DNA from: Gaiellaceae bacterium
GTDB lineage: Bacteria; Actinomycetota; Thermoleophilia; Gaiellales; Gaiellaceae
Assembly: GCA_035651195.1 (NCBI GenBank)
Contig: DASRGD010000051.1
Coordinates: 27,476 to 91,475, forward strand
Direction of reading: 5' to 3'
DNA length: 64,000 nucleotides
Below the pieces are notes generated by a model. That model did not search any database. It saw only the letters and a program-made list of their open reading frames with translations, and had not been told where the DNA came from. Below, piece by piece: positions 1-64,000 of this stretch. Position numbers and translations under genes: made by a program. Numbering within the stretch: the stretch's first letter is position 1; every line of letters begins with the position of its first letter.

Positions 1-528
1 GATCGGGATCGTGCCGGGCCCGCGTGCCGGCGGCGGGCGGTGCGCGACGTTGCGCAGCGCGTAGCGGCCGCCCGGCGGCGAGCTGACGGTCTGACCCGCG
101 AGCAGCGCGCGGATCGCCGCCACCGACTCGGCGAGCCAGTCGAGCCGCTCGCCGAAGCCGCTCCCGAAGTCGATCCCGTGCAGCTCGTGCTCGAGCTCGC
201 GATAGGCGGCGCCGAGCCCGAGCACGAAGCGCCCGCCGCTCACGTGGTCGACGGTGGCCGCGGACTTCGCGATCAGCCCCGGATTGCGGAACGTGTTCGC
301 CGAGACGAGCAACCCGACCGTCGGCCGCGTCGTCGTCGCCGCCCAGGCGGAGATCGTCGTCCATGCCTCGAAGACGTCCTGCCGGCCGCCGGCGCCGATC
401 CCGATCAGGTGGTCCCACGTCCAGAGCGAGTCGAAGCCCAGCTCCTCGGCGCGGCGTACAACCGCCGACATCTGCGCCCAGGTCGCCCCCTGGGGGTAGA
501 CGTGGAGGCCGAGCTTGACCGGCGGCAT
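1..528 (-). CDS. LLM-class (luciferase-like) F420/flavin-dependent oxidoreductase, 5' part only (gene continues past window start)
   Basis: Hand translation of the minus strand from ATG at 526-528 gives MPPVKLGLHVYPQGATWAQMSAVVRRAEELGFDSLWTWDHLIGIGAGGRQDVFEAW..., a typical LLM N-terminus. The ORF runs off the window edge, so it is absent from the ORF track. It starts 2 nt after the stop of the upstream gene. Confidence 0.7.
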   Translation of the reverse strand, partial: MPPVKLGLHVYPQGATWAQMSAVVRRAEELGFDSLWTWDHLIGIGAGGRQDVFEAWTTISAWAATTTRPTVGLLVSANTFRNPGLIAKSAATVDHVSGGRFVLGLGAAYRELEHELHGIDFGSGFGERLDWLAESVAAIRALLAGQTVSSPPGGRYALRNVAHRPPPARGPGTIPI

Positions 529-530
529 GT

Positions 531-1601
531 TCAGATCACGTACCGGCCGCCGTCGAAGACCGCCTCGCCGTCGAGGTAGAGCGTCCCGTTCGTCCGCAGG
601 TCCTTGACGATGTCCCAGTGCAGCGCGGACTGGTTCGTGCCGCCGCACTCGGCGTAGGCACGGCCGAGCGCCAGGTGGACCGTACCGCCGATCTTCTCGT
701 CGAAGAGCACCTCGCCGGTCCAGTGCTGGATGCCGAAGTTGAGCCCGATTCCGAGCTCGCCGAGTCGGCGGGCGCCGTCGTCGATCCGCAGCACCTGCTC
801 CAGCAGCTCCTGGTTCTCGTCCGACCGCGCCTCGACGACCTCGCCGTCGACGAAGCGCAGGCGGATGCCGGAGATGCGCCGGTTTGCGTACATGGCGGGC
901 AGCTCGAAGTAGATGGCGCCGTTCGCGCTGTCCTCGACGGGCGCGGTGAAGATCTCGCCGTCGGGCATGTTCATGCGCCCGTCGCCTGCGACGTAGCGGC
1001 GGCCGGCGGTCGAGAGCGTCAGGTCGGTCTCCGCGCCGACGATGCGCACCGTCGCCGCCGCCTCGAAGCGCTCGGCGAGCACGCGCAGGCGCTCCGCCTC
1101 CTGCTGCCAGTCGCGAAGCGCGGCATCGAAGAAGAACGACATCGTCTCCTCGAGGCTGAGCCCGGACTGCTGCGCAAACGCCTCGTTCGGGACGCGGACG
1201 AGCACCCAGCGTTCGAGCTCGTTGCGCTTCGCGGACACCTTTCCCATCGCCCGCCGGTGCGCCGCGAGCCGTTCCGGCGGAATGTCGCCGAACTCGAACG
1301 GGTTGCGACCGCCGCGCAGGCCGATGTAAGCATCCGCCCACCCCATCCCGTGCAGCTCGAGCTCGGGCGCCCAGTCGACCTGCTCGTCGCTGCCGTTCTT
1401 CATCAGGATCCGCTTCAGCCAGTCCGAGGAGTAGTAGACCTCCGCCAGCCCGCCCGCCTTGACCGTGGCCTCGTACACCGCCTCGACGAGCGGCTGCGTC
1501 TCCACCTCCATCATGTTGATCAGGACGCGGTCGCCGGGCTGCACCCGCGTCGAGTAGCCGACGAGGATCTCGGCCAGGCGGTTCCAGCGTTCGTCGCGCA
1601 C
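531..1601 (-). CDS. M29-family aminopeptidase (AmpS/PepS-like thermophilic metalloprotease family)
   Basis: 356-aa ORF with a GTG start and an AAGGAG SD about 6 nt upstream. The C-terminal block GGTVHLALGRAYAECGGTNQSALHWDIV fits my memory of M29 aminopeptidases. Confidence 0.8.
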   Translation of the reverse strand: MRDERWNRLAEILVGYSTRVQPGDRVLINMMEVETQPLVEAVYEATVKAGGLAEVYYSSDWLKRILMKNGSDEQVDWAPELELHGMGWADAYIGLRGGRNPFEFGDIPPERLAAHRRAMGKVSAKRNELERWVLVRVPNEAFAQQSGLSLEETMSFFFDAALRDWQQEAERLRVLAERFEAAATVRIVGAETDLTLSTAGRRYVAGDGRMNMPDGEIFTAPVEDSANGAIYFELPAMYANRRISGIRLRFVDGEVVEARSDENQELLEQVLRIDDGARRLGELGIGLNFGIQHWTGEVLFDEKIGGTVHLALGRAYAECGGTNQSALHWDIVKDLRTNGTLYLDGEAVFDGGRYVI

Positions 1602-1616
1602 GTGCGCTCCTTTCGC

Positions 1617-2252
1617 TCAGATCGATTGCCGGTGGGCGAGCAGGGCGCGCGCGTCGGCGGCACCGGCGAGCGCGCGGCCGACGACGAGCTCGTCGGCGCC
1701 GGCGGCGACCAGGCCCGCGGCGTTGTCCGCCTCGACGCCGCCGTCGACCTGGATCCAGACCTCCGGCGGCAGCAATCGGCGCACCGCCGCGACTCGTTCC
1801 GTCGCGCCCGGCAGCAGCCGCTCGCCGGCGAAATCGAGCTCCGTCGTCAGCAGGTTGACGAAGTCGACCGCCGCCGCGACCGGCTCGAGCGCCGCGACCG
1901 CCGTCGCGGGGTTGAGGGCGATGCCGACCTGGAGCCCGAGCGAGCGCGCGAGCGAGGCGAGCCGCCACGGATACGGCGCCGCCTCGAGGTGGAACGCGAC
2001 GCGGGTCGCGCCTGCCTCGGCGACGGCGCGGACGTACGGCTCCGGGCCGGCGACCATGAGGTGCACGTCGAGGAGCGCCGCCGTCCGCGCCGCCAGCGCC
2101 CGCACGACCTCGGGGCCGACCGTCAGCTCGGGCGCGAAGACGCCGTCGGCGAGATCGACGTGCAAGCCGTCGACGCCCGTCTCGAGCAGGCGCTCGCAGC
2201 CGGCGCCGAGCTCCAGCGGGTCGAGCGGCCGGATCGACGCCAGGACCCGCAT
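1617..2252 (-). CDS. Ribulose-phosphate 3-epimerase family protein (Rpe/SgcE-like)
   Basis: Contains Rpe-type motifs HVDLADGVF, DVHLMV and QVDGGV. The ATG at 2250-2252 forms an ATGA overlap with the upstream stop. The track ORF extends to 2300, but the extra residues are Arg-rich and overlap the upstream gene. Confidence 0.75.
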   Translation of the reverse strand: MRVLASIRPLDPLELGAGCERLLETGVDGLHVDLADGVFAPELTVGPEVVRALAARTAALLDVHLMVAGPEPYVRAVAEAGATRVAFHLEAAPYPWRLASLARSLGLQVGIALNPATAVAALEPVAAAVDFVNLLTTELDFAGERLLPGATERVAAVRRLLPPEVWIQVDGGVEADNAAGLVAAGADELVVGRALAGAADARALLAHRQSI

Positions 2253-3208
2253 CAGCCGCGGTTGTGCGCCGCGACGAGCTCGCCGACGCGGTCGCTCCAC
2301 GGCACGGTCTCCATCACCTTGTAGACCGCGCCCGGGTGCAGGATTCCGAGCTCGGTCACGTACGCGGTGACGAGCGACGCGGGCACGACCTCGAAGACGG
2401 GGTTGCGGACGCGACCGCCCTTCGGCACGTCGCCGGCCACGACGTCGCTCGCCGGCATCTCGCGGATCTTCACCGGCACGCCGCGCAGGCTCGACGGATC
2501 GAACTTCGACGTGTCGCCGGCGATGTAGTACGGCAGCCCGTAGTGGCGGGCGACGAGCGCCGCCGCGTAGCAGCCGACCTTCGCGAGGCAGTCGCCGGCG
2601 GAGGTGACGTCGTCGCTCCCGACGAAGACGGCGGTGCAGTCGCGCATCAGCGGCGTCATCGCCGCGTCGATGCCGATGTCGACGCGCACGCCCTGCGGGC
2701 AGAGCCGCTCGAGCGTCACGAGGCCCTCGTTGCCCGGCCGCGACTCGGTCGTGACGACGGAGACTTCCTTGCCGCGCGCGATCGCCGCCTCGATCATCCG
2801 GTAGACGGTGGAGCTCATCGAATAGAGAAAGAGCCGGTCGCCGTGCTTGATCAGGTCGGCGCCGATCGCGGCGATCTCGTCGAGCGCGGCGTTCAGCCAG
2901 TCGACGAAGACCGCGGACGCCTCCGCGACCGCCGCGCGCGGGTCGTCCGGATTCGCGTCGGCGGCGGCGGCCGTCGCGTGCAGGACGCGCGTCACCGGCA
3001 TGATCGACGGCGTCACCTCGACGATCGCGCGGATCGCCTCGTCGAAGCGCGTCGAGAACTCGGGGTCGCCGATCGACTCGTCGAGCGCGAGGGCGCGCAG
3101 CGCACGCGCCGTCTCGCGGGCCATGTCGGCCGCGCCGCCGATCTGGTCTTCGCGGATCGCGACGACGAGGTTCTCGACGGTCGGATCGGAGAGGGTCGGC
3201 GTGAACAA
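2252..3208 (-). CDS. eIF-2B alpha/beta/delta-family sugar-phosphate isomerase (MtnA / ribose-1,5-bisphosphate isomerase-like)
   Basis: 318 aa. The blocks LYSMSSTV, VVTTESRPGNEG and VFVGSDDVTSAGDCLAKVGCYAAALVARHYGLPYYIAGDTSKF are typical of the IF-2B isomerase fold. Confidence 0.75.
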   Translation of the reverse strand: MFTPTLSDPTVENLVVAIREDQIGGAADMARETARALRALALDESIGDPEFSTRFDEAIRAIVEVTPSIMPVTRVLHATAAAADANPDDPRAAVAEASAVFVDWLNAALDEIAAIGADLIKHGDRLFLYSMSSTVYRMIEAAIARGKEVSVVTTESRPGNEGLVTLERLCPQGVRVDIGIDAAMTPLMRDCTAVFVGSDDVTSAGDCLAKVGCYAAALVARHYGLPYYIAGDTSKFDPSSLRGVPVKIREMPASDVVAGDVPKGGRVRNPVFEVVPASLVTAYVTELGILHPGAVYKVMETVPWSDRVGELVAAHNRG

Positions 3209-3224
3209 GCGGGTTGCCTCCTTG

Positions 3225-3965
3225 CTAGCGGTTGACGGGTAGGTCGAACACCTCGCAGGCGGTCCGGCCCAGGCACCATTCGCGCTCGTCGTCGGTGAGG
3301 TCGAGCGTGCGGTACTTGGTCAGCTCGACGGGCACGTTGAACGGCAGGTCGCCGCCGAACATGACGCGCCCGGCGCCGAGCATCCGGACCATGCGACGGA
3401 TGTCGCCGGCGATGCACCAGGTCGGCTCGAGGTAGATGTTCTCGCAGACCTCGGCGGCGACGATCGCCTCCTCGGAGTAGATCGCGAAGCCGGCGTGGGC
3501 GAGGATGATCTTGAGCTCGGGGTACTGGCGCGCGCGGCGGATCAGCAGGGACGGCAGCGCGAACGGCGCGCCCGAGCCGGTGTGCACCATCACCGGCACG
3601 CCGTGACGGGCGGCGCATTCGAACACGACGTCGCTCACCTCGAACACCGGCGAGACCGCGTGTGCCTGCGGGTGGAGCTTGATCGCCTTGAAGCCGAGCT
3701 CGTCGATGCAGCGGCGCGCCTCCGCCTCGTAGAAGTCGCGCCCGACGAGGGGCGTCATGCTGACCATCCCGAAGATGCGGCCAGGCTGGCGCGCGCAGAG
3801 GTCGGCAATCGCGTCGTGGGTCGTGCGCGGGTCGGAGCCGGCCGCGGGCATGACGACGGAGACGTCGATCGCGTTCGCCTCCATCGTCGCGAGCAGCAGC
3901 TCCTCGGTGACGCCGGCGGAGAAGATCTGCGAGTAGCCGAGGTGGCTGTGCGCGTCGACGATCAC
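3225..3965 (-). CDS. Amidohydrolase-2 (PF04909-like) metal-dependent hydrolase
   Basis: N-terminal VIVDAHSHLG (HxH metal site), and later KLHPQAH, VMVHTG and ILAHAGF. The GTG at 3963-3965 gives a GTGA overlap with the upstream stop. The longer track ORF (to 4103) is Arg-rich upstream. Confidence 0.75.
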   Translation of the reverse strand: MIVDAHSHLGYSQIFSAGVTEELLLATMEANAIDVSVVMPAAGSDPRTTHDAIADLCARQPGRIFGMVSMTPLVGRDFYEAEARRCIDELGFKAIKLHPQAHAVSPVFEVSDVVFECAARHGVPVMVHTGSGAPFALPSLLIRRARQYPELKIILAHAGFAIYSEEAIVAAEVCENIYLEPTWCIAGDIRRMVRMLGAGRVMFGGDLPFNVPVELTKYRTLDLTDDEREWCLGRTACEVFDLPVNR

Positions 3966-4969
3966 CGCCGCTCCTCCCCGGCTCGCGCGAGCGGCTCCGT
4001 GTCGAGCCAGCTCGGCAAGGTCACCTCGCCGGCGCTGACGCGGTGGCATGCGACGAGGCGCGCGGGCGCAATCGGCTCCAGCCGCTGCGGGCGGACGAAG
4101 CACTCGTCGGTCGCACGGTGGCAGCGCGGGGCGAGCGCGCAGCCGGGCGCGGCGCCGGCGCTCTCGACGTCGCTGTGGAGCCTGATCCGCATCACCTCGC
4201 CCTTCGCACGCGCGTCGGGGGTCGCCGAGAGCAATGCCTCCGTGTACGGATGCTGCGGCGCGGCGAACAGCTCCCCGGCTGGTGCGTCCTCGACGATCCG
4301 GCCGAGGTACATCACGAGCACGCGATCGCAGAGGTAGCGGATGATCGTCAGGTCGTGCGAGATGACGAGGTACGTCATCCCCAGGTCGCGCCGCAGGCGG
4401 CGGAGAAGCGAGATCACCTTCAGTCGGGCCGACGCGTCGAGCGCCGACGTCGGCTCGTCGAGGACGAGGAAGCTCGGCTCGGTCGCGAGCGCGCGCGCGA
4501 TCGCGACCCGTTGCGCCTCGCCTCCGGAAAGCTCGTGACGGTAGCGCGGGAGGAAGTCGTCGCGCAGGCCGACCTCGTGCAGGAGCCGCGCCGCCTCAGT
4601 CGCGATCTCCGAGCGCCGGGCGATCCGGTGCACCCGGAGCGGCTCGCCGAGCGTGCGCTGCACCGTGAAACGGGGGTCGAGCGACGCGAACGGATCCTGG
4701 AAGACGATCTGCGCCGAGCGCCGGAACGCGGCCAGGCCCTTGCCAGACAGGCGGAGCACGGGGGCGCCGTCGAAGCGGATCGAGCCGGAGCTCGGCTTCA
4801 CGAGCCGCAGCAGGCAGCGGGCGACGGTCGTCTTGCCGCAGCCGCTCTCGCCGACGATGCCGACCGCCTCGCCGGGCGCGATCGCGAAGTCGACGCCGTC
4901 GACGGCGCGGACCTGGCCGTGGCGGAAGACCTTCGTCAGGCCTTCGACGGCGACGCGAGGCTCAGTCAT
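3962..4969 (-). CDS. Oligopeptide/dipeptide-type ABC transporter ATPase (DppF/OppF-like)
   Basis: Walker A GESGCGKTT, signature LSGGEAQRV, Walker B FLVLDEPTSALD, and the C-terminal oligopeptide-ABC extension. Start is MTEPRV at 4967-4969, 8 nt inside the upstream gene. Confidence 0.9.
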   Translation of the reverse strand: MTEPRVAVEGLTKVFRHGQVRAVDGVDFAIAPGEAVGIVGESGCGKTTVARCLLRLVKPSSGSIRFDGAPVLRLSGKGLAAFRRSAQIVFQDPFASLDPRFTVQRTLGEPLRVHRIARRSEIATEAARLLHEVGLRDDFLPRYRHELSGGEAQRVAIARALATEPSFLVLDEPTSALDASARLKVISLLRRLRRDLGMTYLVISHDLTIIRYLCDRVLVMYLGRIVEDAPAGELFAAPQHPYTEALLSATPDARAKGEVMRIRLHSDVESAGAAPGCALAPRCHRATDECFVRPQRLEPIAPARLVACHRVSAGEVTLPSWLDTEPLARAGEERR

Positions 4970-5918
4970 AGAGGCGGCACAGCACCCGGTGCCCCGGCTC
5001 GAGCTCGATCGCGGTGAACGGCTCGCCGCACTTCGGCATCCGCTGCGGACAGCGCTCGACGAAGCGGCAGCCGTGCTCGGGAAGCTCGTCGAACCGCGGC
5101 GCGCTGCCCTCGAGGGCGAGCGCCTCGTCGGCATCGCCCTCGAGCGTCGGCACCGAGTTGAGGAGCGCCTGCGTGTACGGATGGAGAGGGCGCTCGAAGA
5201 TCTGCTCGACGCGGCCGATCTCGACGACGTGGCCCGCGTGCATGACCGCGACACGGTCGCAGTTCTGCGCGACGAGCGCCAGGTCGTGCGTGATCAGCAG
5301 CAGGCTGAGGCCGAGCTCCGCCCGCAGCTTGCGCAGCAGGTCGTAGATCTCGGCCTCCGTCGTCACGTCGAGCCCCGTCGTCGGCTCGTCGGCGATCAAC
5401 AGCTGCGGCCGCGCCGCCAGCACGATCGCGATCAGCGCGCGCTGCGCCATCCCCCCGCTCAGCTGGTGCGGGTAGCTGCGGGCGACACGGCGCGGCAGGC
5501 CGACCTCGCGCAACAACTCGACCGCGAGCGCCTCGCCCTTGCCGTTCGTCCTGCCGTGGAGCGCCGCGACGCGGAGGATCTGGTCGTCGATCCGCATCAG
5601 CGGGTTCAGCGCCGAGCGCGCCTGCTGGAAGATCATCCCGACGCTGCCGCCGCGCAGGCTGCGCATCTCGCGCTCGTCGAGACCGAGCACGTCGCGGCCC
5701 TCGACGCGGATCTCGCCGGCGCTCGTCTCCGCGACGTTCGGCAGCAGCCGCATGATCGACAGCGCGGTCATGCTCTTGCCGGAGCCGCTCTCGCCGACGA
5801 GGCCGAACGACTCGCCGCGCGCGATCTCGAAGCTGACGCCTTCGACGATGCGACCGGTGCCGCGACGCGAGCGCAGCGTCACCGTCAGGCCGCGCACCTC
5901 GAGGAGCTGCTCGCTCAT
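4962..5918 (-). CDS. Oligopeptide/dipeptide-type ABC transporter ATPase (DppD/OppD-like)
   Basis: Walker A GESGSGKSM, signature LSGGMAQR, Walker B LIADEPTTGLD. Start is MSEQLLEV at 5916-5918, in an ATGA overlap with the permease stop. Confidence 0.9.
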   Translation of the reverse strand: MSEQLLEVRGLTVTLRSRRGTGRIVEGVSFEIARGESFGLVGESGSGKSMTALSIMRLLPNVAETSAGEIRVEGRDVLGLDEREMRSLRGGSVGMIFQQARSALNPLMRIDDQILRVAALHGRTNGKGEALAVELLREVGLPRRVARSYPHQLSGGMAQRALIAIVLAARPQLLIADEPTTGLDVTTEAEIYDLLRKLRAELGLSLLLITHDLALVAQNCDRVAVMHAGHVVEIGRVEQIFERPLHPYTQALLNSVPTLEGDADEALALEGSAPRFDELPEHGCRFVERCPQRMPKCGEPFTAIELEPGHRVLCRLYD

Positions 5919-6787
5919 CGGCGACTCCGCGGGTCGAGGTAGTCGCGCAGCGAGTCGCCGACGAGGTTGAACGAGACGACGAGCAGCGCGATGAAGATCC
6001 CGGGGAAGATCGAGATCCACCACTGGCCCGAGACGATGTACTGCGAGCCTTCGGAGATCATCGCGCCGAGCTCCGGCGTCGGCGGATGGACGCCGACGCC
6101 GACGAAGCTCATCGCCGCGGTGTCGAGGATCGCCCAGGCGAGGAAGAGCGTCGCCTGCGCGATCAGCACCGAGGCGGTGTTCGGCAGCACGTGCCAGAGC
6201 AGGATCCGCCATGCGGGCGTGCCGATCGCGCGCGACGTCTCGACCATCGGCAGCTCGCGCAGGAGCAGCACCTGCGACCGCACGATCCGCACCGCGACCG
6301 GCGTGTACGCGAACGCGATCGCCAGCACCATCGTCTGCTCGGTGTTGCCGAGCACGACGGCCGTGATCAGCGCGAGGATGAAGACCGGGATCGACATCAT
6401 GATGTCGACGAGCCGCATCACGACGAGGTCGACGAGCCCGCCCGCGAAGCCCGATGCGAGGCCGATCACGGCACCGGCGACGGTCGCGAGGCCGCAGATG
6501 ACGAGCGCGAGCACGAGGTCGAGCCGGATCGCGTGGAAGACGCGGACGAGCACGTCGCGCCCGACGTCGTCGGTGCCGAAGAGGTGTGCCCCCGACGGGC
6601 TGTGCAGCGTTCCGTAGGCGGTCGAGGTCGCGCTGTCGGAGTCGATCACCGGCCCGAGCAGCGCCGTGAGCACGAGCACGCCGAGGACGGCGACGCCGAC
6701 GAGGAGCGCGTGCTCGCCGGCGAGACCGCTCGCCCAGGTCGGCAGGACGATGCGGCGCCGGACGCGGATCTCTGCGGCGATCGACAT
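5915..6787 (-). CDS. ABC transporter permease (DppC/OppC-like)
   Basis: 290 aa, multi-TM, with an N-terminal DppC-type segment and an EAA-like loop (ETSRAIGTPAWRILLWHVLPN). Confidence 0.9.
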   Translation of the reverse strand: MSIAAEIRVRRRIVLPTWASGLAGEHALLVGVAVLGVLVLTALLGPVIDSDSATSTAYGTLHSPSGAHLFGTDDVGRDVLVRVFHAIRLDLVLALVICGLATVAGAVIGLASGFAGGLVDLVVMRLVDIMMSIPVFILALITAVVLGNTEQTMVLAIAFAYTPVAVRIVRSQVLLLRELPMVETSRAIGTPAWRILLWHVLPNTASVLIAQATLFLAWAILDTAAMSFVGVGVHPPTPELGAMISEGSQYIVSGQWWISIFPGIFIALLVVSFNLVGDSLRDYLDPRSRR

Positions 6788-6791
6788 CCGG

Positions 6792-7802
6792 TCAGGCCCG
6801 CACGCGCGGGTCGATGACGCCGTACAACAGGTCGACGAGCCAGTTGACGCCGACGTACGTCACGGCGACGACGAGAACGAAGCCCTCGATTCCCTGCAGG
6901 TCGTTGTTCGTCAGCGCCGTGAACGCGAACTGGCCGATGCCGGGCCAGGCGAAGATCTGCTCCACGAGCACGCTGCCGGAGACGAGGTAGCCGAACACGA
7001 GGCCGGCGACCGTGAGGATCGAGACCAGCGAGTTCTGGAGCGCATCGCGCATGATCACGTGCCGCTCGGAGAGCCCGAGCGCGCGGCCGCAGGTGATGAA
7101 CGGCTGGTTCAGGACCTCGAGCATCGTCGCGCGCGTGATGCGGACGAGCGGGGCGATCACGACGATCGCGAGCGTCACCGCGGGCAGGACGAGGTGCCAC
7201 GCCGCGTTCGCGAACGTGCCCCACCGGCCGTGCAGCAGGCTGTCGACGGTGTAGAGGCCGGTGACGTGCGGCGGCGGTGTCGCAGTCGCGTCGAGGCGGC
7301 CGAGCGGCGCGGCGCCGACCTGAAGCCGGAAGTAGAAGACGTAGATCAGGAGCAGCGCCAGCCAGAACGACGGCATCGAGACCGCGAGCGAGCTGATCGC
7401 GCGCGCCACGCGGTCGGCGGCGCGGCCGTGCCGCACGGCCGCGTACACGCCGAGCGGAACGCTGACGAGCAGCGCCAGCAGCGTCGCGTAGAGCGCGAGC
7501 TCGATGCTCGCCGGCGCCCGCGCCGCGAGGTCCGAGCCGACCGACCGCCCGGTCACGTAGCTGTCGCCGAGGTCGCCGTGCGCGAGCCCCGTGAAGTACT
7601 CGCGGAACTGCGTGCCGAGCGGCTTGTGCAGGCCGAGCTGGTCTTCGATCTGGTGGATCGTGTCGGTCGACGTGTTCGTCGCCCGCGACAGCACCGGGTT
7701 CCCCGGCAGCACGTGCGCGACGAAGAAGATGAGGCACAGGGCGCCGAGGACGGCGAGCACCGAGGCGAGCGTCCGCTTGCCGAGATAGGCGGCGAATCTC
7801 AC
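6792..7802 (-). CDS. ABC transporter permease (DppB/OppB-like)
   Basis: Multi-TM, with loop ITCGRALGLSERHVIMRDALQNS. I prefer the GTG at 7800-7802 (VRFAAYLGKRTLASVL...), which resembles the usual DppB N-terminus. The track ORF begins at 7850. Confidence 0.85.
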   Translation of the reverse strand: MRFAAYLGKRTLASVLAVLGALCLIFFVAHVLPGNPVLSRATNTSTDTIHQIEDQLGLHKPLGTQFREYFTGLAHGDLGDSYVTGRSVGSDLAARAPASIELALYATLLALLVSVPLGVYAAVRHGRAADRVARAISSLAVSMPSFWLALLLIYVFYFRLQVGAAPLGRLDATATPPPHVTGLYTVDSLLHGRWGTFANAAWHLVLPAVTLAIVVIAPLVRITRATMLEVLNQPFITCGRALGLSERHVIMRDALQNSLVSILTVAGLVFGYLVSGSVLVEQIFAWPGIGQFAFTALTNNDLQGIEGFVLVVAVTYVGVNWLVDLLYGVIDPRVRA

Positions 7803-7875
7803 GCGGCAACCCTGCACGCGCGAGGTGGGCGCCCCGCGCCGGGCGCCCACCTCGTCGGGCCCGCTGCCGCTGCGA

Positions 7876-9516
7876 TCAAGCCTTCGACAGCGTGTAGTAG
7901 CGAGCGTTCAGGTCCGGCTGCTGGAACCAGCCGTGGACGTTCTTGCTCATGACGACGATCGAGTCCGGCGTGCCGAGCCCGATGTCCGCGGCGCCCTGCG
8001 CGACGAGCCGCTGGATCTGCCGGCTGATCGCCGCCCGCTTCGACGGGTTCGCCTCGTACATGCCCTTCGCGATCAGCGTGTCGACCTGCGGATTGCAGTA
8101 GTTGGCGAAGTTCGTGCCCTGCTTGCACTGCGACAGGAACGTGAACCCGTAGTAGGGATCGTTGACGAACGAGATCCAGTTCCAGAAGAACATCGGCATG
8201 TCGCGCTTGCCGAACTCCTTCGCCGCGTAGGCGGCGGTGAGCATCTTCTGGATCGTCACCTTGACGCCGACCTTCGCGAGCGACTCCTGGATCAGGACGG
8301 CCGCCTGCTGGTCCTCGTTGTCCTCCGAGCGGGTGTAGAGCGTCGTGCTGAAGCCGTTCGGGTAGCCGGCCTTGGCGAGCAGCTGCTTCGCCTTCGCGAG
8401 GTCGGTCTTGTACGGCCACGTCGAGGGATCGGACGTCGGCTGCCCCGGCGGCACGATGCTCTTCAGCGGCGACGCGTAGCCGCTCCAGAGCGTCTGCAGG
8501 ATCTGCTGATACGGGATCGCGTACGCGATCGCCTGCCGCACCGTCTCGTTGTCGAACGGCTTGACGTTGTTGTTCAGCCCGAGCTCGCGCATGTCCGGCG
8601 TCGAGTACCGGAGGACTTGCAGGTTCGAGTTCTCCTTGAGCTTCGAGATGTCCTTGTAGTCGAGGCTGCGCGCCACGTCGACGCCGCCTCGCTGGATCAG
8701 CAGCAGCCGGTCGGATGCGTTCGGCGTCACCTTGACGACGATCCCGCCGTTGCACGGGTACTGCGACCTGTCCCAGTAGTTGGGGTTCGGCGTGAAGTCG
8801 TACTCGACGCCGGGCGTCGAGCGGCTGAGCGTGTACGGCCCGGTGCTGACCATGTTCGTCTTCAGCCACGTGTTCGCCCACGGGTCCTTCGCGGTCGCGT
8901 GCGCCTTGACCGCCTTCTCGCTCATGATGCCGGTCGCCCAGATCGACATCAGCTCGTACGTGAACGGATTGAACTTCGTGAAGTGGAAGACGACCGTGTT
9001 CGCGTCCGGCGTCGTGATCTGGTTCGGGCTCGTGATCGTGAGCATCTTCATCACGGACGGCAGGTACGACAGCGGATCCTTGAGGCCGCGCAGGAACGAG
9101 AACTTGACGTCGGCGCTCGTGAACGGCGAGCCGTCGGCGAACTTGACGCCCTGCCGCAGGTGGAACGTGAGCGTCGTCCGCGACTTGCTGAGCGTCCAGC
9201 TCTGGGCGAGCTGGCCGACGTACTGGCCGGTGACGCCGTTCGTCGTCTGCGGGTACTGGCCTTTGACCGGCTTGCGCCCGAGCAGCGTGCCGACGATGTT
9301 GGCCCGGACGTCGTTGTCGCCGTCGGTGCCGAACTGCTGGAAGTCCATGATGCTCGGCTCCGAGTAGTAGGTGACGACGATCTTGTTCGCGTTGCACGCC
9401 GCCGACCGCTTGGCGACCGTCGCCTGCCTGGCCGGCGACGCGGTGGCTCCCGCGACGGCGAGCAGCGCCAACGCGGCCGCCGCCGTCACGAGCATGATCG
9501 GAACTCTTGGGCGCAT
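7876..9516 (-). CDS. ABC transporter substrate-binding protein, family 5 (peptide/nickel/opine type), secreted
   Basis: 546 aa with a signal peptide (MRPRVPIMLVTAAAALALLAVAGA) and family-5 SBP length and blocks (KFADGSPFTSADVKFS, GPYTL). GGAGGAG SD upstream. Confidence 0.9.
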   Translation of the reverse strand: MRPRVPIMLVTAAAALALLAVAGATASPARQATVAKRSAACNANKIVVTYYSEPSIMDFQQFGTDGDNDVRANIVGTLLGRKPVKGQYPQTTNGVTGQYVGQLAQSWTLSKSRTTLTFHLRQGVKFADGSPFTSADVKFSFLRGLKDPLSYLPSVMKMLTITSPNQITTPDANTVVFHFTKFNPFTYELMSIWATGIMSEKAVKAHATAKDPWANTWLKTNMVSTGPYTLSRSTPGVEYDFTPNPNYWDRSQYPCNGGIVVKVTPNASDRLLLIQRGGVDVARSLDYKDISKLKENSNLQVLRYSTPDMRELGLNNNVKPFDNETVRQAIAYAIPYQQILQTLWSGYASPLKSIVPPGQPTSDPSTWPYKTDLAKAKQLLAKAGYPNGFSTTLYTRSEDNEDQQAAVLIQESLAKVGVKVTIQKMLTAAYAAKEFGKRDMPMFFWNWISFVNDPYYGFTFLSQCKQGTNFANYCNPQVDTLIAKGMYEANPSKRAAISRQIQRLVAQGAADIGLGTPDSIVVMSKNVHGWFQQPDLNARYYTLSKA

Positions 9517-9555
9517 ACGTCTCCTCCTTGTGCTTTCTCGGGTCCTGTCGTGGCC

Positions 9556-10308
9556 TTAGACGACGGTCCGGCCTCCGTCGATTGGAAGGGCGATGCCGGT
9601 GATGTACGACGACTCCGACGAGGCGAGGAACACCGCCGCGCCGACCACGTCGTCGACGTTCGCAATCCGCTTCATCGGGATCTCAGCCGCGATCTCGGCC
9701 AGATACGCCTCCGGGTCCGGCCGGCTCGCGACGCTCCGCCGCGCCATCGGCGTGTCGACCATCGTCGGACAGATCGCGTTCACGCGAACGCTCGGCGCCG
9801 CCTCGGCGGCGAGCGCGCGCGTGAGCTGCAGGGCGGCTCCCTTCGAGGCGCAGTAGGCGGCGAGGCCCGGCACGACGACCCAGCCGAGGTCGGAGACCGT
9901 GTTCACGATCGAGCCGCCCTCGCCGCCGAGCATCGCCCGCAGCGCGGCGCGGTTGGTGAAGAAGGTGCCGCTCGCGTTCGTCGTCAGCAGCCGCTGCCAG
10001 AGCGCGTCGCCGATCTCGGTCGCCTGCATCACCGGCTGGTCGAGCCCCGCGTTGTGGCTCAGCACGTCGAGCCGCCCGAAGCGGTCGACGGCGCTGCCGA
10101 TGAGCGCGTCCACCGCCTCGGCGTCGGTGACGTCGGCGACCGCGACCTCCGCCGGCCGGCCGAGCGAGGCGCGAGTCTCCTCGAGCCCGTCGGCGTCGAC
10201 GTCCGTCAGCGTCAGCTCCGCGCCCTCGGCGTCGAAGCGCTGTGCGATCGCGCGGCCGATCCCGGATGCCGCGCCGGTGACGATCGCGACGATGCCTTCG
10301 AGCCGCAT
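9556..10308 (-). CDS. SDR-family oxidoreductase
   Basis: Motifs TGAASGIGRA and NAG, plus catalytic YCASKGA. The ATG at 10306-10308 shares one base with the upstream TGA (TGATG). Confidence 0.9.
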   Translation of the reverse strand: MRLEGIVAIVTGAASGIGRAIAQRFDAEGAELTLTDVDADGLEETRASLGRPAEVAVADVTDAEAVDALIGSAVDRFGRLDVLSHNAGLDQPVMQATEIGDALWQRLLTTNASGTFFTNRAALRAMLGGEGGSIVNTVSDLGWVVVPGLAAYCASKGAALQLTRALAAEAAPSVRVNAICPTMVDTPMARRSVASRPDPEAYLAEIAAEIPMKRIANVDDVVGAAVFLASSESSYITGIALPIDGGRTVV

Positions 10309-11357
10309 CAGGCTGCCCCTGCCGGCGCGGCGAGCAGCGCGTGCACCCGGGGCACGACCTCCTCGGCGAACCTGCACAACTGCTCCGCCGGCGAGCCGAG
10401 ACCCTCGTGGAAGACGACGGTGACGTTGCCGGCGCCCGCCTCCACCGCGCCCGCGACGCAGGTCGCGACGCGGTCCGGGGGTCCAGCCCAGGTGAACGCC
10501 TCGACGAGCTCGTCGGTGACGAGGTGCGCCGAGCCCCAGGCGAGGCGCAGGTCCTTCGCGCGGCAGATCTCCTCGAGCTCGGGCGGCACCTCGACGCCTG
10601 CCCGCTCGACGAAGCCGCGGTCCGGGTAGGAGGCCGAGAGGACGCCGGCGACGAACGAGCGCACGGCGTCGCGGGCGCGGCCGGCGTCCTCGGCAACGGC
10701 GACGTCGACACGCGCGGAGATCGTCACCTCGTCCGGATCGCGTCCCGCGGCGGCCGCGCCGGCGCGGATCGTGTCGACCGCGGCGGCGATGTCGTCCTTG
10801 CGCGCGATCGTGCCGATCATGACCCCGTCGGCGATGCGCCCGCCGAGCTCGAGCAGGCGGCGGCCGCGCGTGGCGATCCAGATCGGCACCTCGCGCAGCG
10901 GCGGGAAATGGAGCTGCGCCGCTGCCGGAAAGAGCGGTCCGGCGCGCTCGACGCGCTCGCCGCGCAAGAGCGCCCGCACGATCTCGACCGCCGCCGCGAC
11001 CGCGTCGAGCGGCCGCTTCCGCTCGAGGCCGAGCTCGTGCAATCCGGAGCCGCCGGCGCCGAGCACGACCAGCGCGCGCCCGCCGGAGTAGTGGTCGAGG
11101 GTCGCGACCGTCGCCGCCGTCGCCGCCGGGTGCTGCACGTACGGATCGGCGACGAACGTCCCGATCCCGATCCGGGACGAGTTGAGGGCCGCGGCGGTCA
11201 AGCCGATCCACATGTCCGCGTGCAGCTTCTCGTTGCCGTAGAGGAAGTAGTCGAAGCCGGCGCGCTCCGCCGCGTCGACGGCTGCGGTCACGTCGGCGAG
11301 GACGTGGCTCTGCGTCACGCCGACGCCCCACGTGACGGCGCGGGGGTCCGCCATCAA
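10308..11357 (-). CDS. LLM-class F420/flavin-dependent oxidoreductase
   Basis: 349 aa with luciferase-like TIM-barrel blocks (GFDYFLYGNE, RIGIGTFVADPYVQHPA, ALVVLGAGG). ATGA overlap with the upstream stop. Confidence 0.8.
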   Translation of the reverse strand: MMADPRAVTWGVGVTQSHVLADVTAAVDAAERAGFDYFLYGNEKLHADMWIGLTAAALNSSRIGIGTFVADPYVQHPAATAATVATLDHYSGGRALVVLGAGGSGLHELGLERKRPLDAVAAAVEIVRALLRGERVERAGPLFPAAAQLHFPPLREVPIWIATRGRRLLELGGRIADGVMIGTIARKDDIAAAVDTIRAGAAAAGRDPDEVTISARVDVAVAEDAGRARDAVRSFVAGVLSASYPDRGFVERAGVEVPPELEEICRAKDLRLAWGSAHLVTDELVEAFTWAGPPDRVATCVAGAVEAGAGNVTVVFHEGLGSPAEQLCRFAEEVVPRVHALLAAPAGAA

Positions 11358-12217
11358 ACTCCGCTGAGCAGCGGCGTGCGCGCAGCGTCCACGGACGCCA
11401 TGAACTTGCGCGCGCGCTCCTCGTCGACCCGGTTCCAGGTGATGCCGTCCACCTTCAGGCTGGTGCCGACGACGACGCCGTCGGCGACGGCGAGGATGTC
11501 GCCGACGTTCGACTCGTTCACGCCCGTGTTGGCGAACAGCACGGTGTCCGGCAGCACCTCCCGCACGGCCTGCAGCTGCGCACGGTCGACCACGCTGCCC
11601 GTCATGACGCCGGAGACGCAGATCGCGTCGGCGAGCGAGATCAGCGCGGCGCCGCGCGCGACGACGTCGATCGGACGCGCCGCGACGGGCGCCGCGAACT
11701 CGGCGACGATGTTGTTCAGGATCCGGACGTTGGCGGCACCGATCTGCCGCCGGTAGCGGAGCGCCTCACCCGGCGCGGTGTTCCAGAAGCCGAAGTCCGA
11801 CCCGTAGGCGCCGGTGAAGATCTCGCGCACGAACGCCGCGCCGGTCGCGTGTGCGACCGCGAGCGCCGCCTTCGGGTCCCAGAGCAGGTCGACGCCGAAC
11901 GGCACGGCGATCACCTCGCGGAGCCCGCCCACCACGGCCGCCATCGCGGCGACCGTCTCGGCGCCGACCTCGAACACGTACGGCCGGTCGTTCTCGTTGC
12001 AGAACATGACCGCGTCGAAGCCGGCCGCCTGCAGCGCCCGCAGGTCGGCGAGCGTGCGCTCGCGGACGAGCGCCATGCCGCCCTCCTCGTCGTACAGCGG
12101 CGAGCCGGGCAGCGCGGGCACGTGCACCATTCCGATCGCGACCTTGTCGCGTCCGAAGACGTCTGTGAGCCAGGTGTGGATGGTCCGATCCTCCGTCCGC
12201 CGTCGCCCGGCGACCAT
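11354..12217 (-). CDS. BtpA/SgcQ-family TIM-barrel protein
   Basis: 287 aa. The blocks AIGMVHVPALPGSPLY, GFDAVMFCNENDRPY and NTGV fit PF03437 as I remember it. Confidence 0.75.
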   Translation of the reverse strand: MVAGRRRTEDRTIHTWLTDVFGRDKVAIGMVHVPALPGSPLYDEEGGMALVRERTLADLRALQAAGFDAVMFCNENDRPYVFEVGAETVAAMAAVVGGLREVIAVPFGVDLLWDPKAALAVAHATGAAFVREIFTGAYGSDFGFWNTAPGEALRYRRQIGAANVRILNNIVAEFAAPVAARPIDVVARGAALISLADAICVSGVMTGSVVDRAQLQAVREVLPDTVLFANTGVNESNVGDILAVADGVVVGTSLKVDGITWNRVDEERARKFMASVDAARTPLLSGV

Positions 12218-12301
12218 AGCCGCGCGCTTTGCGGCATGTCAAATCAGAATCGTGCACGATCGAGCATGACGTCGGCCACGGTGCGGTAGATTGAGGCACC
12301 C

Positions 12302-13153
12302 GTGCATCCCGCGCAGCGCCAGGCCCGAATCGTGCAGCAGCTCCAGGAGGACGGCTTCGTGGAGATCGCGCGCCTGAGCGCGTCGCTCGGCGCCGACCGG
12401 TCGACGATCCGCCGCGACCTCGCGGCGCTCGAGCGACGGGGGCTCGTCCGCCGGACGCGCGGCGGCGCGCTCGCCGGCCCGGCGAGCGGCCACGCCGATA
12501 TCCCGTACGAGGCGAAGCGGCGCGCGCACATGCCGGCGAAGGAGGCGATCGGCGCCCGAGCCGCCGAGCTCGTGGAGCCGGAGGAGGCGGTGCTGCTCGA
12601 CTCGGGCTCGACGACGTTCGCGGTCGCCCGGGCGCTGCGGCACCGGCGAGGGATCACCGTCGTCACGAACGACCTCAACGTCGCGATGTGCTTGGCCGAG
12701 TCGCCGGGCATTCGCCTCGTCGTCACCGGCGGCATCCTGCTCGAGTCCGTCTATACCCTCGTCGGCCCGCGCACGGTGGAGGAGCTACGCGACCTGCACG
12801 TCGACCGCGCCTTCCTCGGCGCCGACGCGATTCACCACGAAGCGGGGATCACGAACGTGACGCTCGTCGAGGTCGAGGTGAAGCGGGCGATGATCGCCGC
12901 CGCTCGGGAGGTCGTCGTCGTCGCCGACTCGAGCAAGTTCGGGCACCGCGCGCTCGCACCGGTCTGCTCGCTCGACGAGGTCGGCCTGATCCTGACCGAC
13001 GAGGGCCTCGACGACGAGACGCGTGGGCTGTACGGCGAGCGGCTCCGCTGCGTGCCGCTCGACGCCGCGCCGCGCGCGACCGGCGCCGACGCGGCGCCCG
13101 TCTGGGCTCGGCGACCGCTCCGCGACGCGCCGCTCGCGACCGCCGAGCCATGA
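12302..13153 (+). CDS. DeoR/GlpR-family transcriptional regulator
   Basis: N-terminal HTH (RQARIVQQLQEDGFVEIARLSASLGADRSTIRRDLAALE) plus a DeoR C-terminal sugar-phosphate sensor domain. Divergent from the BtpA-led gene string (84-bp gap). Confidence 0.9.
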   Translation: MHPAQRQARIVQQLQEDGFVEIARLSASLGADRSTIRRDLAALERRGLVRRTRGGALAGPASGHADIPYEAKRRAHMPAKEAIGARAAELVEPEEAVLLDSGSTTFAVARALRHRRGITVVTNDLNVAMCLAESPGIRLVVTGGILLESVYTLVGPRTVEELRDLHVDRAFLGADAIHHEAGITNVTLVEVEVKRAMIAAAREVVVVADSSKFGHRALAPVCSLDEVGLILTDEGLDDETRGLYGERLRCVPLDAAPRATGADAAPVWARRPLRDAPLATAEP

Positions 13154-13222
13154 CGCGTCTCCGGGCCTCCGTGGTCTAGGATCGCATCGGTTTCGCCCGT
13201 ACGCCAGAGACAGGAGGCTGAG

Positions 13223-13585
13223 ATGGCAGGGGTGGAAGTGCGGGACTTCGGTTCGCCCGACGAGACGCGGGCGCCGGACAAGACGACGGTCGAGGTCGTT
13301 CGGATGGGCGGGTCGACGGCGGCTCGGATGCGGTTGGAGCCGGGCTGGAGGTGGTCGGACTGCATCAAGCCGGTCGTCGGCGGCGAGCGCTGTCAGGCCC
13401 GCCATGTCGGCCTGCTGCAGGCGGGCAGGATGCACGTCGTCCACGACGACGGCACCGAGCAGGAGATCGGGCCAGGCCAGGCCTACGTGATCGAGCCCGG
13501 ACACGACGCGTGGGTCGTCGGCGACGAGGCCGTCGTCGGCTTCGAGTTCGATTCCCGGACCGCCGAGGAGTACGCGCGAGGCTGA
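13223..13585 (+). CDS. Cupin-domain protein
   Basis: 120 aa. AGGAGG SD 5 nt upstream of the ATG. Cupin-like beta-barrel segment (ARHVGLLQAGRMHVVHDDGTEQEIGPGQAYVIEPGHDAWV). Confidence 0.65.
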   Translation: MAGVEVRDFGSPDETRAPDKTTVEVVRMGGSTAARMRLEPGWRWSDCIKPVVGGERCQARHVGLLQAGRMHVVHDDGTEQEIGPGQAYVIEPGHDAWVVGDEAVVGFEFDSRTAEEYARG

Positions 13586-13652
13586 GGCCGTAATCGTGAC
13601 CGGCGCGCCCGCGAGCCGCCGGCGCGGATCGATCACCCGTCGTGCGCGGGAG

Positions 13653-13781
13653 CTAGCGAGCCCGGGTTCCGGGCCACCAGCCGCGCCGGTCACGGTCGTC
13701 GTGGGTTCGCGAGTCGACGCCTTTCAGCGGCGCGACGAACACGAGCACGAGCGCGATCAGGAGGATCAGGAGGCCTGTCAT
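13653..13781 (-). CDS. Possible 42-aa single-TM small protein (hypothetical)
   Basis: Hand translation gives MTGLLILLIALVLVFVAPLKGVDSRTHDDRDRRGWWPGTRAR. It is divergent from the LysR gene. There is no clear SD, and it is too short for the ORF track. Confidence 0.25.
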   Translation of the reverse strand: MTGLLILLIALVLVFVAPLKGVDSRTHDDRDRRGWWPGTRAR

Positions 13782-13840
13782 GGACAGAGCATGCCGTGCC
13801 TAGATGATAAGCGCAAATCGAGTTAGTATTCAGTTCGATC

Positions 13841-14794
13841 ATGAGACTCGATCAATGGCTCGGGATCGAGTTGCGGCATCTCGCCGCGCTCCAGGCGGTC
13901 GCCGAGGAAGGCACGTTCCGGGGCGCGGCGGCACGCCTCGGCTACACCCAGTCCGCGATCAGCCAGCAGATCGCGACGCTCGAGAAGATCGTCGGCGCGA
14001 AGCTGGTCGAGCGCCCGGGCGGGCCGCGGGCGGTCTCCCTGACCGAGACGGGCCGCCTCGTCCTGCGGCACGCCGAGGCGATCATCGCCCGTCTCCAGGC
14101 GGCCCAGGCCGACGTCGCGACGATGCTCGACGGCGGCGCCGGCACGCTCCGCGTCGGGACGTTCCAGAGCGCCGGCGCGCGGATCCTGCCGGAGCTCGTG
14201 CGCCGCTTCAAGCAGGCGTGGCCGAACGTCGAGGTGCGCTTGATCGAATCGGTCTCGGACCCGGAGCTCCTCGGCTACGTCGAGCGCGGCGACCTCGACC
14301 TCAGCTTCGTGATGCCGCCCCTCCCTGACGGGCCGTTCGCGATCACCGAGCTGCTCCGGGACCCGTGGGTCCTGCTCGTGCCTGCGGACTCGCCGCTCGC
14401 CGCCAGGCGGCAGCCGGTCTCGCTGCGCGACGTCGCGGATCTGCCGCTGATCGGCTCGCGGCTCTGTCGCAGCCGTGAGCAGCTGAACTCGCACTTCCGC
14501 GCTCGCGGCCTCAGTCCAACCTACGTCTTCGAGTCGGACGAGAACACGACCGTCCACGGTCTCGTCGCGGCCGGCGCGGGAGTCGCGATCACGCCGAAGC
14601 TCGCGGTGAACCCGAACGACGAGCGCGTGGCCGTGATCGAGCTCGGTCCGAAGGTGCCGCCGCGGGTGATCGCGATCGCCTGGCACCGCGACCGTCATCG
14701 CTCCCCCGCCGCCGCGGCGTTCGTCGAGCTTGCGAAAGAGCTGTGCGTCGAGCTCGAGCCGTCGGCGGGCACCGCCCTCGCCGCGGCCGGCTGA
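13841..14794 (+). CDS. LysR-family transcriptional regulator
   Basis: LysR HTH (LRHLAALQAVAEEGTFRGAAARLGYTQSAISQQIATLE) plus a substrate-binding domain. A relatively AT-rich leader precedes it at 13795-13840. Confidence 0.9.
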   Translation: MRLDQWLGIELRHLAALQAVAEEGTFRGAAARLGYTQSAISQQIATLEKIVGAKLVERPGGPRAVSLTETGRLVLRHAEAIIARLQAAQADVATMLDGGAGTLRVGTFQSAGARILPELVRRFKQAWPNVEVRLIESVSDPELLGYVERGDLDLSFVMPPLPDGPFAITELLRDPWVLLVPADSPLAARRQPVSLRDVADLPLIGSRLCRSREQLNSHFRARGLSPTYVFESDENTTVHGLVAAGAGVAITPKLAVNPNDERVAVIELGPKVPPRVIAIAWHRDRHRSPAAAAFVELAKELCVELEPSAGTALAAAG

Positions 14795-14901
14795 GCAGCC
14801 GCGCGCGACACGCGAGCACCGCCTTGGCATGCGACCCGCAGTGCCGCGACGTGGAATGATCGCGCAGACCGGCAAAACCAGACTGCTGAAAGGAAGCGAA
14901 C

Positions 14902-15591
14902 ATGGACTCGTTTGCGATTGCGACTCTCCCGGTCGAGCGGCCGGACGAGTGGCGCAGCTTCTGCAAGAGCGTCTCCGGCGGTGAGCGCGCCGAGGCACAC
15001 CGTCAGTTCCTCAGCCGGCTCGGCGTCGACCGCGAGCACATCTTCCACCAGTCCGGCGACGCCGGCGACATGGTGGTGCTCGTCTGGGAAGGCGTCGACC
15101 AGAAGAAGGCCGCGGGGTCGTTCGAAGACCTGCTCCGGAACCCGCGCTCCGAGCACGAGCGGTTTCTCGTGAGCTACGTCATCCCCAGCCTGCACGGCCT
15201 CGACTCGACCGCCGGCCCGCCGCCCGCGATCGAGAAGGTGGCCACGATCGACACCGCGCGCAGTCGGAACGGGAGGCGAGCGACGCCGAAGCGCGGCACC
15301 GCGAAGCGGGCGACCGCGAAACGCGCTGCAGCGAAGCGCGGCACTGCGAAGAAGACAACTGCGAAGAAGACGACGACGAAGCGCAGCACCGCGAAGCGCG
15401 GCAGCGCGACGAAGACGACGGCGAAGCGCAGCACCGCGAGGCGCGGGGCCGCGAAGAAGGCGACGGCGAAGCGGGCGACGGCGACGAAGAAGACGGCGGC
15501 GAGGCGGCGGCCTGCAAAGAGCGGCGCCTCGGCAAAGAGCGGCGGCGCCGCGCGGAGGAAGACCGCCGGGAGGAAGACGCGCGGGCGGTAG
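14902..15591 (+). CDS. Protein with an unassigned ~110-aa N-terminal domain and a histone-H1/Hc1-like (T/A)AK(R/K) repeat tail
   Basis: 229 aa with a GAAAGGAAG SD. The C-terminal ~115 aa is almost only A/K/R/T repeats (TAKRATAKRAAAKRGTAKKTTAKKTTTKRSTAKR...). Confidence 0.7.
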   Translation: MDSFAIATLPVERPDEWRSFCKSVSGGERAEAHRQFLSRLGVDREHIFHQSGDAGDMVVLVWEGVDQKKAAGSFEDLLRNPRSEHERFLVSYVIPSLHGLDSTAGPPPAIEKVATIDTARSRNGRRATPKRGTAKRATAKRAAAKRGTAKKTTAKKTTTKRSTAKRGSATKTTAKRSTARRGAAKKATAKRATATKKTAARRRPAKSGASAKSGGAARRKTAGRKTRGR

Positions 15592-15743
15592 CGGCCGCGA
15601 CGATGATCGTCCGCCGCGCGCGCTCGGCGTGCTTTGCGTGGATAGACACGAGCGGTAGGCGTTATGCTGACGTCGCGGGATGGTGAGCCGGATCGGTGCC
15701 GCAGACGATCCGGCGTTCTTGAACAGCGTCCCGCGTTCCAGGT

Positions 15744-15773
15744 GATCGGCCTCGTCGCCCTACGAGGCCGATC
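15744..15773 (+). terminator. Perfect 12-bp stem / 6-nt loop hairpin (GATCGGCCTCGT-cgccct-ACGAGGCCGATC); possible terminator or 5' regulatory structure
   Basis: Read directly from the sequence. It lies about 150 nt downstream of the H1-like gene and about 80 nt upstream of the methyltransferase start. No U-tract follows. Confidence 0.3.
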
Positions 15774-15852
15774 CCGTTCCGGAGCGAGTCGTCCCCGGCG
15801 CGCTGGGTTGTACGATCTCCTCTCGCGACCCCGAGTCGAGCGTGCGCCGCCC

Positions 15853-16620
15853 ATGAGCCCGACCTCCCAGGAGACGGAGTCGCCGCTGACTCGGACCGCG
15901 GCGTCTGCTGCGGGCGTCGACTCGTCCGGCGGCAACGCCGAGTGGTTCGCCGAGACGTACTGGGAGCAGGTCGGCTCGACGTGCAGGTGGGGACGCTATC
16001 TGTCCGCTCTCGAGGAGCGGGAGATTCTCGCGGCCGCGGCCGAGTTCGAGCCCGGTCTCGTTCTCGAGGTCGGCTGCGACGGCGGACGCTGGTGCACGCT
16101 CCTCGCCGAACGCGGGTGGAACATCGTCGGAACGGACGTGAACCCCACCGCGCTCGCCGTGGCGAGGCGCCGGGTGCCGCGGGGCCTGTTCGTCGAAGCC
16201 GGCGGTGACGAGCTACCTGCGGCCGCCGGCTCGGTGCGCCTGCTGCTCGCGATCCAGGTACCGGCGGTCGCGCACACGGACTGGTTCGTGCGGGAGGCAG
16301 GTCGAGTGCTCGAGCCGGGCGGTGCGCTCGTCTTCTCGATCAACAACAGAAGCTCGTGGCGTGCGCTGAAGCACAACGCGCCGGGCGAGTACCCGGAGAG
16401 CTACACGTCGTTCCGACGACGCCTGTCGAAACGCGGTCTCTTCGTCGACCGGGCGAGAGGTGCCGCATGGTTCCCCTTCCACCGTACGTCCGACTCTGCG
16501 TTGGTCGGGAGAGCGGTGGGGATCGAGGAAACCCTCCGGCTGTCGGCTCTCCCGCAGCTCAGCCCGCTCGTCGTCGGGACTGCGCACCGTCCGCCCGTGC
16601 GCCGACCAGCCCTGTCCTAG
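15853..16620 (+). CDS. Class I SAM-dependent methyltransferase
   Basis: Motif I LEVGCDGG, followed by GTDVNP and LEPGGALVF. I prefer the ATG at 15853 (MSPTSQE); the upstream part of the track ORF is Arg-rich. Confidence 0.75.
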   Translation: MSPTSQETESPLTRTAASAAGVDSSGGNAEWFAETYWEQVGSTCRWGRYLSALEEREILAAAAEFEPGLVLEVGCDGGRWCTLLAERGWNIVGTDVNPTALAVARRRVPRGLFVEAGGDELPAAAGSVRLLLAIQVPAVAHTDWFVREAGRVLEPGGALVFSINNRSSWRALKHNAPGEYPESYTSFRRRLSKRGLFVDRARGAAWFPFHRTSDSALVGRAVGIEETLRLSALPQLSPLVVGTAHRPPVRRPALS

Positions 16621-16621
16621 G

Positions 16622-17440
16622 TCAGGTCGTCTCCGCCTCGCGCTCCTGAACCTGGCTCGCAGCAGGCTCCGTCGACGCGGGCGCGTCCCGCGCACCGCCG
16701 ATCGAGTGAGGAAAAGCAAGCTCCGAGATGAAGCCGTCGCTCGACAGCACCAGGCGGTCGAAGTCGCCGCGGTGCAGCTCGTGACCCTCGGCGCCGGGCT
16801 TGAACGCGACCGCCACGTTTCCGACCAGACGCACGTCGTAGCCGGCCGGGCGAACGAGCAGGTCGACGATCTTGCCGACCTGGTTCGCGACCCGCTCGTC
16901 CTCGCCGAGGTCGCGGAGGCTCTCCGACTCGCGCAGCGTCGGGCTGGTCGCGAACGACCAGCGCAGATCGTCGAGGACGAGCCAGCGGTCGGGACGCAGC
17001 AGGCGGTCGACCAGCAGGAAGGCGAACCCGTCGATCTCCCACGTGTGCGCGCCGTCGACGAAGCAGAAGTCGAAGCACGGCTCGGTCTCCGTCCCAGCGG
17101 TTTGCGCCTCGAGGATCTTCAGCAGCTCCCAGTTGTACGACGTCGCCGCGACGACGCGTCGCACCCAGCGCCCGAGGCCGAGATGCGCCAGGACCTGGTC
17201 GAGGTTCGGGACCCGGTCGAGCGCATCGGTCCTGTCCATCGTCGTGACGCGGCCGCTGCCCTTCTCGTCGAGCGCTGCCGCGAGGTAGGCGGTCGAGGTG
17301 CCATGGCCGAAGCCGAGCTCCAGGAGATCGTCGATGCCGTCCCTGCTCGCGAGCTCGTACAGCAGCCGCCCCACGCTCGGCGAGGTCAGCGGCTCGTACT
17401 CGAGCTCGGCGAGGCCCCGCTGCACGGCTTCGAACTTCAT
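16622..17440 (-). CDS. Class I SAM-dependent methyltransferase (Methyltransf_24 / O-MT family-3-like)
   Basis: Motifs LELGFGHGTSTAYLA and FCFVDGAH. Convergent with the previous gene, with 1 nt between the stops. Confidence 0.7.
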   Translation of the reverse strand: MKFEAVQRGLAELEYEPLTSPSVGRLLYELASRDGIDDLLELGFGHGTSTAYLAAALDEKGSGRVTTMDRTDALDRVPNLDQVLAHLGLGRWVRRVVAATSYNWELLKILEAQTAGTETEPCFDFCFVDGAHTWEIDGFAFLLVDRLLRPDRWLVLDDLRWSFATSPTLRESESLRDLGEDERVANQVGKIVDLLVRPAGYDVRLVGNVAVAFKPGAEGHELHRGDFDRLVLSSDGFISELAFPHSIGGARDAPASTEPAASQVQEREAETT

Positions 17441-17516
17441 GGGCGAGTCTCCGGCTGTCGCCGCCTCGATTGTCTCAGCCGTGTTCGATCTCCCGCAGCC
17501 GAACGCAGACGGGCGG

Positions 17517-18812
17517 TCAATTGCGTCCAGTCGAGCTCGCCGCCTGCGCCGCGGCGACGTCGGTCACCGTCGCCGCCGGCAGGATCAGCCCCGTCGTCGG
17601 CGGGAGCGTGACCTCCGAGACCACGCGGCCGTCCGGCGCCAGGTAGGCGCCCCCGAGCGTGAACCGCTGCGACTTCGACCCGTCGGGATTGACGAGGGCG
17701 ACTCCCCGGCTGTAGCGCCGGAGCCAGCCGTTCCCGAGGCGCCGCTTCGGAGCCTTCGGCAGGCCGATATCCGTCGTCCACGCACCGTCCCACGGATCGA
17801 CGCCGCTCGTCGGCTGGTAGATGTACGCCCCCCCGCGCCCGTCCCACTCGAGCAGGAACGACGCCCGGCCGTAGCTCATTCGCCGCGCGTCGCCGCGCGG
17901 CCCGTACGCGAGGCCGACGAAGTCCTTCCCGAGCGCCTGGGCGGTCTCCTGCAGCCGCGCCCAACCGTCCCAGGCCTGATTCCAGGCCGAGCCCGACGCG
18001 CGGAGGGTGTTGCGCCCGTCGGACGTCTGCTCGTAGAACTCGTTGGTGAGACCGCTGACGTAGGGAGCGAGGCGACGCCACCACCGCAGCGTAGTCGTGC
18101 CGTCGTCGCTCTCGGGCGAGCCGCGCGTGAAGGCGGAGGCGTTCACGAGCACGTAGTAGCCTCGTGCGCGTAAGCCGTTGCCGACCGCCCGAACGAACGA
18201 AAGCTCGGCGGCGGCCCAAGCCCGGGCATTCGGGTACTTCGCAGCCTCGGTGCCGGCGAGCGGCTCGAGGTCGGGGATCACGTCGTCGATGAACACGCCG
18301 TCGTCCCCGTAGGCGCGGAGCAGGCGGGTGACGTTGGCGAGCCACGCGCGCTGGTATGCCGGATCGCCGACGTCGCCGACGTAATTCGCCGGATACCCCT
18401 GGTTGACGAGCAGATCTCCGTCACGGCCCTTGAGCAGCCAGCCGTGCCGGCGGGCCTGCGCGTACGGCACGCCTGTGTTCCAGTTCGTGTTCACGTCGGT
18501 GCCTGCGAAGTAGACGAGCGAGCGCCCCGGTTCCCGCGCCGCCCGGGCGGCGAGATCGAGACTGACGATCAGGTACGAATACGCGCCGTACGTCGACGCG
18601 GCCCGCCAGGAGTCGAGGCCGTACCGCACCGCGCCGATCCCCGGGACCGGGCGCGAGGGACGTGGTGCGAACGGCTGCGAGACGGCGCGGAGGCCGGATG
18701 ACGTTCTCCCGACGACGAGGTACGCTGCGACGGCGACCGCCGCGACAACGAGCGCGGCGGCGGCCGCGGCAGCCCGTCCGCGACGGCGGCGAGCGCCGAG
18801 TTCACCGCGCAC
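17517..18812 (-). CDS. Secreted/membrane-anchored glycoside-hydrolase-like TIM-barrel protein, GHL15/GH114-like (paralog 1 of 3)
   Basis: Shares long blocks with ORFs 28045..29208 and 40824..42488 (SLVYFAGTDVNxxWxTGVPY, GWLL, NYVGDVG, GVFIDDV, GYYVLVNA, WxQxWDGWxRL, ASFLLEWxG). It has an N-terminal TM segment (AAAAAAALVVAAVAVAAYLVV). GTG 18810-18812 was chosen so the gene does not overlap the divergent sortase. Confidence 0.6.
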   Translation of the reverse strand: MRGELGARRRRGRAAAAAAALVVAAVAVAAYLVVGRTSSGLRAVSQPFAPRPSRPVPGIGAVRYGLDSWRAASTYGAYSYLIVSLDLAARAAREPGRSLVYFAGTDVNTNWNTGVPYAQARRHGWLLKGRDGDLLVNQGYPANYVGDVGDPAYQRAWLANVTRLLRAYGDDGVFIDDVIPDLEPLAGTEAAKYPNARAWAAAELSFVRAVGNGLRARGYYVLVNASAFTRGSPESDDGTTTLRWWRRLAPYVSGLTNEFYEQTSDGRNTLRASGSAWNQAWDGWARLQETAQALGKDFVGLAYGPRGDARRMSYGRASFLLEWDGRGGAYIYQPTSGVDPWDGAWTTDIGLPKAPKRRLGNGWLRRYSRGVALVNPDGSKSQRFTLGGAYLAPDGRVVSEVTLPPTTGLILPAATVTDVAAAQAASSTGRN

Positions 18813-18813
18813 G

Positions 18814-19626
18814 TTGCGAGGGTACCTGTCGCGAATCCGAACAGCGTCGACTTCGCCGACGCGCTGGGCGCGCCGAGTCGGTCTGCTCCTGATGGTCGCA
18901 GGCGCTCTGACGGTCGCCTGGGCGGTCGTCGTCTGGCGCTGGCAGGACCCGTTCACGGCGCTGTACACGCTCTACGAGCAGCATCGGCTCGCGCAGACCT
19001 ACGAGCGCCGCGCGAGGGCGTTCGTCGCCGAGCCGCCCGTGCGCAGCGTCTTCGCGGGGAGCCCGAGGACCGGTCGCCTGCCGTCGGGGCGGGCGATCGC
19101 CGCCGCCGAGGCGAGGGTGATCGCCGCCGACGCGCGGCGCTACCGGCTCGAGTCCCGCGAAGGCGAGCCGCTGGGGCGGATCGTCGTGCCGCGCCTCGGG
19201 CTCGACATGATCTTCGTCGACGGCACCGGCGAGGCGTCGCTGGAGCATGGTCCGGGCCGCGCGCTGCAGTCGTTCATGCCGGGCGAGGACCGGCTCGTCT
19301 ACATCGCCGGGCACCGGACGACGTTCCTCGCGCCCTTCGCCCACATCGACGCGCTCAGGCGCGGCGATCCGATCACGCTCGAGCTCCCGTACGCGACGTT
19401 CGCCTACCGCGTCACCGGGCACGTCGTCGTTCCCGCAACCGACCTCTCCGTGCTTCGCTCCGGCCGCAGCGAGCTGCTCGCACTGCAGGCCTGCCACCCC
19501 CGCTTCTTCGCGACGCATCGGTACATCGTCTACGCGCGTCTCGTCGAGGTGATCCCGAAGGTCGCTCCAGGGCGCCCGTACACGACCAGGTGGGCGCGGC
19601 TCATCCGAGCAGCTCCGACGCGGTGA
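18814..19626 (+). CDS. Sortase (class E/F-like transpeptidase)
   Basis: N-terminal TM segment, His motif YIAGHRTT, catalytic Cys motif LALQACHP (TLxTC-type), and a downstream Arg (RYIVYARL). The start is uncertain: TTG 18814 or ATG 18892. Confidence 0.8.
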   Translation: MRGYLSRIRTASTSPTRWARRVGLLLMVAGALTVAWAVVVWRWQDPFTALYTLYEQHRLAQTYERRARAFVAEPPVRSVFAGSPRTGRLPSGRAIAAAEARVIAADARRYRLESREGEPLGRIVVPRLGLDMIFVDGTGEASLEHGPGRALQSFMPGEDRLVYIAGHRTTFLAPFAHIDALRRGDPITLELPYATFAYRVTGHVVVPATDLSVLRSGRSELLALQACHPRFFATHRYIVYARLVEVIPKVAPGRPYTTRWARLIRAAPTR

Positions 19627-20197
19627 CGAGCTCGAAGCCGCTCGCACGAAGACGCGGGACGACGGTCGCGACGGCATCGACGGTCGGCTGCCGGTCACTG
19701 CTCGCGGTCGACGAGGCCGGCGGCACGCCGTCGTGGAGCCCGACGATCGCGCCCGGCCTCGCCCGGGCGAGCACGAGCGTGGCGATCACCGCCGCCGAAG
19801 CGGTCGGGAGCCAGTCCGGTGGCGTGATGTCCGCGCGTGTGTGGGCGAGACCGAGCTCGGCCGCGATCGCCGACACACGGGCGTCGACGTCGTAGTGCGG
19901 TGCGCGGAAACGCCGCGGCGTCTGACCGAGCAGTCGCGTGAGAGCCGCGTTCGTCCGGCTCAGCTCCTCGCGGACGCGGTCGTCGTCGCAATCGCGCGCG
20001 AGCCACGGGTGCGACCAGGTGTGGTTCCCGACCTCGTGCCCGGCGGCAACGAGCCGGCGCAGGACGCCACGGCGCTCGCCTGCCAGGCTGCCGATGACGA
20101 AGAAGGTGGCCCGCCCGCCGTTCGTCGCGAAGATCTCGGCGATCGGCTCGCTCCACGCGGAGGGGCCGTCGTCGAACGTCATCGCGATCTGCGCCAC
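19601..20197 (-). CDS. Polysaccharide deacetylase (NodB homology, CE4)
   Basis: Motifs MTFDDGP, HEVGNHTWSH and RAPHY. The GTG start directly abuts the stop of the upstream flippase-fusion gene. Confidence 0.85.
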   Translation of the reverse strand: MAQIAMTFDDGPSAWSEPIAEIFATNGGRATFFVIGSLAGERRGVLRRLVAAGHEVGNHTWSHPWLARDCDDDRVREELSRTNAALTRLLGQTPRRFRAPHYDVDARVSAIAAELGLAHTRADITPPDWLPTASAAVIATLVLARARPGAIVGLHDGVPPASSTASSDRQPTVDAVATVVPRLRASGFELVTASELLG

Positions 20198-22912
20198 CTA
20201 CGGTCTCCGAACCGCTGCGAGAACGCGGCGGCCGGCGGCGAGCGGCAACTGCCACGCGTGGGCAAGTCCCCACCGCGCACGCAGATGCGCCGGCAGCGCC
20301 GCGGCGGTGCGAGCGAGCGAGGCGCCCGAGGTGGCGGCGAGGAGCGACGACAGCACCTCGGCCAGCGCGCCGTGCCCGGCGAGCCTCCCGGACGAGAATT
20401 CGAAGGCGAGGCGCTCGCGGCGCGTCGGCGTCCAGCGGCAGAGCCAGTCGTGGGCGACTCGAAGCCGTTCCGGCATCCGGAGCGGGAGACCGAGGAGCAC
20501 GTCGAACGCCTCTCTCAGCCGAAGGGCTTGCCCCCGCGTCACCGCCAGCTCGATCAGGCGGTCCCAGTCGACCTCCTGACCGCGCAGGATCATCACCGCG
20601 TCGACGAGCCACTGTGTCGGGGGCAGCGGCCCGTAGCGGGCGCCGGCGACGCAGACGGCAAGCAGCGCGTCTGTCGGCGTCGGCACCAGCACCCGTGTCC
20701 CGCCGACGCTGTAGCGCTGGGCGTCGCGCCAGAGCGGCGCCTCGGCCGGCTCGTCGTCGGGGCCGCGGAAGTCGAGCGCGAGCGACGAGCGCAGGATGCA
20801 CATGCTGCCGTTCTGGTCGAAGAGGACGCGCCAGCCGGGAAACGCGTCGCTCCCCGGCCCGGCCGCCCACCCCAGGCGCTCGAGCCGATTCGTCGCCTCG
20901 GCGACGTCGTTCCCGGCGAGGAGCACGTGGATCGACGACGTCGGGCGCAGGCCGAGGTCGCCGTAGAAGCGCGTTGCGAGCGTCGGGCCCTCGAGGAAGA
21001 GCGTCGCGATACCGGCGGCGCGAAGCGCGTCCGAGATCTCGCTCGTCTGCTCGAGCAGGAGGTTGTTCTTCACCCACGAGCGCCGGTAGATCCCCTTCAG
21101 CAGCGGCAGGCGCGGGTCGTCCTCGCCGGCGCCCGACAGGTTTCGGTACACGAGGGGCAGGAGCTCGAACGAGCCGGGCTCGAGGTCGGTGACCGAGAAG
21201 GTCTCCGGCAGGCGCCGCCAGATGTGCCGTGCGCCGGCCGCGTCCCCGAGCGCAACGGCGAACAGCTGCTCCTGGAGACGGGTCGGCCGGTAGCGGCCGA
21301 TGTCGCGGGTCGCGGCGGCTCGCCGCCCGTGGTCGCGGCCGAGCCTGTTCTCGAGCAGGGTCGGCAGCGGCCGCGCGAGCAGGGGGATCCGCTCCCGGAG
21401 CACGTCTCGCACCTCTGCGACGAGGGCGGGCGCGGCGACGACGAGGATCACCGCGTACAGCAGCAGCGCAGCCGCCCCGGCGAGGAAGAGCTGGGCGGCC
21501 GCGGGCGCGCCCGCGACCTCGAGGCCGTGGCGGACGCCCCAGGCTCCGGCCGCCGCGACCGCAGCGAGCGGCAGGATCGTTCCCCCGGCGAGCAGGGCCT
21601 CGCGGAAGCTGAAGCGCATGACGCGCGTGGTGACGTAGGTGTCGACGAGGACGAGCGGCCACTTGACGGCGGCGTAGGAGGCGGCGACGCCGACGGCGCC
21701 CCAGCGGACGCCGACCGCGAACGCCGCCAGGGTTACGGCCGTGACGAAGAAGTCGAGCCGGAGCGCGATCCCCACCCTCCCCGTCCCCTGCAGCACGGTC
21801 CAGTTCAGGGTGACGAGCGAGTGGGCGACCCCGGCGACCGCCAGCAGCTCGATCACCGGCACCGCCGCGTGCCACTTCTGGCCGAAGAGGACACGCACGA
21901 GATCGGGCGCCGTTACGGCGATGACCATGAAGGCCGGCGCGAGCAACGAGGCGGAAAGGCGCTTGCTGCGCAGCCACGCGCTGCGCATGCGCGGCACGTC
22001 GTCCTGCATGCGCGCGAGCGCCGGGTAGACCACGCCCGAGATCGGGTTCGCGATCCGGATCATCGGCGTGAACACGACGTTGTACGCGAGCGAGTAGGCC
22101 CCGAGCGCGGACGCGCCGGCGAAGCGGCCGACGAGCGCGTTGTCGACGTTGAGGTTCGCGTAGTTGAGCAGGCGGATGCCGAACAAGCGCGCGCCGAAGC
22201 TGCTCAGGTGGCGGAGGTGCGCGAGCGAGAACACGCGCCGCGGCCGCCACGACGAGAGACGCCAGAGCAGCAGCGTCGAAGCCGCCGACGCGACGAGCGA
22301 GTTGCCGATGATCGCCCACGGCCCGAAGCCGGCGAACGCGAGCGCGAGCGCGGCGACCCCACCGCAGAGGACGCCGGCGATCTCGCGGAGCTCGAGGCTG
22401 CGGTACGAGAGCCGACGCGTGAGCAGCGCGACCTGCGTCGTCGAGAGCGCGGCGAGCGGGAACGAGAACGAGAGACCGATCACGAGGTTGCGCACCTCGT
22501 GTCGTCCGAAGAAGTCCGCGACGAGCCCCGAGAGCGCGATCGAGACGCCCATCACGAAGACGCCGAACGCGAGCGAGGCCCAGAACACCGTCGACCGATC
22601 CTCCTCCGTGATCTCGCGCCGCTGCACGAGCGCGCCTCCGAGCGCAAGGTCCGAGAAGAGGGTCACGAGGCCGGAGAAGACGAACGCCATCCCGGCGACG
22701 CCGTAGTCTGCGGGTATCAGCAGGCGCGCGAGCACGATCGCGACGACGACGCGCGTCACCTCGGAGACGCCGATCGTGAGCGTCTTCCAGCCGAACCCGC
22801 TCAGCACGGCGGAGGTCATGCCGCCCGTGGCCTCGATCGAGCCCACCTCCTCGGCGGCGACCGGAGGCGCGCCGTCGGGAGGGTTCGAGGTCGCGTCGGT
22901 GCGGGCGGTCAA
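20198..22912 (-). CDS. Fusion protein: Wzx-type polysaccharide flippase (MOP superfamily) plus a C-terminal PF14907-like uncharacterised nucleotidyltransferase domain
   Basis: Single 904-aa ORF with no internal stop. Residues ~30-505 are multi-TM Wzx-like. Residues ~540-904 resemble the stand-alone ORF 26956..27993 (LLPLVYRNL, GIATLFLEGPTLATRFYGDLGLRPTSSIHVLL, then a helical tail). Confidence 0.7.
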   Translation of the reverse strand: MTARTDATSNPPDGAPPVAAEEVGSIEATGGMTSAVLSGFGWKTLTIGVSEVTRVVVAIVLARLLIPADYGVAGMAFVFSGLVTLFSDLALGGALVQRREITEEDRSTVFWASLAFGVFVMGVSIALSGLVADFFGRHEVRNLVIGLSFSFPLAALSTTQVALLTRRLSYRSLELREIAGVLCGGVAALALAFAGFGPWAIIGNSLVASAASTLLLWRLSSWRPRRVFSLAHLRHLSSFGARLFGIRLLNYANLNVDNALVGRFAGASALGAYSLAYNVVFTPMIRIANPISGVVYPALARMQDDVPRMRSAWLRSKRLSASLLAPAFMVIAVTAPDLVRVLFGQKWHAAVPVIELLAVAGVAHSLVTLNWTVLQGTGRVGIALRLDFFVTAVTLAAFAVGVRWGAVGVAASYAAVKWPLVLVDTYVTTRVMRFSFREALLAGGTILPLAAVAAAGAWGVRHGLEVAGAPAAAQLFLAGAAALLLYAVILVVAAPALVAEVRDVLRERIPLLARPLPTLLENRLGRDHGRRAAATRDIGRYRPTRLQEQLFAVALGDAAGARHIWRRLPETFSVTDLEPGSFELLPLVYRNLSGAGEDDPRLPLLKGIYRRSWVKNNLLLEQTSEISDALRAAGIATLFLEGPTLATRFYGDLGLRPTSSIHVLLAGNDVAEATNRLERLGWAAGPGSDAFPGWRVLFDQNGSMCILRSSLALDFRGPDDEPAEAPLWRDAQRYSVGGTRVLVPTPTDALLAVCVAGARYGPLPPTQWLVDAVMILRGQEVDWDRLIELAVTRGQALRLREAFDVLLGLPLRMPERLRVAHDWLCRWTPTRRERLAFEFSSGRLAGHGALAEVLSSLLAATSGASLARTAAALPAHLRARWGLAHAWQLPLAAGRRVLAAVRRP

Positions 22913-23013
22913 GCGCCGGCCCTTGCCCGCGACTCCCGCCCGCGCCGCGCCCGCATACCATCCGCAGGCCCATGCCCGGCAGGCGGTCCACCGGATTCGC
23001 TCGGTCGTCGTTC

Positions 23014-23835
23014 ATGCGCGCTCGTCACTTCGGCATCCGCGTCTCGCACCGGCTCGGAAGGATCGAGCCCCTGGGCGGGTCGCGGCCCGGGATCGCGATC
23101 ACGGGCGGCGGCGGGACGATCGGCCGGATCCTCCGCGACGGGCTGAGCGACGCGTATGCGATCCGGACGATCGACCTGATGCCCCTCGAAGGAGTCGACG
23201 TGGTCGCCGACACGCGCAACCTCGACCGGACGCAGGCCGCGTTCGCAGGCGCCGGGACCGTCGTCGACCTGGCGGCGGACGCGGGCGTGCGCACGCCCTG
23301 GGAGGACGTCCGCGAGAACAACCTCGCCGCCACGGTCGCCGCGCTGGAGGCGGCGCGCCGCGCCGGCGTCCGCCGTGTCGTCTTCGCGAGCACGAACCAC
23401 GTCACCGGCATGTACGAGCTGGACGAGCCGTACGCATCCGTCGTCGCCGGCCGCTACGACGGCCTCGATCCGGCCGCGCTGCCGCGGCTGCGGGCCGACT
23501 GGCCGATCAGGCCCGACAGCTTCTACGCCGTCGGCAAGGCCGCCGGCGAGGCGGCGGGTCGGTTCTACTCCGACGAGCACGGCCTCTCCGTCATCTGCCT
23601 CCGCATCGGCTCCGTGAGCGCGTCGAACCGTCCGCGTGACGTCCGCGAGTACGCGACGCTGCTCACGCACCGTGACCTCGTGCAGCTCGTCCTGCGGTGC
23701 ATCGAGGCGCCGGCCGACGTCCGCTTCGGCGTGTTCTACGGCGTCTCCGCGAACACGTGGCGCATCTGGGACATCGAGGACGCGCGGGCGACGCTCGGCT
23801 ACGAGCCGGTCGACGACGCGGAGCGCTTCCGCTGA
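23014..23835 (+). CDS. NAD-dependent epimerase/dehydratase-family protein (uronate-dehydrogenase-like layout)
   Basis: Rossmann motif ITGGGGTIGR, then FASTNHVTG and YAVGKAAGE (YxxxK). The C-terminal WDIEDARATLGYEPVDDAERF resembles Udh-type enzymes from memory. The start could also be 22972. Confidence 0.7.
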   Translation: MRARHFGIRVSHRLGRIEPLGGSRPGIAITGGGGTIGRILRDGLSDAYAIRTIDLMPLEGVDVVADTRNLDRTQAAFAGAGTVVDLAADAGVRTPWEDVRENNLAATVAALEAARRAGVRRVVFASTNHVTGMYELDEPYASVVAGRYDGLDPAALPRLRADWPIRPDSFYAVGKAAGEAAGRFYSDEHGLSVICLRIGSVSASNRPRDVREYATLLTHRDLVQLVLRCIEAPADVRFGVFYGVSANTWRIWDIEDARATLGYEPVDDAERFR

Positions 23836-23878
23836 CGAGGCGTCTCCGGCTGCCGACCGTGCGGCGCGCCCACCGGCG

Positions 23879-24619
23879 TCAGGGCTGCGGCTCACGTCGA
23901 CCGAGCAACGCCGCCTCGGCGGCGGCGGAAGACGCCTGCGCTCGACGCCGGTCGAGTGCCGCTTTCAGAACGTGGAGGTATTGCTGCCGCGAGTCGCGTT
24001 CGCGCAGGCCGTTGTTCGCGAGGTGGAGCCGGCGTTCGAGCACGACCTCCGGCAGCATCGCGCTGCGCAGCCCCGCCTCGACCGCGCGCGCGTACCAGTC
24101 GACGGTGACACCGACCTTCACGTCCTCGGCGAAGGGGCCGACGCGGGCGAAGGACTCGCGCCTGATGAGCATCAGGTTCGGCGCCGTCCACGGAAGCGGC
24201 TGCGGCGCCGGCGGCCGCACGGTCGCCCGCTGCTCCTCGCTCAGCTCCGGGCTGACGAACTCGCGCACGTGCCCGAAGACCACGTCGAGCGCCGGATCCG
24301 ACTCCAGGGCCGCGAACTGCAACTCGAGCTTGTCGGCGACGAAGCGGTCGTCGGCGTCGAGGAAGGCGTAGAGCGCGCCCGAGGCGAGGCGCACGGCGTG
24401 GTTGCGCGCGGCGCCGTTGCCGGCGTTTTCCTGGTGGGCGAAGGTGAGCGCGTCGCCGTACGACCGGGCGACGTCGGCCGACCCGTCGTCGGAGCCGTCG
24501 TCGACGACGATCAGCTCGAGCGGCCGATAGCTCTGGGCGAGGACGCTGTCGATCGCCTCGCCGAGATACGGCGCCGCGTTGTAGACGCCGATCATGACGC
24601 TGATGAGCGGGCGGGTCAC
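23879..24619 (-). CDS. GT2-family glycosyltransferase
   Basis: Motifs ISVMIGVYNAAPYLGEAIDSVLAQSY, VVDDGSDDGS and LDADD. The GTG at 24617-24619 forms a GTGA overlap with the upstream stop. Confidence 0.85.
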   Translation of the reverse strand: MTRPLISVMIGVYNAAPYLGEAIDSVLAQSYRPLELIVVDDGSDDGSADVARSYGDALTFAHQENAGNGAARNHAVRLASGALYAFLDADDRFVADKLELQFAALESDPALDVVFGHVREFVSPELSEEQRATVRPPAPQPLPWTAPNLMLIRRESFARVGPFAEDVKVGVTVDWYARAVEAGLRSAMLPEVVLERRLHLANNGLRERDSRQQYLHVLKAALDRRRAQASSAAAEAALLGRREPQP

Positions 24620-25296
24620 GCCGCTCCCCCGCCGACTGCCCGCTCCCGCTCGAGCTTCTGGCGGAGCGAGCGAAGCAGCGGGCTCGTGGACGGTGGCGCG
24701 GCCGTCAGGTTGCGGCCGTGGAAGCGGCGGAAGAGGATGATCTCCGGGATCACCTCGATCCGGATGCCACGCTCGCGGAGCCTGAACAACAGGTCCATGT
24801 CCTCGCTGTGCGTGAATGACTCGTCGAAGCCGCCGACGGCTTCGAAGACGCGGCGCCTGATCATCGCCGAGAGGAGAGGGATGCCGTCGACGTCGCCGTA
24901 GACCGCGTCGCGCGCGAGCCACGGCGGCGGGTCGATCCACTCCTGCCGGCCGAGGACACAGCCGACCTCGGGATGCCCGACCAGGAAGCCTGCCTGCGCC
25001 GCCAGCCGCGTCGGCGGCCAGAGGTCGTCGGCGTCGAAGAACGCGAGCAGCTCTCCCTGAGAGGCCGCGACGGCAGCGTTTCGCGCGGCCGCCGCGCCGG
25101 CGTTCGACTGCCGGATCGTGCGCAGCTCCGGATGCGCCGCGAGGATCTCGGGCGTGCGATCGGTCGAGCCGTCGTCGCAGACCACGACCTCGAAAGGGTC
25201 GTAGTCCTGCGCGAGGATGCTCGCGATCGCGTCCTCGAGGAACTCCTCCGCCTGGAAGGCGGGCATGATCACGCTGACGAGCGGGCGGCTCTCCAC
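24616..25296 (-). CDS. GT2-family glycosyltransferase
   Basis: Motifs VSVIMPAFQAEEFLEDAIASILAQDY, VCDDGSTD and FDADD. GTG start 4 nt downstream of the HprK-like stop. Confidence 0.85.
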   Translation of the reverse strand: MESRPLVSVIMPAFQAEEFLEDAIASILAQDYDPFEVVVCDDGSTDRTPEILAAHPELRTIRQSNAGAAAARNAAVAASQGELLAFFDADDLWPPTRLAAQAGFLVGHPEVGCVLGRQEWIDPPPWLARDAVYGDVDGIPLLSAMIRRRVFEAVGGFDESFTHSEDMDLLFRLRERGIRIEVIPEIILFRRFHGRNLTAAPPSTSPLLRSLRQKLERERAVGGGAA

Positions 25297-25300
25297 GGCT

Positions 25301-26422
25301 TCAGGCGCCGGCGCCGACGGTGGCGATCAGGTCACGGATCGCGTGCGGGATCGAGGCGATGTCCGATCCGAGCTCGAGCACGTAGCTGGGGACGCGCTCG
25401 ACGAGGCGACGCACCCGGACGAGCGAGTCCTGCCCCCGCGTGTGCATCTGGAAGACGGTGCTCGGTGCGAGCGCCGTGAAGCCGGCCACCGGCGACGCCT
25501 CGAAGTACCTCGCCTCGACGAGACCGGGCGTGATGCGCGGCAGGACGACCGCGCGCAGCGGGAACCCTGCAGTGATCTTCGCCGGCCAGTGCTCGTTCAC
25601 GTACACGACCGCCTTCTCGATCGCGAGGTGGTCGCGGTTCGCCAAGGCGTCGAGCAGGAACGGCAGCCGCTCGACATGATTCTGCATCAGCTTGCCGGAG
25701 CCGTAGAGGCAGTGGACCTGCGGCTGCGTGTCGAGCGAGACGGCGATGTAGTCGTCGCCCGCGTAGAAGAGGTCGGCGTCCAGGCTCGAGAGCGCGGCCG
25801 TGGACTTGCCGGAGCCGCTCTTGCCGACGAGCACGACGCCGCCCTCGTCGGTGCCGACGGCGCCGGCATGGAGCATGTGCATGCCGCGCGCGCGCAGCCA
25901 CCAGTCGAGCAGGTAGACGAGCGGCGTCGCCTGTTCCCAGTACGGAATGCGGCGCGCGTCGGCGACCCAGTACCAGCCTCTGGCGTTGCTCGTCTCGAGC
26001 ACGCTCAGCGCCGGCGTCGGCGCGTTCGGGTAGACGGCGAGGACGCGGGCGTCTCCGCTCGTGCCGAGCTGGAAGCCGGCGCGGAGCTGGTGATTGCTGA
26101 AGTAGAAGAACGCGCCGGGCGCCTCCTCGTCCTCCGTGTTCGGGAGCGGCGGCGGCGACCCGCCCGACTCAGCGTCCCACAGGTTCACCGTCAGGTCCGG
26201 CTGCCCTGCCGGCTCGTCGAGCTCGAGATGCGCGAAGGCCCGGCCGAGCCGACGCAGCATCTCGGGGTGCGGGGAGCGGAGGCGCACCGTCGCGTCCGCG
26301 AGCCGGACGTCGCGCTCCTCGACGACCGACGCCGCGCGCACGGCGGCCTCGAAGCTCGCGGCGAGCGGCTCGAGCTCGCCGAAGCCGAGGTCGGCCGACC
26401 GGACCGCAGACGCCGCCGTCAC
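25301..26422 (-). CDS. HPr-kinase/phosphorylase-like P-loop protein (HprK-related kinase) with an unassigned N-terminal ~190 aa
   Basis: P-loop LVGKSGSGKST, followed by AGDDYIAV as in the HprK/P catalytic core. The GTG at 26420-26422 gives a GTGA overlap with the PqqD-like stop; an alternative GTG lies at 26455. Confidence 0.6.
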   Translation of the reverse strand: MTAASAVRSADLGFGELEPLAASFEAAVRAASVVEERDVRLADATVRLRSPHPEMLRRLGRAFAHLELDEPAGQPDLTVNLWDAESGGSPPPLPNTEDEEAPGAFFYFSNHQLRAGFQLGTSGDARVLAVYPNAPTPALSVLETSNARGWYWVADARRIPYWEQATPLVYLLDWWLRARGMHMLHAGAVGTDEGGVVLVGKSGSGKSTAALSSLDADLFYAGDDYIAVSLDTQPQVHCLYGSGKLMQNHVERLPFLLDALANRDHLAIEKAVVYVNEHWPAKITAGFPLRAVVLPRITPGLVEARYFEASPVAGFTALAPSTVFQMHTRGQDSLVRVRRLVERVPSYVLELGSDIASIPHAIRDLIATVGAGA

Positions 26423-26877
26423 GTCGTCGCGACGTCCGGGCGCGCATGCGGCCACCCGGCAGCGTCCACTTCGTGGACCGGATCGAGCAGGACGAGGTCC
26501 TGCATGTCCGTGTACTTCTCGAGCACGGGCGTCTCGAACGACCTCGCGCCGTCGGTCGCGGCCACGCCGTTCGCGACCGACGTGGAGGGCACGGCCTGGT
26601 CGACCTCGGCGACGAGCTCTTCTCGCCGCAGCTCCTCGAGGAACCGGCCGATCTCTCCCTCGACCGCATCGAGCGGGTTGTCGAAGCGACGAGCGACCGC
26701 TGCCGCGATCTCGTGCGCGTCGGCGCCCGGCGACGCCTGAACCACGTCCCAGATGTCCGCGCCGGCGCCCTTGACGCTGTAGTAGTTGCCCGTCGCGAGG
26801 TTGATGATGATGACCTCGCCGTCGATCGTCTCGTGAATCACTTGCGGGGCGTTCACCCGCAGACCCGATCTCTTCAT
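26419..26877 (-). CDS. PqqD-family (RiPP-recognition-element-like) protein with a ~60-aa C-terminal extension
   Basis: The block IHETIDGEVIIINLATGNYYSVKGAGADIWDVV...EIAAAVARRF...AVEGEIGRFLEELRREELV fits the PqqD winged-helix pattern. GGAGGA SD about 6 nt upstream of the ATG at 26875-26877. Confidence 0.6.
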   Translation of the reverse strand: MKRSGLRVNAPQVIHETIDGEVIIINLATGNYYSVKGAGADIWDVVQASPGADAHEIAAAVARRFDNPLDAVEGEIGRFLEELRREELVAEVDQAVPSTSVANGVAATDGARSFETPVLEKYTDMQDLVLLDPVHEVDAAGWPHARPDVATT

Positions 26878-26955
26878 CGCGCGCTCCTCCACCAACGGCC
26901 GGGAATATGGTCGAAAACGTACACTGCCCACTCCGGAGTCGTACTACTCAGGGGG

Positions 26956-27993
26956 GTGGTTTTCGCGACCGAGCTCTGGGCTGCGGTCGGCGCGCTGATC
27001 GATCGTGCCTCGGTGGACGGCGTCGTCGTGCACAAGCTCGCCCCCCTCGCCGCCGGCCGACGCCGCGCAGCCGGCGAGCCCGTACCCGAAGCGCTCGCCG
27101 CGGAGGAGCGCGCGGCGTCGTTCGCAGCCCTGAGCGCCACCGCGCTCCTCGGCCGCATCCGGGAGCTCGGCGAGGGGCCGATCGTGCTCCTCAAGGGCCC
27201 CGAGGTCGCCGCGCTCTACCCGCAGAACGGGCGTCGGTTCGGAGACGTCGACGTGCTCACGCCGGATGCGGCCGCGCTGCACCGGGCGCTCCGCGAGCAC
27301 GGGTTCGTCGACGTGGACACGAAGGGATTCGAGCCGCTCGAGCACCACCATCTGCCGCCGCTGCGCTGGCCGGTCGTGCCGCTCGTCGTCGAGGTCCACG
27401 CGTCGCCGAACTGGCCGCGCGGGATGCACGCGCCACCGCTCGCCGAGATCCTCGAGGCCGCGGTGCCGTCGATCGTCGGGGTGAAAGGGATCTCGGCGCC
27501 GCGCCCGCTCCACCATGCGCTTCTCCTCACCGCGCATGCATGGGCGCACGGGCCGTTGCAGACGCTGCGCGATCTGGTGGACGTGGCGGCTCTCGCCGCC
27601 GGCGAGGAGCGCGCCGAGCTCGACCGCCTCGCGGCGGCGTGGGGCATCCGTCGCGTCTGGCGGACGACGCGGCAAGCCGTGGACGCGCTCTTCGCCGGCG
27701 GCCCGCGCCCGGCGGCGCTGCGCATCTGGGCGCGCCACCTGAACGCGGTCCGCGAGCGAACGGTCTTCGAGAACCACCTCCAGGCGGCCCTGCACCCGTT
27801 CTGGGGGCGGCCGCTCGCGCCGGCGCTGCTCGAGTCGATGGCGGCGATTCGCACCGACCTCGTCCCCGCCCCCGGCGAGAGCTGGAAGACGAAGCTGCAA
27901 CGAATCCCGCGCGCGGTGCGCGAGGCCCGGATGCCGGTCAGCCAGCGGCCGCAGGCGACTGCGGAGGAGATTTCGTCAGGATCGACCGGATAA
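26956..27993 (+). CDS. PF14907-like uncharacterised nucleotidyltransferase family protein
   Basis: The block GPIVLLKGPEVAALYPQNGRRFGDVDVLTPDAAALHRALREHGF fits the nucleotidyltransferase GxxxDxD-type core. It resembles the C-terminal half of ORF 20198..22912. It is divergent from the PqqD-like gene (78-bp gap). The GTG 26956 start is tentative. Confidence 0.55.
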   Translation: MVFATELWAAVGALIDRASVDGVVVHKLAPLAAGRRRAAGEPVPEALAAEERAASFAALSATALLGRIRELGEGPIVLLKGPEVAALYPQNGRRFGDVDVLTPDAAALHRALREHGFVDVDTKGFEPLEHHHLPPLRWPVVPLVVEVHASPNWPRGMHAPPLAEILEAAVPSIVGVKGISAPRPLHHALLLTAHAWAHGPLQTLRDLVDVAALAAGEERAELDRLAAAWGIRRVWRTTRQAVDALFAGGPRPAALRIWARHLNAVRERTVFENHLQAALHPFWGRPLAPALLESMAAIRTDLVPAPGESWKTKLQRIPRAVREARMPVSQRPQATAEEISSGSTG

Positions 27994-28044
27994 CTTCCGG
28001 CTCGTAGTTGCAGTTGTCCGTGCTGTTTGCTTGGCTAGTCCTGC

Positions 28045-29208
28045 GTGGCGAGATTCGCCCGAGCCGTCGTGCTGGGCGCGGTCGCGTTGCTGCTGCTCGC
28101 GGCGGCCGCCGGTGCACAGGGAACGGCCCACACCCTGGCCGGGACGGGCGTGCTCAGCCTCGGCGGCGGTCTCGCGACCGGGTCGAACCGAGCTTCGCTG
28201 CTGATGGTCTCGACCGCCAGCGCCTCGGCCGCCGCGCGCCAGAAGGGTCGGTCGCTCGTCTACTTCGCCGGGACCGACGTGAACACGGAGTGGAACACGG
28301 GCGTCCCGTACGCGGAAGCCGCGCGACACGGCTGGCTGCTGAAGGACGCCTCCGGCGACCTGCTCGTGAACAGCCGCTACCCGTCGAACTACGTCGGCGA
28401 CGTCGGCAACCCGCAGTACCAGCGGGCATGGCTGCGAAACGTGCTCGCGTTCCTTGCGCGGCACCACGACGACGGCGTCCTGATCGACGACGTGCTGTAC
28501 GACCTCGAGCCGCTCACCGAGACCGAGGCGTCGGCGTACCCGACGCAGCAGGCGTGGGCGGCGGCGCAGCTGTCGTTCATCCGCGCCGTCGGGCCGGCGC
28601 TCCGTTCCAGGGGGTACTACGTGCTCGTGAACGCGGCCGGCTACGTTCCGGGCGACGCTCGCAGCGACACCGGAGCGAACACCGCCACGTGGTGGCGCGA
28701 GCTCGCGCCGTACGTGAGCGGGTTCATGAACGAGTACTTCGCCGAGACTCCCGACGGCAACGGCACGCTCCGATCGACCGGCGGCTCGTGGAGCCAGAAC
28801 TGGGACGGGTGGCAACGGCTCGTACGCGTGGCGCAGTCGGTCGGCCGCGACTTCGTCGGCGTCACCTACGGAGACCCCGGGGACACCCGAGCGATGAGCT
28901 ACGCCAAGGCGTCGTTCCTGCTCGACTGGAACGGCGGCGGCGGTGCCTTCGTCTTCGACGCGACCGAGGGCCGGGACGCGTGGAACAGCGCCTGGACGCA
29001 GAACATCGGCCTGCCTCTGGACGCGAAGCGGCGCGTCGGCTCCGGCTGGCTTCGCCGGTACAGCGCGGGCCTCGTGCTGATCAACCCGTCGCCGACGAGC
29101 ACGCAGAGCTTTGTCCTGCCCGGCCGCTACGTGACCGCGGACGGCCAGGTCGTGACGTCGGCGACGCTGCCGCCGACCCAGGCGCTCATCCTTCAGGCTG
29201 CCGCGTGA
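28045..29208 (+). CDS. Secreted GHL15/GH114-like glycoside-hydrolase-like protein (paralog 2 of 3)
   Basis: Signal peptide MARFARAVVLGAVALLLLAAAAGAQG. It has the same conserved blocks as paralogs 1 and 3. Confidence 0.6.
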   Translation: MARFARAVVLGAVALLLLAAAAGAQGTAHTLAGTGVLSLGGGLATGSNRASLLMVSTASASAAARQKGRSLVYFAGTDVNTEWNTGVPYAEAARHGWLLKDASGDLLVNSRYPSNYVGDVGNPQYQRAWLRNVLAFLARHHDDGVLIDDVLYDLEPLTETEASAYPTQQAWAAAQLSFIRAVGPALRSRGYYVLVNAAGYVPGDARSDTGANTATWWRELAPYVSGFMNEYFAETPDGNGTLRSTGGSWSQNWDGWQRLVRVAQSVGRDFVGVTYGDPGDTRAMSYAKASFLLDWNGGGGAFVFDATEGRDAWNSAWTQNIGLPLDAKRRVGSGWLRRYSAGLVLINPSPTSTQSFVLPGRYVTADGQVVTSATLPPTQALILQAAA

Positions 29209-29770
29209 CGACAGGTCGAAGACGCTCCGCCGGCAACGGGGCGAGCGCGGCGGCGAGCGCGTGCGTGACGGCGTCGATCACCCGCGCGACCTCCGCGAAC
29301 ACCTGTCGCGACTCGCCGATCGGGTCGGCCAGGATGGCGCTGCCCCGTGGGCGGGCGTCCCGCAGCCGGCCGAGTTCGGCGATCACCTGACGGGCGTGCC
29401 GAGCGCCGGAGCCGCTCGGGACGGCTAGGCGGTCGAGCAGCTCGGGCAGCTCGAGGAGAAGGAAGACGCGCTCTGTGCGGGCTTGACCCACCTCGACGGC
29501 AGCAGCTGCGTGCGACGGCTCGAAGCCGATCACCAGGTCGTCGTCGACGAGTAGCCCTCGCCGAAGGGCGCGCGCGCGATGCGCGCTCAGGTCGACGCCG
29601 AGCGCAGCCGCGACCGCGATCGCATCCGGCAACGCCGGCATTCCCTCGACGTCGAGCGTGCCGTACGACGACACCGCGAGCGGCGCGCCGCCGAGATGCC
29701 GACGAAGGAGCGCAGCCGCGAGCGGGCTCCGGGCTCGGTTGCCGGTACAGACGAATGCGACCCGGAGCAG
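29186..29770 (-). CDS. Low-molecular-weight protein-tyrosine phosphatase (Wzb-like); start codon unresolved
   Basis: Hand translation upstream of the track ORF gives RRPLLRVAFVCTGNRARSPLAAALLRR (CX5R(S) P-loop), and a DP motif (ILADPIG) lies downstream. Only a CTG (29768-29770) lies in frame upstream of the P-loop. The first GTG (29674) lies after it. Confidence 0.65.
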   Translation of the reverse strand: MLRVAFVCTGNRARSPLAAALLRRHLGGAPLAVSSYGTLDVEGMPALPDAIAVAAALGVDLSAHRARALRRGLLVDDDLVIGFEPSHAAAAVEVGQARTERVFLLLELPELLDRLAVPSGSGARHARQVIAELGRLRDARPRGSAILADPIGESRQVFAEVARVIDAVTHALAAALAPLPAERLRPVVTRQPEG

Positions 29771-29777
29771 CGGGCGC

Positions 29778-30362
29778 CTACGAGTCCGACCGCGCGACGC
29801 CTCGGCGCAGGACGAACCCCAACGCGAAGAGCGCGAGGCCGGCGAGCACGAACTTGAGTAGCGAGAGCCCCGTGAACGGGAGCGTCGGCGCGCTCGGCGC
29901 CGGCGTCGGCTTGGGCGCCGCGGGCGTCTGCTTGGCCGCCACGTGCCTGGGCGCCGCGGCCACCGCCGGGACGCGCGGGGGCGGCGTCGTCTTCGGCGGC
30001 GTGAACGGCTTGGTCGGCGTGACGGAGGTCGGAGCGGGCGTCGTCGGCGCGGCCGCAGGCGGCGTCGCCGGAGCGAGCGTTGTCGGTAGCGGGCTCGTCG
30101 GAACGGGAGTCACCGCCGGCGTGATCGCGGGAGGCGGCGTCTCGGGAGGCGGCGTCAGCACCTGCTGCTGCAGGTACTGGTCGTCGGCCGCCGTGATCGG
30201 GGTGTCCGTCGCGGCCGCCCGCGCCTGCCCTGCGAACGCGGCGAACGCGACCGTCGTCAGCGCGGCGACCGCGAGCGTCGCAACCGCCGTCCGAGGTCTC
30301 CGCCGATCCTCGCGACCGCTGCGGCTGGTTGACGATGATTCATTCCGACGTACCCTAGGCAT
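29778..30362 (-). CDS. Pro/Thr/Ala-rich secreted protein with a C-terminal LPFTG sortase sorting signal
   Basis: This is the last 194 aa of track ORF 29778..31946. It has a signal peptide (...AVAALTTVAFAAFAGQARA), a low-complexity P/T/A stalk, LPFTG (29868-29882), a hydrophobic segment, and an RRGVARSDS tail. Confidence 0.75.
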   Translation of the reverse strand: MPRVRRNESSSTSRSGREDRRRPRTAVATLAVAALTTVAFAAFAGQARAAATDTPITAADDQYLQQQVLTPPPETPPPAITPAVTPVPTSPLPTTLAPATPPAAAPTTPAPTSVTPTKPFTPPKTTPPPRVPAVAAAPRHVAAKQTPAAPKPTPAPSAPTLPFTGLSLLKFVLAGLALFALGFVLRRGVARSDS

Positions 30363-30428
30363 AATGGCCTCCGTACCCGCTGCTCCTGATACTAATCCAG
30401 CTCGGGCCCAGACGATCGGGGGGACTTT

Positions 30429-32057
30429 GTGATCGACGCGCAGACCGAGGCGGGCGCGCAGCAGCGTGGGCTGACGGACTACCTGCGGATCCTGAGGCGT
30501 CGGAAGTGGTACGTCCTCGCGACCACGGTCCTGGTCGTCGCGCTCTCGGTCGCCTTCGCGCTCCGCCAGCCGAAGGAGTACCGAGCACGGTCGCAGGTGC
30601 TGCTGACGCGGAGCGACATCGCCGCGGTCGTCACGGGGGCACCGCAGGATCCGGCGCTGTCGGAGGATCCGGCCCGCTATGCACAGACGCAGGCGACGAT
30701 CGCTCGCAGCGGCGCGATCGCCGCGCTCGCGCTCAAGAACGCGCGCGTTTCCGACCTGACGCCGTCCGGGTTGCTCGGGGAGTCGTCGGTCACCCCGAGC
30801 GCGACGGCCGACGTGCTCGACTTCGTCGTCCACGATCGCGACCAGGCAAGGGCCGCTCAGCTCGTGAACGCGTACGCAGACGCGTTCGTCACCTACAAGC
30901 TCGGCCTCGACACGAACGCGCTGTTCCGCGCCCGGCAGCAACTGAACCAGCAGCTCACGAGGTTGCGCGCGCTCCGCCTCCAGGCGACGCCGCAGTATCG
31001 CGACCTCCTGAACAGCGAGCAGCAGCTGCACACGATGCAGCTCCTCCAGTCGCAGGACGCCGTCCTCACCCATCCAACCGCGGGTGTGCAGGTGAAGCCG
31101 ACGCCGAAGCGCGACGGGCTGCTGGGGCTCGGCTTCGGCCTCGTGCTCGGACTCGGGCTCGCGTTCGCGGCCGAGGCGCTCGACCGGCGCGTGCGCACCG
31201 AGGAGGAGGTCGAGCACGCGCTCGCGCTTCCGCTCCTCGGCCGCGTGCCCGCCCCACCGCGACAGCTGCGCGCGGGTGTCGCGATGCTCGACGAGCCGCG
31301 AGGCTCGTACGCCGAGGCGATCCGGCGGCTCGCGACGAGCATCGTCTTCTCGAACCCCGACCGGGACGCGGAGGTGCTGACGTTCACGAGCGCCCTGCAG
31401 CAGGAGGGGAAGTCGACGACGGTGGCCAATCTCGGCGTCGCGCTCGCCGCGAGCGGCAACGAGGTCGCGGTGGTCGACCTCGACCTTCGGCAGCCCGCGC
31501 TCGCGACGCTGTTCCACATCCATCGGCTGACCGGGCTCACGGACGTCGCAGTCGGCAGGACGCAGCTCGACGACGCGCTCGTCCGCGTCGAGCTGCCCGA
31601 CCTCGACCGCGGGCAACCCGGAGGCGACGCCGTGCAGGCGTCCTCGCCCGGAGCGCTGTACGTGTTGCCGACCGGGCCCCTGCCCGTGAACCCCGGCGAG
31701 TTCGTCGCGTCCGACGCCGTCGCCGCGCGCGTGCTCGTACCGCTCCGCCAGCGGTTCGACTACGTCCTCGTCGACACGCCGCCGATCTCCGTGGTCGGCG
31801 ACGCCGCGCGGCTGTCGGCCCGGACGGACGGGATCGTCGTCGTGTCGCGCCTCGGACTCGTGCACCGTTCCGCGCTCCACGACCTGAAGCGGCAACTCGC
31901 CGCGGCACCGGTGACCCCGCTCGGAGTCGTCGCCGCCGGCGTCCACGTTCCCTCCGTCGACGGCTACGCGCGTTACGCCGACCGCGGACAGCTCGCCGCA
32001 CGGTCACGGAACGGAAGGGGCGACAGGTCGCGCCTCTCGCGTCGCGTCCGCGCGTAG
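30429..32057 (+). CDS. Wzc-like chain-length determinant fused to a BY-kinase (Wzz domain + CpsD/CapB-type P-loop)
   Basis: Two TM segments flank a coiled periplasmic-type domain. Walker A is ALQQEGKSTT, A' is VVDLDLRQP and B is YVLVDTPP. GTG start. Confidence 0.85.
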   Translation: MIDAQTEAGAQQRGLTDYLRILRRRKWYVLATTVLVVALSVAFALRQPKEYRARSQVLLTRSDIAAVVTGAPQDPALSEDPARYAQTQATIARSGAIAALALKNARVSDLTPSGLLGESSVTPSATADVLDFVVHDRDQARAAQLVNAYADAFVTYKLGLDTNALFRARQQLNQQLTRLRALRLQATPQYRDLLNSEQQLHTMQLLQSQDAVLTHPTAGVQVKPTPKRDGLLGLGFGLVLGLGLAFAAEALDRRVRTEEEVEHALALPLLGRVPAPPRQLRAGVAMLDEPRGSYAEAIRRLATSIVFSNPDRDAEVLTFTSALQQEGKSTTVANLGVALAASGNEVAVVDLDLRQPALATLFHIHRLTGLTDVAVGRTQLDDALVRVELPDLDRGQPGGDAVQASSPGALYVLPTGPLPVNPGEFVASDAVAARVLVPLRQRFDYVLVDTPPISVVGDAARLSARTDGIVVVSRLGLVHRSALHDLKRQLAAAPVTPLGVVAAGVHVPSVDGYARYADRGQLAARSRNGRGDRSRLSRRVRA

Positions 32058-32065
32058 CCGCGGCA

Positions 32066-34000
32066 GTGCAGCGGCGGAGCCTGGCGCGGCCCGAGACGCT
32101 CGTCGCGGCCGCGTTTGCCGCGCTCGCCGTCGCGCTCGTCGTCCGCGACCAAGGAGGCTACTTCGCGCCTTCGTGGGGCTGGAGCACGCTCGCGTTCCTC
32201 GGCCTCGTCGCGACGTGGCTGGTCGCGAGCGGCCGGACCGACGCCGGCCGCTACGACGTCGCCTTTCTCGCCGCGTTACTGGCCCTGACGGCGTGGGTCG
32301 CCCTCTCGATCGCCTGGTCAGTCGACCGCGCGCAGTCCGTCCTCGAGCTCGAGCGCGGGCTCGTCCCCCTCGCCGGCTGCGGCGCCTTGCTCGCGTTCGC
32401 GCGCCGACGCGGGCTGAGCACGCTCGTCCCGGCCCTCGTCGCCGCGATCACGGCGATCTGCGGCTACTCGCTCTCGACCCGGCTTGCACCTGCCGCCGGC
32501 GCATTTCGACCGCGCGATCCGGTCGCGGGATACCGCCTGTTCGAGCCGGTCGGCTACTGGAACGGGCTCGGCGTCTTCGCCGTGCTCGGGATCCTGCTCG
32601 CGCTCGGGCTTGCGACCGATCCGAACGGCGCGCTCACGTCGCGCCTGCTCGGCGCGGCCGCGCTCGTGCCGCTGCCCGTCACGCTCTTCTTCACGTTCAG
32701 CCGCGGCGCCTGGGTGGCGCTCGCGTTCGGGCTGCTGGTCGCGGTCGCGACCTCGCCGCGGCGGCTCCGCTTCACCGTCGAAGCTGCGATATTCGCCCTC
32801 GCGCCGGCCGGCGCCGTCGTCCTCGCCGACCGCGCGGGGCCGCTGACCCACGAGAACGCGACGCTCGCCGCGGCAACGCACGCGGGCCACCGTCTGGCCG
32901 TCGCGCTCCTCCTCCTCGCCGTCGCCGCCGCCGTCGTCGTGCCGCTCGTACGCCGGCTCGAACGGCGTCTGCGGGTGAGCGCGAGCGTGCAGCGCCGTTG
33001 CGCGTTCGCGCTCGTCGCCGCTGCCGTGCTCGCGCTCGGGCTCGGGCTCGTCCACGGCGGCGGGCCGGTCGCCCAGGCCGATCGCGCATACGACTCGTTC
33101 GTGGATCCCCTGCCGCCGCCGCCGACGAACGACCTCACGACCCGGCTCGTCAGCCTGAACGGGAACGGCCGAGCGCAGCTGTGGAGCGTCGCGGTCGGCT
33201 CGCTGCACGGACGCTGGGCGATCGGGCGCGGCGCCGGGAGCTTCGAGCGCACCTGGGAGCAGAGCCCGAAGGCGAACGAGGTCGTTCGCGACGCGCACGG
33301 CCTCTACGTCGAGACGCTGTCCGAGCTCGGAGCCGTCGGCCTCGCACTGCTCGTGATCGTGCTCGCCATTCCGCTCGTGGCGGGCCTCCGCCGGCGGGCG
33401 GCCCCCCTCGTGCCGGCGATCGCCGCCGCGTACGGCGCCTTCCTCCTCCACCTCGGCGTCGACTGGGACTGGGAGCTCTCGGGCGTCGCTCTGACCGGCC
33501 TCTTCGTCGGCTGCCTGTTGCTCGTGGCGCGCCGCGACGACGCCGAGCGGAGCGTCCCGGCTCGGTTGCGCGCCGCCGGCACCGCTGCCGCCGTCGCCGC
33601 GGCCGCGTTCGCGTTCGTCGGGCTCGCGGGCAACAACGCGCTCGCGGACGCGCAGGCCGCCAACCGCACGCACCGGTACGCGAAGGCCGCAACTGCCGCG
33701 AGCGTGGCCCGGCGCTGGATGCCGTGGTCGCCGGCGCCGCTCAAGGCGCTCGGCGAGGCGCGGCTGGAACGAGGCGACACCGCGGGCGCGCGTGCGAGCT
33801 TCCTGGCCGCGGTCTCGGTCGACCCGAACGATTGGCAGTCGTGGCTCGACCTCGCGGCGACCGTCGGCGGCGACGCACGCCGCCGCGCCGTCGAGCGCGC
33901 GCGGAGGCTCTACCCGACGAGCCCCGAGATCAGCGAGTTCGTCCAGCGCGCTGGCGTCGGCGGCGGCGACGCGGCCGCGGTCGCGGGCGTCAACCCGTAG
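32066..34000 (+). CDS. O-antigen ligase/polymerase-family (Wzy_C) membrane protein with a C-terminal TPR-like soluble domain
   Basis: Multi-TM with the Wzy_C hallmark FTFSRGAW. The last ~130 aa are helical-repeat-like (ARLERGDTAGARASFLAAVSVDPNDWQSWLDLA). The GTG at 32066 lies 9 nt after the Wzc stop. The earlier part of track ORF 30506..34000 is an off-frame artefact. Confidence 0.75.
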   Translation: MQRRSLARPETLVAAAFAALAVALVVRDQGGYFAPSWGWSTLAFLGLVATWLVASGRTDAGRYDVAFLAALLALTAWVALSIAWSVDRAQSVLELERGLVPLAGCGALLAFARRRGLSTLVPALVAAITAICGYSLSTRLAPAAGAFRPRDPVAGYRLFEPVGYWNGLGVFAVLGILLALGLATDPNGALTSRLLGAAALVPLPVTLFFTFSRGAWVALAFGLLVAVATSPRRLRFTVEAAIFALAPAGAVVLADRAGPLTHENATLAAATHAGHRLAVALLLLAVAAAVVVPLVRRLERRLRVSASVQRRCAFALVAAAVLALGLGLVHGGGPVAQADRAYDSFVDPLPPPPTNDLTTRLVSLNGNGRAQLWSVAVGSLHGRWAIGRGAGSFERTWEQSPKANEVVRDAHGLYVETLSELGAVGLALLVIVLAIPLVAGLRRRAAPLVPAIAAAYGAFLLHLGVDWDWELSGVALTGLFVGCLLLVARRDDAERSVPARLRAAGTAAAVAAAAFAFVGLAGNNALADAQAANRTHRYAKAATAASVARRWMPWSPAPLKALGEARLERGDTAGARASFLAAVSVDPNDWQSWLDLAATVGGDARRRAVERARRLYPTSPEISEFVQRAGVGGGDAAAVAGVNP

Positions 34001-34142
34001 CGATTTTGTAAAGCTCGCCGAAAGCTCGCCTTCTGGCGAGGATTCAACCCTCGTCGATCGGGATATAGTCCGAAGAAAGACTGCGGACGGGGGCGAGAGG
34101 GATGACGAGGGCGCGTCGATCCACTATGCGGATGGACCGAAG

Positions 34143-35699
34143 GTGGGCCGCGACGGGCGGCGCAGGCGGCGGTCACGATTGCTCCGTGACGCGGTGACGG
34201 ACACCGGGGCGACCTCCTCCGACGCGGTCGTCGCGTCGGTGCGTGTGCCCCTGCGTCGCGCAGCCGAGGCCGCGTACGACGGAGCACGTTCTCGAAGCAT
34301 CAGGCGAAAGCTCGTGCGGCGCGCGCTCGCCGCCGCCGACGCGGTCGGGCTGACGCTCGCGTACGCGGCGGCGGCGACCGCCGACAGAGGAGTCGCCGGC
34401 GGCTGGAGCGCGACGGTCTTCGTGCTGACGCTGCCGGTCTGGCTGGCCGCCGCGCACGCCTACGGGCTGTACGACGACGACCACCGCCGGCCGGAGCACT
34501 CGACCCTCGACGAGCTCGGTCGGCTCGTCCACCTGGTCACCCTCGGCACCTGGTGCGCGCTCGTCGCGATCTGGGCGCTCTCGCACCACGTGCCCGCGGC
34601 GGGAGCGATCGTGTTCTGGACGACGGCGCTCGTCGCCGTCGTCGCCGCGCGCGCGACGATCCGCGCCGGCGTTCGCCGTCACCGCTCCTACGCCCAGCGG
34701 ACGCTCATCGTCGGCGCGGGCGAGGTCGGCCAGCTCGTCGCGCGGAAGCTCGTCCAGCATCCCGAGTGGGGTCTGCGCGTCGTGGGCTTCCTCGACGCTC
34801 AGCCGCGTCCGATCCGAGCCGAGCTCGAGAACGTGCCCGTCCTCGGAACCCCGAGCGACCTCGTCGAGGCCCTCCGGCAGGCGCAGGTCGACCGCGTCAT
34901 CGTCGCGTTCTCCGGCGAGTCCCACCAGCGTCTCGTCGAGCTCGTCCGCTCCGCTCGCAAGGAAGGCGTCGACGTCGACGTCGTCCCGCGGCTCTTCGAG
35001 ACGCTCGGGCCTCTCGGCGACCTCCATCTCCTCGAGGGCCTGCCGCTCGTCAACCTCCTCGCCTCGAAGTCGACGCGGCTCGACCGGGCGCTGAAGCGCA
35101 CGCTCGACCTCGCCGTCGGCGGCATGCTCCTCGTGCTCGCCCTTCCGCTCTTCGCGTGGATCGCCTGGCGCATCAAGCGCGACTCTCGCGGGCCCGTTCT
35201 GTTTCGCCAGGTCCGGCTCGGCGAGGGCGGGCGGCCCTTCACGCTCCTGAAGTTCAGGACGATGGCGACGGACGCCGAAGAGGCGCCGCATCGCGACTAC
35301 GTCCGGCAGATCATGAACGCCGGCGCGTCGCCGAACGGCAACGGCCTCTACAAGCTCGACCGCAGCGACGACGTCACGCCGTTCGGCGCCTGGCTTCGGC
35401 GCACGAGCCTGGACGAGCTGCCGCAGCTCGTGAACGTCGTTCGCGGCGAGATGTCGCTCGTCGGGCCGCGGCCGTGCATCTCCTACGAGACCGAGCTCTT
35501 CGAGCCGCACCACTTCGACCGGTTTCTCGTCCCGGCGGGGATGACCGGCCTCTGGCAGGTGGCGGCGCGCGCCCGCGCGACGTTCAAGGAGGCGCTCGAC
35601 CTCGACGCCGCGTACGCGCAGAGCTGGTCGCTTCGGCTCGACTTGTGGCTGCTCGTGCGGACACCGCTCGCGCTCCTGCGGGGGAGGACGACGACGTGA
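34143..35699 (+). CDS. Polyprenyl-phosphate glycosyl-1-phosphate transferase (WbaP/CpsE-type priming sugar transferase)
   Basis: N-terminal TM segments, a central Rossmann-like region (LIVGAGEVG), and a C-terminal bacterial sugar-transferase domain ([32 protein letters not shown]). The start is uncertain (GTG 34143, 34194 or 34239). Confidence 0.85.
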
Positions 35700-36784
35700 G
35701 CGCCGACGGCGTCGTCCGGGTCGGAGTCGTCGGGCTCGGCTACTGGGGCCCGAATCTGGCGCGCAACGTCGCGGGGCATCCGCGAGCGGAGCTGGCGTGG
35801 CTCTGCGACCGCCGCGAAGACCTTCTCGCCGCGGCAGCCGCACGCCACCCGCTGGCGCGCACGACGACGTCGTACGAGGAGCTGCTCGCAGATCCCGAGC
35901 TGGACGCCGTCGCCGTCGTCACGCCGGTCTCGACTCACTACGACCTCGCGCTCGCCGCGCTCCAGGCGGGGAAGCACGTGCTCGTCGAGAAGCCGCTCGC
36001 GTCGTCGTCGGCAGAGGCAGCCGATCTGATGCATCGGGCTGCCGACGCCGGCCTCGTCCTCCTGCCGGGGCACACGTTCCTCTACAGCCCGCCGGTGGTG
36101 AAGATCAAGGAGCTGCTCGACGCCGGCGAGCTCGGCGACATCTACTTCGTCTCGCTCAGCCGCGTCAATCTCGGGCTGCACCAGCCCGACGTCAGCGTCG
36201 TCTGGGATCTGGCGCCGCACGACCTCTCGATCCTCAGCTACTGGCTCGGGCGGCTGCCGGCCGAGGTCTCGGCCGTGACGCGCAGCTGCGTGCTGCCGCA
36301 GACGCCCGACGTCGCGTTCGTGAACATGCGCTACGACACCGGCACGATCGCGCACCTCGAGCTCTCGTGGCTCTCCCCCGTCAAGCTGCGGCGCACCTCG
36401 ATCGTCGGCTCGGCGAAGATGATCGTCTACGACGACACGAGCAACGAGCCGATTCGCATCTTCGACACCGGCGCCGAACTGCCGCCGCCGGAGACGTTCG
36501 GCGAGTTTCGCCTCACCTACCGAACGGGCGACATCATCTCGCCGAAGGTCGACGCGACCGAGCCGCTCTCGCTCGAGATCGGCGACTTCTGCGCGGCGAT
36601 CCTCGACGGCAGCGAGCCGCGGTCGGCGCCGGAGATCGGCTACGACGTCGTGCGCGCGGTCGAGGCGATCGAGCAATCGCTCAAGCGCGGCGGGACCCCG
36701 TGCAGCCCTGCGGGCGAGCTCGCCCAGGAGCTGCTGCCGTTGCGGATCGCGGCTCGACGCTCGCTGCCGTCTCACGCCGCGTAG
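35696..36784 (+). CDS. Gfo/Idh/MocA-family NAD-dependent sugar-nucleotide dehydrogenase (WbpB-like)
   Basis: Motifs RVGVVGLGYWGPNLARN and EKPLA. The GTG at 35696 forms a GTGA overlap with the transferase stop. GGAGG SD upstream. Confidence 0.85.
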   Translation: MSADGVVRVGVVGLGYWGPNLARNVAGHPRAELAWLCDRREDLLAAAAARHPLARTTTSYEELLADPELDAVAVVTPVSTHYDLALAALQAGKHVLVEKPLASSSAEAADLMHRAADAGLVLLPGHTFLYSPPVVKIKELLDAGELGDIYFVSLSRVNLGLHQPDVSVVWDLAPHDLSILSYWLGRLPAEVSAVTRSCVLPQTPDVAFVNMRYDTGTIAHLELSWLSPVKLRRTSIVGSAKMIVYDDTSNEPIRIFDTGAELPPPETFGEFRLTYRTGDIISPKVDATEPLSLEIGDFCAAILDGSEPRSAPEIGYDVVRAVEAIEQSLKRGGTPCSPAGELAQELLPLRIAARRSLPSHAA

Positions 36785-37797
36785 CGATAGAGGACCGCCC
36801 CCGTCGCGCGGCTGACCCAGACCGGCGAGTGCCTGAGCAGCCTGCCGATCCGCCCGGCCGCGTCGGCGACGCCGGCGGGCGCCCCGTCGCCGATCGCCGA
36901 GTAGACGAGCGGCCGCTCGACGCCGCCCCACCGCGTCTTGTAGCTCCGCAGCCCGGCTGCCGCGAGCTCCGTGCGCCCGAAGTCGAAGGTTCGGTGGCCG
37001 TCGGCGCACGCGCCGCGGATCGCGGTCCAGAGCAGGAGGTCGTTCGGCAAGCCGCTGCGCCGTCTCGCGTCGGAGGCGCTGTACTTGTAGACCATCGTTC
37101 CGTTGGCGACGAGGAAGACCGCCGCTGCGACTGGAACCGACCCGTCGAAGACGGCGAGCACGTGCCCGCGACCGCGGTCGATGAGCCGCTGCCAGAGGAG
37201 GCGGAAGAACCGCTTCGGTTGCGAAGGCACGCCCAAGCGCCGCCTCGTCTCGAGATGGAGACGGTAGAACGTCTCCGTGAGGTCCTGCTCGGACTGGGCG
37301 TGACGCACCACGAGCGACGACCGCTGCGCGGCGCGCACGTCACGCCGTTTTCCCCTTGTCATACCGCTCAGGATCACGTCCGGGTCGGCATCGAGCGCCA
37401 GCGTGTGGATGACCGCACGCGGCGGCGCCGGCCGCGCTCCGGCGAGCTCGGCGCGCAGCTCGACGCGATCGACGCCGAGTTCCCGGCGTGCCGAGTCGAT
37501 CGCGACGGTGAGCGCAGCCTCGCCCGCGCCGTCCACGAGCGGGCGGACGGCGTCGGTGAACGGCAGCGACACGAGCCGGCGCGGCCGCGTCGGAAGCCGC
37601 GGCGGCGCGAGCAGCGGCAACCCGGCCGTGATTGCCCCCTCGTCGTCGACCTCCGCGAGCACGAAGCCGTCGAGGCCGTAGCAGTCCGCGAGCAGGATGG
37701 CCCAGTCCGGGTCGTGGAACGGGGTCGCGTCACCACGGCCGGCGACGAAGCGGCGCCAGCGCGGGTCGTCGAATGAGAGCCGTACCGCTCGGGCCAT
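36772..37797 (-). CDS. FemAB-like / GNAT (Acetyltransf_6-like) acyl- or aminoacyl-transferase
   Basis: 341 aa from MARAVRLSF. The blocks GMTRGKRRDVRAAQ, FYRLHLETRRRLGVPSQPKRFF and YKYSASD...GLRSYKTRWGG fit the FemAB-related EPS-locus family from memory. Confidence 0.65.
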   Translation of the reverse strand: MARAVRLSFDDPRWRRFVAGRGDATPFHDPDWAILLADCYGLDGFVLAEVDDEGAITAGLPLLAPPRLPTRPRRLVSLPFTDAVRPLVDGAGEAALTVAIDSARRELGVDRVELRAELAGARPAPPRAVIHTLALDADPDVILSGMTRGKRRDVRAAQRSSLVVRHAQSEQDLTETFYRLHLETRRRLGVPSQPKRFFRLLWQRLIDRGRGHVLAVFDGSVPVAAAVFLVANGTMVYKYSASDARRRSGLPNDLLLWTAIRGACADGHRTFDFGRTELAAAGLRSYKTRWGGVERPLVYSAIGDGAPAGVADAAGRIGRLLRHSPVWVSRATGAVLYRYAA

Positions 37798-37949
37798 CGT
37801 CTCGCCCGCATCGTAGGGCGGCTCACCCACTCGAGCTGCTCCTGCGCCCGACTTGGCGTGTCGCGATCGAAGACGGGTCCATCGTCGCCGGCGCCGCCGG
37901 GGCCCGGATCGTCTGCGGCACCGGCGTCCGGCCGTGGCTCGAGGACGAG

Positions 37950-39086
37950 ATGCCACCGCCTGCCCGCGACCCGGCGACGGGCGGCGTCCTCGTCCCGTTC
38001 TCGCTCGCCGAGGCGTACGCCTGGTACGTGTCGGAACGGTGGCGCGCGACGAGCCCGAACCGTCGGCTGCCGAAGCAGGCGCTCGACCTGTTCTACCGCG
38101 TCAAGCCCCTGATCCCGCGTCGGCTGCAGCTGTCGGCGCGGCGCCGGCTGATCGAGGCGCAGGGAGTGCCGGCGTTTCCGGCGTGGCCCCTCGACCTGAG
38201 CGTCGGCCGGCTGCTCCGCTTCTTCGCCGCCTGCGCGCTCGTCGCCGACGACCGGACCGAGGGGGAGTTCGTCTGGTTCTGGCCGGGCGAGCATCGCGCC
38301 GCCGTGATCCTGACGCACGACGTCGAGAGCGACGACGGCGTCCGGGGCGCGCTCCGGCTCGCCGACCTCGAGGAGGAGCACGGCTTTCGCTCGTCGTTCA
38401 ACTTCGGCGGCTGGTATCGGCAGCTCGACCACGGTGTCCTTCGCGAGCTGAGCGCGCGCGGGTTCGAGATCGGGTTGCACGGGCTCTCGCACGACCGCGC
38501 CCTCTTCGCCTCGCGAGCCGCCTTCGAAGCGCAGCTCCAGCCGCTCGCGGACCTTGCGCGTCGGCTCGGCGCCGTCGGCTTTCGCTCCCCGGCCACGCAC
38601 CGGGTGTTCGAGTGGCTGGCGGAGCTGCCGATCGAATACGACTGCACGCTCCCGAACTCCGATCCGTATGAGCCGCTTCCGGGCGGTTGCTGCTCCGTCT
38701 GGCCCTTCTTCGTCGGCGACGTCGTCGAGCTTCCGTACACGCTTCCCCAGGACCACACGCTGCTGACGCTTCTCGGGCACCGGTCACCCGCGCTCTGGCT
38801 CGAGCAGGCGGCCGTGATCGAGCGCGCTCACGGGCTCGTCCAGTGCGTGACCCACCCCGACCGCGGCTATCTCGGCGACGCCGAGAAGCGCGCGGTCTAC
38901 GCCGAGTTTCTCCGCGGCCTTGCCGAGCGCACGGCGCTCTGGCGCGCGCTGCCACGCGAGGCGGCAGGATGGTGGCGAACGCGGACCGAGGCGGGACCCG
39001 ACGGCGGCGACGTCCGCACCGGCGTCGTGCGGCTCGCGGACGACGCCGCCACGGTCGCGATCGCCCCGCCGGGCGAGCGGTCCTAG
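37950..39086 (+). CDS. Polysaccharide-deacetylase-like (CE4-related) protein, tentative
   Basis: 378 aa from MPPPARDP (GAGGA SD). It contains ILTHDVESDDG and IGLHGLSHD. No other canonical start lies in frame between the divergent gene and 37950. Confidence 0.5.
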   Translation: MPPPARDPATGGVLVPFSLAEAYAWYVSERWRATSPNRRLPKQALDLFYRVKPLIPRRLQLSARRRLIEAQGVPAFPAWPLDLSVGRLLRFFAACALVADDRTEGEFVWFWPGEHRAAVILTHDVESDDGVRGALRLADLEEEHGFRSSFNFGGWYRQLDHGVLRELSARGFEIGLHGLSHDRALFASRAAFEAQLQPLADLARRLGAVGFRSPATHRVFEWLAELPIEYDCTLPNSDPYEPLPGGCCSVWPFFVGDVVELPYTLPQDHTLLTLLGHRSPALWLEQAAVIERAHGLVQCVTHPDRGYLGDAEKRAVYAEFLRGLAERTALWRALPREAAGWWRTRTEAGPDGGDVRTGVVRLADDAATVAIAPPGERS

Positions 39087-39589
39087 CCGGTCTGCACGTC
39101 GACCGTCCGCAGCACGCGCGCGGGATTCCCGGCCACGACGGCTCCGTCGGGCACGTCGCGTGTCACGACCGCCCCGGCGCCCACGATCGCGCCCTCACCG
39201 ATCGTGAGCCCGCAGAGGACGACGGCGCCGGACCCGATCGAGGCTCGCCGCCGGACGATCGTCCGCTCCAGCACCCAGTCCTCGTCTCGCCGCAGCGCCC
39301 CGTCCGCGGTCGTCGCGCGCGGGTAACGGTCGTTCGTGAAGACGACGCCGTGGCCGACGAAGACCTCGTCCCCGAGCTCGACGCCCGCGCAGACGAACGA
39401 GTGGCTCGAGATCTTGCAGCGCGCCCCGACGACCGCTCCGCGCTGGATCTCGACGAAGGGACCGACGCGCGAGCCGTCGCCGATCCGGCAGCCGTACAGG
39501 TTCGTGAACGCCTGCACGACCACGCCCTCCCCGAAGTCGACGTCGTCGATCAGCCGGCAGGGGGCGTCGTTGGCAGGCCCGTCAGCCAC
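39083..39589 (-). CDS. Left-handed beta-helix (hexapeptide-repeat) sugar N-acetyltransferase (WbpD/WxcM-C-like)
   Basis: Hexapeptide repeats (IGDGSRVGPFVEIQRGAVVGARCKISSHSFV..., IGSGAVVLCGLTIGEGAIVGAGAVV). The GTG at 39587-39589 overlaps the upstream gene by 8 nt. Confidence 0.8.
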   Translation of the reverse strand: MADGPANDAPCRLIDDVDFGEGVVVQAFTNLYGCRIGDGSRVGPFVEIQRGAVVGARCKISSHSFVCAGVELGDEVFVGHGVVFTNDRYPRATTADGALRRDEDWVLERTIVRRRASIGSGAVVLCGLTIGEGAIVGAGAVVTRDVPDGAVVAGNPARVLRTVDVQTG

Positions 39590-40739
39590 GCGCGAAGAAC
39601 TCGCGGATCGCCTCGACGACCGCGTGCAGCTGCGCTTCGGTGATGCCCGCGAAGAGCGGCAGCGAGATCGTCTCGCGTGCGACTGCCTCGGCGACGGGGA
39701 ACGCGCCCGGCCGGTGGCGGAGGTACGCGAATGCGGTCGAGTGCGGCGGCGCCTCCGGGTAGTGCCGCTTCGTGCCGATGCCCCGTCGCGCGAGGAAGTC
39801 GCCGAGCGCGGCGGGCACGGCGGTGCGGACGGCGTAGACGTGCCAGACGTGCGTCGCACCCGGCACCGTCGTCGGGAGGCGGAGGTCCCCGACCCCCGCG
39901 AGCGCGTCGGCGTAGAACGCCGCCGCCTCGCGACGCTCCGCATTCCATCGTTCCAGCAGCGGAAGCTTGCGCAGCAGGACGAGCGCCTGGAGCGTGTCGA
40001 GGCGCGACGTCAGGCCGACGTAGTCGGAGCGGTACGGGCGGGTCTCGCCGTGCTCGCGCAGCGCACGCGCCTTCGCGGTCGCGGCCTCGTCGTCGAGGAC
40101 GAGGACGCCTGCGTCCCCCATCGCACCCAGGTTCTTCGACGGATAGAAGCTGAACGCCGCCGCCTGGCCGGCGGCGCCCGCCGTGACGCCGTCTCGCTGC
40201 GCTCCGTGCGCCTGGCAGGCGTCCTCGAGCAGCTCGAGCCCGTGGCGTGCGGCGAGCGCTCCGAGAGCGCGGACGTCGGCCATCTGACCGTGGAGGTGCA
40301 CGGGCAGCAGGGCGCGCGTGCGACGGCCGACGGCCGCCGCGGTCGCGGCGGGATCCAGGCCGAGGTCGTCCTCGCGCACGTCGACGGCCACGGGTCGCCC
40401 GCCGGCGCGCACGACCGCCTCGAAGGTGGCGACGAACGTCATCGCCGGCACGATCACCTCGTCGCCCTCTTCGAGGCCGTACGTCTCGAGCGCGATCGTC
40501 AGCGCGTCGAGGCCGTTCGCCGTCCCGACCGCGAACCGGCGCCCGCACGCGCGGGCGAACTCACGCTCGAACGACTCGACTGCGGGCCCGTTGATGAACG
40601 AGCCGGTGTCGAGGAGCTCCTCGATGTCGCCGAGAAGGTCGCGCCGGATCGCGTCCGTCGCGGGGCGGAGGTCGACGAACGGCACCGCGACGCCGCGAGC
40701 GCCCTTGTTCCCGAGAGTCGCTGTCGCTCGGTCCGCCAC
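39582..40739 (-). CDS. DegT/DnrJ/EryC1/StrS-family PLP-dependent sugar aminotransferase (WbpE-like)
   Basis: Motifs FEREFA, GTANGLDAL, DACQAHG and FSFYPSKNLGAMGDAG (PLP lysine). An alternative start is the GTG at 40685. Confidence 0.9.
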   Translation of the reverse strand: MADRATATLGNKGARGVAVPFVDLRPATDAIRRDLLGDIEELLDTGSFINGPAVESFEREFARACGRRFAVGTANGLDALTIALETYGLEEGDEVIVPAMTFVATFEAVVRAGGRPVAVDVREDDLGLDPAATAAAVGRRTRALLPVHLHGQMADVRALGALAARHGLELLEDACQAHGAQRDGVTAGAAGQAAAFSFYPSKNLGAMGDAGVLVLDDEAATAKARALREHGETRPYRSDYVGLTSRLDTLQALVLLRKLPLLERWNAERREAAAFYADALAGVGDLRLPTTVPGATHVWHVYAVRTAVPAALGDFLARRGIGTKRHYPEAPPHSTAFAYLRHRPGAFPVAEAVARETISLPLFAGITEAQLHAVVEAIREFFARG

Positions 40740-40823
40740 GGCGACAGCCGACTGTAGCGGCTGGAGATCCGCCGGCGAGCGGCCGGTCCGGCGGGCGCGG
40801 CCGCCGGACCGACCCGCTCGCCC

Positions 40824-42488
40824 CTACCGCACCCGCCGGACTGCTTTCGGGGCGGACTTCGCCGCCGCCGTCCGGTGCTTCGCGGTGGTCTTCGTCCCGT
40901 GCGACGTCCTTCTCGTCGCCGCGGCGGCCGTGGTCGCGCTTCGCCGCGCATCCGCCAGATACGCGAGCGTCTGCCGGGCCTTCCGTCCATGCGGCTTCCG
41001 CGCCGGTGTCGTGGTCGTCGTGGCCGTCTTCGTGGTGGTGGGCGTCGTCGTCGCGGCGGTCGTCCTCGTCGAGCTGGGAGCCGGCGCCGGCGAGCTCGTG
41101 CCGCCGCTCGGCGGTGTCGCCGGTGTCGAGGACGACGTCGGCGCGGTCGAGCTCGTGGTCGGGGTCGTCGAGCTCGCCGTCGGGGTGGTCGCGCCCGCCG
41201 TCGGCGTGGTGGTGGTGGTGGTGGTGGTGATGGTCGTGGTCGTGGTCCGGGTGGTCGTGGTCGGGGTGGTGGTCGGCGTGGTGGTTGTGCTCTGGCCGGT
41301 CGCGGTCAGGATCATCGCCGTCACCGGCTGCAGCGTCACCGACGTGGTGGTCGCGCCGGCGGGCGTGAGGTAGCCGCCGCCGAGGTTGAACGTCTGCGCG
41401 GTCGTCGGATCCGGGTCGACGAGAACGACGCCGCCGCTGTAGCGACGCATCCAGCCGACGCCGACCTGCTGCTTGGCAGCCGCCGGCGTGCCGATGCTGG
41501 TCGTCCAGGCACTGCTCGTCGGGTCGGAGCCGTCGTTGTTTCCGTACATGAACGCGCCGCCGCCGCCGTTCCAGTCGAGCAAGAACGAGGCCTTGCCGTA
41601 GGTCATGGCAGCGGTGTTGCCGGCCGCGCCGTACATCACCCCGTAGAAGTCGTCGCCCATCGACTGCGCCGTTGCGACCAGGCGCTGCCATCCGTCCCAG
41701 TTCTGCGCCCACGAGCCGCCGGCCGAGCGCAACGTATCGGTGCCGTTCGACGTCTCCATGTAGTACTCGTTCATCAACCCGTTCACGGACGGACCGAGCT
41801 GCTGCCACCAGGCGACGGTGTTCGTTCCGTTGTCGCTGTTCGAGTCGCCTGGCACATAGCCGGATGCGTTCACCGCCAGGTAGTAGCCGTGCGAACGCAG
41901 TGCGTTGCCGACTGCGGCAACGAACGACGACATCGCCGTCGCCCATTGCTGCTGCGTCGGGTACTTCGCCGCTTCGGTACCCGCGAGCGGCTTCAGGTCG
42001 TAGAGCACGTCGTCGACGAAGACGCCGTCCACGCCCGGGTTCGCCGCCAGATACGCAAGCACGTTCGAGATCCACGCCTGCTGGTAGCTGCTGTTGCCGA
42101 CGTCGCCGACGTAGTCCCCGGCGTAGCTCTGATTCGTGAGCAGGTTCCCCGACGCGTCCGTCAGCAGCCAGCCGTTCGCGGCCGCCTGGTTGTACGGGAC
42201 GCCGGTACTCCAGTTGACGTTCACGTCCGTCCCCGCGAAATAGGCCAAGGACCGGCCGGGGAGCCCGGCCAGCGTCGAGCCGTCCGCCGCATCTCCGATC
42301 ACCGTCGAATACAGGCCGGGATTCGCGATCCCTGCGAGATGACCGCCGAGGGAGTAGACACCGATCCCCGGCACCGCACTCGACACGCTTGCCGACCCCG
42401 CCGACGGCAACTGAACCGCAAGTAGACACCCCGCAGTGAGCACGACAGCCAGCGCCGTCAGGCGCAGCGGATACTTGATCTTGGACAT
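40824..42488 (-). CDS. Secreted GHL15/GH114-like protein (paralog 3 of 3) with a Thr/Pro-rich linker and a basic C-terminal tail
   Basis: ATG 42486-42488 with a GGAGG SD 9 nt upstream. Signal peptide MSKIKYPLRLTALAVVLTAGCLLAV. It has the same catalytic-domain blocks as paralogs 1 and 2, then about 110 aa of T/P/S/A, then a K/R/A/T-rich end. Confidence 0.6.
   Translation of the reverse strand: MSKIKYPLRLTALAVVLTAGCLLAVQLPSAGSASVSSAVPGIGVYSLGGHLAGIANPGLYSTVIGDAADGSTLAGLPGRSLAYFAGTDVNVNWSTGVPYNQAAANGWLLTDASGNLLTNQSYAGDYVGDVGNSSYQQAWISNVLAYLAANPGVDGVFVDDVLYDLKPLAGTEAAKYPTQQQWATAMSSFVAAVGNALRSHGYYLAVNASGYVPGDSNSDNGTNTVAWWQQLGPSVNGLMNEYYMETSNGTDTLRSAGGSWAQNWDGWQRLVATAQSMGDDFYGVMYGAAGNTAAMTYGKASFLLDWNGGGGAFMYGNNDGSDPTSSAWTTSIGTPAAAKQQVGVGWMRRYSGGVVLVDPDPTTAQTFNLGGGYLTPAGATTTSVTLQPVTAMILTATGQSTTTTPTTTPTTTTRTTTTTITTTTTTTTPTAGATTPTASSTTPTTSSTAPTSSSTPATPPSGGTSSPAPAPSSTRTTAATTTPTTTKTATTTTTPARKPHGRKARQTLAYLADARRSATTAAAATRRTSHGTKTTAKHRTAAAKSAPKAVRRVR
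40990..41340 (-). repeat. Low-complexity (ACC/ACG/CCG)n coding tract encoding the poly-Thr/Pro linker
   Basis: The plus strand shows long GGT/GTC runs (e.g. ggtggtggtggtggtggtgatggtcgtggtcgtgg). Translation is TTTTPTTTPTTTTRTTTTTITTTTTTTTPT... Confidence 0.8.
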
Positions 42489-42577
42489 TGCGGCAACCCT
42501 CCGTGCATCTCGAGGCGACGGTCGCGCCTCATGAGTCAGGACGGTCCGTAGGTCGGCGGTCGGGGTCCGCGCAGACA

Positions 42578-42613
42578 CCCCCGATCGAGGGCGCACAGAC
42601 CCTCGATCGAGGG
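42578..42613. promoter_or_regulatory. Two copies of a 14-bp palindrome (CCCCGATCGAGGG/CCCTCGATCGAGGG), 22 bp centre-to-centre, in a divergent promoter region; candidate operator
   Basis: Read directly. The second copy (42600-42613) is a perfect palindrome and the first (42578-42591) has one mismatch. They lie between the GHL15-3 start (42488) and the asnB-like start (42671). Confidence 0.35.
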
Positions 42614-42670
42614 TATGGCGGCGGCGCGACGGTGGACTGCGGCGGCGGCGGCGGGTACTAATGCAGCGCT

Positions 42671-44617
42671 GTGTGCGGCATCGGCGTCGTCATGTCACTC
42701 GCAGGCACGCGTGTCCCGTACGCGCGCTCAGCGCTTCGCGGCATGAACGAGCTGCTCGCGCACCGCGGTCCTGACGGGTTCGCCGAATGGATCCACACCG
42801 ACGAGCACGTCGGCTTCTCGCACCGCAGGCTCTCGATCATCGATCTCGAGCACGGCGCCCAGCCGATGACGGACGGCGAAGGAAACTGGATCACGCACAA
42901 CGGCGAGATCTACAACTACCGATCGCTTCGCCGCGAGCTGGGCCAGCGACGCTTCACGACCGAGAGCGATACCGAGGTCGTGCTCCACCTGTACCGCACG
43001 ATGGGCGCGCGCTGTCTCGAGCGGCTACGGGGCATGTTCGCGTTCGCGCTGTGGGACGAGGAACGGCAGGAGCTGTTCGTCGCGCGCGACCGCTTCGGGA
43101 TCAAGCCGCTCTACTACACCGTCGCCGACGGAGTCCTCTACTGTGCGTCGGAAGCGAAGGCGTTGCTGCCGTTCCTGCCCGCGCTCGAGACGGACGAGCA
43201 GGGCCTCGCGGAGTACCTGACGTTCCAGTTCCCGCTCGGCGGCCGGACGCTCTTCAAGGGGGTCCACGAGCTGCCGGGCGCGCACCTGCTGCAGGTGAAA
43301 GACGGTCGCCTCAGCGTGCGCAAGTGGTGGGAGGTTGCGTACGAGCACGACCTCGACCACTCGGAGCGGTACTTCATCAGGCGCCTGCGCGAGATCGTCA
43401 CGGACTCCGTCGAGCAGCACCTCGTCGCGGACGTGCCGGTCGGCGCCTACCTGAGCGGCGGTCTCGACTCCACCGTCGTCGCGGCGACCGCGGCCCGCAT
43501 CTCGACCGAGCCGTTCCTCGGCTTCACCGGCCGCTTCGACGCCGGGCCGCCGTACGACGAGTCGCCGTACGCGCGGGCGGCGGCCGCGTCGTCCGGATTC
43601 GAGCTGCGCGAGACGACGGTCCGGCCGGAGGACTTCGTCCAGCACGTCCCGCGGATCCTCTACCACCTCGACTTCCCGATCGCCGGCCCCGGTTCGTTCC
43701 CGCAATACCTGGTCTCGCGCGACGCCGCCGAGGAGCGGAAGGTCGTGCTCGGCGGGCAGGGCGGTGACGAGATCTTCGGCGGCTACGCCCGCTACCTGCT
43801 CGCCTACTTCGAGCAGTGCATCAAGGCCGCGATCGAGGGGACCTCGCACCGGGCGCAGTTCATCGTCACCTACGAGTCGATCATCCCCAACCTCGAGAGC
43901 CTCCGCGACTACAAGCCGCTGATCCAGTCGTTCTGGCGCGACGGCGTCTTCGGCGAGCTCGACGAACGGTACTTCCGACTCGTCAACCGGGCACACGAGC
44001 TCGACGATGCGGTCAGGTGGGATCTCTTCGCCGACTACGAGCCGTACGCCGCGTTCGCAGAGATCTTCCACGCCGACAACGTCGGCGGCGAGTCGTACTT
44101 CGATCGGATGACGCACTTCGACTTCAAGACGCTCCTGCCGGCCCTGTTGCAGGTCGAGGACCGCGTCAGCATGGCCCACGGTCTCGAGTCGCGGACGCCG
44201 TTCGTCGACCACGAGGTGGTCGAGTTCGCGTCCCGCCTGCCGGCGCTCGTGAAGTTCAAGAACGGCGAGCTGAAGCGAACGTTGAAGCTCGCCTTCCAGG
44301 ATCTCCTGCCGAGCGAGATCGTCCGGCGGAAGGACAAGGCCGGTTTTCCCGTGCCTCTCACCAACTGGGCGAGAGGCCCGCTGCGCGACTTCGTCCTCGA
44401 GACGTTCGCGGCCGCCGGCGCTCGCCGCGACTATCTCGTCGACGGTTTCTCGCCCGAGCGGCTGCTCTCCGGCGAGACCGGCTTCGGGCGCTCGCTGTGG
44501 GGCCTGCTCTCGCTCGAGCTCTGGCAGCAGCAGTACCACGACCGCAGCGCTCACTGGCGCGCCCTGCGCGAGCGGATGACGGCGGCCGAGGCCTACGCGG
44601 ACACCGCAGCGCCCTGA
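42671..44617 (+). CDS. Asparagine synthase (glutamine-hydrolysing) family amidotransferase, EPS-locus type
   Basis: (M)CGI N-terminus with the catalytic Cys2 of Ntn amidotransferases, HRGPDG, and the PP-loop SGGLDS. Confidence 0.9.
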   Translation: MCGIGVVMSLAGTRVPYARSALRGMNELLAHRGPDGFAEWIHTDEHVGFSHRRLSIIDLEHGAQPMTDGEGNWITHNGEIYNYRSLRRELGQRRFTTESDTEVVLHLYRTMGARCLERLRGMFAFALWDEERQELFVARDRFGIKPLYYTVADGVLYCASEAKALLPFLPALETDEQGLAEYLTFQFPLGGRTLFKGVHELPGAHLLQVKDGRLSVRKWWEVAYEHDLDHSERYFIRRLREIVTDSVEQHLVADVPVGAYLSGGLDSTVVAATAARISTEPFLGFTGRFDAGPPYDESPYARAAAASSGFELRETTVRPEDFVQHVPRILYHLDFPIAGPGSFPQYLVSRDAAEERKVVLGGQGGDEIFGGYARYLLAYFEQCIKAAIEGTSHRAQFIVTYESIIPNLESLRDYKPLIQSFWRDGVFGELDERYFRLVNRAHELDDAVRWDLFADYEPYAAFAEIFHADNVGGESYFDRMTHFDFKTLLPALLQVEDRVSMAHGLESRTPFVDHEVVEFASRLPALVKFKNGELKRTLKLAFQDLLPSEIVRRKDKAGFPVPLTNWARGPLRDFVLETFAAAGARRDYLVDGFSPERLLSGETGFGRSLWGLLSLELWQQQYHDRSAHWRALRERMTAAEAYADTAAP

Positions 44618-45819
44618 GCGGCGAGCCCGCGGCGGCGCTCGCGTGCGAGTCGCCAGAGGAGCTCGGCGTAGGTCGCGGCGCTGCGGTGCCAGCGGTATGC
44701 CTCGTACCGCTCGCGCGCGGCCTCCGCACGGCGCGCGGCGGCCTCGGGATCCGACGCCACGTGCTCGAGCGCGGCCGCGAGCGATGCCGCGTCCCCGGCC
44801 TCGAAGAAGCACACTTCGTGCTCGGAGAAGTGCAGGCGGATCGTCGGCAGGTCGGCGACCACCGCCGGGACCCCGAGCGCGACGTACTCGAACAGCTTCG
44901 TCGGCAGCGCGAACCGGTTCAGGCGCAGCGGCAGGTTCGGGACGACGCCGACGGAGGCCGACCGGACGGCGCGCAAGACCTCGCGCTGCGGCACGAACCT
45001 CGGCACGACGGTGAGCGCGTCGCCGAGGCCGAGCGCGCGCGCTGCCTCGATCACCTCCGGAACGGCGTCGCCGGCGCCGTAGAGCTCGAGCCGGAGGTCA
45101 CGAACGCGCGCCCTCGCGCGCGCGGCCGCTTCGACGAGGAGCCCGACGCCGTAGTGGGGAGTGATCGTCCCGTGGTAGACGACCCTGAACCCCCCTCCGC
45201 CGGGGTCGGCGGAGTCCTCGGGCTCCGGCGGCACGAGGCTCTCGTCGAGGCTGTTCAGCACGACCGACACCTTCTCGACCGGAACGCCGTGCGCCCCGAG
45301 CTCCTGCCGGTACGGCTCGTGGACCGTCAGCACCGCGTCCGATGCGCGCGCCGCCAGCCGTTCGACCAGCTTCAGCGCGCGGTCGACCGCACCGCCGGGC
45401 GTGTTGCCGAACCGCATCGTGAACATGTCGTTCGTGAGGTCGTGGACGTCGAAGACGACCTTGGCGCCGAGCAGACGCGGGACGAGCGACGCGACGATCA
45501 GGAAGTCGGGCGGGTTGTGGACGTGGACGACGTCGTACCGCTGCCGGCGCGAGCGCAGCGCGGCGTCGAGGGTGGCGCGGCCGGTGAAATGGAGGTACTC
45601 GCCGAGGAGAGCGAACTTGCCGCCGCCGTGCCGATGGGCAACGGGGAGCCGGAACACCTGCACGCCGTCGAGCACCTCCCACTCGGCCTCGCCCGCTCCG
45701 CGAAGGGCGAGGACGTCGACCGCGAATCCGGCGGCGACTGCGGCCCGCGCCTCGGCGACGACCCGGGCCTCCTCCGGGTAGTAATCGTGGAGAACCATGA
45801 GTAGTCGCGGCGCGCGCAT
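44593..45819 (-). CDS. GT4-family glycosyltransferase
   Basis: N-terminus MRAPRLLMVLHDYYPEE and a C-terminal E-x7-E-like region (ALPTKLFEYVALGVPAVVADL). Its 3' end overlaps the asnB-like 3' end by 25 nt. Confidence 0.85.
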   Translation of the reverse strand: MRAPRLLMVLHDYYPEEARVVAEARAAVAAGFAVDVLALRGAGEAEWEVLDGVQVFRLPVAHRHGGGKFALLGEYLHFTGRATLDAALRSRRQRYDVVHVHNPPDFLIVASLVPRLLGAKVVFDVHDLTNDMFTMRFGNTPGGAVDRALKLVERLAARASDAVLTVHEPYRQELGAHGVPVEKVSVVLNSLDESLVPPEPEDSADPGGGGFRVVYHGTITPHYGVGLLVEAAARARARVRDLRLELYGAGDAVPEVIEAARALGLGDALTVVPRFVPQREVLRAVRSASVGVVPNLPLRLNRFALPTKLFEYVALGVPAVVADLPTIRLHFSEHEVCFFEAGDAASLAAALEHVASDPEAAARRAEAARERYEAYRWHRSAATYAELLWRLARERRRGLAAQGAAVSA

Positions 45820-45889
45820 GCCGACAACTTCTACACGCTCCGCGGACGCGCGCAGCGGGGGCGAGGGTCGCGAGACGCCGCGGATCCTG

Positions 45890-46936
45890 ATGGCGGCCCC
45901 GCAGGGGGTGCACGGGCCGATGCCGAGGCTCGCGGAGCTGCTCGCCGGCGGCCTGCGCGGCGCGGGCGTCGCCGTGACGCTCCTGCCGTGGGGCGGCGGG
46001 GGCGACTCCGTCGGCGCGCGCGTGCTCGGCCGCGCGGGACAGCTGCTGCGCATCCGACGCGCCCTCCGCGCCTCGCCGCCCGACGCGCTGCTCGTCCAGA
46101 CGTCGCACGACTGGGCAGCCGTCGTTCGTGACCTGGCGCTCGCGCTGGCGGTCCGCGGCTGCGGGTGCGGGGTCGTGCTGCAACTCCACGGCAGCCGCGC
46201 CGACCGGCTCGCAGCGCCCGGCTCGGCGGCGTTCAAGCTCGCCACGAGCGGGCTGCTGTCGCTCGTCGACGGCGTGCTCGTGTTGTCCTCGGAGGAGCAG
46301 CGCGCGTTCGCCGCGTTCCGGCCGAGCGGCAGGTTCCACGTCGTCGTCAACCCGTTCGTCGACGACGACGAGCGGCCGACCGTGGAGCGATCGGAGGTGC
46401 CCGTGGTGCTCTTCGCGAGCCGCCTGGTGCCCGAGAAGGGCGTCCTCGACACGGTCGAGGCGTTCTCGCTCCTCCGTGAGCGAATGGCCGCGCGTCTCGT
46501 CGTCGCGGGCGACGGCCCCGCGGCCGCAGACGTCGCACGCGCCGTACGCGACCGCGGCGTCTCCGGCGACGTGACGCTCGCGGGACGGCTCGATCCGAAG
46601 CGGCTCCGCGACGCCTACGCGGGCGCCGACGTGTTCGTGCTGCCGACCTACCACCCCGAGGGCTTCCCGACCGCGATCAGCGAGGCGATGAGCGCCGGGC
46701 TCCCCATCGTCACCTCGCCTGTCCGCGGGATCGCCGACCACCTCGTCGACGGGACGAACGCGCTCTTCGTGCCACCGCGCTCGCCCGTCGCGCTCGCACG
46801 GGCGCTCGAGCGCGTGCTCACCGAGCCGGCGCTCCGCGAGCGGATGTCGGCCGCGAATCGCGCCAAGGTGGCGGAGTTCGCACCGGCGCGCGTCGTGCAG
46901 GCGTACCTCGAGGCGCTGAGGGAGGTTCGACGGTAG
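45890..46936 (+). CDS. GT4-family glycosyltransferase
   Basis: C-terminal GT4 core (VLFASRLVPEKG, EGFPTAISEAMSAGLPIVTSPVRG). The start is ambiguous: ATG 45890, or 45818/45797, which would overlap the divergent GT4 start. Confidence 0.8.
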   Translation: MAAPQGVHGPMPRLAELLAGGLRGAGVAVTLLPWGGGGDSVGARVLGRAGQLLRIRRALRASPPDALLVQTSHDWAAVVRDLALALAVRGCGCGVVLQLHGSRADRLAAPGSAAFKLATSGLLSLVDGVLVLSSEEQRAFAAFRPSGRFHVVVNPFVDDDERPTVERSEVPVVLFASRLVPEKGVLDTVEAFSLLRERMAARLVVAGDGPAAADVARAVRDRGVSGDVTLAGRLDPKRLRDAYAGADVFVLPTYHPEGFPTAISEAMSAGLPIVTSPVRGIADHLVDGTNALFVPPRSPVALARALERVLTEPALRERMSAANRAKVAEFAPARVVQAYLEALREVRR

Positions 46937-47103
46937 GCGCCGCGGCCGACGCGCTTCCCTCGTCCGAGGCCGCCGCGGCGGCTCGGCGGGCATTCGAGCT
47001 GGCCGCGGCGCTCGGCTGGCGGAGCCACGACCCGTTCGACCTCCTGCTGACGCCGGCCGGCGCGGCGATCCAGCGCGCGTCGTGGCTCGCGGCGCGCGTC
47101 GTC

Positions 47104-48069
47104 GTGCAGGTCGGCAAGCGGTCGGGTGCCGGCCTGCGGCGCGCCCTGCGGGTTCCGCCTCACGAGGAGCCGAAGGCGCTCGCCGACTTCCTGCGCGCGG
47201 CGTCGGCCCTCGCCGCGCTCGGGGAGGGGTGGGCGAGCGCACACGCCGACGACCTCTCGGCCCGACTGCTCGCGCGAAGCGTCGTCGTCGAGGCAGGCCG
47301 TGGCTGGGGGCTCGGCTTCCCGTACGCGTCTCGGTTCGTGAACGTCGACGCGCACACGCCCAACCTCTACGTGACGACGGCCGCCTGTCAGGCTCTTCTC
47401 GACTACCACGACCTGACGCGCGACGCGACCGCACGCGCGGAGGCGGACGCAGGCGGCCGGTTCATCGTCGACGGCCTCGGCTGGTTCGAGCACGGCGGCG
47501 AGATCTGGCTTCGCTACTGGGCCGGACTCGAGACGCCGACGATCAACGTCCAGGCCTCCGCCGCCGCGCTGCTCGCCCGGCTCGGCCGCAGCGCCGATGC
47601 CGATCGCGCCGCCAGGGTCGTGGTCGCGACGCAGCGCGCGGACGGCAGCTGGCCGTACAGCGCCGACGGGCGCGCCTCGTACGTGGACGGGTTCCACACC
47701 GGGTTCACGCTGCAGGGCCTCGCGGAGTACGGGGCGCGCCGAGGCGTTCGGGACGCCGCCGTCGACGCCGCGGTCGAGCGCGGCTTCGCCTACTTCAAGC
47801 GCCATCTGCTGACGCCCGACGGGCTGCCGCGCGCGTTTGCGGACGGGAAGGTCGACCTCGACGGCCAGAACGTCGCCCAGTGCGTGCAGACGCTCGTCGT
47901 CTGCGGCGGCGAGGACGACCGCGCGGCGGCCGTCCACCTCTGGCGCACGCAGGTCGAGCCGGTCCTCACCGGTCGCGGCGGTCGCTTTCCCGCTCTGCGG
48001 TGGGTGCAGGGGCCGGCGGTGCTCGCGACGGCCTACCTGCTCGCGGCCGCCGCGAGCAGCTCCGCGTAG
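47104..48069 (+). CDS. Hypothetical protein, possibly (alpha/alpha)-toroid / prenyltransferase-like repeats; true start probably upstream of 47104
   Basis: Track ORF of 321 aa with blocks DGSWPY and YVDGFHTGFTLQGL. The same frame shows strong GC3 coding bias from about 46937, but there is no ATG/GTG/TTG before 47104. Confidence 0.5.
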   Translation: MQVGKRSGAGLRRALRVPPHEEPKALADFLRAASALAALGEGWASAHADDLSARLLARSVVVEAGRGWGLGFPYASRFVNVDAHTPNLYVTTAACQALLDYHDLTRDATARAEADAGGRFIVDGLGWFEHGGEIWLRYWAGLETPTINVQASAAALLARLGRSADADRAARVVVATQRADGSWPYSADGRASYVDGFHTGFTLQGLAEYGARRGVRDAAVDAAVERGFAYFKRHLLTPDGLPRAFADGKVDLDGQNVAQCVQTLVVCGGEDDRAAAVHLWRTQVEPVLTGRGGRFPALRWVQGPAVLATAYLLAAAASSSA

Positions 48070-49121
48070 CGCTCCACCATCCGCTCGAGCGTGTATCGCT
48101 CCGCGTAGCGGCCGTGCGCAGCTTCGCCCAGCTCCCGACGCTGCTCGGACGCGCGGGCGAGCGAGACGAGCGCGTCGACGAACGCCTCGAAGTCGCCGGC
48201 GGGGACGACCCGCCCGCCGACGCCGTCGCCGATCGCGTCGACGATGCCGCCGACGCCGAACGCGAGCACCGGCCGGGCGAGCGCCATCGCCTCGAGCACG
48301 CTCAGCGGAAGCGCCTCGGCCGTGCTCGTGAGGCAGACGACGTCGGCGGCGACGATCAGGTCGGCGACGTCCGGGCGCTCGCCGAGGACGCGAACGACGC
48401 CCGGCGCCGCCGCGGCGACTGACCGAACGCGCTCGAGCTCGGGGCCGCCGCCGGCGACGACGCCGCGCAGCCGTGGCTCGCGCGCGTGTGCGCTGACGAC
48501 CGACTCGACGAACCGCGCCGCCTGCTTCTCGGGCCGCAGCGTCGCCGCCAGCAGCGCGACGACGTCGTCGTCGCCCGCGCCCAGCTCGGCACGCACGTCC
48601 GCCCGCGGCCGAGCCGGCGAGGGCGCCGGAATGCCGTTCGGGATCACGGTGACCCGGTCGGCCCGGAATCCGAGGCGGCAGAGCTCGCCGACCTGGCTCT
48701 CGCTCACCGCGACCACCCGGTCGATCCGGGGCGCGACCAGCCGGGCGAGGAGTCGCCGGTGCAGCGCCCTCGGCAGCCCGGGGCCGCCGTGCTCGGCCGT
48801 GACGTGGCACGCGCCTGCACGAGCGGCGACGACGTGACCGATCACCTGCGCATCGAGGCTCGAGGTGAAGACGACGTCCGGCTTCAGGCGCCAGAGGCGG
48901 TAGGCGCGGGCCATCCCGACCGCATCCATGCGCGATCGCATGCCGACGAACTGCGTCGGCACGCCCTCACCGCGAAGAGCCTCGAAGTGGGGGCCGCGGT
49001 GGCGGAGCGTCGCCACGAAAGGCTCGAAGCCGCGCGCGCGCAGCTCCGGCACGAGCAGCGCGAGCTGGCGCTCGGCGCCGCCGACCGCGAGCGTGGAGTA
49101 CAGATAGAGGATCCGCGTCAG
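48033..49121 (-). CDS. GT4-family glycosyltransferase, probable CTG start
   Basis: N-terminus LTRILYLYSTLAVGGAERQ is the canonical GT4 start region. C-terminal motifs are ATLRPEKQ and EALPLSVLEAMALARPVLAF. The only nearby in-frame start is a CTG at 49119-49121, overlapping the upstream TGA (CTGA), with a GAGGAGG SD 7 nt upstream. Confidence 0.75.
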   Translation of the reverse strand: MTRILYLYSTLAVGGAERQLALLVPELRARGFEPFVATLRHRGPHFEALRGEGVPTQFVGMRSRMDAVGMARAYRLWRLKPDVVFTSSLDAQVIGHVVAARAGACHVTAEHGGPGLPRALHRRLLARLVAPRIDRVVAVSESQVGELCRLGFRADRVTVIPNGIPAPSPARPRADVRAELGAGDDDVVALLAATLRPEKQAARFVESVVSAHAREPRLRGVVAGGGPELERVRSVAAAAPGVVRVLGERPDVADLIVAADVVCLTSTAEALPLSVLEAMALARPVLAFGVGGIVDAIGDGVGGRVVPAGDFEAFVDALVSLARASEQRRELGEAAHGRYAERYTLERMVERYAELLAAAASR

Positions 49122-50242
49122 CGGACCGCCTCCTCGTAGACGGCGCGCACGCGAGTCGCGACGGCCCTGGTCGTGAAGCGCTCGGCGCCCGAGCGCGCCG
49201 CAGCCGCGAACGAGCGCCTGGTCGACTCGTCGCCGACCAGCTCCGAGATGCGCCGCGCGAGGGCGTCGACGTCGCCGACGTCGACGAGGAAGCCGGTTCG
49301 GCCGTCGTCGACGAGATGCCGGACGCCGCCGACGCGCGTCGCCACGACCGGGAGGCGGGCGGCCATCGCCTCGGCGATCACCATCGGGCTCGTCTCCTGC
49401 CCCGACGGGAGAACGAGCAGCGCCGCTCGTCGGTACTCCTCCGTCATCCGCTCGGCCGGCAGCTGCCCGAGCAGCTCGACCCGGTCGCGGAGCCGGAGCG
49501 CTTGCACGCGGTCCGCAAGCTCTCGCGCGTACTCGGCGTCTGTCGTCGGACCTGCGATCCGCAGCGACGCGCCCGGCACGCGTGCGGCCGCCTCGACGAG
49601 ATCGAGGACGCGCTTGCCGCGGCTGATCGCACCCGCGAACAGCACCCGGCCCTGCTCGGGCGCGGGCTCGAGCGCGAAGAACCTGTCGGCGACGGCGTTG
49701 CCGACGTCGACGATCCGGCCGCGGATCTCGCGACCGAAGTACTCCTGCGGGTACGGGGTCGGCTGGAGCAGGTAGGGCGCATGCCGGATGCAATAGCGCT
49801 CGACCGCGACGCCCGCGATCGCGACCTGGAGCCGGTCTCGCGGCCGGGTCAGCGCCTTGCGTGTCTCGCGCACGATGCCGTGCACCGAGACGACGACGGG
49901 CACCTGCCGCGCCGCCTTGAGGCAGACGTAGCCGTAGCCGAGCGCGTCCTGGGCATGGACCACGTCCGGCCGCAACTCGCCGAGGAGACCGGCGAGCGCG
50001 CGGCGGAGGCTCCGGTAGAACGTCACGTTGTTGAATCGCCGCGGCGACGCCAGGCGGTGAATACGCACGCCGCCGTCGCCGCTGTCGTGCGTCGAGGCGG
50101 CGGCGTGGGCGAACGTGACGACGTCGAGCTCGAGCCCGCCGAGCGACGCGAGCCCGTGAACGAGGTTGACGAACGCTGCCTCGACCCCCCCGTCGGCGCG
50201 CTGCGGCTCCTCGGGGTACGGACCGACGAGAGCGACGCGCAC
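49118..50242 (-). CDS. GT4-family glycosyltransferase
   Basis: N-terminus VRVALVGPYPEEP and motifs FAGAISRGKR and ETSPMVIAEAMAARLPVVATRVGG. The GTG at 50240-50242 lies 14 nt after the upstream stop. Confidence 0.85.
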   Translation of the reverse strand: MRVALVGPYPEEPQRADGGVEAAFVNLVHGLASLGGLELDVVTFAHAAASTHDSGDGGVRIHRLASPRRFNNVTFYRSLRRALAGLLGELRPDVVHAQDALGYGYVCLKAARQVPVVVSVHGIVRETRKALTRPRDRLQVAIAGVAVERYCIRHAPYLLQPTPYPQEYFGREIRGRIVDVGNAVADRFFALEPAPEQGRVLFAGAISRGKRVLDLVEAAARVPGASLRIAGPTTDAEYARELADRVQALRLRDRVELLGQLPAERMTEEYRRAALLVLPSGQETSPMVIAEAMAARLPVVATRVGGVRHLVDDGRTGFLVDVGDVDALARRISELVGDESTRRSFAAAARSGAERFTTRAVATRVRAVYEEAVR

Positions 50243-50256
50243 CGCGACCGCGCCGC

Positions 50257-51669
50257 TCAGGCCGGGGCCGGCGCGCGGAGCTCGCGCCGAAGCAGGCCGA
50301 GGAACAGCCACCCGAGCATCGGCACGAACGAGAAGAAGCGGTAGTCGAGCGTGGCGCCGTTGATCGCGAGCAGCAGGATGCTCGCCAGTCCGGCGACGAG
50401 GAACCAGCGATCGGCGACTGCGGTGCGGAGCCGGCGGACCGCGCCGGCGCCGATCGCGAGCCACGGGAAAAAGAAGAGGACGAACCCGACGACGCCGTAC
50501 TCGACGAGCATCGTCAGGAAGGTGTCGTGGCTCGTCGACTGCAGCGCCTGCGCGAGCGGAACCGTCCCCGACGGGACGGCGACGTCGTACTTGACGCGGT
50601 CGAACGAGTCGTAGCCCCAGCCCAGGATCGGTCGCTTCTCGATCAGCTTGACGGAGACGTCCTGCAGCACCAGGCGCGCCTCCACGTTCTGCTTCTGGGC
50701 GAACCGCGTCTGGTACACGGCGGAGCTCCGGATCTGCGGCCAGAACACGACGAGGAGGAGCACCACCACCGCGACCACGCCGAGGCCGACGACACGCGAG
50801 CGTTTGCTCAGCAGCAGCACGAGCAGCGCGGCGACGACGGTGGCGAGGATCGGTCCGCGCGTCTTCGTCGCATAGAGGCCCGGCAGACCGACGACGAGCA
50901 TGATCCCGGCGAGGCGGTGGAGCTGCCGCGGGCCCGTCCAGCACAGGATCGCGAGCGCGAGCACGATGCCGACGCCGATGAACGCGCCGGTGACCGCCGG
51001 ATTGGCGAGCGTCGCGATCGCCCGGGTGTCGCCCGGGTTCTGCCAGCGCGTGTCCTGCCAGAGGTTCCAGCCCGTCGCCCACTCGACGGCGGCCATTGCG
51101 GCCTGCAGCGCCGCAGCGAGGAGCAGGACGCGGGCGACCGCCGTGCGCGAGAACGCTCTGCCGCGCCAGAAGGCGACCAGGTAGTAGACGATGACGCCGA
51201 GGGCGACGTTCTGGTAGAGCGCACGCAGCGTTCCGACCGCGCCCGATCGCAGCTCGCCGCTCGCCGTGACGACGAGCGACCCGACCACGAATGCGACGTA
51301 GACCGCAGGTAGGAGGTCGACCCACCGGCGTCCGAGCCTCTTGCCGTCGCTCGTGAAGAACTTGACGACGAGAACGAGCGGCGGCGCCGTGTAGAGGGCG
51401 AGCGCAAGGGCGTGGCCGACTCGACTATTCGAAGCCGACTCCTGGAAGAGAGGGGCGAGAAACAGCCAGCCGAGAAACAGCTGCGTGCTCGTGATCGTGA
51501 ACAGGATCGCGGCGCCCGCCGCGGCGAGCAGCAGCGCCAGCGGCTTCGGAATGCCGACGCTCATCCCGGCGATCGAGTGGCCGGCGGTCGCGCCGACGAC
51601 GCCGACGACGACCGGAGGGAGAAGCCGCGTGAGGACGGTGGCGGGGCGTCCCGCCCTAGCGATCGTCAT
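50257..51669 (-). CDS. O-antigen ligase/polymerase-family (Wzy_C-like) integral membrane protein (second copy in locus)
   Basis: 470 aa, about 10-12 TM segments. It has the motif LYATKTRGPILA and a periplasmic loop with HDTFLTMLVEYG. GGGAGGTGG SD upstream. Confidence 0.75.
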   Translation of the reverse strand: MTIARAGRPATVLTRLLPPVVVGVVGATAGHSIAGMSVGIPKPLALLLAAAGAAILFTITSTQLFLGWLFLAPLFQESASNSRVGHALALALYTAPPLVLVVKFFTSDGKRLGRRWVDLLPAVYVAFVVGSLVVTASGELRSGAVGTLRALYQNVALGVIVYYLVAFWRGRAFSRTAVARVLLLAAALQAAMAAVEWATGWNLWQDTRWQNPGDTRAIATLANPAVTGAFIGVGIVLALAILCWTGPRQLHRLAGIMLVVGLPGLYATKTRGPILATVVAALLVLLLSKRSRVVGLGVVAVVVLLLVVFWPQIRSSAVYQTRFAQKQNVEARLVLQDVSVKLIEKRPILGWGYDSFDRVKYDVAVPSGTVPLAQALQSTSHDTFLTMLVEYGVVGFVLFFFPWLAIGAGAVRRLRTAVADRWFLVAGLASILLLAINGATLDYRFFSFVPMLGWLFLGLLRRELRAPAPA

Positions 51670-51699
51670 GCGCCACCTCCCGACATCGCCGGTCCCGCC

Positions 51700-52437
51700 C
51701 TAGCGAAAACGGTCGAACCGTACGATCCGGTGGCGTTCGAGCTGTTCCGATTGCGACTCGTGGAAATCGACGAGCTCTTCGCGAAGCAGCTCGAACATGC
51801 GCTCCGGCTCGGTCGTGATGCGGCGCCAGTGGTTGACGACGACGATCGCACCGCCGGGTGCCGTGCGCGCTGCCATCGCTCTCGCGCTCGCCCGGATGTC
51901 GTCCTCGGTGAAGTAGGTGAGAACGTCCGAGCAGACGATCAAGTCGAACCGCCCCGGGGGCATCTGATCCGGCAGCGTGCAGCGCTCGCACCGCACGTGC
52001 GCGAATTCGGCGACTCGCGCGCGCGCCCGCTCGACGGCGATCTCCGAGATGTCCACCGCCAGCAGCGCGCCGCAGCGCGGAGCAAGCATTCGCGTGAACA
52101 CACCGCTCGCGCACGCGAGCTCGAGCACGGACGCGCCGGGGCGCGGATCGCAGACGGCGAGCGTCCGCTCGTACTTCACGAGCTCCCACTCGTTCGTCGC
52201 GAACCCGTACGGGTCGTCCTCCGAGGCGGCGAAGTGTCGCTCGAAGAACGCGGCATCCTTGACCGGCCCCGCTTGCCGCTCCGCGACCACGGCCACCGGC
52301 AGCCACGGCGCCTTGACCGCTAGCCGCCGCCGCCACTCGGCGGGCAGCAGAGCTCGCGACGTCCCGGCGATCGTGGCTCGGACGCCGCGTCGCAGGTAAT
52401 CCCTTGCCACCGTGAGGCTGTCGAGTGAGCGTGTCAT
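51700..52437 (-). CDS. SAM-dependent methyltransferase (NodS-like)
   Basis: Contains DPYGFATNEWELVKYERTL (NodS-type N-terminus), motif I LELACASG, and IVCSDVLTY. Confidence 0.75.
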   Translation of the reverse strand: MTRSLDSLTVARDYLRRGVRATIAGTSRALLPAEWRRRLAVKAPWLPVAVVAERQAGPVKDAAFFERHFAASEDDPYGFATNEWELVKYERTLAVCDPRPGASVLELACASGVFTRMLAPRCGALLAVDISEIAVERARARVAEFAHVRCERCTLPDQMPPGRFDLIVCSDVLTYFTEDDIRASARAMAARTAPGGAIVVVNHWRRITTEPERMFELLREELVDFHESQSEQLERHRIVRFDRFR

Positions 52438-52571
52438 CGTGAACGCCGCCGTGTGCCGGTACTGCGGCGACCCGCCGCCACATCGGCGACGAATCTACAT
52501 AGTACGGCCCTGCCGAAAGGGCGCCCGGATCTCGCCGAGTCGGGCGTCGCCCGAGCTTCCCGAGCGCCGCT

Positions 52572-52913
52572 TCAGGCGATCAGGGAAAGCACGAGGACCG
52601 AGGTCGCGACCGCCGCGACGGCGGCGAGGCCGAACAGAGCCCCCAGGACGATCTGCCAGGCCGCGTAGAGCAGGATCGCGGCGGCGGTGCGCGAGGCGAT
52701 GCGGCCACCGACGTCCGATGCTGCGTCCGCCCCGGCCGCGTCCGTCGCTCTCGCCACGAACGTCGGCAGCTCGAGCTTCTGCTGCCACAGCGCCGCTACC
52801 GCGAGCGTCCGGAGCTCAGGCGCGACGAGGACGAGCTCGGGCGAGATCGGCTCGCTCGGCTCGATGCCGAACGGCCCCGGAACGCTCCCCTGCTCGACGA
52901 GGAGGACCGCCAT
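52572..52913 (-). CDS. Hypothetical small membrane protein
   Basis: 113 aa with high GC3 in this frame and C-terminal TM segment(s) (AAAILLYAAWQIVLGALFGLAAVAAVATSVLVLSLIA). I recognise no family. Confidence 0.4.
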   Translation of the reverse strand: MAVLLVEQGSVPGPFGIEPSEPISPELVLVAPELRTLAVAALWQQKLELPTFVARATDAAGADAASDVGGRIASRTAAAILLYAAWQIVLGALFGLAAVAAVATSVLVLSLIA

Positions 52914-53156
52914 CGTCCGTCTTCTACGCCGCTGCCGTCGCCCCTCCTGCCCGGCGGCTTCTCGGTCACTGCGCGCCGTCGCGCCACGCGCTCGCGGAGA
53001 AGCGCCGGATCGCCGCCCGATCCGGCGCTTCCCTTCGACACGGCCTCCCCGTCAGAGGCCGTCCTGACTCGACGCACGTTACGGACGTCGCCGCTACTTG
53101 ATCTTCCCCCGGCAGGTGGTTCATCGCCGCGCTTCACTCCGGCCGGCGGACCGCGG

Positions 53157-54278
53157 CTACTCCGTGCCCGCGAGCGCGAGCAGGTGACGCATCCGCGCCG
53201 CGGCGAGCTCGGGGTCGACGAGCAGCCCCGCCTCCCCGGCGAGCCGGTAGACCTCGCGGAGGTGCCCGATCGAGCGCGCGCTCTCGAGGCCGTCGAGCAT
53301 CCGGAAGTGCGGCTGCAGGCCGTTCAGGAACGCGACGAGCGTGAGGCCGACCTTGTAGTGGTAGGTCGGCGGCTCGAAGATCGTGCGCGCGAGCGGCAGC
53401 GTCGGCTCCAGGATCCGCTCGAACTCGTCGCCGTCGCCGGCGTCGAGGGCGACGAGCGCCGTCGCGGCGGCGGGAGCGATCGCGTCGAGCACGCCGAGCA
53501 GCGCATCGCTGTACCGCTCGCCGTCGCCGCGGATCAGGCGCGGGTAGTCGAGATCGTCGCCGGTGTACAGCCGCACGCCCGCCGGGAGGCGGGCGCGCAT
53601 CGCGAGCTCGCGCGACTGGGCGAGCAGCGACAGCTTGACGCCGTCGACACGGGCCGCGTTCTCGCGCACGATCTCGAGCAAGACGTCGGCAGCCGCGTCG
53701 AGGTCGTCGTGGCCCCAGTAGCCTGCGAGCGCAGGGTCGAACACGTCGCCGAGCCAGTGGATGATCGCCGGCGCACGCACCTGCGACAGCACGGCGCCGT
53801 AGACGCTCAGGTAGTCGTCGGGGCCGCGCGCGATGCGTGCGAGCTCGCGGCTCGCCATCAGGCAGACGCGTCCGCCGAGACCCTCGACGAACGAGAGCTG
53901 CTCTTCGTATGCCGTCTCGACGTCACGAAGCGAGCGCGCGGAGCCTGGCTCGAGCTGGTCGGTCTGGACGCCGACGACGAGGTCGCCGCCGCAGGCGCGC
54001 GCGTCGGCGATCGTGTGCGGGATGAGCTCGCGGGCGTCGGCCCACGAGAGCCCCATGCCGCGCTGGGCCGTGTCCATCGCCTCGGCGACGCCGAGCCCCC
54101 ACGACCAGAGGTGGCGCCGGACCGCGAGCGTCGCCTCGACGTCGATGCGGTCGGGCGCGCTCGCCCCGCCTGAGGTCGTGTCGGCGACGACGTGCGCAGC
54201 CGCGAGCAGCCGCCGCGAGGTCGGCTTCGTCGCCGGCGGGACGAACGTGCTCGGCTCGTAGACCGCGACGCCCGCCAT
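53157..54278 (-). CDS. DUF993-family protein (DHDPS-like TIM-barrel fold), tentative
   Basis: 373 aa from MAGVAVYEP. The ATG shares one base with the upstream TGA. Overall length and blocks fit my memory of DUF993. Confidence 0.55.
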   Translation of the reverse strand: MAGVAVYEPSTFVPPATKPTSRRLLAAAHVVADTTSGGASAPDRIDVEATLAVRRHLWSWGLGVAEAMDTAQRGMGLSWADARELIPHTIADARACGGDLVVGVQTDQLEPGSARSLRDVETAYEEQLSFVEGLGGRVCLMASRELARIARGPDDYLSVYGAVLSQVRAPAIIHWLGDVFDPALAGYWGHDDLDAAADVLLEIVRENAARVDGVKLSLLAQSRELAMRARLPAGVRLYTGDDLDYPRLIRGDGERYSDALLGVLDAIAPAAATALVALDAGDGDEFERILEPTLPLARTIFEPPTYHYKVGLTLVAFLNGLQPHFRMLDGLESARSIGHLREVYRLAGEAGLLVDPELAAARMRHLLALAGTE

Positions 54279-55267
54279 CACCGCAGCTCCGGGACGACGC
54301 GGCGACCGAGCAGGTGCAGCATCTCCGTCATCTGCTTCGGCTCGAGGCCCGGCAGCTTCAGCCGCACGACCAGCTCCGTCGTCGCGAGCTCCTCGACGCA
54401 GGCGGCGAGCTGCTCCGCGACGGTCTCGGGGTCGCCGACGACGAGCCGGTCGGCGGCCAGGTCGCGGTCGTCGACGATCGCGCGGCCGCTCGACTCGCGC
54501 CCGACGAGCACGTGGTCGCTCTCGACGTACGTCGCCCGGTACGCCTTCAGGACGCTGCGCGCAGCGAGCTCCCACGCCGCTTCGTCCGTCTCGGCGACGA
54601 TCACGTCGCGGATGAGCGGCCGGGCGCGGGCGAGCGGGTCCTCGCCGCGCGCGCGCACGTGCTCGTCGTACGCCGCTTGCCGCTCGCGAATCTCGGCGAA
54701 CGTCCCGACCGGGCCGGGGAGCCAGGCGTCGCCGAGCCGCGCCGCGCGCTCGAGCTGCTTCGGGCCCCAGCCGCCGATCCAGACCGGCGGCCCGCCGGTG
54801 CGCAGCGGCGGCGTCCGGAGCCGGACGTCCTCGAGCTCGTAGAAGCGGCCACGGAAGGTCAGCGGCTCGCCGGACCAGAGCCCGCGGACGATCGCGAGCT
54901 GTTCCTCGGCACGCGCGCCGCGCTGCTTCGCCGGGACGCGGAAGAGCGCGAACTCGGCCGCGTCGTCGCCGAGCCCGAAGCCGAGGGTCAGCCGGCCGCC
55001 AGTCAGGTGGTCGAGGATCGCGCCCTGCTCGGCGACGTGCACCGGGTCGTACAACGGCAGGACGAGGATCGCCGTGCCGATCGCGAGGCCGTCGAGGTGC
55101 GGTGCGAGCGCGGCGATCGCCAGCAGCGGCGTCGGCCAGTACGGACCGGCGTCGTGGTGCTCCTCGATCCAGACCGCGTCGAAGCCGTACTCGCGTGCGA
55201 GCCGGACGTGCTCGATCGCCTCCGCGAGGTGCGCCGGCCCGTGCGCCGGCACGATCCCGAACCGCAT
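54278..55267 (-). CDS. LLM-class flavin/F420-dependent oxidoreductase
   Basis: MRFGIVPAHGP...GFDAVWIEEHH..., with luciferase-like blocks. TGATG junction with the upstream peptidase gene. Confidence 0.8.
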   Translation of the reverse strand: MRFGIVPAHGPAHLAEAIEHVRLAREYGFDAVWIEEHHDAGPYWPTPLLAIAALAPHLDGLAIGTAILVLPLYDPVHVAEQGAILDHLTGGRLTLGFGLGDDAAEFALFRVPAKQRGARAEEQLAIVRGLWSGEPLTFRGRFYELEDVRLRTPPLRTGGPPVWIGGWGPKQLERAARLGDAWLPGPVGTFAEIRERQAAYDEHVRARGEDPLARARPLIRDVIVAETDEAAWELAARSVLKAYRATYVESDHVLVGRESSGRAIVDDRDLAADRLVVGDPETVAEQLAACVEELATTELVVRLKLPGLEPKQMTEMLHLLGRRVVPELR

Positions 55268-56490
55268 CACCGCGCCGCGACCCAGAGCTCGCCCGCGTGC
55301 GGCAGCGTCAGCTCCTCGTACCCGCCCGGCCGCACGGCGAACGTATCCTCGATCACGAGCACCCCCTGGTCGTTCGGGAGCGTCACCCACGGCTCGATGC
55401 AGAGGACCATGTTCTCCTCGATCGGCGTGTCGTTGGCCGGTGAGAGCATCGGCGGCTCGTGCACGTCGAGGCCGATTCCGTGCCCGACCATGTCGATGTG
55501 GGCAGGCAGGCCCGCCTCGTCGAACGCGCCGCGCACGGCGCGGTAGAGCTCCGAGGCGAGGACGCCCGGCTTCAGCAGCTCGAGCGCGCGCCGCCGCGCC
55601 TCGACCACGGTCCGGTACACCGACGCGTGCAGCTCGGACGGCTCGCCGATCGCGATCACCCGCGCCGTGTCGCTCGAGTAGCCGTCGAGGACGATGCCGG
55701 CGTCGACGACGAGCAGGTCGCCGCGCCCGATCGGGCGGTCCTTCGGATACGTGTCGGTCATCGAGTACCGATCGCGCCCGGCGCGGAAGTTCAGGAACAG
55801 GCGGTCCTCCTCGCCGGCGTCGTCCTGGATCATCGCCCGGCGCAGGAAGGCCCCTGCCTCGAGCTCGCTCATGCCGAGCCGCAGGTAGCCGCGCAGCTGC
55901 TCCTGGGCCCTGTTCGTGGCGACGGCGGCGCGGCGCAGGCGGTCGATCTCCCGTTCCGACTTGATCATGCGGACGTCCCAGATCGTGTCGCCGGCGTTGA
56001 CCCAGGTCGCGTCGGCGAGCGCGCGGCGCAGCGTCTCCCACTGGCCGATCGGCAGCCCGAGCAGCATCTCGTGTCCCGCCTCGAAGCCGATCCGCCTGCC
56101 GCCGTAGCCGCGCTCGCGCACGACCTCGGCGACGAGGTTCGCGAAGTCGTCGGGGTTCGAGTGGCTCGCGCGGTGCAGGACGAAGTCGTCGAGCCAGGTC
56201 GTCTTCTCGGCCGTCCCGAGCCAGAAGTCGGGCAGCACCATCGTCGGCTCGTCCTCGTCGACGGCGACGAGCACGACCGCAGGCACGACCCCCTTCTGCA
56301 CCCACGCCATGCTCGAGAGGCCGCTGAAGTAGACGACGTTCTCGCGCTCCGTGAGCAGCAGCAGGTCGATCCCGTCGCGCTCCATCGCCGCGCGCGCCCG
56401 GCGGCAGCGCTCGTCGATCTCCGCCTTCGGGAAGTTCGGGTAGCTCGGCTCCGGGACGCGGCGGACTGGTGATCTCGCGGCAGTGCTCAC
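55267..56490 (-). CDS. M24-family metallopeptidase (Xaa-Pro dipeptidase/creatinase-like), paralog A
   Basis: Creatinase-like N-domain plus a pita-bread fold with metal ligands (VVDAGIVLDGYSSDTAR, GHGIGLDVHEPP, CIEPW, IEDT). Confidence 0.85.
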   Translation of the reverse strand: MSTAARSPVRRVPEPSYPNFPKAEIDERCRRARAAMERDGIDLLLLTERENVVYFSGLSSMAWVQKGVVPAVVLVAVDEDEPTMVLPDFWLGTAEKTTWLDDFVLHRASHSNPDDFANLVAEVVRERGYGGRRIGFEAGHEMLLGLPIGQWETLRRALADATWVNAGDTIWDVRMIKSEREIDRLRRAAVATNRAQEQLRGYLRLGMSELEAGAFLRRAMIQDDAGEEDRLFLNFRAGRDRYSMTDTYPKDRPIGRGDLLVVDAGIVLDGYSSDTARVIAIGEPSELHASVYRTVVEARRRALELLKPGVLASELYRAVRGAFDEAGLPAHIDMVGHGIGLDVHEPPMLSPANDTPIEENMVLCIEPWVTLPNDQGVLVIEDTFAVRPGGYEELTLPHAGELWVAAR

Positions 56491-56500
56491 GTAGCTCCTT

Positions 56501-57148
56501 TCACGTATACAGGCGTTCGCGCGCGCGTCGCTCGACGACCGAGATGAAGCGGATCAGCGGCATGCACGCGACGCCGTAGAGGACGATCACGACGGCGATC
56601 ACCGCGACGACGTGACCCGTCAGCTGCATGTCGTTCTGGCCGCGGTAGAGGATCTCCGGCACCCCGATCGCGGACGCGAGCGTCGCCGTCTTCAGCAGCG
56701 ACAGGAACGAGTTCAGTAGCGGCGCGACCATGTACAGCATCGCCTGCGGCAGCACGACGAAGGTCAGCGTCCCGAGCCGCGAGAAGCCGAGGCTCATGCC
56801 CGCGTCTCGCTGCGTACGCGGCACCGTGATCAGGCTCGCGCGGTAGTACTCGGCGTTGAACGACGCGTCGGCGACGCCGAGCACGACGATCGCCGCCGTC
56901 AGCCCGCCGACGTCGATCCCGAGCGACGGCAGCCCGAAGAAGACGAGGTAGAGAAGGATCAGCTGCGGCGTCGATCGCAGCAGCGCCGTCACCGACGCCG
57001 CCGCGAGCCGCACCGGCAGCATGCCGACGTCGCGCGCCATCGCGAAGGCGAGGCCGACCGTCGCCGAGACCGCCCACGCGCCCGCGGCGATCTCGAGCGT
57101 CGTGACGCCGCCGTGCAGGAGGTCGCTCGTGATCTCGCCGGTCGTCAT
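56501..57148 (-). CDS. Polar amino-acid ABC transporter permease (HisM/GlnP-like)
   Basis: 215 aa, 5 TM segments, with an EAA-type loop (YRASLITVPRTQRDAGMSLGFS). TGATG junction upstream. Confidence 0.85.
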   Translation of the reverse strand: MTTGEITSDLLHGGVTTLEIAAGAWAVSATVGLAFAMARDVGMLPVRLAAASVTALLRSTPQLILLYLVFFGLPSLGIDVGGLTAAIVVLGVADASFNAEYYRASLITVPRTQRDAGMSLGFSRLGTLTFVVLPQAMLYMVAPLLNSFLSLLKTATLASAIGVPEILYRGQNDMQLTGHVVAVIAVVIVLYGVACMPLIRFISVVERRARERLYT

Positions 57149-57828
57149 CAGTTGCGGGCGATGCTCGCCTTGTCGACGTGGAGCCCGTAGTAGCGCGTGA
57201 CCGCTTTCTCGGCGAGGCCGGCAAGCGCGGTGAAGGGCAGGATGACGACGAGGTAGAAGCCGGCGAGCAGGAGGTAGACCTGCAGCGGCTTGAACGTCTC
57301 CGAGACGAGCTGGTTCGCCACCTGCGTCACCTCCGGCACGGCGATCACCGACGCCAGCGAGCTGTCCTTGAACGTGAAGATGCTCATGTTCACGAGCCCG
57401 GGGATCGACGGCAGCACCGCCTGGGGCGCGATGATCCGCGCCAGCGCCGAGGTCCGCCGGAAGCCGAGGCTCGCCGCCGCCTCCCACTGCGTGCGCGGGA
57501 TTGCCTCGAGCCCGGCGCGGAAGATCTCCGACAGGAACGCGGCCTCGCCGAGCGTCAACGCGCCGACCGCCATCCAGAACGGGTCGACGTGCCAGCTCGC
57601 GATGTACTTGCCGAGCCCGTAGTAGGCGAAGATCAGGAGCGCCAGGATCGGGATGCTCCGCAGCAGGTCGACGACGAAGCGCGCCGTCCAGCGGACGAGC
57701 CGCCACCGGCTGATCGAGGCGACCGCGAACGCCGCGGCGACGACGACGCTGAAGCCGATCGTGTAGAGCGAGAGCCGCAGCGTCACCTGGAGCCCGACCC
57801 AGAGGATGTGCAGCCAGGACCACTGCAC
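57148..57828 (-). CDS. Polar amino-acid ABC transporter permease (HisQ/GlnP-like)
   Basis: 226 aa with loop FRAGLEAIPRTQWEAAASLGF. Confidence 0.85.
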   Translation of the reverse strand: MQWSWLHILWVGLQVTLRLSLYTIGFSVVVAAAFAVASISRWRLVRWTARFVVDLLRSIPILALLIFAYYGLGKYIASWHVDPFWMAVGALTLGEAAFLSEIFRAGLEAIPRTQWEAAASLGFRRTSALARIIAPQAVLPSIPGLVNMSIFTFKDSSLASVIAVPEVTQVANQLVSETFKPLQVYLLLAGFYLVVILPFTALAGLAEKAVTRYYGLHVDKASIARN

Positions 57829-58649
57829 TAGAGGCGATATCCCCAGCTCGCCTCGAGCTGCAGGATGTCTCGCGTCCGCTGCCGCTCCGGCGCCTCGAAC
57901 ATCCTCGCCGTCGGCCCCTGCTCGACGATCCGGCCGGCCTCCATGACGACGAGCCGGTCGGCGACCTGGCGTGCGAAACCGAGCTCGTGCGTGACGATCA
58001 CCATCGTCGTCCCCTCGCGCGCGAGCTCGGCCATCAACCGCAGCACCTCGCCCACCATCTCGGGGTCGAGCGCCGAGGTCGGCTCGTCGAAGAGGATGAG
58101 CTCGGGGTTCATCGCCAGCGCCCGCGCGATCGCGATCCGCTGCTTCTGGCCGCCGGAGAGGCGGTGCGGATGCGCGTTGGCGACGTGCGTGAGGCCGATC
58201 CGCTCCAGCAGCTGCATCGCGTTCGCCCGAGCCTCGGCCCGGCTGTGTCCGAGGATGCGCCGCGGCGCGAGCGTGATGTTGTCGAGCGCCGTCAGGTGCG
58301 GGAAGAGCTCGAAGTGCTGGAAGACCATCCCGATCCGCCGGCGGTAGCGGCGAAGGTTGATCGTCGCCGGTCGGTCCGGCCAGTCGCCGACGAGCTCCCC
58401 GCGGAAGAACAGCTTTCCGCGCGACGGCTCGATCAGCAGGTTGAAGCAGCGGATCAGGGTCGTCTTGCCGGACCCGCTCGGCCCGACGACGCAGACCTTC
58501 TCCCCCTCGGCGAGGCGGAAGTCGACGCCCTCGAGAACGCGTGTCGCGCCGAACGCCTTCTCGAGCGCCTGCACCTCGAGGAGCACGGCGTCAGGCCGGG
58601 CCGCCGACGTCCCCGGCGACCCGGCCTCGACTGTCCGCGCGTCGCCCAC
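57828..58649 (-). CDS. Polar amino-acid ABC transporter ATPase (GlnQ/HisP-like)
   Basis: Walker A GPSGSGKTT, signature LSGGQKQRIAIARAL, Walker B ILFDEPTSALD. Confidence 0.9.
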   Translation of the reverse strand: MGDARTVEAGSPGTSAARPDAVLLEVQALEKAFGATRVLEGVDFRLAEGEKVCVVGPSGSGKTTLIRCFNLLIEPSRGKLFFRGELVGDWPDRPATINLRRYRRRIGMVFQHFELFPHLTALDNITLAPRRILGHSRAEARANAMQLLERIGLTHVANAHPHRLSGGQKQRIAIARALAMNPELILFDEPTSALDPEMVGEVLRLMAELAREGTTMVIVTHELGFARQVADRLVVMEAGRIVEQGPTARMFEAPERQRTRDILQLEASWGYRL

Positions 58650-58656
58650 GAGCGGC

Positions 58657-59505
58657 TCAGCAGCCCTGCTTCGGCATCTGCCGCGGCGGGATCTGCGCGG
58701 CGAGCGTGCCGGGCGGCGCCCCTGCCGCCTGCAGCACCTTCGCCCACTGGCCGCTCGTCTCGAGCTTCGTCAGCGTCGCGTTCAGCGCTGCCGCGAGCGC
58801 CTTCGCCTTGCAGTTGACGATGTTGTAGCCGTAGCCCTTCGTGAAACCGGCCGCGATGCCGTACTGGCCGGGCTTGATGTTGTGCGGGACGACGTTCGGG
58901 TTCTTGTTGATCGGCGGCGTGAAGTACTGCGCGTCGGCCTCGAAGTACGCGTCGACCTGGCCGTTCAGGAAAGCCGTGCCCGCCTGCGATTGCGACGGGA
59001 ACTCGAGCAGGTTCGAGCCGAAGTACTTCTTCAGCGTCGGCGTCCAGACGACGCCGCTGACCGCGGCGACCTTCTTCCCCTTCAGGCTCGCCGGGCCGGT
59101 GTAGGCGAGGTCCTTCTTCGTGAACACCTGCAGCCCCTCGACGCTGAAGGGATAGGTGTAGTAGAGCGTCTTCGCCCGCTCCGGCGTGTAGTAGATGTCC
59201 ATCGTCACGTCGGCCTTGCCCTGCTGGACGGCGAGGATCGCCGAGGTGAACGTCGTCTGGAAGAGCTTGATCCTGAGGCCGTGCTCCTTCGCGAAGGCGT
59301 TGAACCAGGCGCCGCTCGTGCCGCCGATCGTGCCGTTCTTGTTGATGACGACGGTCGGGAAGCCGGTGCCGTAGGTGGCGATCGTCAGCTGCCCGGGGTG
59401 GACGAGCGGCAGGCTGGCAGCGCCGCCGCTCCGGGCCGCGCTCGCCCCGCCGGCGACGACCACGGCCGCGGCCAGGCTCACGACCGTCAGGTGTAGCAGT
59501 CTCAT
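58657..59505 (-). CDS. Amino-acid ABC transporter substrate-binding protein (family 3), secreted
   Basis: 282 aa with a signal peptide and the SBP_bac_3 layout (LTIATYGTGFPTV..., KADVTMDIYYTPERA). Confidence 0.85.
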   Translation of the reverse strand: MRLLHLTVVSLAAAVVVAGGASAARSGGAASLPLVHPGQLTIATYGTGFPTVVINKNGTIGGTSGAWFNAFAKEHGLRIKLFQTTFTSAILAVQQGKADVTMDIYYTPERAKTLYYTYPFSVEGLQVFTKKDLAYTGPASLKGKKVAAVSGVVWTPTLKKYFGSNLLEFPSQSQAGTAFLNGQVDAYFEADAQYFTPPINKNPNVVPHNIKPGQYGIAAGFTKGYGYNIVNCKAKALAAALNATLTKLETSGQWAKVLQAAGAPPGTLAAQIPPRQMPKQGC

Positions 59506-59554
59506 CGGGTGCGTCCTCCATTCGTTGATGTGATGCGTTGACGGGAAGGGCGTC

Positions 59555-60745
59555 TCATGCGATCCGCCAGAGCGGGTCGGCGTTGGCGAGCGTCAGCTGC
59601 TCGTAGCCGTCGCGGGTGACGAGGAACGTGTCTTCGATCGTCAGCACGCCCTCGTCGTTCGGCAGCGTCACCCACGGCTCGACGCAGATGACCATGTTCT
59701 CGCGGAGCGGGGTGTCGTTGCCCGGCGAGAGCATCGGCGGCTCGTGCAGGTCGAGCCCGATCCCGTGCCCGACCATGTCGATGTGCACCGGCAGGCCGGC
59801 GTCGTCGTAGACGCGCCGGACGGCGTCGTAGACGAGCTGCGCGGGCGTGCCGTCGCGAACCGTCGCGAGCGCCTGGCGCTGCGCCTCGAGCGCGTGCTCG
59901 TACACGGCCGCGTGCCGCTCGCTCGGCTCGCCGACCGCCATCGTGCGGGCCGTGTCGCCGGCGTAGCCCTCGAGGAAGATGCCGGCGTCGCAGACGAGCA
60001 GGTCGCCGACCTCGACCGTGCGGTCCTTCGGGAACGTGTCGGTCATGCTGTAACGCTCGCTCCCGGCGCGCATGTTGAGGAAGATGCGGTCCTGCTCGCT
60101 CGCGTCGGCCTGGAGCAGCTCGCGACGGAGGAAGCAGCCGAGCTCGAGCTCGCTCATCCCCGCGCGGGCGTGCTCGCGCAGGCGCACCTGGGCGCGGTTC
60201 GTCGCCTGTGCGGAGCGGCGGAGCCGCTCGACCTCCGCCGGCGACTTGAGCATGCGCGCGGCCCAGATCGCGTCGCCGCCGTCGACCCAGGTCGCGTCGA
60301 GTCGCGACCGCAGCCGCTCCCACTGGCGGAGCGGCATCCCGAGCAGCATCTCCTGGCCGGCCTCGTAGGCGATCGTCGCGTTTCCGCCCCAGCGGTCGCG
60401 GACGACGTCGGCGACGAGGTTCGGGAAGTCGTCCGGCTGCGAGTGGCTCTGCCGGTGGAGGACGAAGTCGTCGAGCCAGGTCGTCTTCTCGGCCGTCCCG
60501 AGCCAGAAGTCGGGCAGGACCATGATCGTCTCGCCGCCGCGCGCGTCGAGCAGGACGACCGCCGGGACGACGCCTTTCTGCACCCAGGCGCAGCTCGAGA
60601 GGCCGGTGAAGTAGACGACGTTCTCGCGCCCCGTCAGCAGCAGCACGTCGGCGTCGAGCACGCCGAGGGCGCGCTCGACGCGCGAGCGGATCTCGGCGCG
60701 CGAGAACGTCGGGAAGGTCGGCTCCGGCACGCGGCGCGCGCTCAT
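59555..60745 (-). CDS. M24-family metallopeptidase (Xaa-Pro dipeptidase/creatinase-like), paralog B
   Basis: 396 aa from MSARRVPEP (ATGA overlap with the upstream stop). It shares long identical peptide blocks with paralog A. Confidence 0.85.
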   Translation of the reverse strand: MSARRVPEPTFPTFSRAEIRSRVERALGVLDADVLLLTGRENVVYFTGLSSCAWVQKGVVPAVVLLDARGGETIMVLPDFWLGTAEKTTWLDDFVLHRQSHSQPDDFPNLVADVVRDRWGGNATIAYEAGQEMLLGMPLRQWERLRSRLDATWVDGGDAIWAARMLKSPAEVERLRRSAQATNRAQVRLREHARAGMSELELGCFLRRELLQADASEQDRIFLNMRAGSERYSMTDTFPKDRTVEVGDLLVCDAGIFLEGYAGDTARTMAVGEPSERHAAVYEHALEAQRQALATVRDGTPAQLVYDAVRRVYDDAGLPVHIDMVGHGIGLDLHEPPMLSPGNDTPLRENMVICVEPWVTLPNDEGVLTIEDTFLVTRDGYEQLTLANADPLWRIA

Positions 60746-61866
60746 ACGCGCACCGGCTCCGTCTGCCAGCCGCGCGCGTCGACGCGCCAGACGTCGACGA
60801 CGTCGCCGTCCTCGACCACGAGCAGCTCGTCGTGCAGGTTCGCGGCCGTGCAGGCGTGGTTCGGCACGACCCGGACGCGGTCGCCGACGCGGAGGTCGGA
60901 GGCGCCGTCGGCGACGACGATCGCCTGCTCCTCGTACAGGCGCTCCACGCGCAGCTCGGGACGGCCGCGGACGACGCCGAAGCCGGCCGTGCGCGGCGTC
61001 AGCCGCTCGGCCGCGAGCGCCTTCGAGCCGGCGTCGAGGATCACGCGTCCGGGCGCCGGCCGGGAGACGACGGTGGCGAGCACCGAGAGCGCGCACCGCT
61101 CGAGCGGGACGACCCCGAGCGCGACCTGCGTCGCGTCGTAGAAGACGTAGTTGCCCGGTCGAATCTCGGTGATCCCGTCCGCCGCCCCCAGCCGGTGTGA
61201 CGTCGGGGTCGTGCCGACGGTCAGCACGGGCACGTCGATCCCACGCTCGCGCAGGAGCTCGGCTGTCTCGATCACGGCCGCGCGCTCGTCGCGCGCGGCG
61301 GCGTCGAGAGCGGCGTCGTCGTCGGCGGCGTACGCGTGGCCGCCGAACGCGAGCAGGCCGTCGAACGAGGCGTACCGGGCCGCGCCGGCCGCGCGCGCGA
61401 CGGCGTCGGCGCTCGGCCGGCCGGGAGGCGTACCGAACCGACCGACCCCGCAGTCGACCTCCCAGAGGAAGCCGACGGCAACCCCGGCGAGGCGGCAGGC
61501 GTCGTCGAGGGCGGTGACGGCCTCGGTCGAGTCGACGCTCACGCGCACGCGAGCCTCCCGCGCGAGCTCGACGATCCGCTCGAGCCGCCAGGCGCCGATC
61601 GCCGGCGCGGTGAGCAGGACGTCGTCGAACCCGGCCCGCGCGAAGCACTCCGCCTCGTGCACGGTCGCCACCGTCAGGCCCTCGGCGCCGTGCTCGCGCT
61701 GGAGCGACGCGACCGCGAGCGACTTGTGCGTCTTCGCATGCGGCCGCAGCGCGACGCCGGCGGCGGCAGCACGCGCGGCCATCCCGGCGATGTTCTCGAC
61801 GAGGACGCTCCGGTCGAGGACGAGCGCCGGCGTCGGCACGCTCTCGAGCCGAGGCAGCCTCACCAC
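60742..61866 (-). CDS. D-threonine aldolase / DSD1-like PLP enzyme (alanine-racemase N-terminal fold)
   Basis: PLP-lysine motif RPHAKTHK and the C-terminal D-TA-like domain. The second GTG (61861-61863) forms a GTGA overlap with the regulator stop. Confidence 0.8.
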   Translation of the reverse strand: MVRLPRLESVPTPALVLDRSVLVENIAGMAARAAAAGVALRPHAKTHKSLAVASLQREHGAEGLTVATVHEAECFARAGFDDVLLTAPAIGAWRLERIVELAREARVRVSVDSTEAVTALDDACRLAGVAVGFLWEVDCGVGRFGTPPGRPSADAVARAAGAARYASFDGLLAFGGHAYAADDDAALDAAARDERAAVIETAELLRERGIDVPVLTVGTTPTSHRLGAADGITEIRPGNYVFYDATQVALGVVPLERCALSVLATVVSRPAPGRVILDAGSKALAAERLTPRTAGFGVVRGRPELRVERLYEEQAIVVADGASDLRVGDRVRVVPNHACTAANLHDELLVVEDGDVVDVWRVDARGWQTEPVRV

Positions 61867-62555
61867 GGCGGCGTCGCGGCCCCGATCACCATCGCGATGC
61901 CGACGCTCGAGAGGTTCCGGAACGCGTGCGGCCGCTCGGCGCGAAAGCGGACGGAGTCGCCCTGCGCGAGCTCGTGCCGCTCGTCGCCGACCAGCAGCTC
62001 CACCTCGCCCTGGAGGACGTACGCGAACTCCTCGCCCGCGTGCCCGATCCTGTCGCCCTCGTAGCCGCCGCCGGGCTCGAACGACAACAGGTACGGCTGC
62101 AGCGTGTGGCCGTCCGCCGAGCCGAGCAGCTGGTAGACGACGCCGCGGCCGCGGCGGACGCCGCGCACGCGCGAGGCGCAGTTGCGGATGATCTCCGTCC
62201 GGTCGGCGGCCGCGACCGCCGCCGGCTCGCCGAGCAGGTCGGCGATGTGCAGGCCGAAGTGCTGCGCGACGAGCTGCAGCCGGCGGAGCGACACGCCGCC
62301 CTGGTTGTTCTCGAGCGCGGAGAGCGAGGACGCCGCGATGCCGATCTCGCGAGCCTGCGCCCGCAGCGTCTTGCCGTTCTGCGTCCGCAGGCGGCGAAGG
62401 CGCTGGCCGAGGAGCGGCGGCCCGCCGCGGGCGTCGCTCCCCGTTCTCAACTGGTGAACAGATCTCGCCACTGTTCGCTTTCGCCGAACGAAGGTAGCAG
62501 CGGCCTCCGGGTCGTGCAACCGGAGGCCTCGAGCGTGCGGGTCGGCGCCGGTCAC
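61860..62555 (-). CDS. XRE-family HTH regulator with a C-terminal cupin sensor domain
   Basis: HTH block LGQRLRRLRTQNGKTLRAQAREIGIAASSLSALENNQ and cupin block GHAGEEFAYVLQGEVELLVGDERHELAQGDSVRF. The start is uncertain. Confidence 0.8.
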   Translation of the reverse strand: MTGADPHARGLRLHDPEAAATFVRRKRTVARSVHQLRTGSDARGGPPLLGQRLRRLRTQNGKTLRAQAREIGIAASSLSALENNQGGVSLRRLQLVAQHFGLHIADLLGEPAAVAAADRTEIIRNCASRVRGVRRGRGVVYQLLGSADGHTLQPYLLSFEPGGGYEGDRIGHAGEEFAYVLQGEVELLVGDERHELAQGDSVRFRAERPHAFRNLSSVGIAMVIGAATPPW

Positions 62556-62605
62556 CCCTGGAACGAGGGAGCTAGGTCGAGGGGTGGGAGGCCGATGGAC
62601 GGGAG

Positions 62606-63145
62606 GTGGCCGCCCGCCTCTCGAGGATCGGTTCGGCGATCGCCGTTTGCGCGGTCGCGGCCGCCCTGCTGCCGCTGCCGGCGTCGCCGTCCGGCACCGC
62701 CTCCTCGACGTCGACGCTCGCTGCGCTCCAGTCGGGCATCCTCGCCCAGCTGAACCAGATCCGCCGCGCGCACGGGCTCGCAGCCCTCCAGCTCGATCAG
62801 GCGCTCAGCACCGCGGCGGCCCAGCACACGGCCGAGATGCTCGCCGACGGCTACTTCGCGCACGAGTCGGCCGACGGCTCCGCCTTCTGGAAGCGCATCC
62901 AGCGCTTCTACCCCTCCGCGCGGTACAGCTACTGGTCGGTCGGCGAGAACCTGCTCTGGTCGCCGGGAGCGCTGGACGCCGCCGCCGCTGTGAAGCTGTG
63001 GATGGCGAGCCCCGAGCACCGGGCGAACATCCTCGTGCCCGACTGGCGGGACGTCGGGATCGCCGCGACCTACGATCCGGACGCCCCCGGCACGTTCGAC
63101 GGCTCGGCGACGGTCGTCGCCGCCGACTTCGGTGTTCGCTACTAG
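62606..63145 (+). CDS. Secreted CAP/SCP (YkwD-like) domain protein
   Basis: Signal peptide, then LNQIRRAHGL...LDQALSTAAAQHTAEM...GENL...WMASPEHRANIL, the typical CAP-domain order. Confidence 0.75.
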   Translation: MAARLSRIGSAIAVCAVAAALLPLPASPSGTASSTSTLAALQSGILAQLNQIRRAHGLAALQLDQALSTAAAQHTAEMLADGYFAHESADGSAFWKRIQRFYPSARYSYWSVGENLLWSPGALDAAAAVKLWMASPEHRANILVPDWRDVGIAATYDPDAPGTFDGSATVVAADFGVRY

Positions 63146-63267
63146 GGCGAAACGGTTCCGAAAACCTGACCCTTGGTCTAGTGGCGACGGCCATGGGCCT
63201 CGGCGAGCATTTTTCCCGCTGGTACAGCGTTTCGGACCCGCGGGTCCAGGAGACGAAGGGCGGGAGG

Positions 63268-64000
63268 ATGGGGCGGGTTCGAGCACATTCGATCGGGGCA
63301 GCGAAGAAGGCGGTTCTCGCTCTCGCTGCGCTGTCGCTGTCGGCGCTCGCCGTCATCACGCTTGCAGGCGAGAGCGCCGGCGCGTCGGCGACGGTCTCCG
63401 GCCCGAACTGCACGCCCTCGGGCGGAGGCAACGTCTGCGTGCTCAGCCCGTCGGCGACCGACGCCCTCTCCGTCACCGGCCAGTCGTCGCTGACGGCTGA
63501 CCGCGACATCGTCGTCGACTCGTCGGCGTCGGAGGCCGCGGTCTCGTCCGGCGGCTCGACCGTCAAGGCGGACGCGATCGGCGGCCCGGGCGGCTTCGTC
63601 GGCTCCTTCTCGCCCACGCCCGTGAGCGCGTCGGCGCAGCCGGATCCGTACGCCGGCTCGAGCGTCAGCCACGGCGCCTGCTCGGGCGGCAGCTCGCTGA
63701 CCGTCACCGGCGGCACCCAGGCCGCGACCGCTGGCACGTACTCCTCGCTCGGAGCGGGGAACGGCGGCAAGCTCTCGCTCGACCCCGGCGTCTACACCAT
63801 CACCGGCTCGTTCAGCAACGCGGGCGACGGCCAGATCACCGGCGCGGGCGTCACGCTCTACTTCTGCCCCGGCGCGAGCTTCAGCCTCAGCGGCACGAGC
63901 TCGACCAGCCTGAGCGCCCCCGGCGGCAACAACGACTTCGTCGTCTTCTTCGACGGCACGGGCTCGTTCTCGACCGGTGGCGTCGACACCAACCTCGTCG
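63268..64000 (+). CDS. Secreted Gly/Ser/Thr-rich hypothetical protein, 5' part (continues past window end)
   Basis: Hand translation from ATG 63268 gives MGRVRAHSIGAAKKAVLALAAALSLSALAVITLAGESAGA..., a signal peptide followed by a G/S/T-rich region (GVTLYFCPGASFSLSGTSSTSLSAPGG). A TadG-like resemblance is only a weak impression. Confidence 0.45.
   Translation, partial: MGRVRAHSIGAAKKAVLALAALSLSALAVITLAGESAGASATVSGPNCTPSGGGNVCVLSPSATDALSVTGQSSLTADRDIVVDSSASEAAVSSGGSTVKADAIGGPGGFVGSFSPTPVSASAQPDPYAGSSVSHGACSGGSSLTVTGGTQAATAGTYSSLGAGNGGKLSLDPGVYTITGSFSNAGDGQITGAGVTLYFCPGASFSLSGTSSTSLSAPGGNNDFVVFFDGTGSFSTGGVDTNLV

What the first reader, a model, noticed from the sequence alone, without database searches (positions are those of the whole stretch)
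18814..30362. Dedicated sortase plus a single stalk-only LPFTG substrate inside an EPS locus; a possible Gram-positive analogue of the exosortase/PEP-CTERM arrangement
Seen in sequence:
- A sortase (18814..19626; motifs IAGHRTT and LQACHP) lies in the locus.
- About 10 kb away is one protein (29778..30362) built only of a signal peptide, a ~110-aa Pro/Thr/Ala low-complexity stalk, LPFTG, a hydrophobic segment and a basic tail.
- That protein sits immediately upstream of the LMW-PTP gene and divergent from the Wzc-like kinase.

Established knowledge and memory: the locus also contains gene types that, as I recall, typify exosortase/PEP-CTERM EPS loci in Gram-negatives. These are an AsnB-type amidotransferase, a FemAB-like protein, a deacetylase-like protein, a Wzc and a priming transferase.

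Inference: the sortase-anchored proline-rich protein may be a wall-attached acceptor or tether for the polymer, or the substrate of the PqqD/HprK/GT2 module.
Basis: partly seen in the sequence, partly recalled or inferred. Interest (0 to 1): 0.65.

Follow-up and report, generated by a model that had tools for sequence, protein, structure and literature searches.

The report
Wall-anchored small protein in polysaccharide locus
A soil actinobacterium's surface-polysaccharide gene cluster carries a sortase and a small wall-anchored protein; that protein belongs to a large, unnamed family that nearly always sits beside the polysaccharide-export kinase, so it is probably a working part of that machinery, though its role is untested.

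Summary
A sortase lies at 18814..19626 (+). One LPFTG protein lies at 29778..30362 (-), just upstream of an LMW-PTP and divergent from Wzc. Both sit inside a Wzx/Wzy-type polysaccharide locus (about 15.9-52.3 kb) of a Gaiellales-like actinobacterium.

"Dedicated sortase" is not supported. About 65 of 80 related genomes keep the orthologous sortase at one conserved housekeeping locus with no substrate nearby. Unrelated LPFTG proteins also exist. Only the window's sortase clade and a few other lineages place the sortase inside the polysaccharide locus.

The stalk protein is not stalk-only. It belongs to an unannotated family (461 clusters at 50% identity with E<=1e-10). The family has an invariant Gln-Tyr motif and a TLPFTG[LF]SL sorting signal. 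In 16 of 22 informative loci it is the divergent neighbour of Wzc and a long Wzy_C protein.

Most members also carry a short cytoplasmic N-terminus that co-occurs with an ECF sigma factor gene in the Wzc operon (9/9 versus 0/5). The window's version lacks both and has an expanded Pro/Thr stalk.

Best guess: a sortase-anchored acceptor or tether for the polymer. The main rival is a wall-tethered regulator of Wzc. The PEP-CTERM comparison is an analogy, not membership.

The parts
18814..19626 (+). Membrane-anchored sortase. It is class-E-like but below every class cut-off. Its family appears to recognise LPFTG.
   Evidence: Pfam PF04203 78.5 bits. NCBIfam class E 93.8 bits against a cut-off of 160; TIGR01076 passes. 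Best PDB sequence matches are class E sortases 5uus, 5go5 and 5cuw. His/Cys/Arg are invariant. All 9 convincing sorting signals found near family members read LPFTG.
29778..30362 (-). Small secreted LPFTG protein (194 aa) of the QY-LPFTG family. Layout: signal peptide, SAADDQY motif, 97-aa Pro/Thr/Ala stalk, LPFTG, TM segment, RRGVAR tail.
   Evidence: Family alignments are A2, A3 and A4. No Pfam or NCBIfam match.
30174..30179 (-). Gln62-Tyr63, the only invariant residues outside the sorting signal. Candidate modification or recognition site.
   Evidence: Invariant in 26 sequences that were retrieved through the LPFTG pattern alone. At least 90% conserved in the 43-sequence alignment A4.
29781..29882 (-). 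Cell-wall sorting signal: LPFTG (29868..29882), a hydrophobic segment and a basic tail.
   Evidence: TLPFTG.SL...G..LRR is invariant in A3.
29186..29770 (-). LMW phosphotyrosine phosphatase (Wzb-like) with CTGNRARS motif. It starts 7 nt after the stalk stop codon and probably initiates at CTG.
   Evidence: Pfam LMWPc 63.9 bits. There is no in-frame ATG, GTG or TTG upstream of the catalytic Cys. A CTG 7 codons upstream of the Cys is conserved in L082, L123 and L125. The junction is confirmed in 4 assemblies.
30363..30428 (.). 66-bp divergent intergenic region between the stalk gene and wzc. It contains an AT-richer GATACTAATC core, GGAGG before the stalk gene and GGGGGGA before wzc.
   Evidence: Read directly from the sequence. 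The consensus promoter scan found nothing, so promoter assignment is inference.
30429..32057 (+). Wzc-type chain-length determinant fused to a tyrosine autokinase.
   Evidence: TIGR01007 117.8 bits, above its cut-off; Pfam Wzz plus P-loop domains.
32066..34000 (+). Long Wzy_C-family membrane protein (644 aa) with C-terminal TPR. Either the polymerase or a PglL/WsfB-like ligase. It is conserved next to Wzc and the small protein.
   Evidence: Pfam Wzy_C 39.5 bits plus TPR. Residues about 530-628 match TPR proteins in the PDB. Synteny.
34314..35699 (+). Priming polyprenyl glycosylphosphotransferase.
   Evidence: TIGR03025 360 bits, above its cut-off of 295.55; Pfam Bac_transf.
50257..51669 (-). 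Second Wzy_C-family protein (470 aa), more WaaL/ligase-like by HMM.
   Evidence: Pfam Wzy_C 70.6 bits. TIGR03097 34.7 bits and RfaL 22 bits, both sub-threshold. Homologues adjoin the small protein in L107, L108, L119 and L121 and in the P0187 locus.
36772..37830 (-). FemAB-like acyl/aminoacyl transferase. Its best hit is the XrtA-associated FemAB family, below cut-off.
   Evidence: TIGR03019 122.3 bits against a cut-off of 260. Syntenic in L001, L002 and L106.
42743..44617 (+). AsnB-type glutamine amidotransferase.
   Evidence: TIGR01536 508.9 bits, above its cut-off. TIGR03108 417.7 bits against a cut-off of 816.9.
20198..22912 (-). Wzx-type MOP flippase fused to an NTP_transf_5 domain.
   Evidence: Pfam Polysacc_synt_3 267 bits and NTP_transf_5 81.8 bits. 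NF007773 271 bits against a cut-off of 273.

Best explanation
Shown:
- The window holds a Wzx/Wzy-dependent surface-polysaccharide locus of a Gaiellales-like actinobacterium.
- Embedded in it are (i) a sortase of the lineage's general sortase family, whose neighbouring substrates all carry LPFTG, and (ii) a small secreted LPFTG protein.
- That protein is a member of a large unannotated family. The family is defined by a signal or anchor segment, an invariant Gln-Tyr motif, a variable linker and a TLPFTG[LF]SL sorting signal.
- The conserved genomic partner of the family is the Wzc / long Wzy_C / priming-transferase operon, not the sortase.

Inferred mechanism:
1. The precursor is exported by Sec.
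2. Its exposed part (Tyr63 and/or the 19 Thr of the expanded Pro/Thr stalk) receives the undecaprenyl-linked polymer from one of the locus's two Wzy_C-family proteins. One would act as the polymerase and the other as a WaaL/PglL/WsfB-type ligase.
3. The sortase cuts LPFT|G and joins the glycoprotein to peptidoglycan.
4. The polymer is thereby held on the wall without an LCP ligase, which the locus lacks.

The phosphatase gene is translationally coupled to the stalk gene, which would tie Wzc dephosphorylation to acceptor supply.
For: Family and synteny:
- QY and TLPFTG are invariant in 26 sequences retrieved through the LPFTG pattern only.
- The family counts 1037 clusters at 90% identity. At 50% identity it counts 461 clusters at E<=1e-10 and 2430 at E<=1e-3. 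None has a Pfam or NCBIfam model.
- Wzc is the divergent neighbour in 16 of 22 informative loci, and a second Wzy_C in 2 more. The same cassette appears in 6 of 7 look-ups.

Sortase link:
- All 9 convincing sorting signals within 10 kb of family sortases read LPFTG.
- 5 of the 6 sortase loci that carry Wzc/Wzy/priming-transferase genes carry a small LPFTG protein, against 4 of 74 other loci.
- The sortase is adjacent to the small protein again in L087, L091, L128 and L133/L134, in different arrangements.

Acceptor idea:
- The window has two Wzy_C paralogues.
- The Wzc-adjacent one has Wzy_C plus a C-terminal TPR. PMC2943079 reports that architecture for the O-oligosaccharyltransferases PglL and WsfB. 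The same paper notes tyrosine O-glycosylation of S-layer proteins and an AsnB homologue (wsfA) in that glycosylation locus.
- No LytR-CpsA-Psr gene occurs among the genes scanned from 16.6 to 52.3 kb or within 10 kb in six relatives.
- There is a precedent for a glycosylated housekeeping-sortase substrate: A. oris GspA, glycosylated by LcpA (PMC6381275).
Against: - No experiment and no expression data exist; no RNA run holds the region.
- It cannot be told which Wzy_C protein is the polymerase and which the ligase. Both could be polymerases. The long one matches Wzy_C only weakly (39.5 bits), and sequence searches found no solved WaaL or PglL relative.
- In most family members the linker is short and not notably Ser/Thr-rich. 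Those members carry a cytoplasmic N-terminal extension that co-occurs perfectly with an ECF sigma factor gene. That points to a regulatory role for the family.
- An LCP ligase could be encoded elsewhere in the genome.
- The sortase sits 10 kb away and belongs to a family that is normally a housekeeping enzyme.
Confidence: 0.4

Rival explanations
1. Wall-tethered regulator or sensor. The family is at root a single-pass anti-sigma or signalling protein whose outer end is fixed to the wall by sortase. In most relatives its about 45-aa cytoplasmic N-terminus holds the ECF sigma factor encoded in the Wzc operon. The window's version has lost both the sigma factor gene and the N-terminus. It would now act only through its outer QY segment on the extracellular parts of Wzc or Wzy_C, together with the co-translated phosphatase.
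For: - The N-terminal extension and the ECF sigma gene co-occur in 9 of 9 covered type-B loci. Both are absent in 5 of 5 type-A loci.
- The cassette small protein | Wzc-Wzy_C-sigma-PGT recurs in 6 look-ups.
- The sigma factor passes TIGR02937, and its best subfamily hit is BldN-like.
- The intergenic region is about 220 bp and carries a shared motif across L146-L149.
- The PTP is tightly coupled to the stalk gene in the window clade.
Against: - The window has no ECF sigma gene and no N-terminal extension, so the regulatory output is missing here.
- No known anti-sigma domain is detected. The best hit is NF052375 at E=0.1 for one member.
- A 97-aa Pro/Thr stalk is not explained by a sensing role.
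Confidence: 0.3
2. Ordinary surface protein and housekeeping sortase that merely lie in a variable polysaccharide island. The linkage would have no functional meaning for the polymer.
For: - The sortase family is at a housekeeping locus in about 65 of 80 genomes.
- Within the window's sortase clade, L003 and L004 have the sortase in unrelated contexts.
- Family member P0163 lies outside any polysaccharide locus.
Against: - The Wzc adjacency of the small protein recurs across sequences only 30-45% identical.
- Sortase and small protein co-locate in several different gene orders.
- If one sortase gene and one small-protein gene were placed at random in a genome of a few Mb (assumed size), they would lie within 10 kb in about 0.5% of genomes. 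The observed figure is 5 of 80.
Confidence: 0.1
3. The sortase joins the protein directly to the polymer. The LPFT-acyl intermediate would be resolved by an amine on the polysaccharide, for example a de-N-acetylated amino sugar or an aminoacyl group added by the FemAB-like or AsnB-type enzymes. The result would be a protein-capped polymer rather than a wall-linked protein.
For: - The locus encodes two CE4-type deacetylases, a DegT aminotransferase, a FemAB-like transferase and an AsnB-type amidotransferase.
- The sortase is embedded in the locus in the window, L001, L002, L005, L008 and L062.
- From my own knowledge, unchecked here: sortases can accept amino-sugar nucleophiles in vitro.
Against: - There is no direct evidence.
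- Most family loci have no sortase nearby.
- FemAB and AsnB are not part of the conserved core cassette.
Confidence: 0.08
4. The stalk protein is the peptide substrate of the PqqD/HprK-related/GT2 module (25301..26895 and neighbours).
For: - The PqqD-family protein (PF05402, 44.2 bits) and the HprK-related protein lie 3 kb away.
- The module is also present next to the stalk-PTP-GHL15 genes in L082, L123 and L125.
Against: - The module is absent from L001, L002, L089 and all type-B cassettes, which still keep the small protein.
- The small protein is exported, whereas PqqD-type chaperones act on cytoplasmic precursors (established knowledge of RiPP recognition elements).
Confidence: 0.04

Closest known systems
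PEP-CTERM / exosortase (EpsH, XrtA) system of Gram-negative environmental bacteria (Haft 2006, PMC1569441)
   Same: - A C-terminal tripartite sorting signal sits on small, low-complexity, Thr/Ser-enriched proteins encoded in or near polysaccharide loci.
- Those loci carry chain-length determinant, sugar-transferase, GT4 and deacetylase genes.
- FemAB, AsnB and GT4 genes here have sub-threshold hits to the XrtA-associated families.
   Different: - The processing enzyme is a sortase, not an exosortase, and the signal is LPFTG, not PEP.
- There is one substrate per locus rather than many paralogues per genome.
- The sortase is usually encoded elsewhere at a housekeeping locus.
- No associated family reaches its curated cut-off.
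Actinomyces oris GspA / LcpA / SrtA (PMC6381275)
   Same: An actinobacterial LPXTG protein is anchored by the housekeeping sortase and carries a glycopolymer. This is a precedent for a sortase substrate serving as a glycan carrier.
   Different: - In A. oris the glycan is added by an LCP phosphotransferase. No LCP gene is in this locus or in six related loci.
- GspA is not reported as a neighbour of Wzc.
- There is no sequence similarity.
PglL / PilO / WsfB O-oligosaccharyltransferase systems, including tyrosine O-glycosylation of Paenibacillus alvei S-layer protein (PMC2943079)
   Same: - A Wzy_C domain with a C-terminal TPR, as in the protein at 32066..34000.
- An undecaprenyl-linked glycan built by a priming transferase.
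- An AsnB homologue in the locus.
- A conserved Tyr in the putative acceptor.
   Different: - The acceptor would be a small sortase substrate, not a pilin or an S-layer protein.
- Transferase activity and the attachment site are untested.
- The Wzy_C protein may simply be the polymerase.
Class E (housekeeping) sortases of Actinobacteria, such as Streptomyces SrtE1 (PDB 5cuw) and the Corynebacterium sortase 5uus
   Same: These are the best sequence matches in the PDB and in NCBIfam. They share the N-terminal membrane anchor and the His-Cys-Arg triad. Relatives sit at a housekeeping-type locus.
   Different: - The window's sortase scores 93.8 bits against a cut-off of 160.
- Neighbouring substrates carry LPFTG, not LAXTG. 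That LAXTG is the class E preference comes from my own knowledge.
- NCBI labels family members inconsistently as class D or class E.
ECF sigma / single-pass anti-sigma factor pairs
   Same: Most family members have a short cytoplasmic N-terminus followed by one TM segment, and an ECF sigma gene sits in the adjacent operon.
   Different: - The window's member lacks both.
- No anti-sigma domain is detected.
- I found no report of a sortase signal on an anti-sigma factor.

Membership tests
Sortase (PF04203 / TIGR01076) | Domain match above the curated cut-off | tested here: met
   PF04203 78.5 bits against 26.6; TIGR01076 54.7 against 39.35.
Sortase (PF04203 / TIGR01076) | Catalytic His, Cys (TLxTC-like) and Arg | tested here: met
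   H141, C201 and R210 (numbered from the ATG at 18892) are invariant in 18 homologues. The motifs are IAGHRTT and LQACHP.
Class E sortase (NF033747) | Score at or above the curated cut-off | tested here: not met
   93.8 bits against a cut-off of 160. Class D, SrtD and class C models also fall below their cut-offs.
Class E sortase (NF033747) | LAXTG-type substrates | tested here: not met
   All 9 convincing sorting signals within 10 kb of family sortases read LPFTG. The LAXTG preference of class E is from my own knowledge.
LPXTG cell-wall sorting signal protein | N-terminal signal peptide plus C-terminal LPXTG, hydrophobic segment and basic tail | tested here: met
   Read from the translation. 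It is the only such ORF in the window and the signal is conserved in the family.
LPXTG cell-wall sorting signal protein | Cleavage by sortase and linkage to peptidoglycan | not testable with these tools
   This needs cell-wall proteomics or an in-vitro sortase assay.
Exosortase / PEP-CTERM system | Exosortase (EpsH/XrtA) gene present | tested here: not met
   No exosortase family appears among the Pfam or NCBIfam hits of the genes scanned from 14.9 to 64 kb. Genes from 1 to 14.8 kb were not scanned against families; by reading they look like an ABC transporter and metabolic genes.
Exosortase / PEP-CTERM system | PEP-CTERM sorting motif on the target protein | tested here: not met
   The signal is LPFTG and there is no Pro-Glu-Pro motif.
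Exosortase / PEP-CTERM system | XrtA-associated accessory families at curated cut-off (FemAB TIGR03019, amidotransferase TIGR03108, deacetylase TIGR03006, ligase TIGR03097, stp1-3) | tested here: not met
   All are sub-threshold: 122 against 260; 418 against 817; 49.5 against 276; 35 against 188; 146 against 409.
Wzx/Wzy-dependent polysaccharide locus with BY-kinase | Priming transferase, flippase, Wzy_C protein, Wzc autokinase and phosphotyrosine phosphatase | tested here: met
   TIGR03025 360 bits and TIGR01007 117.8 bits are both above cut-off. Pfam gives Polysacc_synt_3, Wzy_C (twice) and LMWPc.
PglL/WsfB-type O-oligosaccharyltransferase | Wzy_C domain with C-terminal TPR | tested here: met
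   The protein at 32066..34000 has Wzy_C at residues 283-430 and TPR at about 530-628. The architecture is stated for PglL and WsfB in PMC2943079.
PglL/WsfB-type O-oligosaccharyltransferase | Transfer of lipid-linked glycan to a protein Ser, Thr or Tyr | not testable with these tools
   No solved relative was found by sequence. No multiple alignment that the structure tool would accept was available for a reliable model.
LCP-dependent wall attachment of polymer (GspA/LcpA type) | LytR-CpsA-Psr gene in the locus | tested here: not met
   None among the genes scanned from 16.6 to 52.3 kb, nor within 10 kb in six related loci. The rest of the genome was not seen.
ECF sigma / anti-sigma pair | Adjacent ECF sigma gene and a cytoplasmic sigma-binding N-terminus | tested here: not met
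   The window has neither. Both are present in type-B relatives.

The most novel reading that the evidence does not exclude
The QY-LPFTG proteins are an undescribed, sortase-processed subunit of Wzc-type polysaccharide machines in soil Thermoleophilia. In most lineages the protein would be an anti-sigma factor whose outer end is covalently fixed to the wall, so that transcription of the polysaccharide operon is coupled to wall attachment. In the window's lineage the same protein would have become a mucin-like, wall-anchored acceptor on which the polymer is carried. That would be a true monoderm counterpart of the PEP-CTERM/exosortase arrangement and an LCP-independent way to hold a capsule on peptidoglycan.
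Probability: 0.2. Interest if true: 0.85.

Novelty: new variant of a known kind. Interest (0 to 1): 0.66.

Why it matters
Monoderm bacteria are thought to fix capsules and wall polysaccharides to peptidoglycan through LCP phosphotransferases. A protein carrier joined by sortase would be a second route.

It would also give a testable function to the long-standing but unproven idea that C-terminal sorting signals in polysaccharide loci (PEP-CTERM/exosortase) mark glycan carriers.

The family is abundant in soil metagenomes and belongs to Thermoleophilia, a class that is abundant in soil but has very few cultivated species (PMC6544083). It has no name in Pfam or NCBIfam.

The link to an ECF sigma factor in most members suggests a new way of coupling envelope assembly to transcription.

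On the practical side, the data define a probable LPFTG-specific sortase family that current class models do not place.

Tried and rejected
- A single-sequence search with the stalk protein found only 2 relatives. The family emerged only after a pattern scan of metagenome contigs and a profile search.
- The consensus promoter and terminator scan of 29000..30700 found nothing.
- No RNA run holds the region, so expression could not be checked.
- PDB sequence searches with the two Wzy_C proteins gave only TPR matches or nothing, so ligase and polymerase could not be told apart. I did not predict structures, because no multiple alignment that the tool would accept was available for the Wzy_C proteins, and the stalk protein is largely low-complexity.
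- A programmed frameshift fusing the stalk protein to the phosphatase was considered and rejected. The phosphatase frame is +1 in the window but +2 in L082 and L123, while a CTG 7 codons before the catalytic Cys is conserved.
- The motif GAGCGTAGCAGCG, shared by type-B intergenic regions, is at chance level in the window.
- Literature searches for LPFTG, sortase with anti-sigma, sortase in Thermoleophilia, and sortase with O-oligosaccharyltransferase found no prior description.
- A genome-wide census of sortases and LPFTG proteins in the source organism was not possible.
- My first gene caller, tuned to 72% GC, under-called genes in loci of 64-68% GC. L003 and L004 were redone with adjusted parameters.


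Full report
**Source organism and locus.** The window is 72% G+C. Its proteins are closest to those of uncultured Gaiellaceae/Gaiellales (Thermoleophilia) from soil and mine metagenomes. ORF lists are unreliable at this G+C, so I called genes from codon-position G+C and annotated them with Pfam and NCBIfam. From about 15.9 to 52.3 kb lies a Wzx/Wzy-type polysaccharide locus. Its genes are:
- methyltransferases;
- three GHL15 paralogues;
- a CE4 deacetylase;
- a MOP flippase fused to NTP_transf_5;
- an epimerase and two GT2 genes;
- an HprK-related kinase, a PqqD-like protein and another NTP_transf_5 protein;
- an LMW-PTP, Wzc and a long Wzy_C protein with C-terminal TPR;
- a priming transferase and a GFO oxidoreductase;
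- a FemAB-like protein and a second deacetylase-like protein;
- a hexapeptide acyltransferase and a DegT aminotransferase;
- AsnB, three GT4 genes, a second Wzy_C protein and a NodS-like methyltransferase.

- The sortase (18814..19626, +) passes the Pfam and TIGR01076 cut-offs. It has a membrane anchor and the His/Cys/Arg triad. It is the only sortase in the window.
- The ORF at 29778..30362 (-) has a GGAGG ribosome-binding site and a signal peptide. A 97-residue stretch that is 71% Pro/Thr/Ala follows, then LPFTG, a hydrophobic segment and a basic tail. It is the only convincing sorting signal in a six-frame scan.
- The phosphatase follows immediately, and Wzc is divergent across 66 bp.
- Four independent metagenome assemblies reproduce 29100..30500 without indels.

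**What the sortase is.** It scores best against class E but below every class cut-off. Its nearest solved relatives are class E enzymes. NCBI labels its relatives inconsistently as class D or class E.

A scan of one genome per species found 501 stretches that encode relatives. I examined the best 80, which come from 80 different assemblies, each with 10-kb flanks.
- In about 65 of them the gene sits in one conserved context: an HtrA-like protease, a histidine kinase, a response regulator and an M28-like membrane peptidase upstream; MoeA, GT2, GT1, a large membrane protein, PBP1A and MscS downstream. These neighbour names are my reading of the translated sequences, not family searches. No sorting-signal protein lies within 10 kb.
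- In a neighbour-joining tree the window groups with L001-L005 and L008. Five of these seven have the sortase inside a polysaccharide locus (window, L001, L002, L005, L008). L062 and L065 form a second such pair.
- L003 and L004, inside the window's clade, have unrelated contexts.
- All nine convincing sorting signals near these sortases read LPFTG. Three of them (L021, L032, L080) sit on an unrelated protein of about 300 aa next to the sortase.

So this is the lineage's general sortase, whose neighbouring substrates all carry LPFTG. In some lineages it has moved into the polysaccharide locus. It is not a dedicated paralogue, as far as can be seen without whole genomes.

**What the stalk protein is.** On its own it finds only two relatives. 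Aligning those with the small LPFTG proteins of L001, L002 and L062 revealed a shared SAAxDQY motif just after the signal peptide and a shared TLPFTG[LF]SL...LRRR signal.

A metagenome scan with that signal returned 65 loci.
- Forty-nine non-redundant loci encode small proteins of this kind.
- In 16 of the 22 with enough upstream sequence, Wzc is the divergent neighbour. In two more a Wzy_C protein is.
- Gln-Tyr is invariant in 26 diverse members, although it was not part of the search pattern.
- A profile search found 1037 clusters at 90% identity, all labelled 'hypothetical' and without Pfam domains.
- An exhaustive HMM search of 1.84 billion representatives found 461 clusters at E<=1e-10 and 2430 at E<=1e-3.
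- Neither Pfam nor NCBIfam has a model.

**Two subtypes.** Most members (type B, about 170 aa) have a conserved cytoplasmic N-terminus of about 45 residues before the hydrophobic segment. A conserved strand-like segment, SSAxDQY, a 30-50-residue linker and the sorting signal follow.

Six of seven look-ups of such members show the same cassette. The small protein is divergent from Wzc, then come a Wzy_C protein of 619-642 aa, an ECF sigma factor, the priming transferase and, in five of the six, a GFO-domain oxidoreductase. Neither a sortase nor an LCP gene lies within 10 kb.

The ECF sigma gene is present in all nine type-B loci that cover the position. It is absent from all five type-A loci, which are the window, L001, L002, L089 and L123. 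Type B therefore looks like an anti-sigma factor with a sortase signal. I found no report of such a thing.

The window's protein is type A. It has a plain signal peptide, no sigma factor gene, and a linker expanded to 97 Pro/Thr/Ala-rich residues.

**Sortase linkage seen from the small protein's side.** The sortase is adjacent in L087, L091, L128 and L133/L134. It is absent from the seven non-redundant loci that have at least 2 kb on both sides. It is also absent from the 20-kb locus L089 and the 11-kb locus L123, which are otherwise syntenic with the window.

From the sortase's side, 5 of 6 polysaccharide-linked loci carry a small LPFTG protein, against 4 of 74 others. Co-location is thus recurrent and occurs in several gene orders, but it is the exception.

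**Mechanism.**
- Shown: the family, its sorting signal, the QY motif, the Wzc/Wzy_C synteny and the sortase family's apparent LPFTG preference.
- Inferred: the protein is exported, is modified or bound at its outer part, and is fixed to peptidoglycan by the sortase.

I favour an acceptor or tether role for the window's member, for five reasons:
1. The locus has two Wzy_C proteins.
2. The Wzc-adjacent one shares the Wzy_C plus C-terminal TPR layout that PMC2943079 reports for PglL and WsfB. The same paper notes tyrosine O-glycosylation and an AsnB homologue in that locus.
3. No LCP ligase is present.
4. The regulatory parts seen in type B are missing here.
5. A. oris GspA shows that a housekeeping-sortase substrate can carry a glycopolymer.

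The main rival is a regulatory or sensing role inherited from the type-B form. I cannot separate the two with sequence data.

**Comparison with PEP-CTERM/exosortase.** The analogy is fair at the level of logic: a sorting signal on a small low-complexity protein inside a polysaccharide locus, and similar accessory gene types. Membership fails. There is no exosortase and no PEP motif, and all XrtA-associated families score below cut-off.

**Side observation: the phosphatase start.** In the window, L082 and L123/L125, the catalytic Cys of the phosphatase lies 26-28 nt after the stalk stop codon. There is no in-frame ATG, GTG or TTG, but a CTG 7 codons upstream is conserved. More distant relatives have a spacer of 120-190 nt and an in-frame ATG or GTG start (ATG in L001, L089 and L094). 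This suggests termination-reinitiation at CTG. An annotation that starts at the first GTG (29674) would cut off the active site.

Noticed in passing
window 29674..29780 (- strand): The LMW-PTP has no canonical start codon upstream of its catalytic Cys; the first in-frame GTG (29674) lies after the CX5R motif. A CTG at 29770, 7 nt after the stalk TAG stop, is conserved in L082, L123 and L125. The reading frame relative to the stalk gene differs between relatives, so coupled reinitiation is more likely than a frameshift.
   Followed up: yes
L146 5582..6109; L147 5622..6173; also L148, L149, L062, L086, L092, L093, L122, L127, L136: An ECF sigma factor gene (BldN-like best hit) sits between the long Wzy_C gene and the priming transferase. 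It occurs in exactly those relatives whose small LPFTG protein has a cytoplasmic N-terminal extension of about 45 aa. This would be a possible sortase-processed anti-sigma factor.
   Followed up: partly
L021 about 7500..8448; L032 about 800..1784; L080 about 7070..8130; L115 663..1556: An unrelated LPFTG protein family of about 300 aa, with a conserved 'YGNGxTAxQIA...GPGNSQPHK...VDVHA' core, lies directly next to the sortase in three genomes. It is a second substrate type for this sortase family.
   Followed up: partly
L006-L079 (about 65 loci), around position 10001: The sortase sits at a conserved housekeeping locus: HtrA-like protease, histidine kinase, response regulator and M28-like membrane peptidase upstream; MoeA, GT2, GT1, a large membrane protein, PBP1A and MscS downstream. 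These names are my reading of the translated sequences. The M28-like peptidase is co-directional and immediately upstream in 64 loci.
   Followed up: partly
window 17517..18629 (-), 28069..29208 (+), 40824..42302 (-): Three GHL15 (PF14885) paralogues lie in one locus. The third has a Thr-rich tail of about 150 aa and a basic C-terminus but no sorting signal. A GHL15 gene is conserved next to the PTP in L001, L081, L082, L089, L094, L123 and L125. Together with two deacetylase-type genes, this hints at a partly de-N-acetylated amino-sugar polymer with its own hydrolase.
   Followed up: no
window 25301..27993 and 20198..22912: There is an HprK-related kinase, a PqqD-like protein and an NTP_transf_5 protein (all sub-threshold to the 'HPr-rel-A system' models). 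A second NTP_transf_5 domain is fused to the C-terminus of the Wzx flippase. No small precursor gene was looked for.
   Followed up: no
L146-L149, about 9780..10000: The divergent intergenic region of about 220 bp in type-B cassettes shares the motif GAGCGTAGCAGCG and a TTCCA...GTAAGG element upstream of the small-protein gene. The motif is at chance level in the window.
   Followed up: partly
window 14902..15591 (+): A protein with a Lys/Thr/Ala-rich repeat tail (TAKR/TAKK units) gives a sub-threshold match to histone-H1-like HC2 (37.2 bits, cut-off 40). It lies just outside the polysaccharide locus.
   Followed up: no
L003 5749..9768: In one close relative the sortase follows an L,D-transpeptidase-like protein and an adenylation-thiolation-thioesterase protein, a context unrelated to polysaccharide synthesis. 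The names are my reading of the translations, not family searches.
   Followed up: no

Follow-up and report, generated by a model that had tools for sequence, protein, structure and literature searches.

A conserved, horizontally mobile cassette of an RRE-type PqqD protein, an HprK-like kinase and glycosyltransferases within a Gaiellaceae envelope-glycopolymer locus

The window analyzed here, a 64-kb stretch of Gaiellaceae DNA, holds a complete Wzx/Wzy/PGT locus in which genes for a PqqD-like protein, an HprK-like kinase and a PF14907 nucleotidyltransferase-fold protein stand next to two GT2 glycosyltransferase genes. This raises the question of what the five genes do together and on which substrate they act. 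The original prediction read them as a functional unit with RiPP kinship, and both of these points stood; its cis substrates, the membership of the HPr-rel-A system and the unassigned status of the kinase N-domain did not.

Layout and conservation of the cassette

Re-reading of the sequence confirmed the coordinates of the five genes together with the GGAGGA ribosome-binding site, both GTGA overlaps and the 78 bp between the divergent genes, and GC3-based gene calling backed all five reading frames. On the minus strand, the gene of the PqqD protein, hereafter PqqD-ext (26419..26877), begins with an ATG at 26877, 7 nt downstream of the GGAGGA Shine-Dalgarno sequence (26885-26890), and its stop overlaps the start of the gene of the P-loop kinase (25301..26422, 373 aa) in a GTGA at 26419-26422. 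After a spacing of 4 nt follows the gene of GT2-1 (24616..25296; 226 aa, a soluble GT-A enzyme), which shares the second GTGA (24616-24619) with that of GT2-2 (23879..24619, 246 aa). The overlaps argue for translational coupling. The PF14907 protein (26956..27993, plus strand, 345 aa) is encoded divergently from PqqD-ext, across the 78-bp intergenic region (26878..26955) that holds the GGAGGA site. With regard to the predicted Pfam and TIGRFAM families, PF05402 for PqqD-ext (44.3 bits, cut-off 23.4), PF14907 (78.2 bits, cut-off 31.2) and PF00535 for GT2-1 and GT2-2 (108.8 and 100.2 bits, cut-off 23.3) scored above their cut-offs, whereas PF07475, TIGR04352 and TIGR04353 scored below.

Co-conservation was counted in the 29 loci that extend 4.5 kb or more beyond the PqqD gene on its downstream side. 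The kinase was present in all 29, at least two GT2 genes in 27 and PF14907 in 26. Directly 3' of PqqD-ext we found the kinase in 52 of 66 loci and PF14907 in nine more, and in most cassette maps the kinase is in turn followed directly by a GT2 gene, a position held here by GT2-1. Strong co-conservation, together with natural fusions of the kinase (kinase::GT2, GT2::kinase, kinase::PF14907 and epimerase::kinase, P0142), supports the view that the genes form one functional unit.

Hosts of the cassette include Gaiellaceae, cyanobacteria (with one copy on a plasmid of Crinalium) and one MAG each of Chlamydiae and Dyadobacter, and its gene order is common to the cyanobacterial, Chlamydiae and Dyadobacter MAGs and the Crinalium plasmid. 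The arrangement recurs in dozens of independent loci whose GC content ranges from 32 to 75%, which is far beyond chance. The suggested check for recurrence found the arrangement across phyla; the cassette also occurs without a surrounding polysaccharide locus. In the Chlamydiae MAG its neighbours on either side are ispG and uvrB, and neither there nor on the Crinalium plasmid, where an SMP-30/gluconolactonase is added, does a polysaccharide locus or a priming transferase surround it; the PGT of the window had relatives in only 3 of the 33 loci of at least 8 kb. Conserved and horizontally mobile, the cassette has these five genes as its core and is built here into a Wzx/Wzy envelope-glycopolymer locus. 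Its make-up is an RRE chaperone with a tethered tail, a kinase, two to four soluble GT2 enzymes and one or two PF14907 proteins, often joined by an SDR and by a Wzx or MsbA-type ABC exporter.

PqqD-ext and its partners

In PqqD-ext (152 aa), the PqqD domain (aa 1-95, nt 26593-26877, minus strand) is followed by a linker, variable and disordered (aa 96-113), by the conserved tail of 30 aa, FETPVLEKYTDMQDLVLLDPVHEVDAAGWP (aa 114-143, nt 26449..26538, minus strand), and by a variable end of 9 aa. Its best NCBIfam match was NF033536 (lasso_PqqD_Bac), under the cut-off of that model. In the AlphaFold2 model, pLDDT values were above 90 at aa 11-90, below 50 at aa 100-109 and 90 at aa 111-120, and DSSP assigned a strand to residues 118-122 and a helix to residues 125-131. 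The best Foldseek match of the domain was TbiB1 with its leader (5v1v; TM 0.84, rmsd 1.6 Å, 27% identity). Judged by this predicted structure, the domain belongs to the RREs of the lasso-B1 type, in line with the proposed RiPP kinship of the unit.

The extension of about 60 aa noticed in the original prediction was borne out by alignment of the tails, and it is what defines the family; 902 homologues were found, mostly of about 150 aa among the matches listed. The consensus of 80 unique tails, F-x-x-P-x-L-x-K-[YF]-[TS]-D-M-Q-D-L-L-L-L-D-P-[IV]-H-E-V-D-x-x-G-W-P, consists in order of a leader-like F-x-x-P-x-L, K-[YF]-[TS]-D-M with a short helix, and D-P-[IV]-H-E-V...G-W-P. The tail is kept from Gaiellaceae to cyanobacteria, the Chlamydiae MAG and the Dyadobacter MAG, and each locus scanned holds one copy of its motif. 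It opens with [FY]xxPx[LV], the motif recognized by the RREs of lasso peptides and of linear polyphosphorylated peptides (LPP; PMC13381572). The Thr/Ser at tail position 9 is present in 76 of the 80 tails and replaced by N, E or I in four; the Chlamydiae tail lacks a hydroxyl at both position 8 and position 9, although the kinase there is intact. Three tiny metagenome contigs carry stand-alone ORFs of 49-73 aa that have the tail motif but are not preceded by a PqqD domain; these may be fragments or chimeras, as the contigs are shorter than 1 kb and one has a coverage of about 1.4.

The kinase had been called HprK-like, and every named HprK-type model scored it below its own cut-off (PF07475, 16.1 bits, cut-off 33.3; TIGR04352, 32.1 bits, and TIGR04355, 28.0 bits, cut-offs 200). 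However, the core motifs HAGAVG (25853-25870), GKSGSGKST (25799-25825) and AGDDY (25748-25762) are kept across the family alignment, and the family profile matched the M. pneumoniae HPr kinase 1knx in the PDB (E 0.005) exactly over this core. Further, Foldseek of the AlphaFold2 model (pLDDT 89) matched both domains to ATP-PEPCK (E 7e-10, TM about 0.5) and also found the C-domains of HprK/P (E about 1e-5). Its intact catalytic motifs and its modelled two-domain PEPCK/HprK P-loop fold indicate that the kinase is HprK-like despite weak sequence scores. The N-domain, previously left unassigned, forms a PEPCK-like two-domain fold with the C-domain in this comparison. It is rich in aromatic residues (W150-Y151-W152, Y161-W162 and W174-W175), and nine aromatics are invariant in the family, whose profile gathers 2160 clusters at 50% identity (E<=1e-30).

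Both glycosyltransferases carry a DADD motif, at 25024-25035 in GT2-1 and at 24347-24358 in GT2-2. The nearest solved relatives of GT2-1 are the GT-A domains of chondroitin and heparosan synthases, and GT2-2, as judged by comparing translations by eye, resembles the last cassette GT2 of loci L004, L006 and L007 in its FGH..F.SPEL and DWY.RA motifs. A frequent companion is an extended SDR/epimerase-family protein (22972..23835, plus strand, 287 aa; PF01370, 59.1 bits; NF041293, 160 bits with a cut-off of 400), homologues of which occur in 16-17 of the 33 loci of at least 8 kb. Among named families it comes closest to the NAD-dependent glucose-6-phosphate dehydrogenase Azf, with a score below the cut-off.

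The PF14907 protein has an intact DxD in the alignment (GDVDVL, 27241-27258), and a PDB search with it returned no sequence relative. A second PF14907 domain, overlooked by the earlier reader, is fused to a Wzx/MOP flippase (20198..22912, minus strand; flippase at aa 1 to about 520, PF13440 267 bits; PF14907 domain at about nt 20201-21313, minus strand, 81.8 bits). It is probably non-catalytic, since the DxD position reads SSIHVL (20921-20938). The identical fusion is found in locus L010, and in relatives PF14907 genes adjoin Wzx or ABC exporter genes. Exporters among the loci were Wzx in nine, MsbA/PglK-type ABC in seven and Amj in one; from the coordinates, a PF14907 gene adjoins or is fused to the exporter in 6/6 ABC loci and 6/9 Wzx loci.

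Relation to known peptide-modifying systems

Among known systems the cassette stands closest, as a relative, to the sets of RRE, HprK-like kinase and NTP-transferase that belong to paeninodin-type lasso peptides and LPP peptides; PsmN and LppN are placed in PF14907 here from their published description as an 'uncharacterized NTP transferase' only. With the paeninodin/pseudomycoidin systems (PadeK/ThcoK/PsmK plus PsmN; PMC6993621) it shares an HprK-like kinase and an NTP-transferase-fold enzyme with a catalytic DxD beside a PqqD-type RRE. The chemistry of these systems consists of phosphorylation of a Ser followed by addition of hexose to the phosphate: PsmK modifies the C-terminal Ser of pseudomycoidin, and PsmN is then required for additions of +162 and +324 Da, its DxD mutant being inactive (PMC6993621). 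The cassette differs in that no macrolactam cyclase, B2 protease or precursor was found, and in its dedicated GT2 enzymes, whereas for pseudomycoidin the hexoses were proposed to come from host enzymes or from PsmN itself (PMC6993621).

The LPP clusters of Bacillota (LppA/B/K/N/S/D; PMC13381572) resemble the cassette in their recognition motif, [Y/F]xxPx[V/L], and in being frequently placed in capsule or EPS loci. Sets of RRE, HprK-like kinase and NTP-transferase inside such loci were reported for Bacilli in 2026 (PMC13381572), so that the novelty of a peptide-modification set within an EPS locus is smaller than had been assumed. LPP clusters encode an SpI-like leader peptidase and separate precursors of 35-200 aa that carry their leader at the N-terminus (PMC13381572), whereas neither was found in the cassette, in which the leader-like motif is fused via a linker to the C-terminus of the RRE. 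The cassette has at least two GT2 genes, and often an SDR, as fixed members; its exporter can be a Wzx fused to a DxD-less PF14907 domain, and its hosts belong to Actinomycetota, Cyanobacteriota and, with one MAG each, Chlamydiae and Bacteroidota rather than to Bacilli.

The lasso B1 RRE of the TbiB1-TbiA pair (5v1v/5v1u) has the winged-helix fold matched by PqqD-ext and reads its leader via Y-x-x-P-x-L, bound as an added beta strand; the PqqD-ext tail has a like motif. In PqqD-ext, however, the leader-like strand lies on the polypeptide of the RRE itself, about 20 residues downstream, and is followed by an invariant DP[IV]HEV...GWP with no lasso counterpart. The HPr-rel-A system likewise pairs an HprK-related kinase (TIGR04352, kinase A) with a PqqD-family chaperone (TIGR04353), and it also includes PF14907. 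Membership of this system, as originally suggested, did not hold: the kinase reached 32 bits with a cut-off of 200 and PqqD-ext 24.3 with a cut-off of 35, while the cassette kinases of three other loci gave 24-29 bits in the same kinase test. In addition, the TIGR04353 model covers 74 positions and no tail, as opposed to the approximately 150 aa and conserved tail of the PqqD-ext family. As for the kinase, its P-loop and GDD catalytic core are shared with HprK/P and its two-domain architecture with ATP-PEPCK, but identity to either is 11-16%, neither HPr nor a PTS context accompanies it, and clusters of invariant Trp and Tyr specific to the family mark its N-domain.

Overall, the cassette looks like peptide-modifying machinery minus the separate peptide; its chaperone has a leader-like peptide as a fused part, and the whole is tied to enzymes that add sugars and to exporters.

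Possible substrates and competing readings

The two cis substrates put forward originally fared poorly. Relatives of GHL15 were found in only 3 of the 33 loci of at least 8 kb, the window included, and the same count was obtained for relatives of sortase, taken in place of the LPFTG protein itself; the cassette occurs without either in cyanobacteria, the Chlamydiae and Dyadobacter MAGs and the Crinalium plasmid. In agreement with the original prediction, no separate precursor, lasso cyclase or leader peptidase of the SpI or B2 type came to light; for the enzymes, this covers the scanned window genes (all called genes but eight) and the self-contained loci. No small ORF was conserved in the 34 loci of at least 6 kb, no locus had a second copy of the tail motif, and the 64-kb window held no LPP- or lasso-like leader.

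The reading to which we tentatively lean, with considerable doubt, is that PqqD-ext is self-loaded and is itself the substrate. Its F-x-x-P-x-L would dock as a beta strand in the peptide groove of its own RRE, a cis docking that we infer from single-chain AlphaFold2 confidence and secondary structure only. Once loaded, the RRE would bring in the kinase, which is translationally coupled to it, in the way that leader-bound RREs of RiPP pathways recruit enzymes. The kinase would then phosphorylate a hydroxyl on PqqD-ext, the best candidate being the N-cap Thr/Ser of the tail helix in K-[YF]-[TS]-D-M. By analogy with PsmK and PsmN on pseudomycoidin, the DxD-intact PF14907 protein and the GT2 enzymes might then build a phosphate-linked glycan, and the exporter-linked PF14907 paralogue, fused here to Wzx and without DxD, could couple the product to export. 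Several observations speak against self-modification. LppK, which polyphosphorylates Ser3 of the LPP core, is strictly Ser-specific (PMC13381572), while Thr dominates at the candidate position, which is moreover not invariant (4/80 tails, and the Chlamydiae tail). Thirty residues so conserved resemble a binding element more than a substrate core, and no protease was found that could free a peptide. Wzx and Amj flip lipid-linked glycans, not proteins or peptides, and the PEPCK-like cleft and aromatic-rich N-domain of the kinase would suit a sugar too.

Rather unlikely, though to be taken seriously, is a glycan-directed module with a 'fossil leader', in which a sugar or lipid-linked oligosaccharide would be the target of kinase, PF14907 and GT2 enzymes, which would place phosphate, then a phosphodiester-linked or extra glycosyl branch, on an envelope polymer before flipping. 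PqqD-ext would be a non-catalytic subunit whose permanently self-occupied groove keeps RiPP-derived enzymes leader-bound and active. The regular GT2 genes (27/29 loci) and frequent SDR fit this well, as do the Wzx, MsbA/PglK-type ABC and Amj exporters with adjoining or fused PF14907, the kinase fusions to GT2 and epimerase, the small-molecule cleft with nine invariant aromatics, the interaction-motif-like conservation of a tail whose Thr/Ser varies, and the complete Wzx/Wzy/PGT locus of the window. Yet all characterized HprK-family kinases act on protein or peptide (HPr, paeninodin, pseudomycoidin, LPP), an RRE in a glycan pathway has no precedent, and for cassettes such as those of the Chlamydiae MAG and the Crinalium plasmid, as well as the many loci without PGT relatives, the acceptor would have to come from elsewhere. 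A regulatory switch is improbable: kinase and PqqD-ext would form an HprK/HPr-like pair, with metabolite-dependent phosphorylation toggling glycosyltransferases or exporter and yielding no product. The HprK core and fold agree with it, and the candidate Thr/Ser sits at a predicted helix N-cap, as does Ser46 of HPr; the window already has a phospho-regulatory pair in Wzz/BY-kinase (30429-32057) and LMW-PTP (29186-29674). But co-transfer with a fixed GT2, PF14907 and SDR set across phyla and on a plasmid would be unexpected, as would fusion to catalytic GT2 or PF14907 domains, and the acceptor is not invariant and no phosphatase or phosphorylase partner is conserved.

Very improbable, the lowest of all in our estimate, is a private nucleotide-sugar pathway in which a sugar phosphate from the kinase would be turned by PF14907 into an NDP-sugar, modified by the SDR and consumed by the GT2 enzymes, with PqqD-ext as an accessory. 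The order of kinase, nucleotidyltransferase, SDR and glycosyltransferase follows classical sugar-activation logic, with the glucose-6-phosphate dehydrogenase as nearest named family of the SDR and the Crinalium gluconolactonase in keeping. To our knowledge, though, neither the kinase nor the PF14907 fold is usual for anomeric sugar kinases or sugar-1-phosphate nucleotidyltransferases; the RRE and tail, the most conserved element, would be left without a role, and one of the two PF14907 copies is flippase-fused and without catalytic DxD. An ordinary LPP/paeninodin-type cluster, as improbable as the switch, would have its precursor encoded elsewhere, or too small or divergent, and the PqqD tail as an auto-inhibitory plug displaced by the real leader. 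RRE, HprK-like kinase, NTP-transferase and MsbA-type pump are indeed the LPP core set (PMC13381572), and the stand-alone tail-motif ORFs would agree; these lie on the doubtful short contigs described above, and the searches for small ORFs, second motif copies, leaders, peptidases and cyclases all count against it. The window also contains an AsnB-type gene (42671-44617), overlooked by the earlier reader; considered as a lasso cyclase, it was rejected, being a genuine TIGR01536 asparagine-synthase-type amidotransferase.

Gene content and recurrence of the cassette

The gene for PqqD-ext, an extended PqqD-like protein of 152 aa, lies at 26419–26877 on the minus strand of the window (G+C content of 72%), with a GGAGGA Shine-Dalgarno sequence 7 nt upstream of its ATG; its product is 100% identical to P0270, a protein named from a Gaiellaceae MAG. 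The kinase gene (25301–26422, minus strand) shares a GTGA stop/start overlap with it and is followed after a 4-nt gap by a first GT2 gene (24616–25296, minus strand), which in turn shares a second GTGA overlap with another GT2 gene (23879–24619, minus strand). The PF14907 gene (26956–27993, plus strand) diverges from the PqqD-like gene across 78 bp. All of these coordinates and signals were borne out, as originally predicted, by an ORF listing, by gene calling from GC3 and by inspection of the sequence itself. In line with the family assignments made there, PqqD-ext passed the gathering score of PF05402 (44.3 bits vs. a cut-off of 23.4), the product of 26956–27993 matched PF14907 (NTP_transf_5) with 78.2 bits vs. 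31.2, and both glycosyltransferases scored above the Pfam cut-off for GT2. The PDB matches of the GT2 proteins were generic GT-A glycan synthases that do not indicate the acceptor, a PDB sequence search for PF14907 gave no match, and Rfam and tRNA scans of the window returned no matches.

Kinase homologues with 51–68% identity were found behind a PqqD gene and before GT2 genes, in the neighbourhood of PF14907 and a Polysacc_synt flippase (relative loci L001–L003). Distant homologues (28–38% identity) from four MAGs (two cyanobacterial, one of Chlamydiae and one of Dyadobacter) keep the order PqqD (~150–160 aa), kinase, two to three GT2 genes and PF14907, although PF14907 was undetected in the cyanobacterial locus L005; at least four loci, the most informative distant ones, were confirmed by scanning genome contigs with the kinase alignment. 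The six cassette genes of the Chlamydiae MAG are bounded by ispG and uvrB, with other polysaccharide genes absent, and therefore the cassette can exist on its own.

With the PqqD alignment as seed, a scan of metagenomes returned 442 related stretches, from which 80 loci were kept, and home-made HMMs of the four families were mapped onto all loci. The gene next after PqqD was the kinase in 52 and PF14907 in 9 of the 66 loci with at least 500 bp downstream. Where at least 4.5 kb followed PqqD, the kinase was present in 29/29 loci, at least two GT2 genes in 27/29 and PF14907 in 26/29. Locus GC content spans 32–75%. Natural fusions were also detected (epimerase::kinase, P0142; GT2::kinase, P0149; kinase::GT2, P0168; kinase::PF14907, P0213), independent of the kinase::GT2 fusion P0102 of L002, which a misassembly may have created, as PqqD on the same contig appears split over two frames. 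The recurrence of the arrangement in relatives was thus confirmed by the mapped HMMs and the co-conservation counts, and the view of the five genes as one module by their co-conservation and by the joining of parts in natural fusions; the link to glycosylation is fixed in both the gene content and the fusions. In L048, a second kinase gene and three GT2 genes (13977–17181, minus strand) lie on the strand opposite to the PqqD-kinase-PF14907 set, and a second PqqD match was not detected in the fetched region; two kinase genes are also present in L027.

The companion genes were counted in 33 loci of at least 8 kb, both by targeted searches and by clustering all other ORFs without preselection. 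An SDR/epimerase like that at 22972–23835 in the window occurred in 16–17 of the 33, the closest named family being glucose-6-phosphate dehydrogenase Azf, with a score below cut-off. The cassette is also carried by a cultured organism, Crinalium epipsammum PCC 9333, on the mobilizable 44-kb plasmid pCRI9333.04 (locus L088), as genes CRI9333_RS23855–RS23905 in the annotated order PqqD family protein, nucleotidyltransferase family protein, HPr kinase, FkbM methyltransferase, GT-A, NAD(P) oxidoreductase, GT-A, SMP-30, TPR protein, nucleotidyltransferase and ABC transporter. The extra genes of L088 for an FkbM methyltransferase and an SMP-30/gluconolactonase (8582–9298 and 11854–12810), together with the Azf-like SDR, hint that some cassettes may perform aldonate chemistry or an oxidation at C1 of a sugar.

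A Wzx flippase was found in 9/33 loci and an MsbA-type ABC exporter in 7/33, the two sets being without overlap, and an Amj flippase lies directly downstream in the Dyadobacter locus (Pfam E 5e-73). As read by eye from the coordinates, a PF14907 gene adjoins the ABC exporter gene in 6/6 ABC loci and adjoins, or is fused to, Wzx in 6/9 Wzx loci. The window holds such a Wzx-PF14907 fusion at 20198–22912 (minus strand), with a C-terminal PF14907 domain at ~20201–21313 (81.8 bits vs. 31.2), and a C-terminal fusion of the same kind is found in L010. In an alignment of 59 PF14907 sequences, the DxD pair is kept in most, as GDVDVL in the product of 26956–27993, while it is lost in the Wzx-fused and several Wzx-adjacent copies, which read SSIHVL in the window (20921–20938) and SAVH, SFVH or SFLS elsewhere. 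The degenerate motifs of Wzx-adjacent copies were seen in L001, L017 and L021, and ABC-adjacent paralogues retain DxD. Since the DxD is gone from the flippase-fused copy, and DxD mutants of the pseudomycoidin NTP transferase PsmN are inactive (the D134/D136 pair is required, PMC6993621), this copy is, by analogy, probably non-catalytic.

The kinase and the tail of PqqD-ext

The identity of the kinase as an HprK relative stood with respect to its catalytic core and fold and failed with respect to HMM scores. The window kinase reached 16.1 bits vs. 33.3 with PF07475 and was not listed by TIGR00679 at E ≤ 0.01, a model with which three cassette kinases of other loci scored 16–26 bits vs. 240. Nevertheless, the core HAGAVG...GKSGSGKST...AGDDY is invariant in an alignment of 30 kinases, so that the H-x-G...G-x-S-G-x-G-K-S...G-D-D signature of HprK is present together with the P-loop C-domain fold, and the profile of the kinase alignment matches the Mycoplasma pneumoniae HPr kinase 1knx exactly over this core (E 0.005). 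Numerous Trp and Tyr positions of the N-terminal half are likewise invariant in this alignment. The best fold matches of the AlphaFold2 model (pLDDT 89, pTM 0.87) were ATP-dependent PEP carboxykinases, over both domains (E ~1e-9, TM ~0.5), and the HprK/P C-domains 1kkl and 3tqf also matched (~E 1e-5, Foldseek). Because of these matches, the N-domain, previously regarded as unassigned, is predicted to form with the P-loop domain a two-domain kinase of the PEPCK/HprK type.

Searched with a profile of the family, 1.84 billion representative proteins yielded 6796 kinase matches, 2160 of them at E ≤ 1e-30 (2160 clusters at 50% identity); among the matches listed, most were full-length, with ~350–370 aa. 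No NCBIfam model claims this family, all scores being below the cut-offs. Membership of the HPr-rel-A neighbourhood, which had been proposed, was rejected, as both TIGR04352 (32.1 vs. 200) and TIGR04353 (24.3 vs. 35) remained below their equivalog cut-offs, and so was membership of TIGR04355 (28 bits for the window kinase) and ScmC, with scores far below the cut-offs. A literature search on PF14907, HPr-rel-A and TIGR04352 retrieved nothing beyond a brief mention in a survey of phosphonates. One kinase homologue, P0053, has a precomputed match to Pfam PF27840.1, which the Pfam copy used here did not report; this very recent family may already include the cassette kinase.

A search for PqqD-ext homologues gave 902 proteins, mostly of ~150 aa among the matches listed. 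Their alignment comprises an RRE (aa 1–95), a variable linker of ~18–25 residues, a block of 30 residues and, at the end, a variable stretch of 3–14 residues. The extension beyond the usual PqqD domain was therefore found to be real, and it holds the family-defining block, referred to here as the tail (26449–26538 in the window). The consensus of 80 unique tails is F-E-[AP]-P-x-L-[EH]-K-[YF]-[TS]-D-M-Q-[DE]-L-[LVI]-L-L-D-P-[IV]-H-E-V-D-x-x-G-W-P. Position 9 is Thr or Ser in 76 of them, and the four that lack a hydroxyl there include the Chlamydiae tail. Each locus contains exactly one copy of the motif, a regex search for a second copy in the loci being negative. The DP[IV]HEV..GWP tail can serve as an annotation signature for proteins that are now just called 'PqqD family protein', 'HPr kinase' and 'nucleotidyltransferase family protein'.

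In the AlphaFold2 model, PqqD-ext has a winged-helix RRE fold, whose best match is TbiB1 crystallised with its leader (5v1v/5v1u; TM 0.84, rmsd 1.6 Å, 27% identity), and its best NCBIfam match is the lasso PqqD chaperone model, below cut-off. The start of the tail has the same spacing as [Y/W]xxPx[L/V/I/F/A], the motif recognised by the RREs of lasso peptides and linear polyphosphorylated peptides (LPPs) (PMC13381572). In the single-chain model the linker is disordered (pLDDT < 50), residues 111–120 reach a pLDDT of 90, DSSP assigns a β strand to 118–122 and a helix to 125–131, and the DP[IV]HEV...GWP segment has low confidence. Contacts of the tail with the groove and with the kinase were deduced from these confidence values and the secondary structure. 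The built-in leader is read as docking in cis into the RRE groove, the presumed pairing partner of the strand, and the distal invariant part of the tail as being left free for a partner.

A homologue search with the 46-aa tail alone retrieved six short proteins from contigs of less than 1 kb, two of which are C-terminal fragments of PqqD-ext. Three of the six are stand-alone ORFs of 49–73 aa with the full tail motif, e.g., MAEDTIGPFVPPTLEKYTDMQDLVLLDPVHEVDERGWPHAQAAAQSDDN, in L089 (426–575), L090 (640–861) and L091 (370–573), metagenome contigs of less than 1 kb in which a PqqD domain is absent upstream; these ORFs may be either artefacts of assembly or free peptides resembling precursors. The D-P-[IV]-H element has its invariant Asp 18 residues after the tail Phe, and the phosphorylated Ser of LPPs is likewise 18 residues after the Tyr of YxxP, which may be a coincidence or reflect a phosphomimetic position.

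Kinship with RiPP systems and the possible acceptor

Sets of an RRE, an HprK-like kinase and an NTP transferase have been recognised only recently, in pseudomycoidin in 2019 and LPPs in 2026. The HprK-like PsmK phosphorylates the C-terminal Ser of pseudomycoidin, after which PsmN, an 'uncharacterized NTP transferase', is required for the addition of one to two hexoses to the phosphate (PMC6993621). The LPP set consists of the discrete RRE LppB, the HprK-like kinase LppK and the NTP transferase LppN, along with a peptidase of the SpI-like type and a pump resembling MsbA; its precursors carry a YxxPxVLxHQxIxFETxxS leader, LppK adds up to four phosphates to core Ser3, and LppN was inactive in a heterologous host (PMC13381572). 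LPP and paeninodin clusters are often found in capsular polysaccharide loci, with roles that the authors describe as unknown (PMC13381572).

The cassette, with LppK and LppN compared by description, has the same co-conserved trio, the recognition motif and the polysaccharide context in common with these systems. Its predicted kinship with RiPP machinery was accordingly supported by the lasso-B1-like RRE fold, the leader-like motif and the trio itself. In contrast to LPP and pseudomycoidin clusters, it has neither a separate precursor nor a peptidase, its RRE and leader-like peptide share one polypeptide, GT2 genes are obligatory and an SDR gene is usual, its exporters include Wzx or Amj, and it is hosted by organisms other than Bacillota. 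The 442 related loci of the metagenome scan make it a widespread non-Bacillota relative of the trio sets, and one in which leader and RRE are joined in nature, the leader being built into the chaperone. Overall, the original prediction held with regard to the module and its RiPP ancestry, but not for the substrates proposed or HPr-rel-A membership.

The RiPP functions that had been noted as missing were indeed not found. The sole AsnB homologue of the window (42671–44617, plus strand) passed TIGR01536 (516 vs. 267) and failed the lasso cyclase model NF033535 (241 vs. 525), which rules out a cyclase and identifies it as a genuine TIGR01536 glutamine amidotransferase; it is also similar to TIGR03108, the amidotransferase model of XrtA/PEP-CTERM systems (433 bits, below cut-off). 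Pfam families of B2 or SpI-type peptidases were absent from the 49 window genes scanned (eight called genes were left out), and an SpI-like peptidase was not found in the ORF lists and annotation of the cassettes of L004, L006, L007 and L088. Regex searches of the window for the lasso precursor YxxPxLx3Gx5T and the LPP leader were negative, and all-against-all clustering of ORFs of at least 35 aa from 34 loci gave no conserved small precursor ORF, the recurrent short clusters being judged, from their sequences, to be shadow ORFs of high-GC DNA.

The explanation that we favor, albeit tentatively, is that a phosphate-linked glycan is built on the polypeptide of PqqD-ext itself and then exported. 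The self-loaded RRE would recruit the translationally coupled kinase, which would phosphorylate a hydroxyl of this polypeptide; the DxD-intact PF14907 protein and the GT2 enzymes would build the phosphate-linked glycan, and the exporter-linked PF14907 paralogue would couple the product to export. The tail is favored as the kinase acceptor because the characterised relatives all act on a peptide with an RRE-bound leader and the tail is the only such peptide, and the frequency of Thr or Ser at its position 9 supports this view. Against the self-substrate model, however, stand the four tails without that hydroxyl, Chlamydiae included, and the finding that LppK does not accept Thr (PMC13381572); further, the conservation of the tail resembles that of a binding motif, the protease is absent, and Wzx and Amj transport lipid-linked glycans. 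The main alternative, which we consider somewhat unlikely, is that the enzymes act on a sugar or lipid-linked glycan, with PqqD-ext as a scaffold retaining a 'fossil' leader.

A more far-reaching version of the self-substrate model, in which the RRE protein is both acceptor and carrier, appears improbable. Here, the tethered peptide would be phosphorylated, possibly more than once in the manner of LppK, the glycan would be assembled on the phosphate by PF14907 and GT2 enzymes, and the DxD-less PF14907 would hand it to Wzx/ABC export. If true, the protein-(pyro)phosphate-linked oligosaccharide would be a soluble, protein-borne analogue of undecaprenyl-pyrophosphate-linked intermediates, envelope glycans would be primed without a phosphoglycosyl transferase, and a RiPP-like system would have chaperone and substrate in one polypeptide. 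An ordinary RiPP cluster with a remote precursor is very unlikely. We would give just as little credence to a regulatory switch of the HprK/HPr kind, with the HprK core of the kinase on one side and the co-conserved GT2 genes on the other. A private NDP-sugar pathway, with the nucleotidyltransferase and SDR genes on its side and the RRE and leader-like tail on the other, is the least probable of all. The cassette points to a possible new way to decorate or prime cell-envelope glycans, and it offers a compact system of 6–8 genes, also on the plasmid of the cultured Crinalium, for kinase/PF14907 chemistry.

The glycopolymer locus around the cassette

The predicted embedding of the cassette in a Wzx/Wzy glycopolymer locus (~16.6–52.3 kb) was corroborated by the presence of genes for the flippase (20198–22912), polymerase (two Wzy_C genes, 32066–34000 and 50257–51669), priming transferase (Bac_transf, 34314–35699) and a chain-length/BY-kinase protein (Wzz/P-loop, 30429–32057). 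Relatives of the priming transferase, Wzy, sortase and GHL15 of the window were each found in 3/33 loci, the window included, and hence these genes are attributed to a Gaiellaceae-type host locus and not to the cassette.

The LPFTG protein and a GHL15 tail, proposed as substrates encoded in cis, remained unsupported, and the LPFTG protein, sortase and GHL15 were rejected as cassette partners or substrates on the basis of the same counts for sortase and GHL15 relatives. The glycopolymer locus contains three dispersed GHL15 (PF14885) paralogues (17517–18629, minus strand; 28045–29208, plus strand; 40824–42302, minus strand), and relatives also occur in L003 and L010, but GHL15 does not belong to the cassette elsewhere. 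The sortase gene (18892–19626, plus strand) has relatives in L002 and L010. The Pro/Thr-rich protein (29778–30362, minus strand) has a signal peptide, an LPFTG motif (29868–29882), a TM helix and a basic tail, and looks like the partner of the sortase in a sortase-substrate pair within the locus. Its gene is flanked by those of a low-molecular-weight phosphotyrosine phosphatase (29186–29674, minus strand) and the BY-kinase-type Wzz/P-loop protein (plus strand), which are a second, classical phospho-regulatory pair of the window locus.

The left flank of the window (1–12217) is unrelated and encodes an Opp/Dpp-type peptide ABC importer (3962–9495), an M29 peptidase, a ribulose-phosphate 3-epimerase and an IF-2B-family protein. 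A short distance upstream of the glycopolymer genes, 14902–15591 (plus strand) encodes a protein with a Lys/Ala/Thr-rich repetitive C-terminal half and a weak HC2 histone-H1-like match (37 bits, below cut-off).
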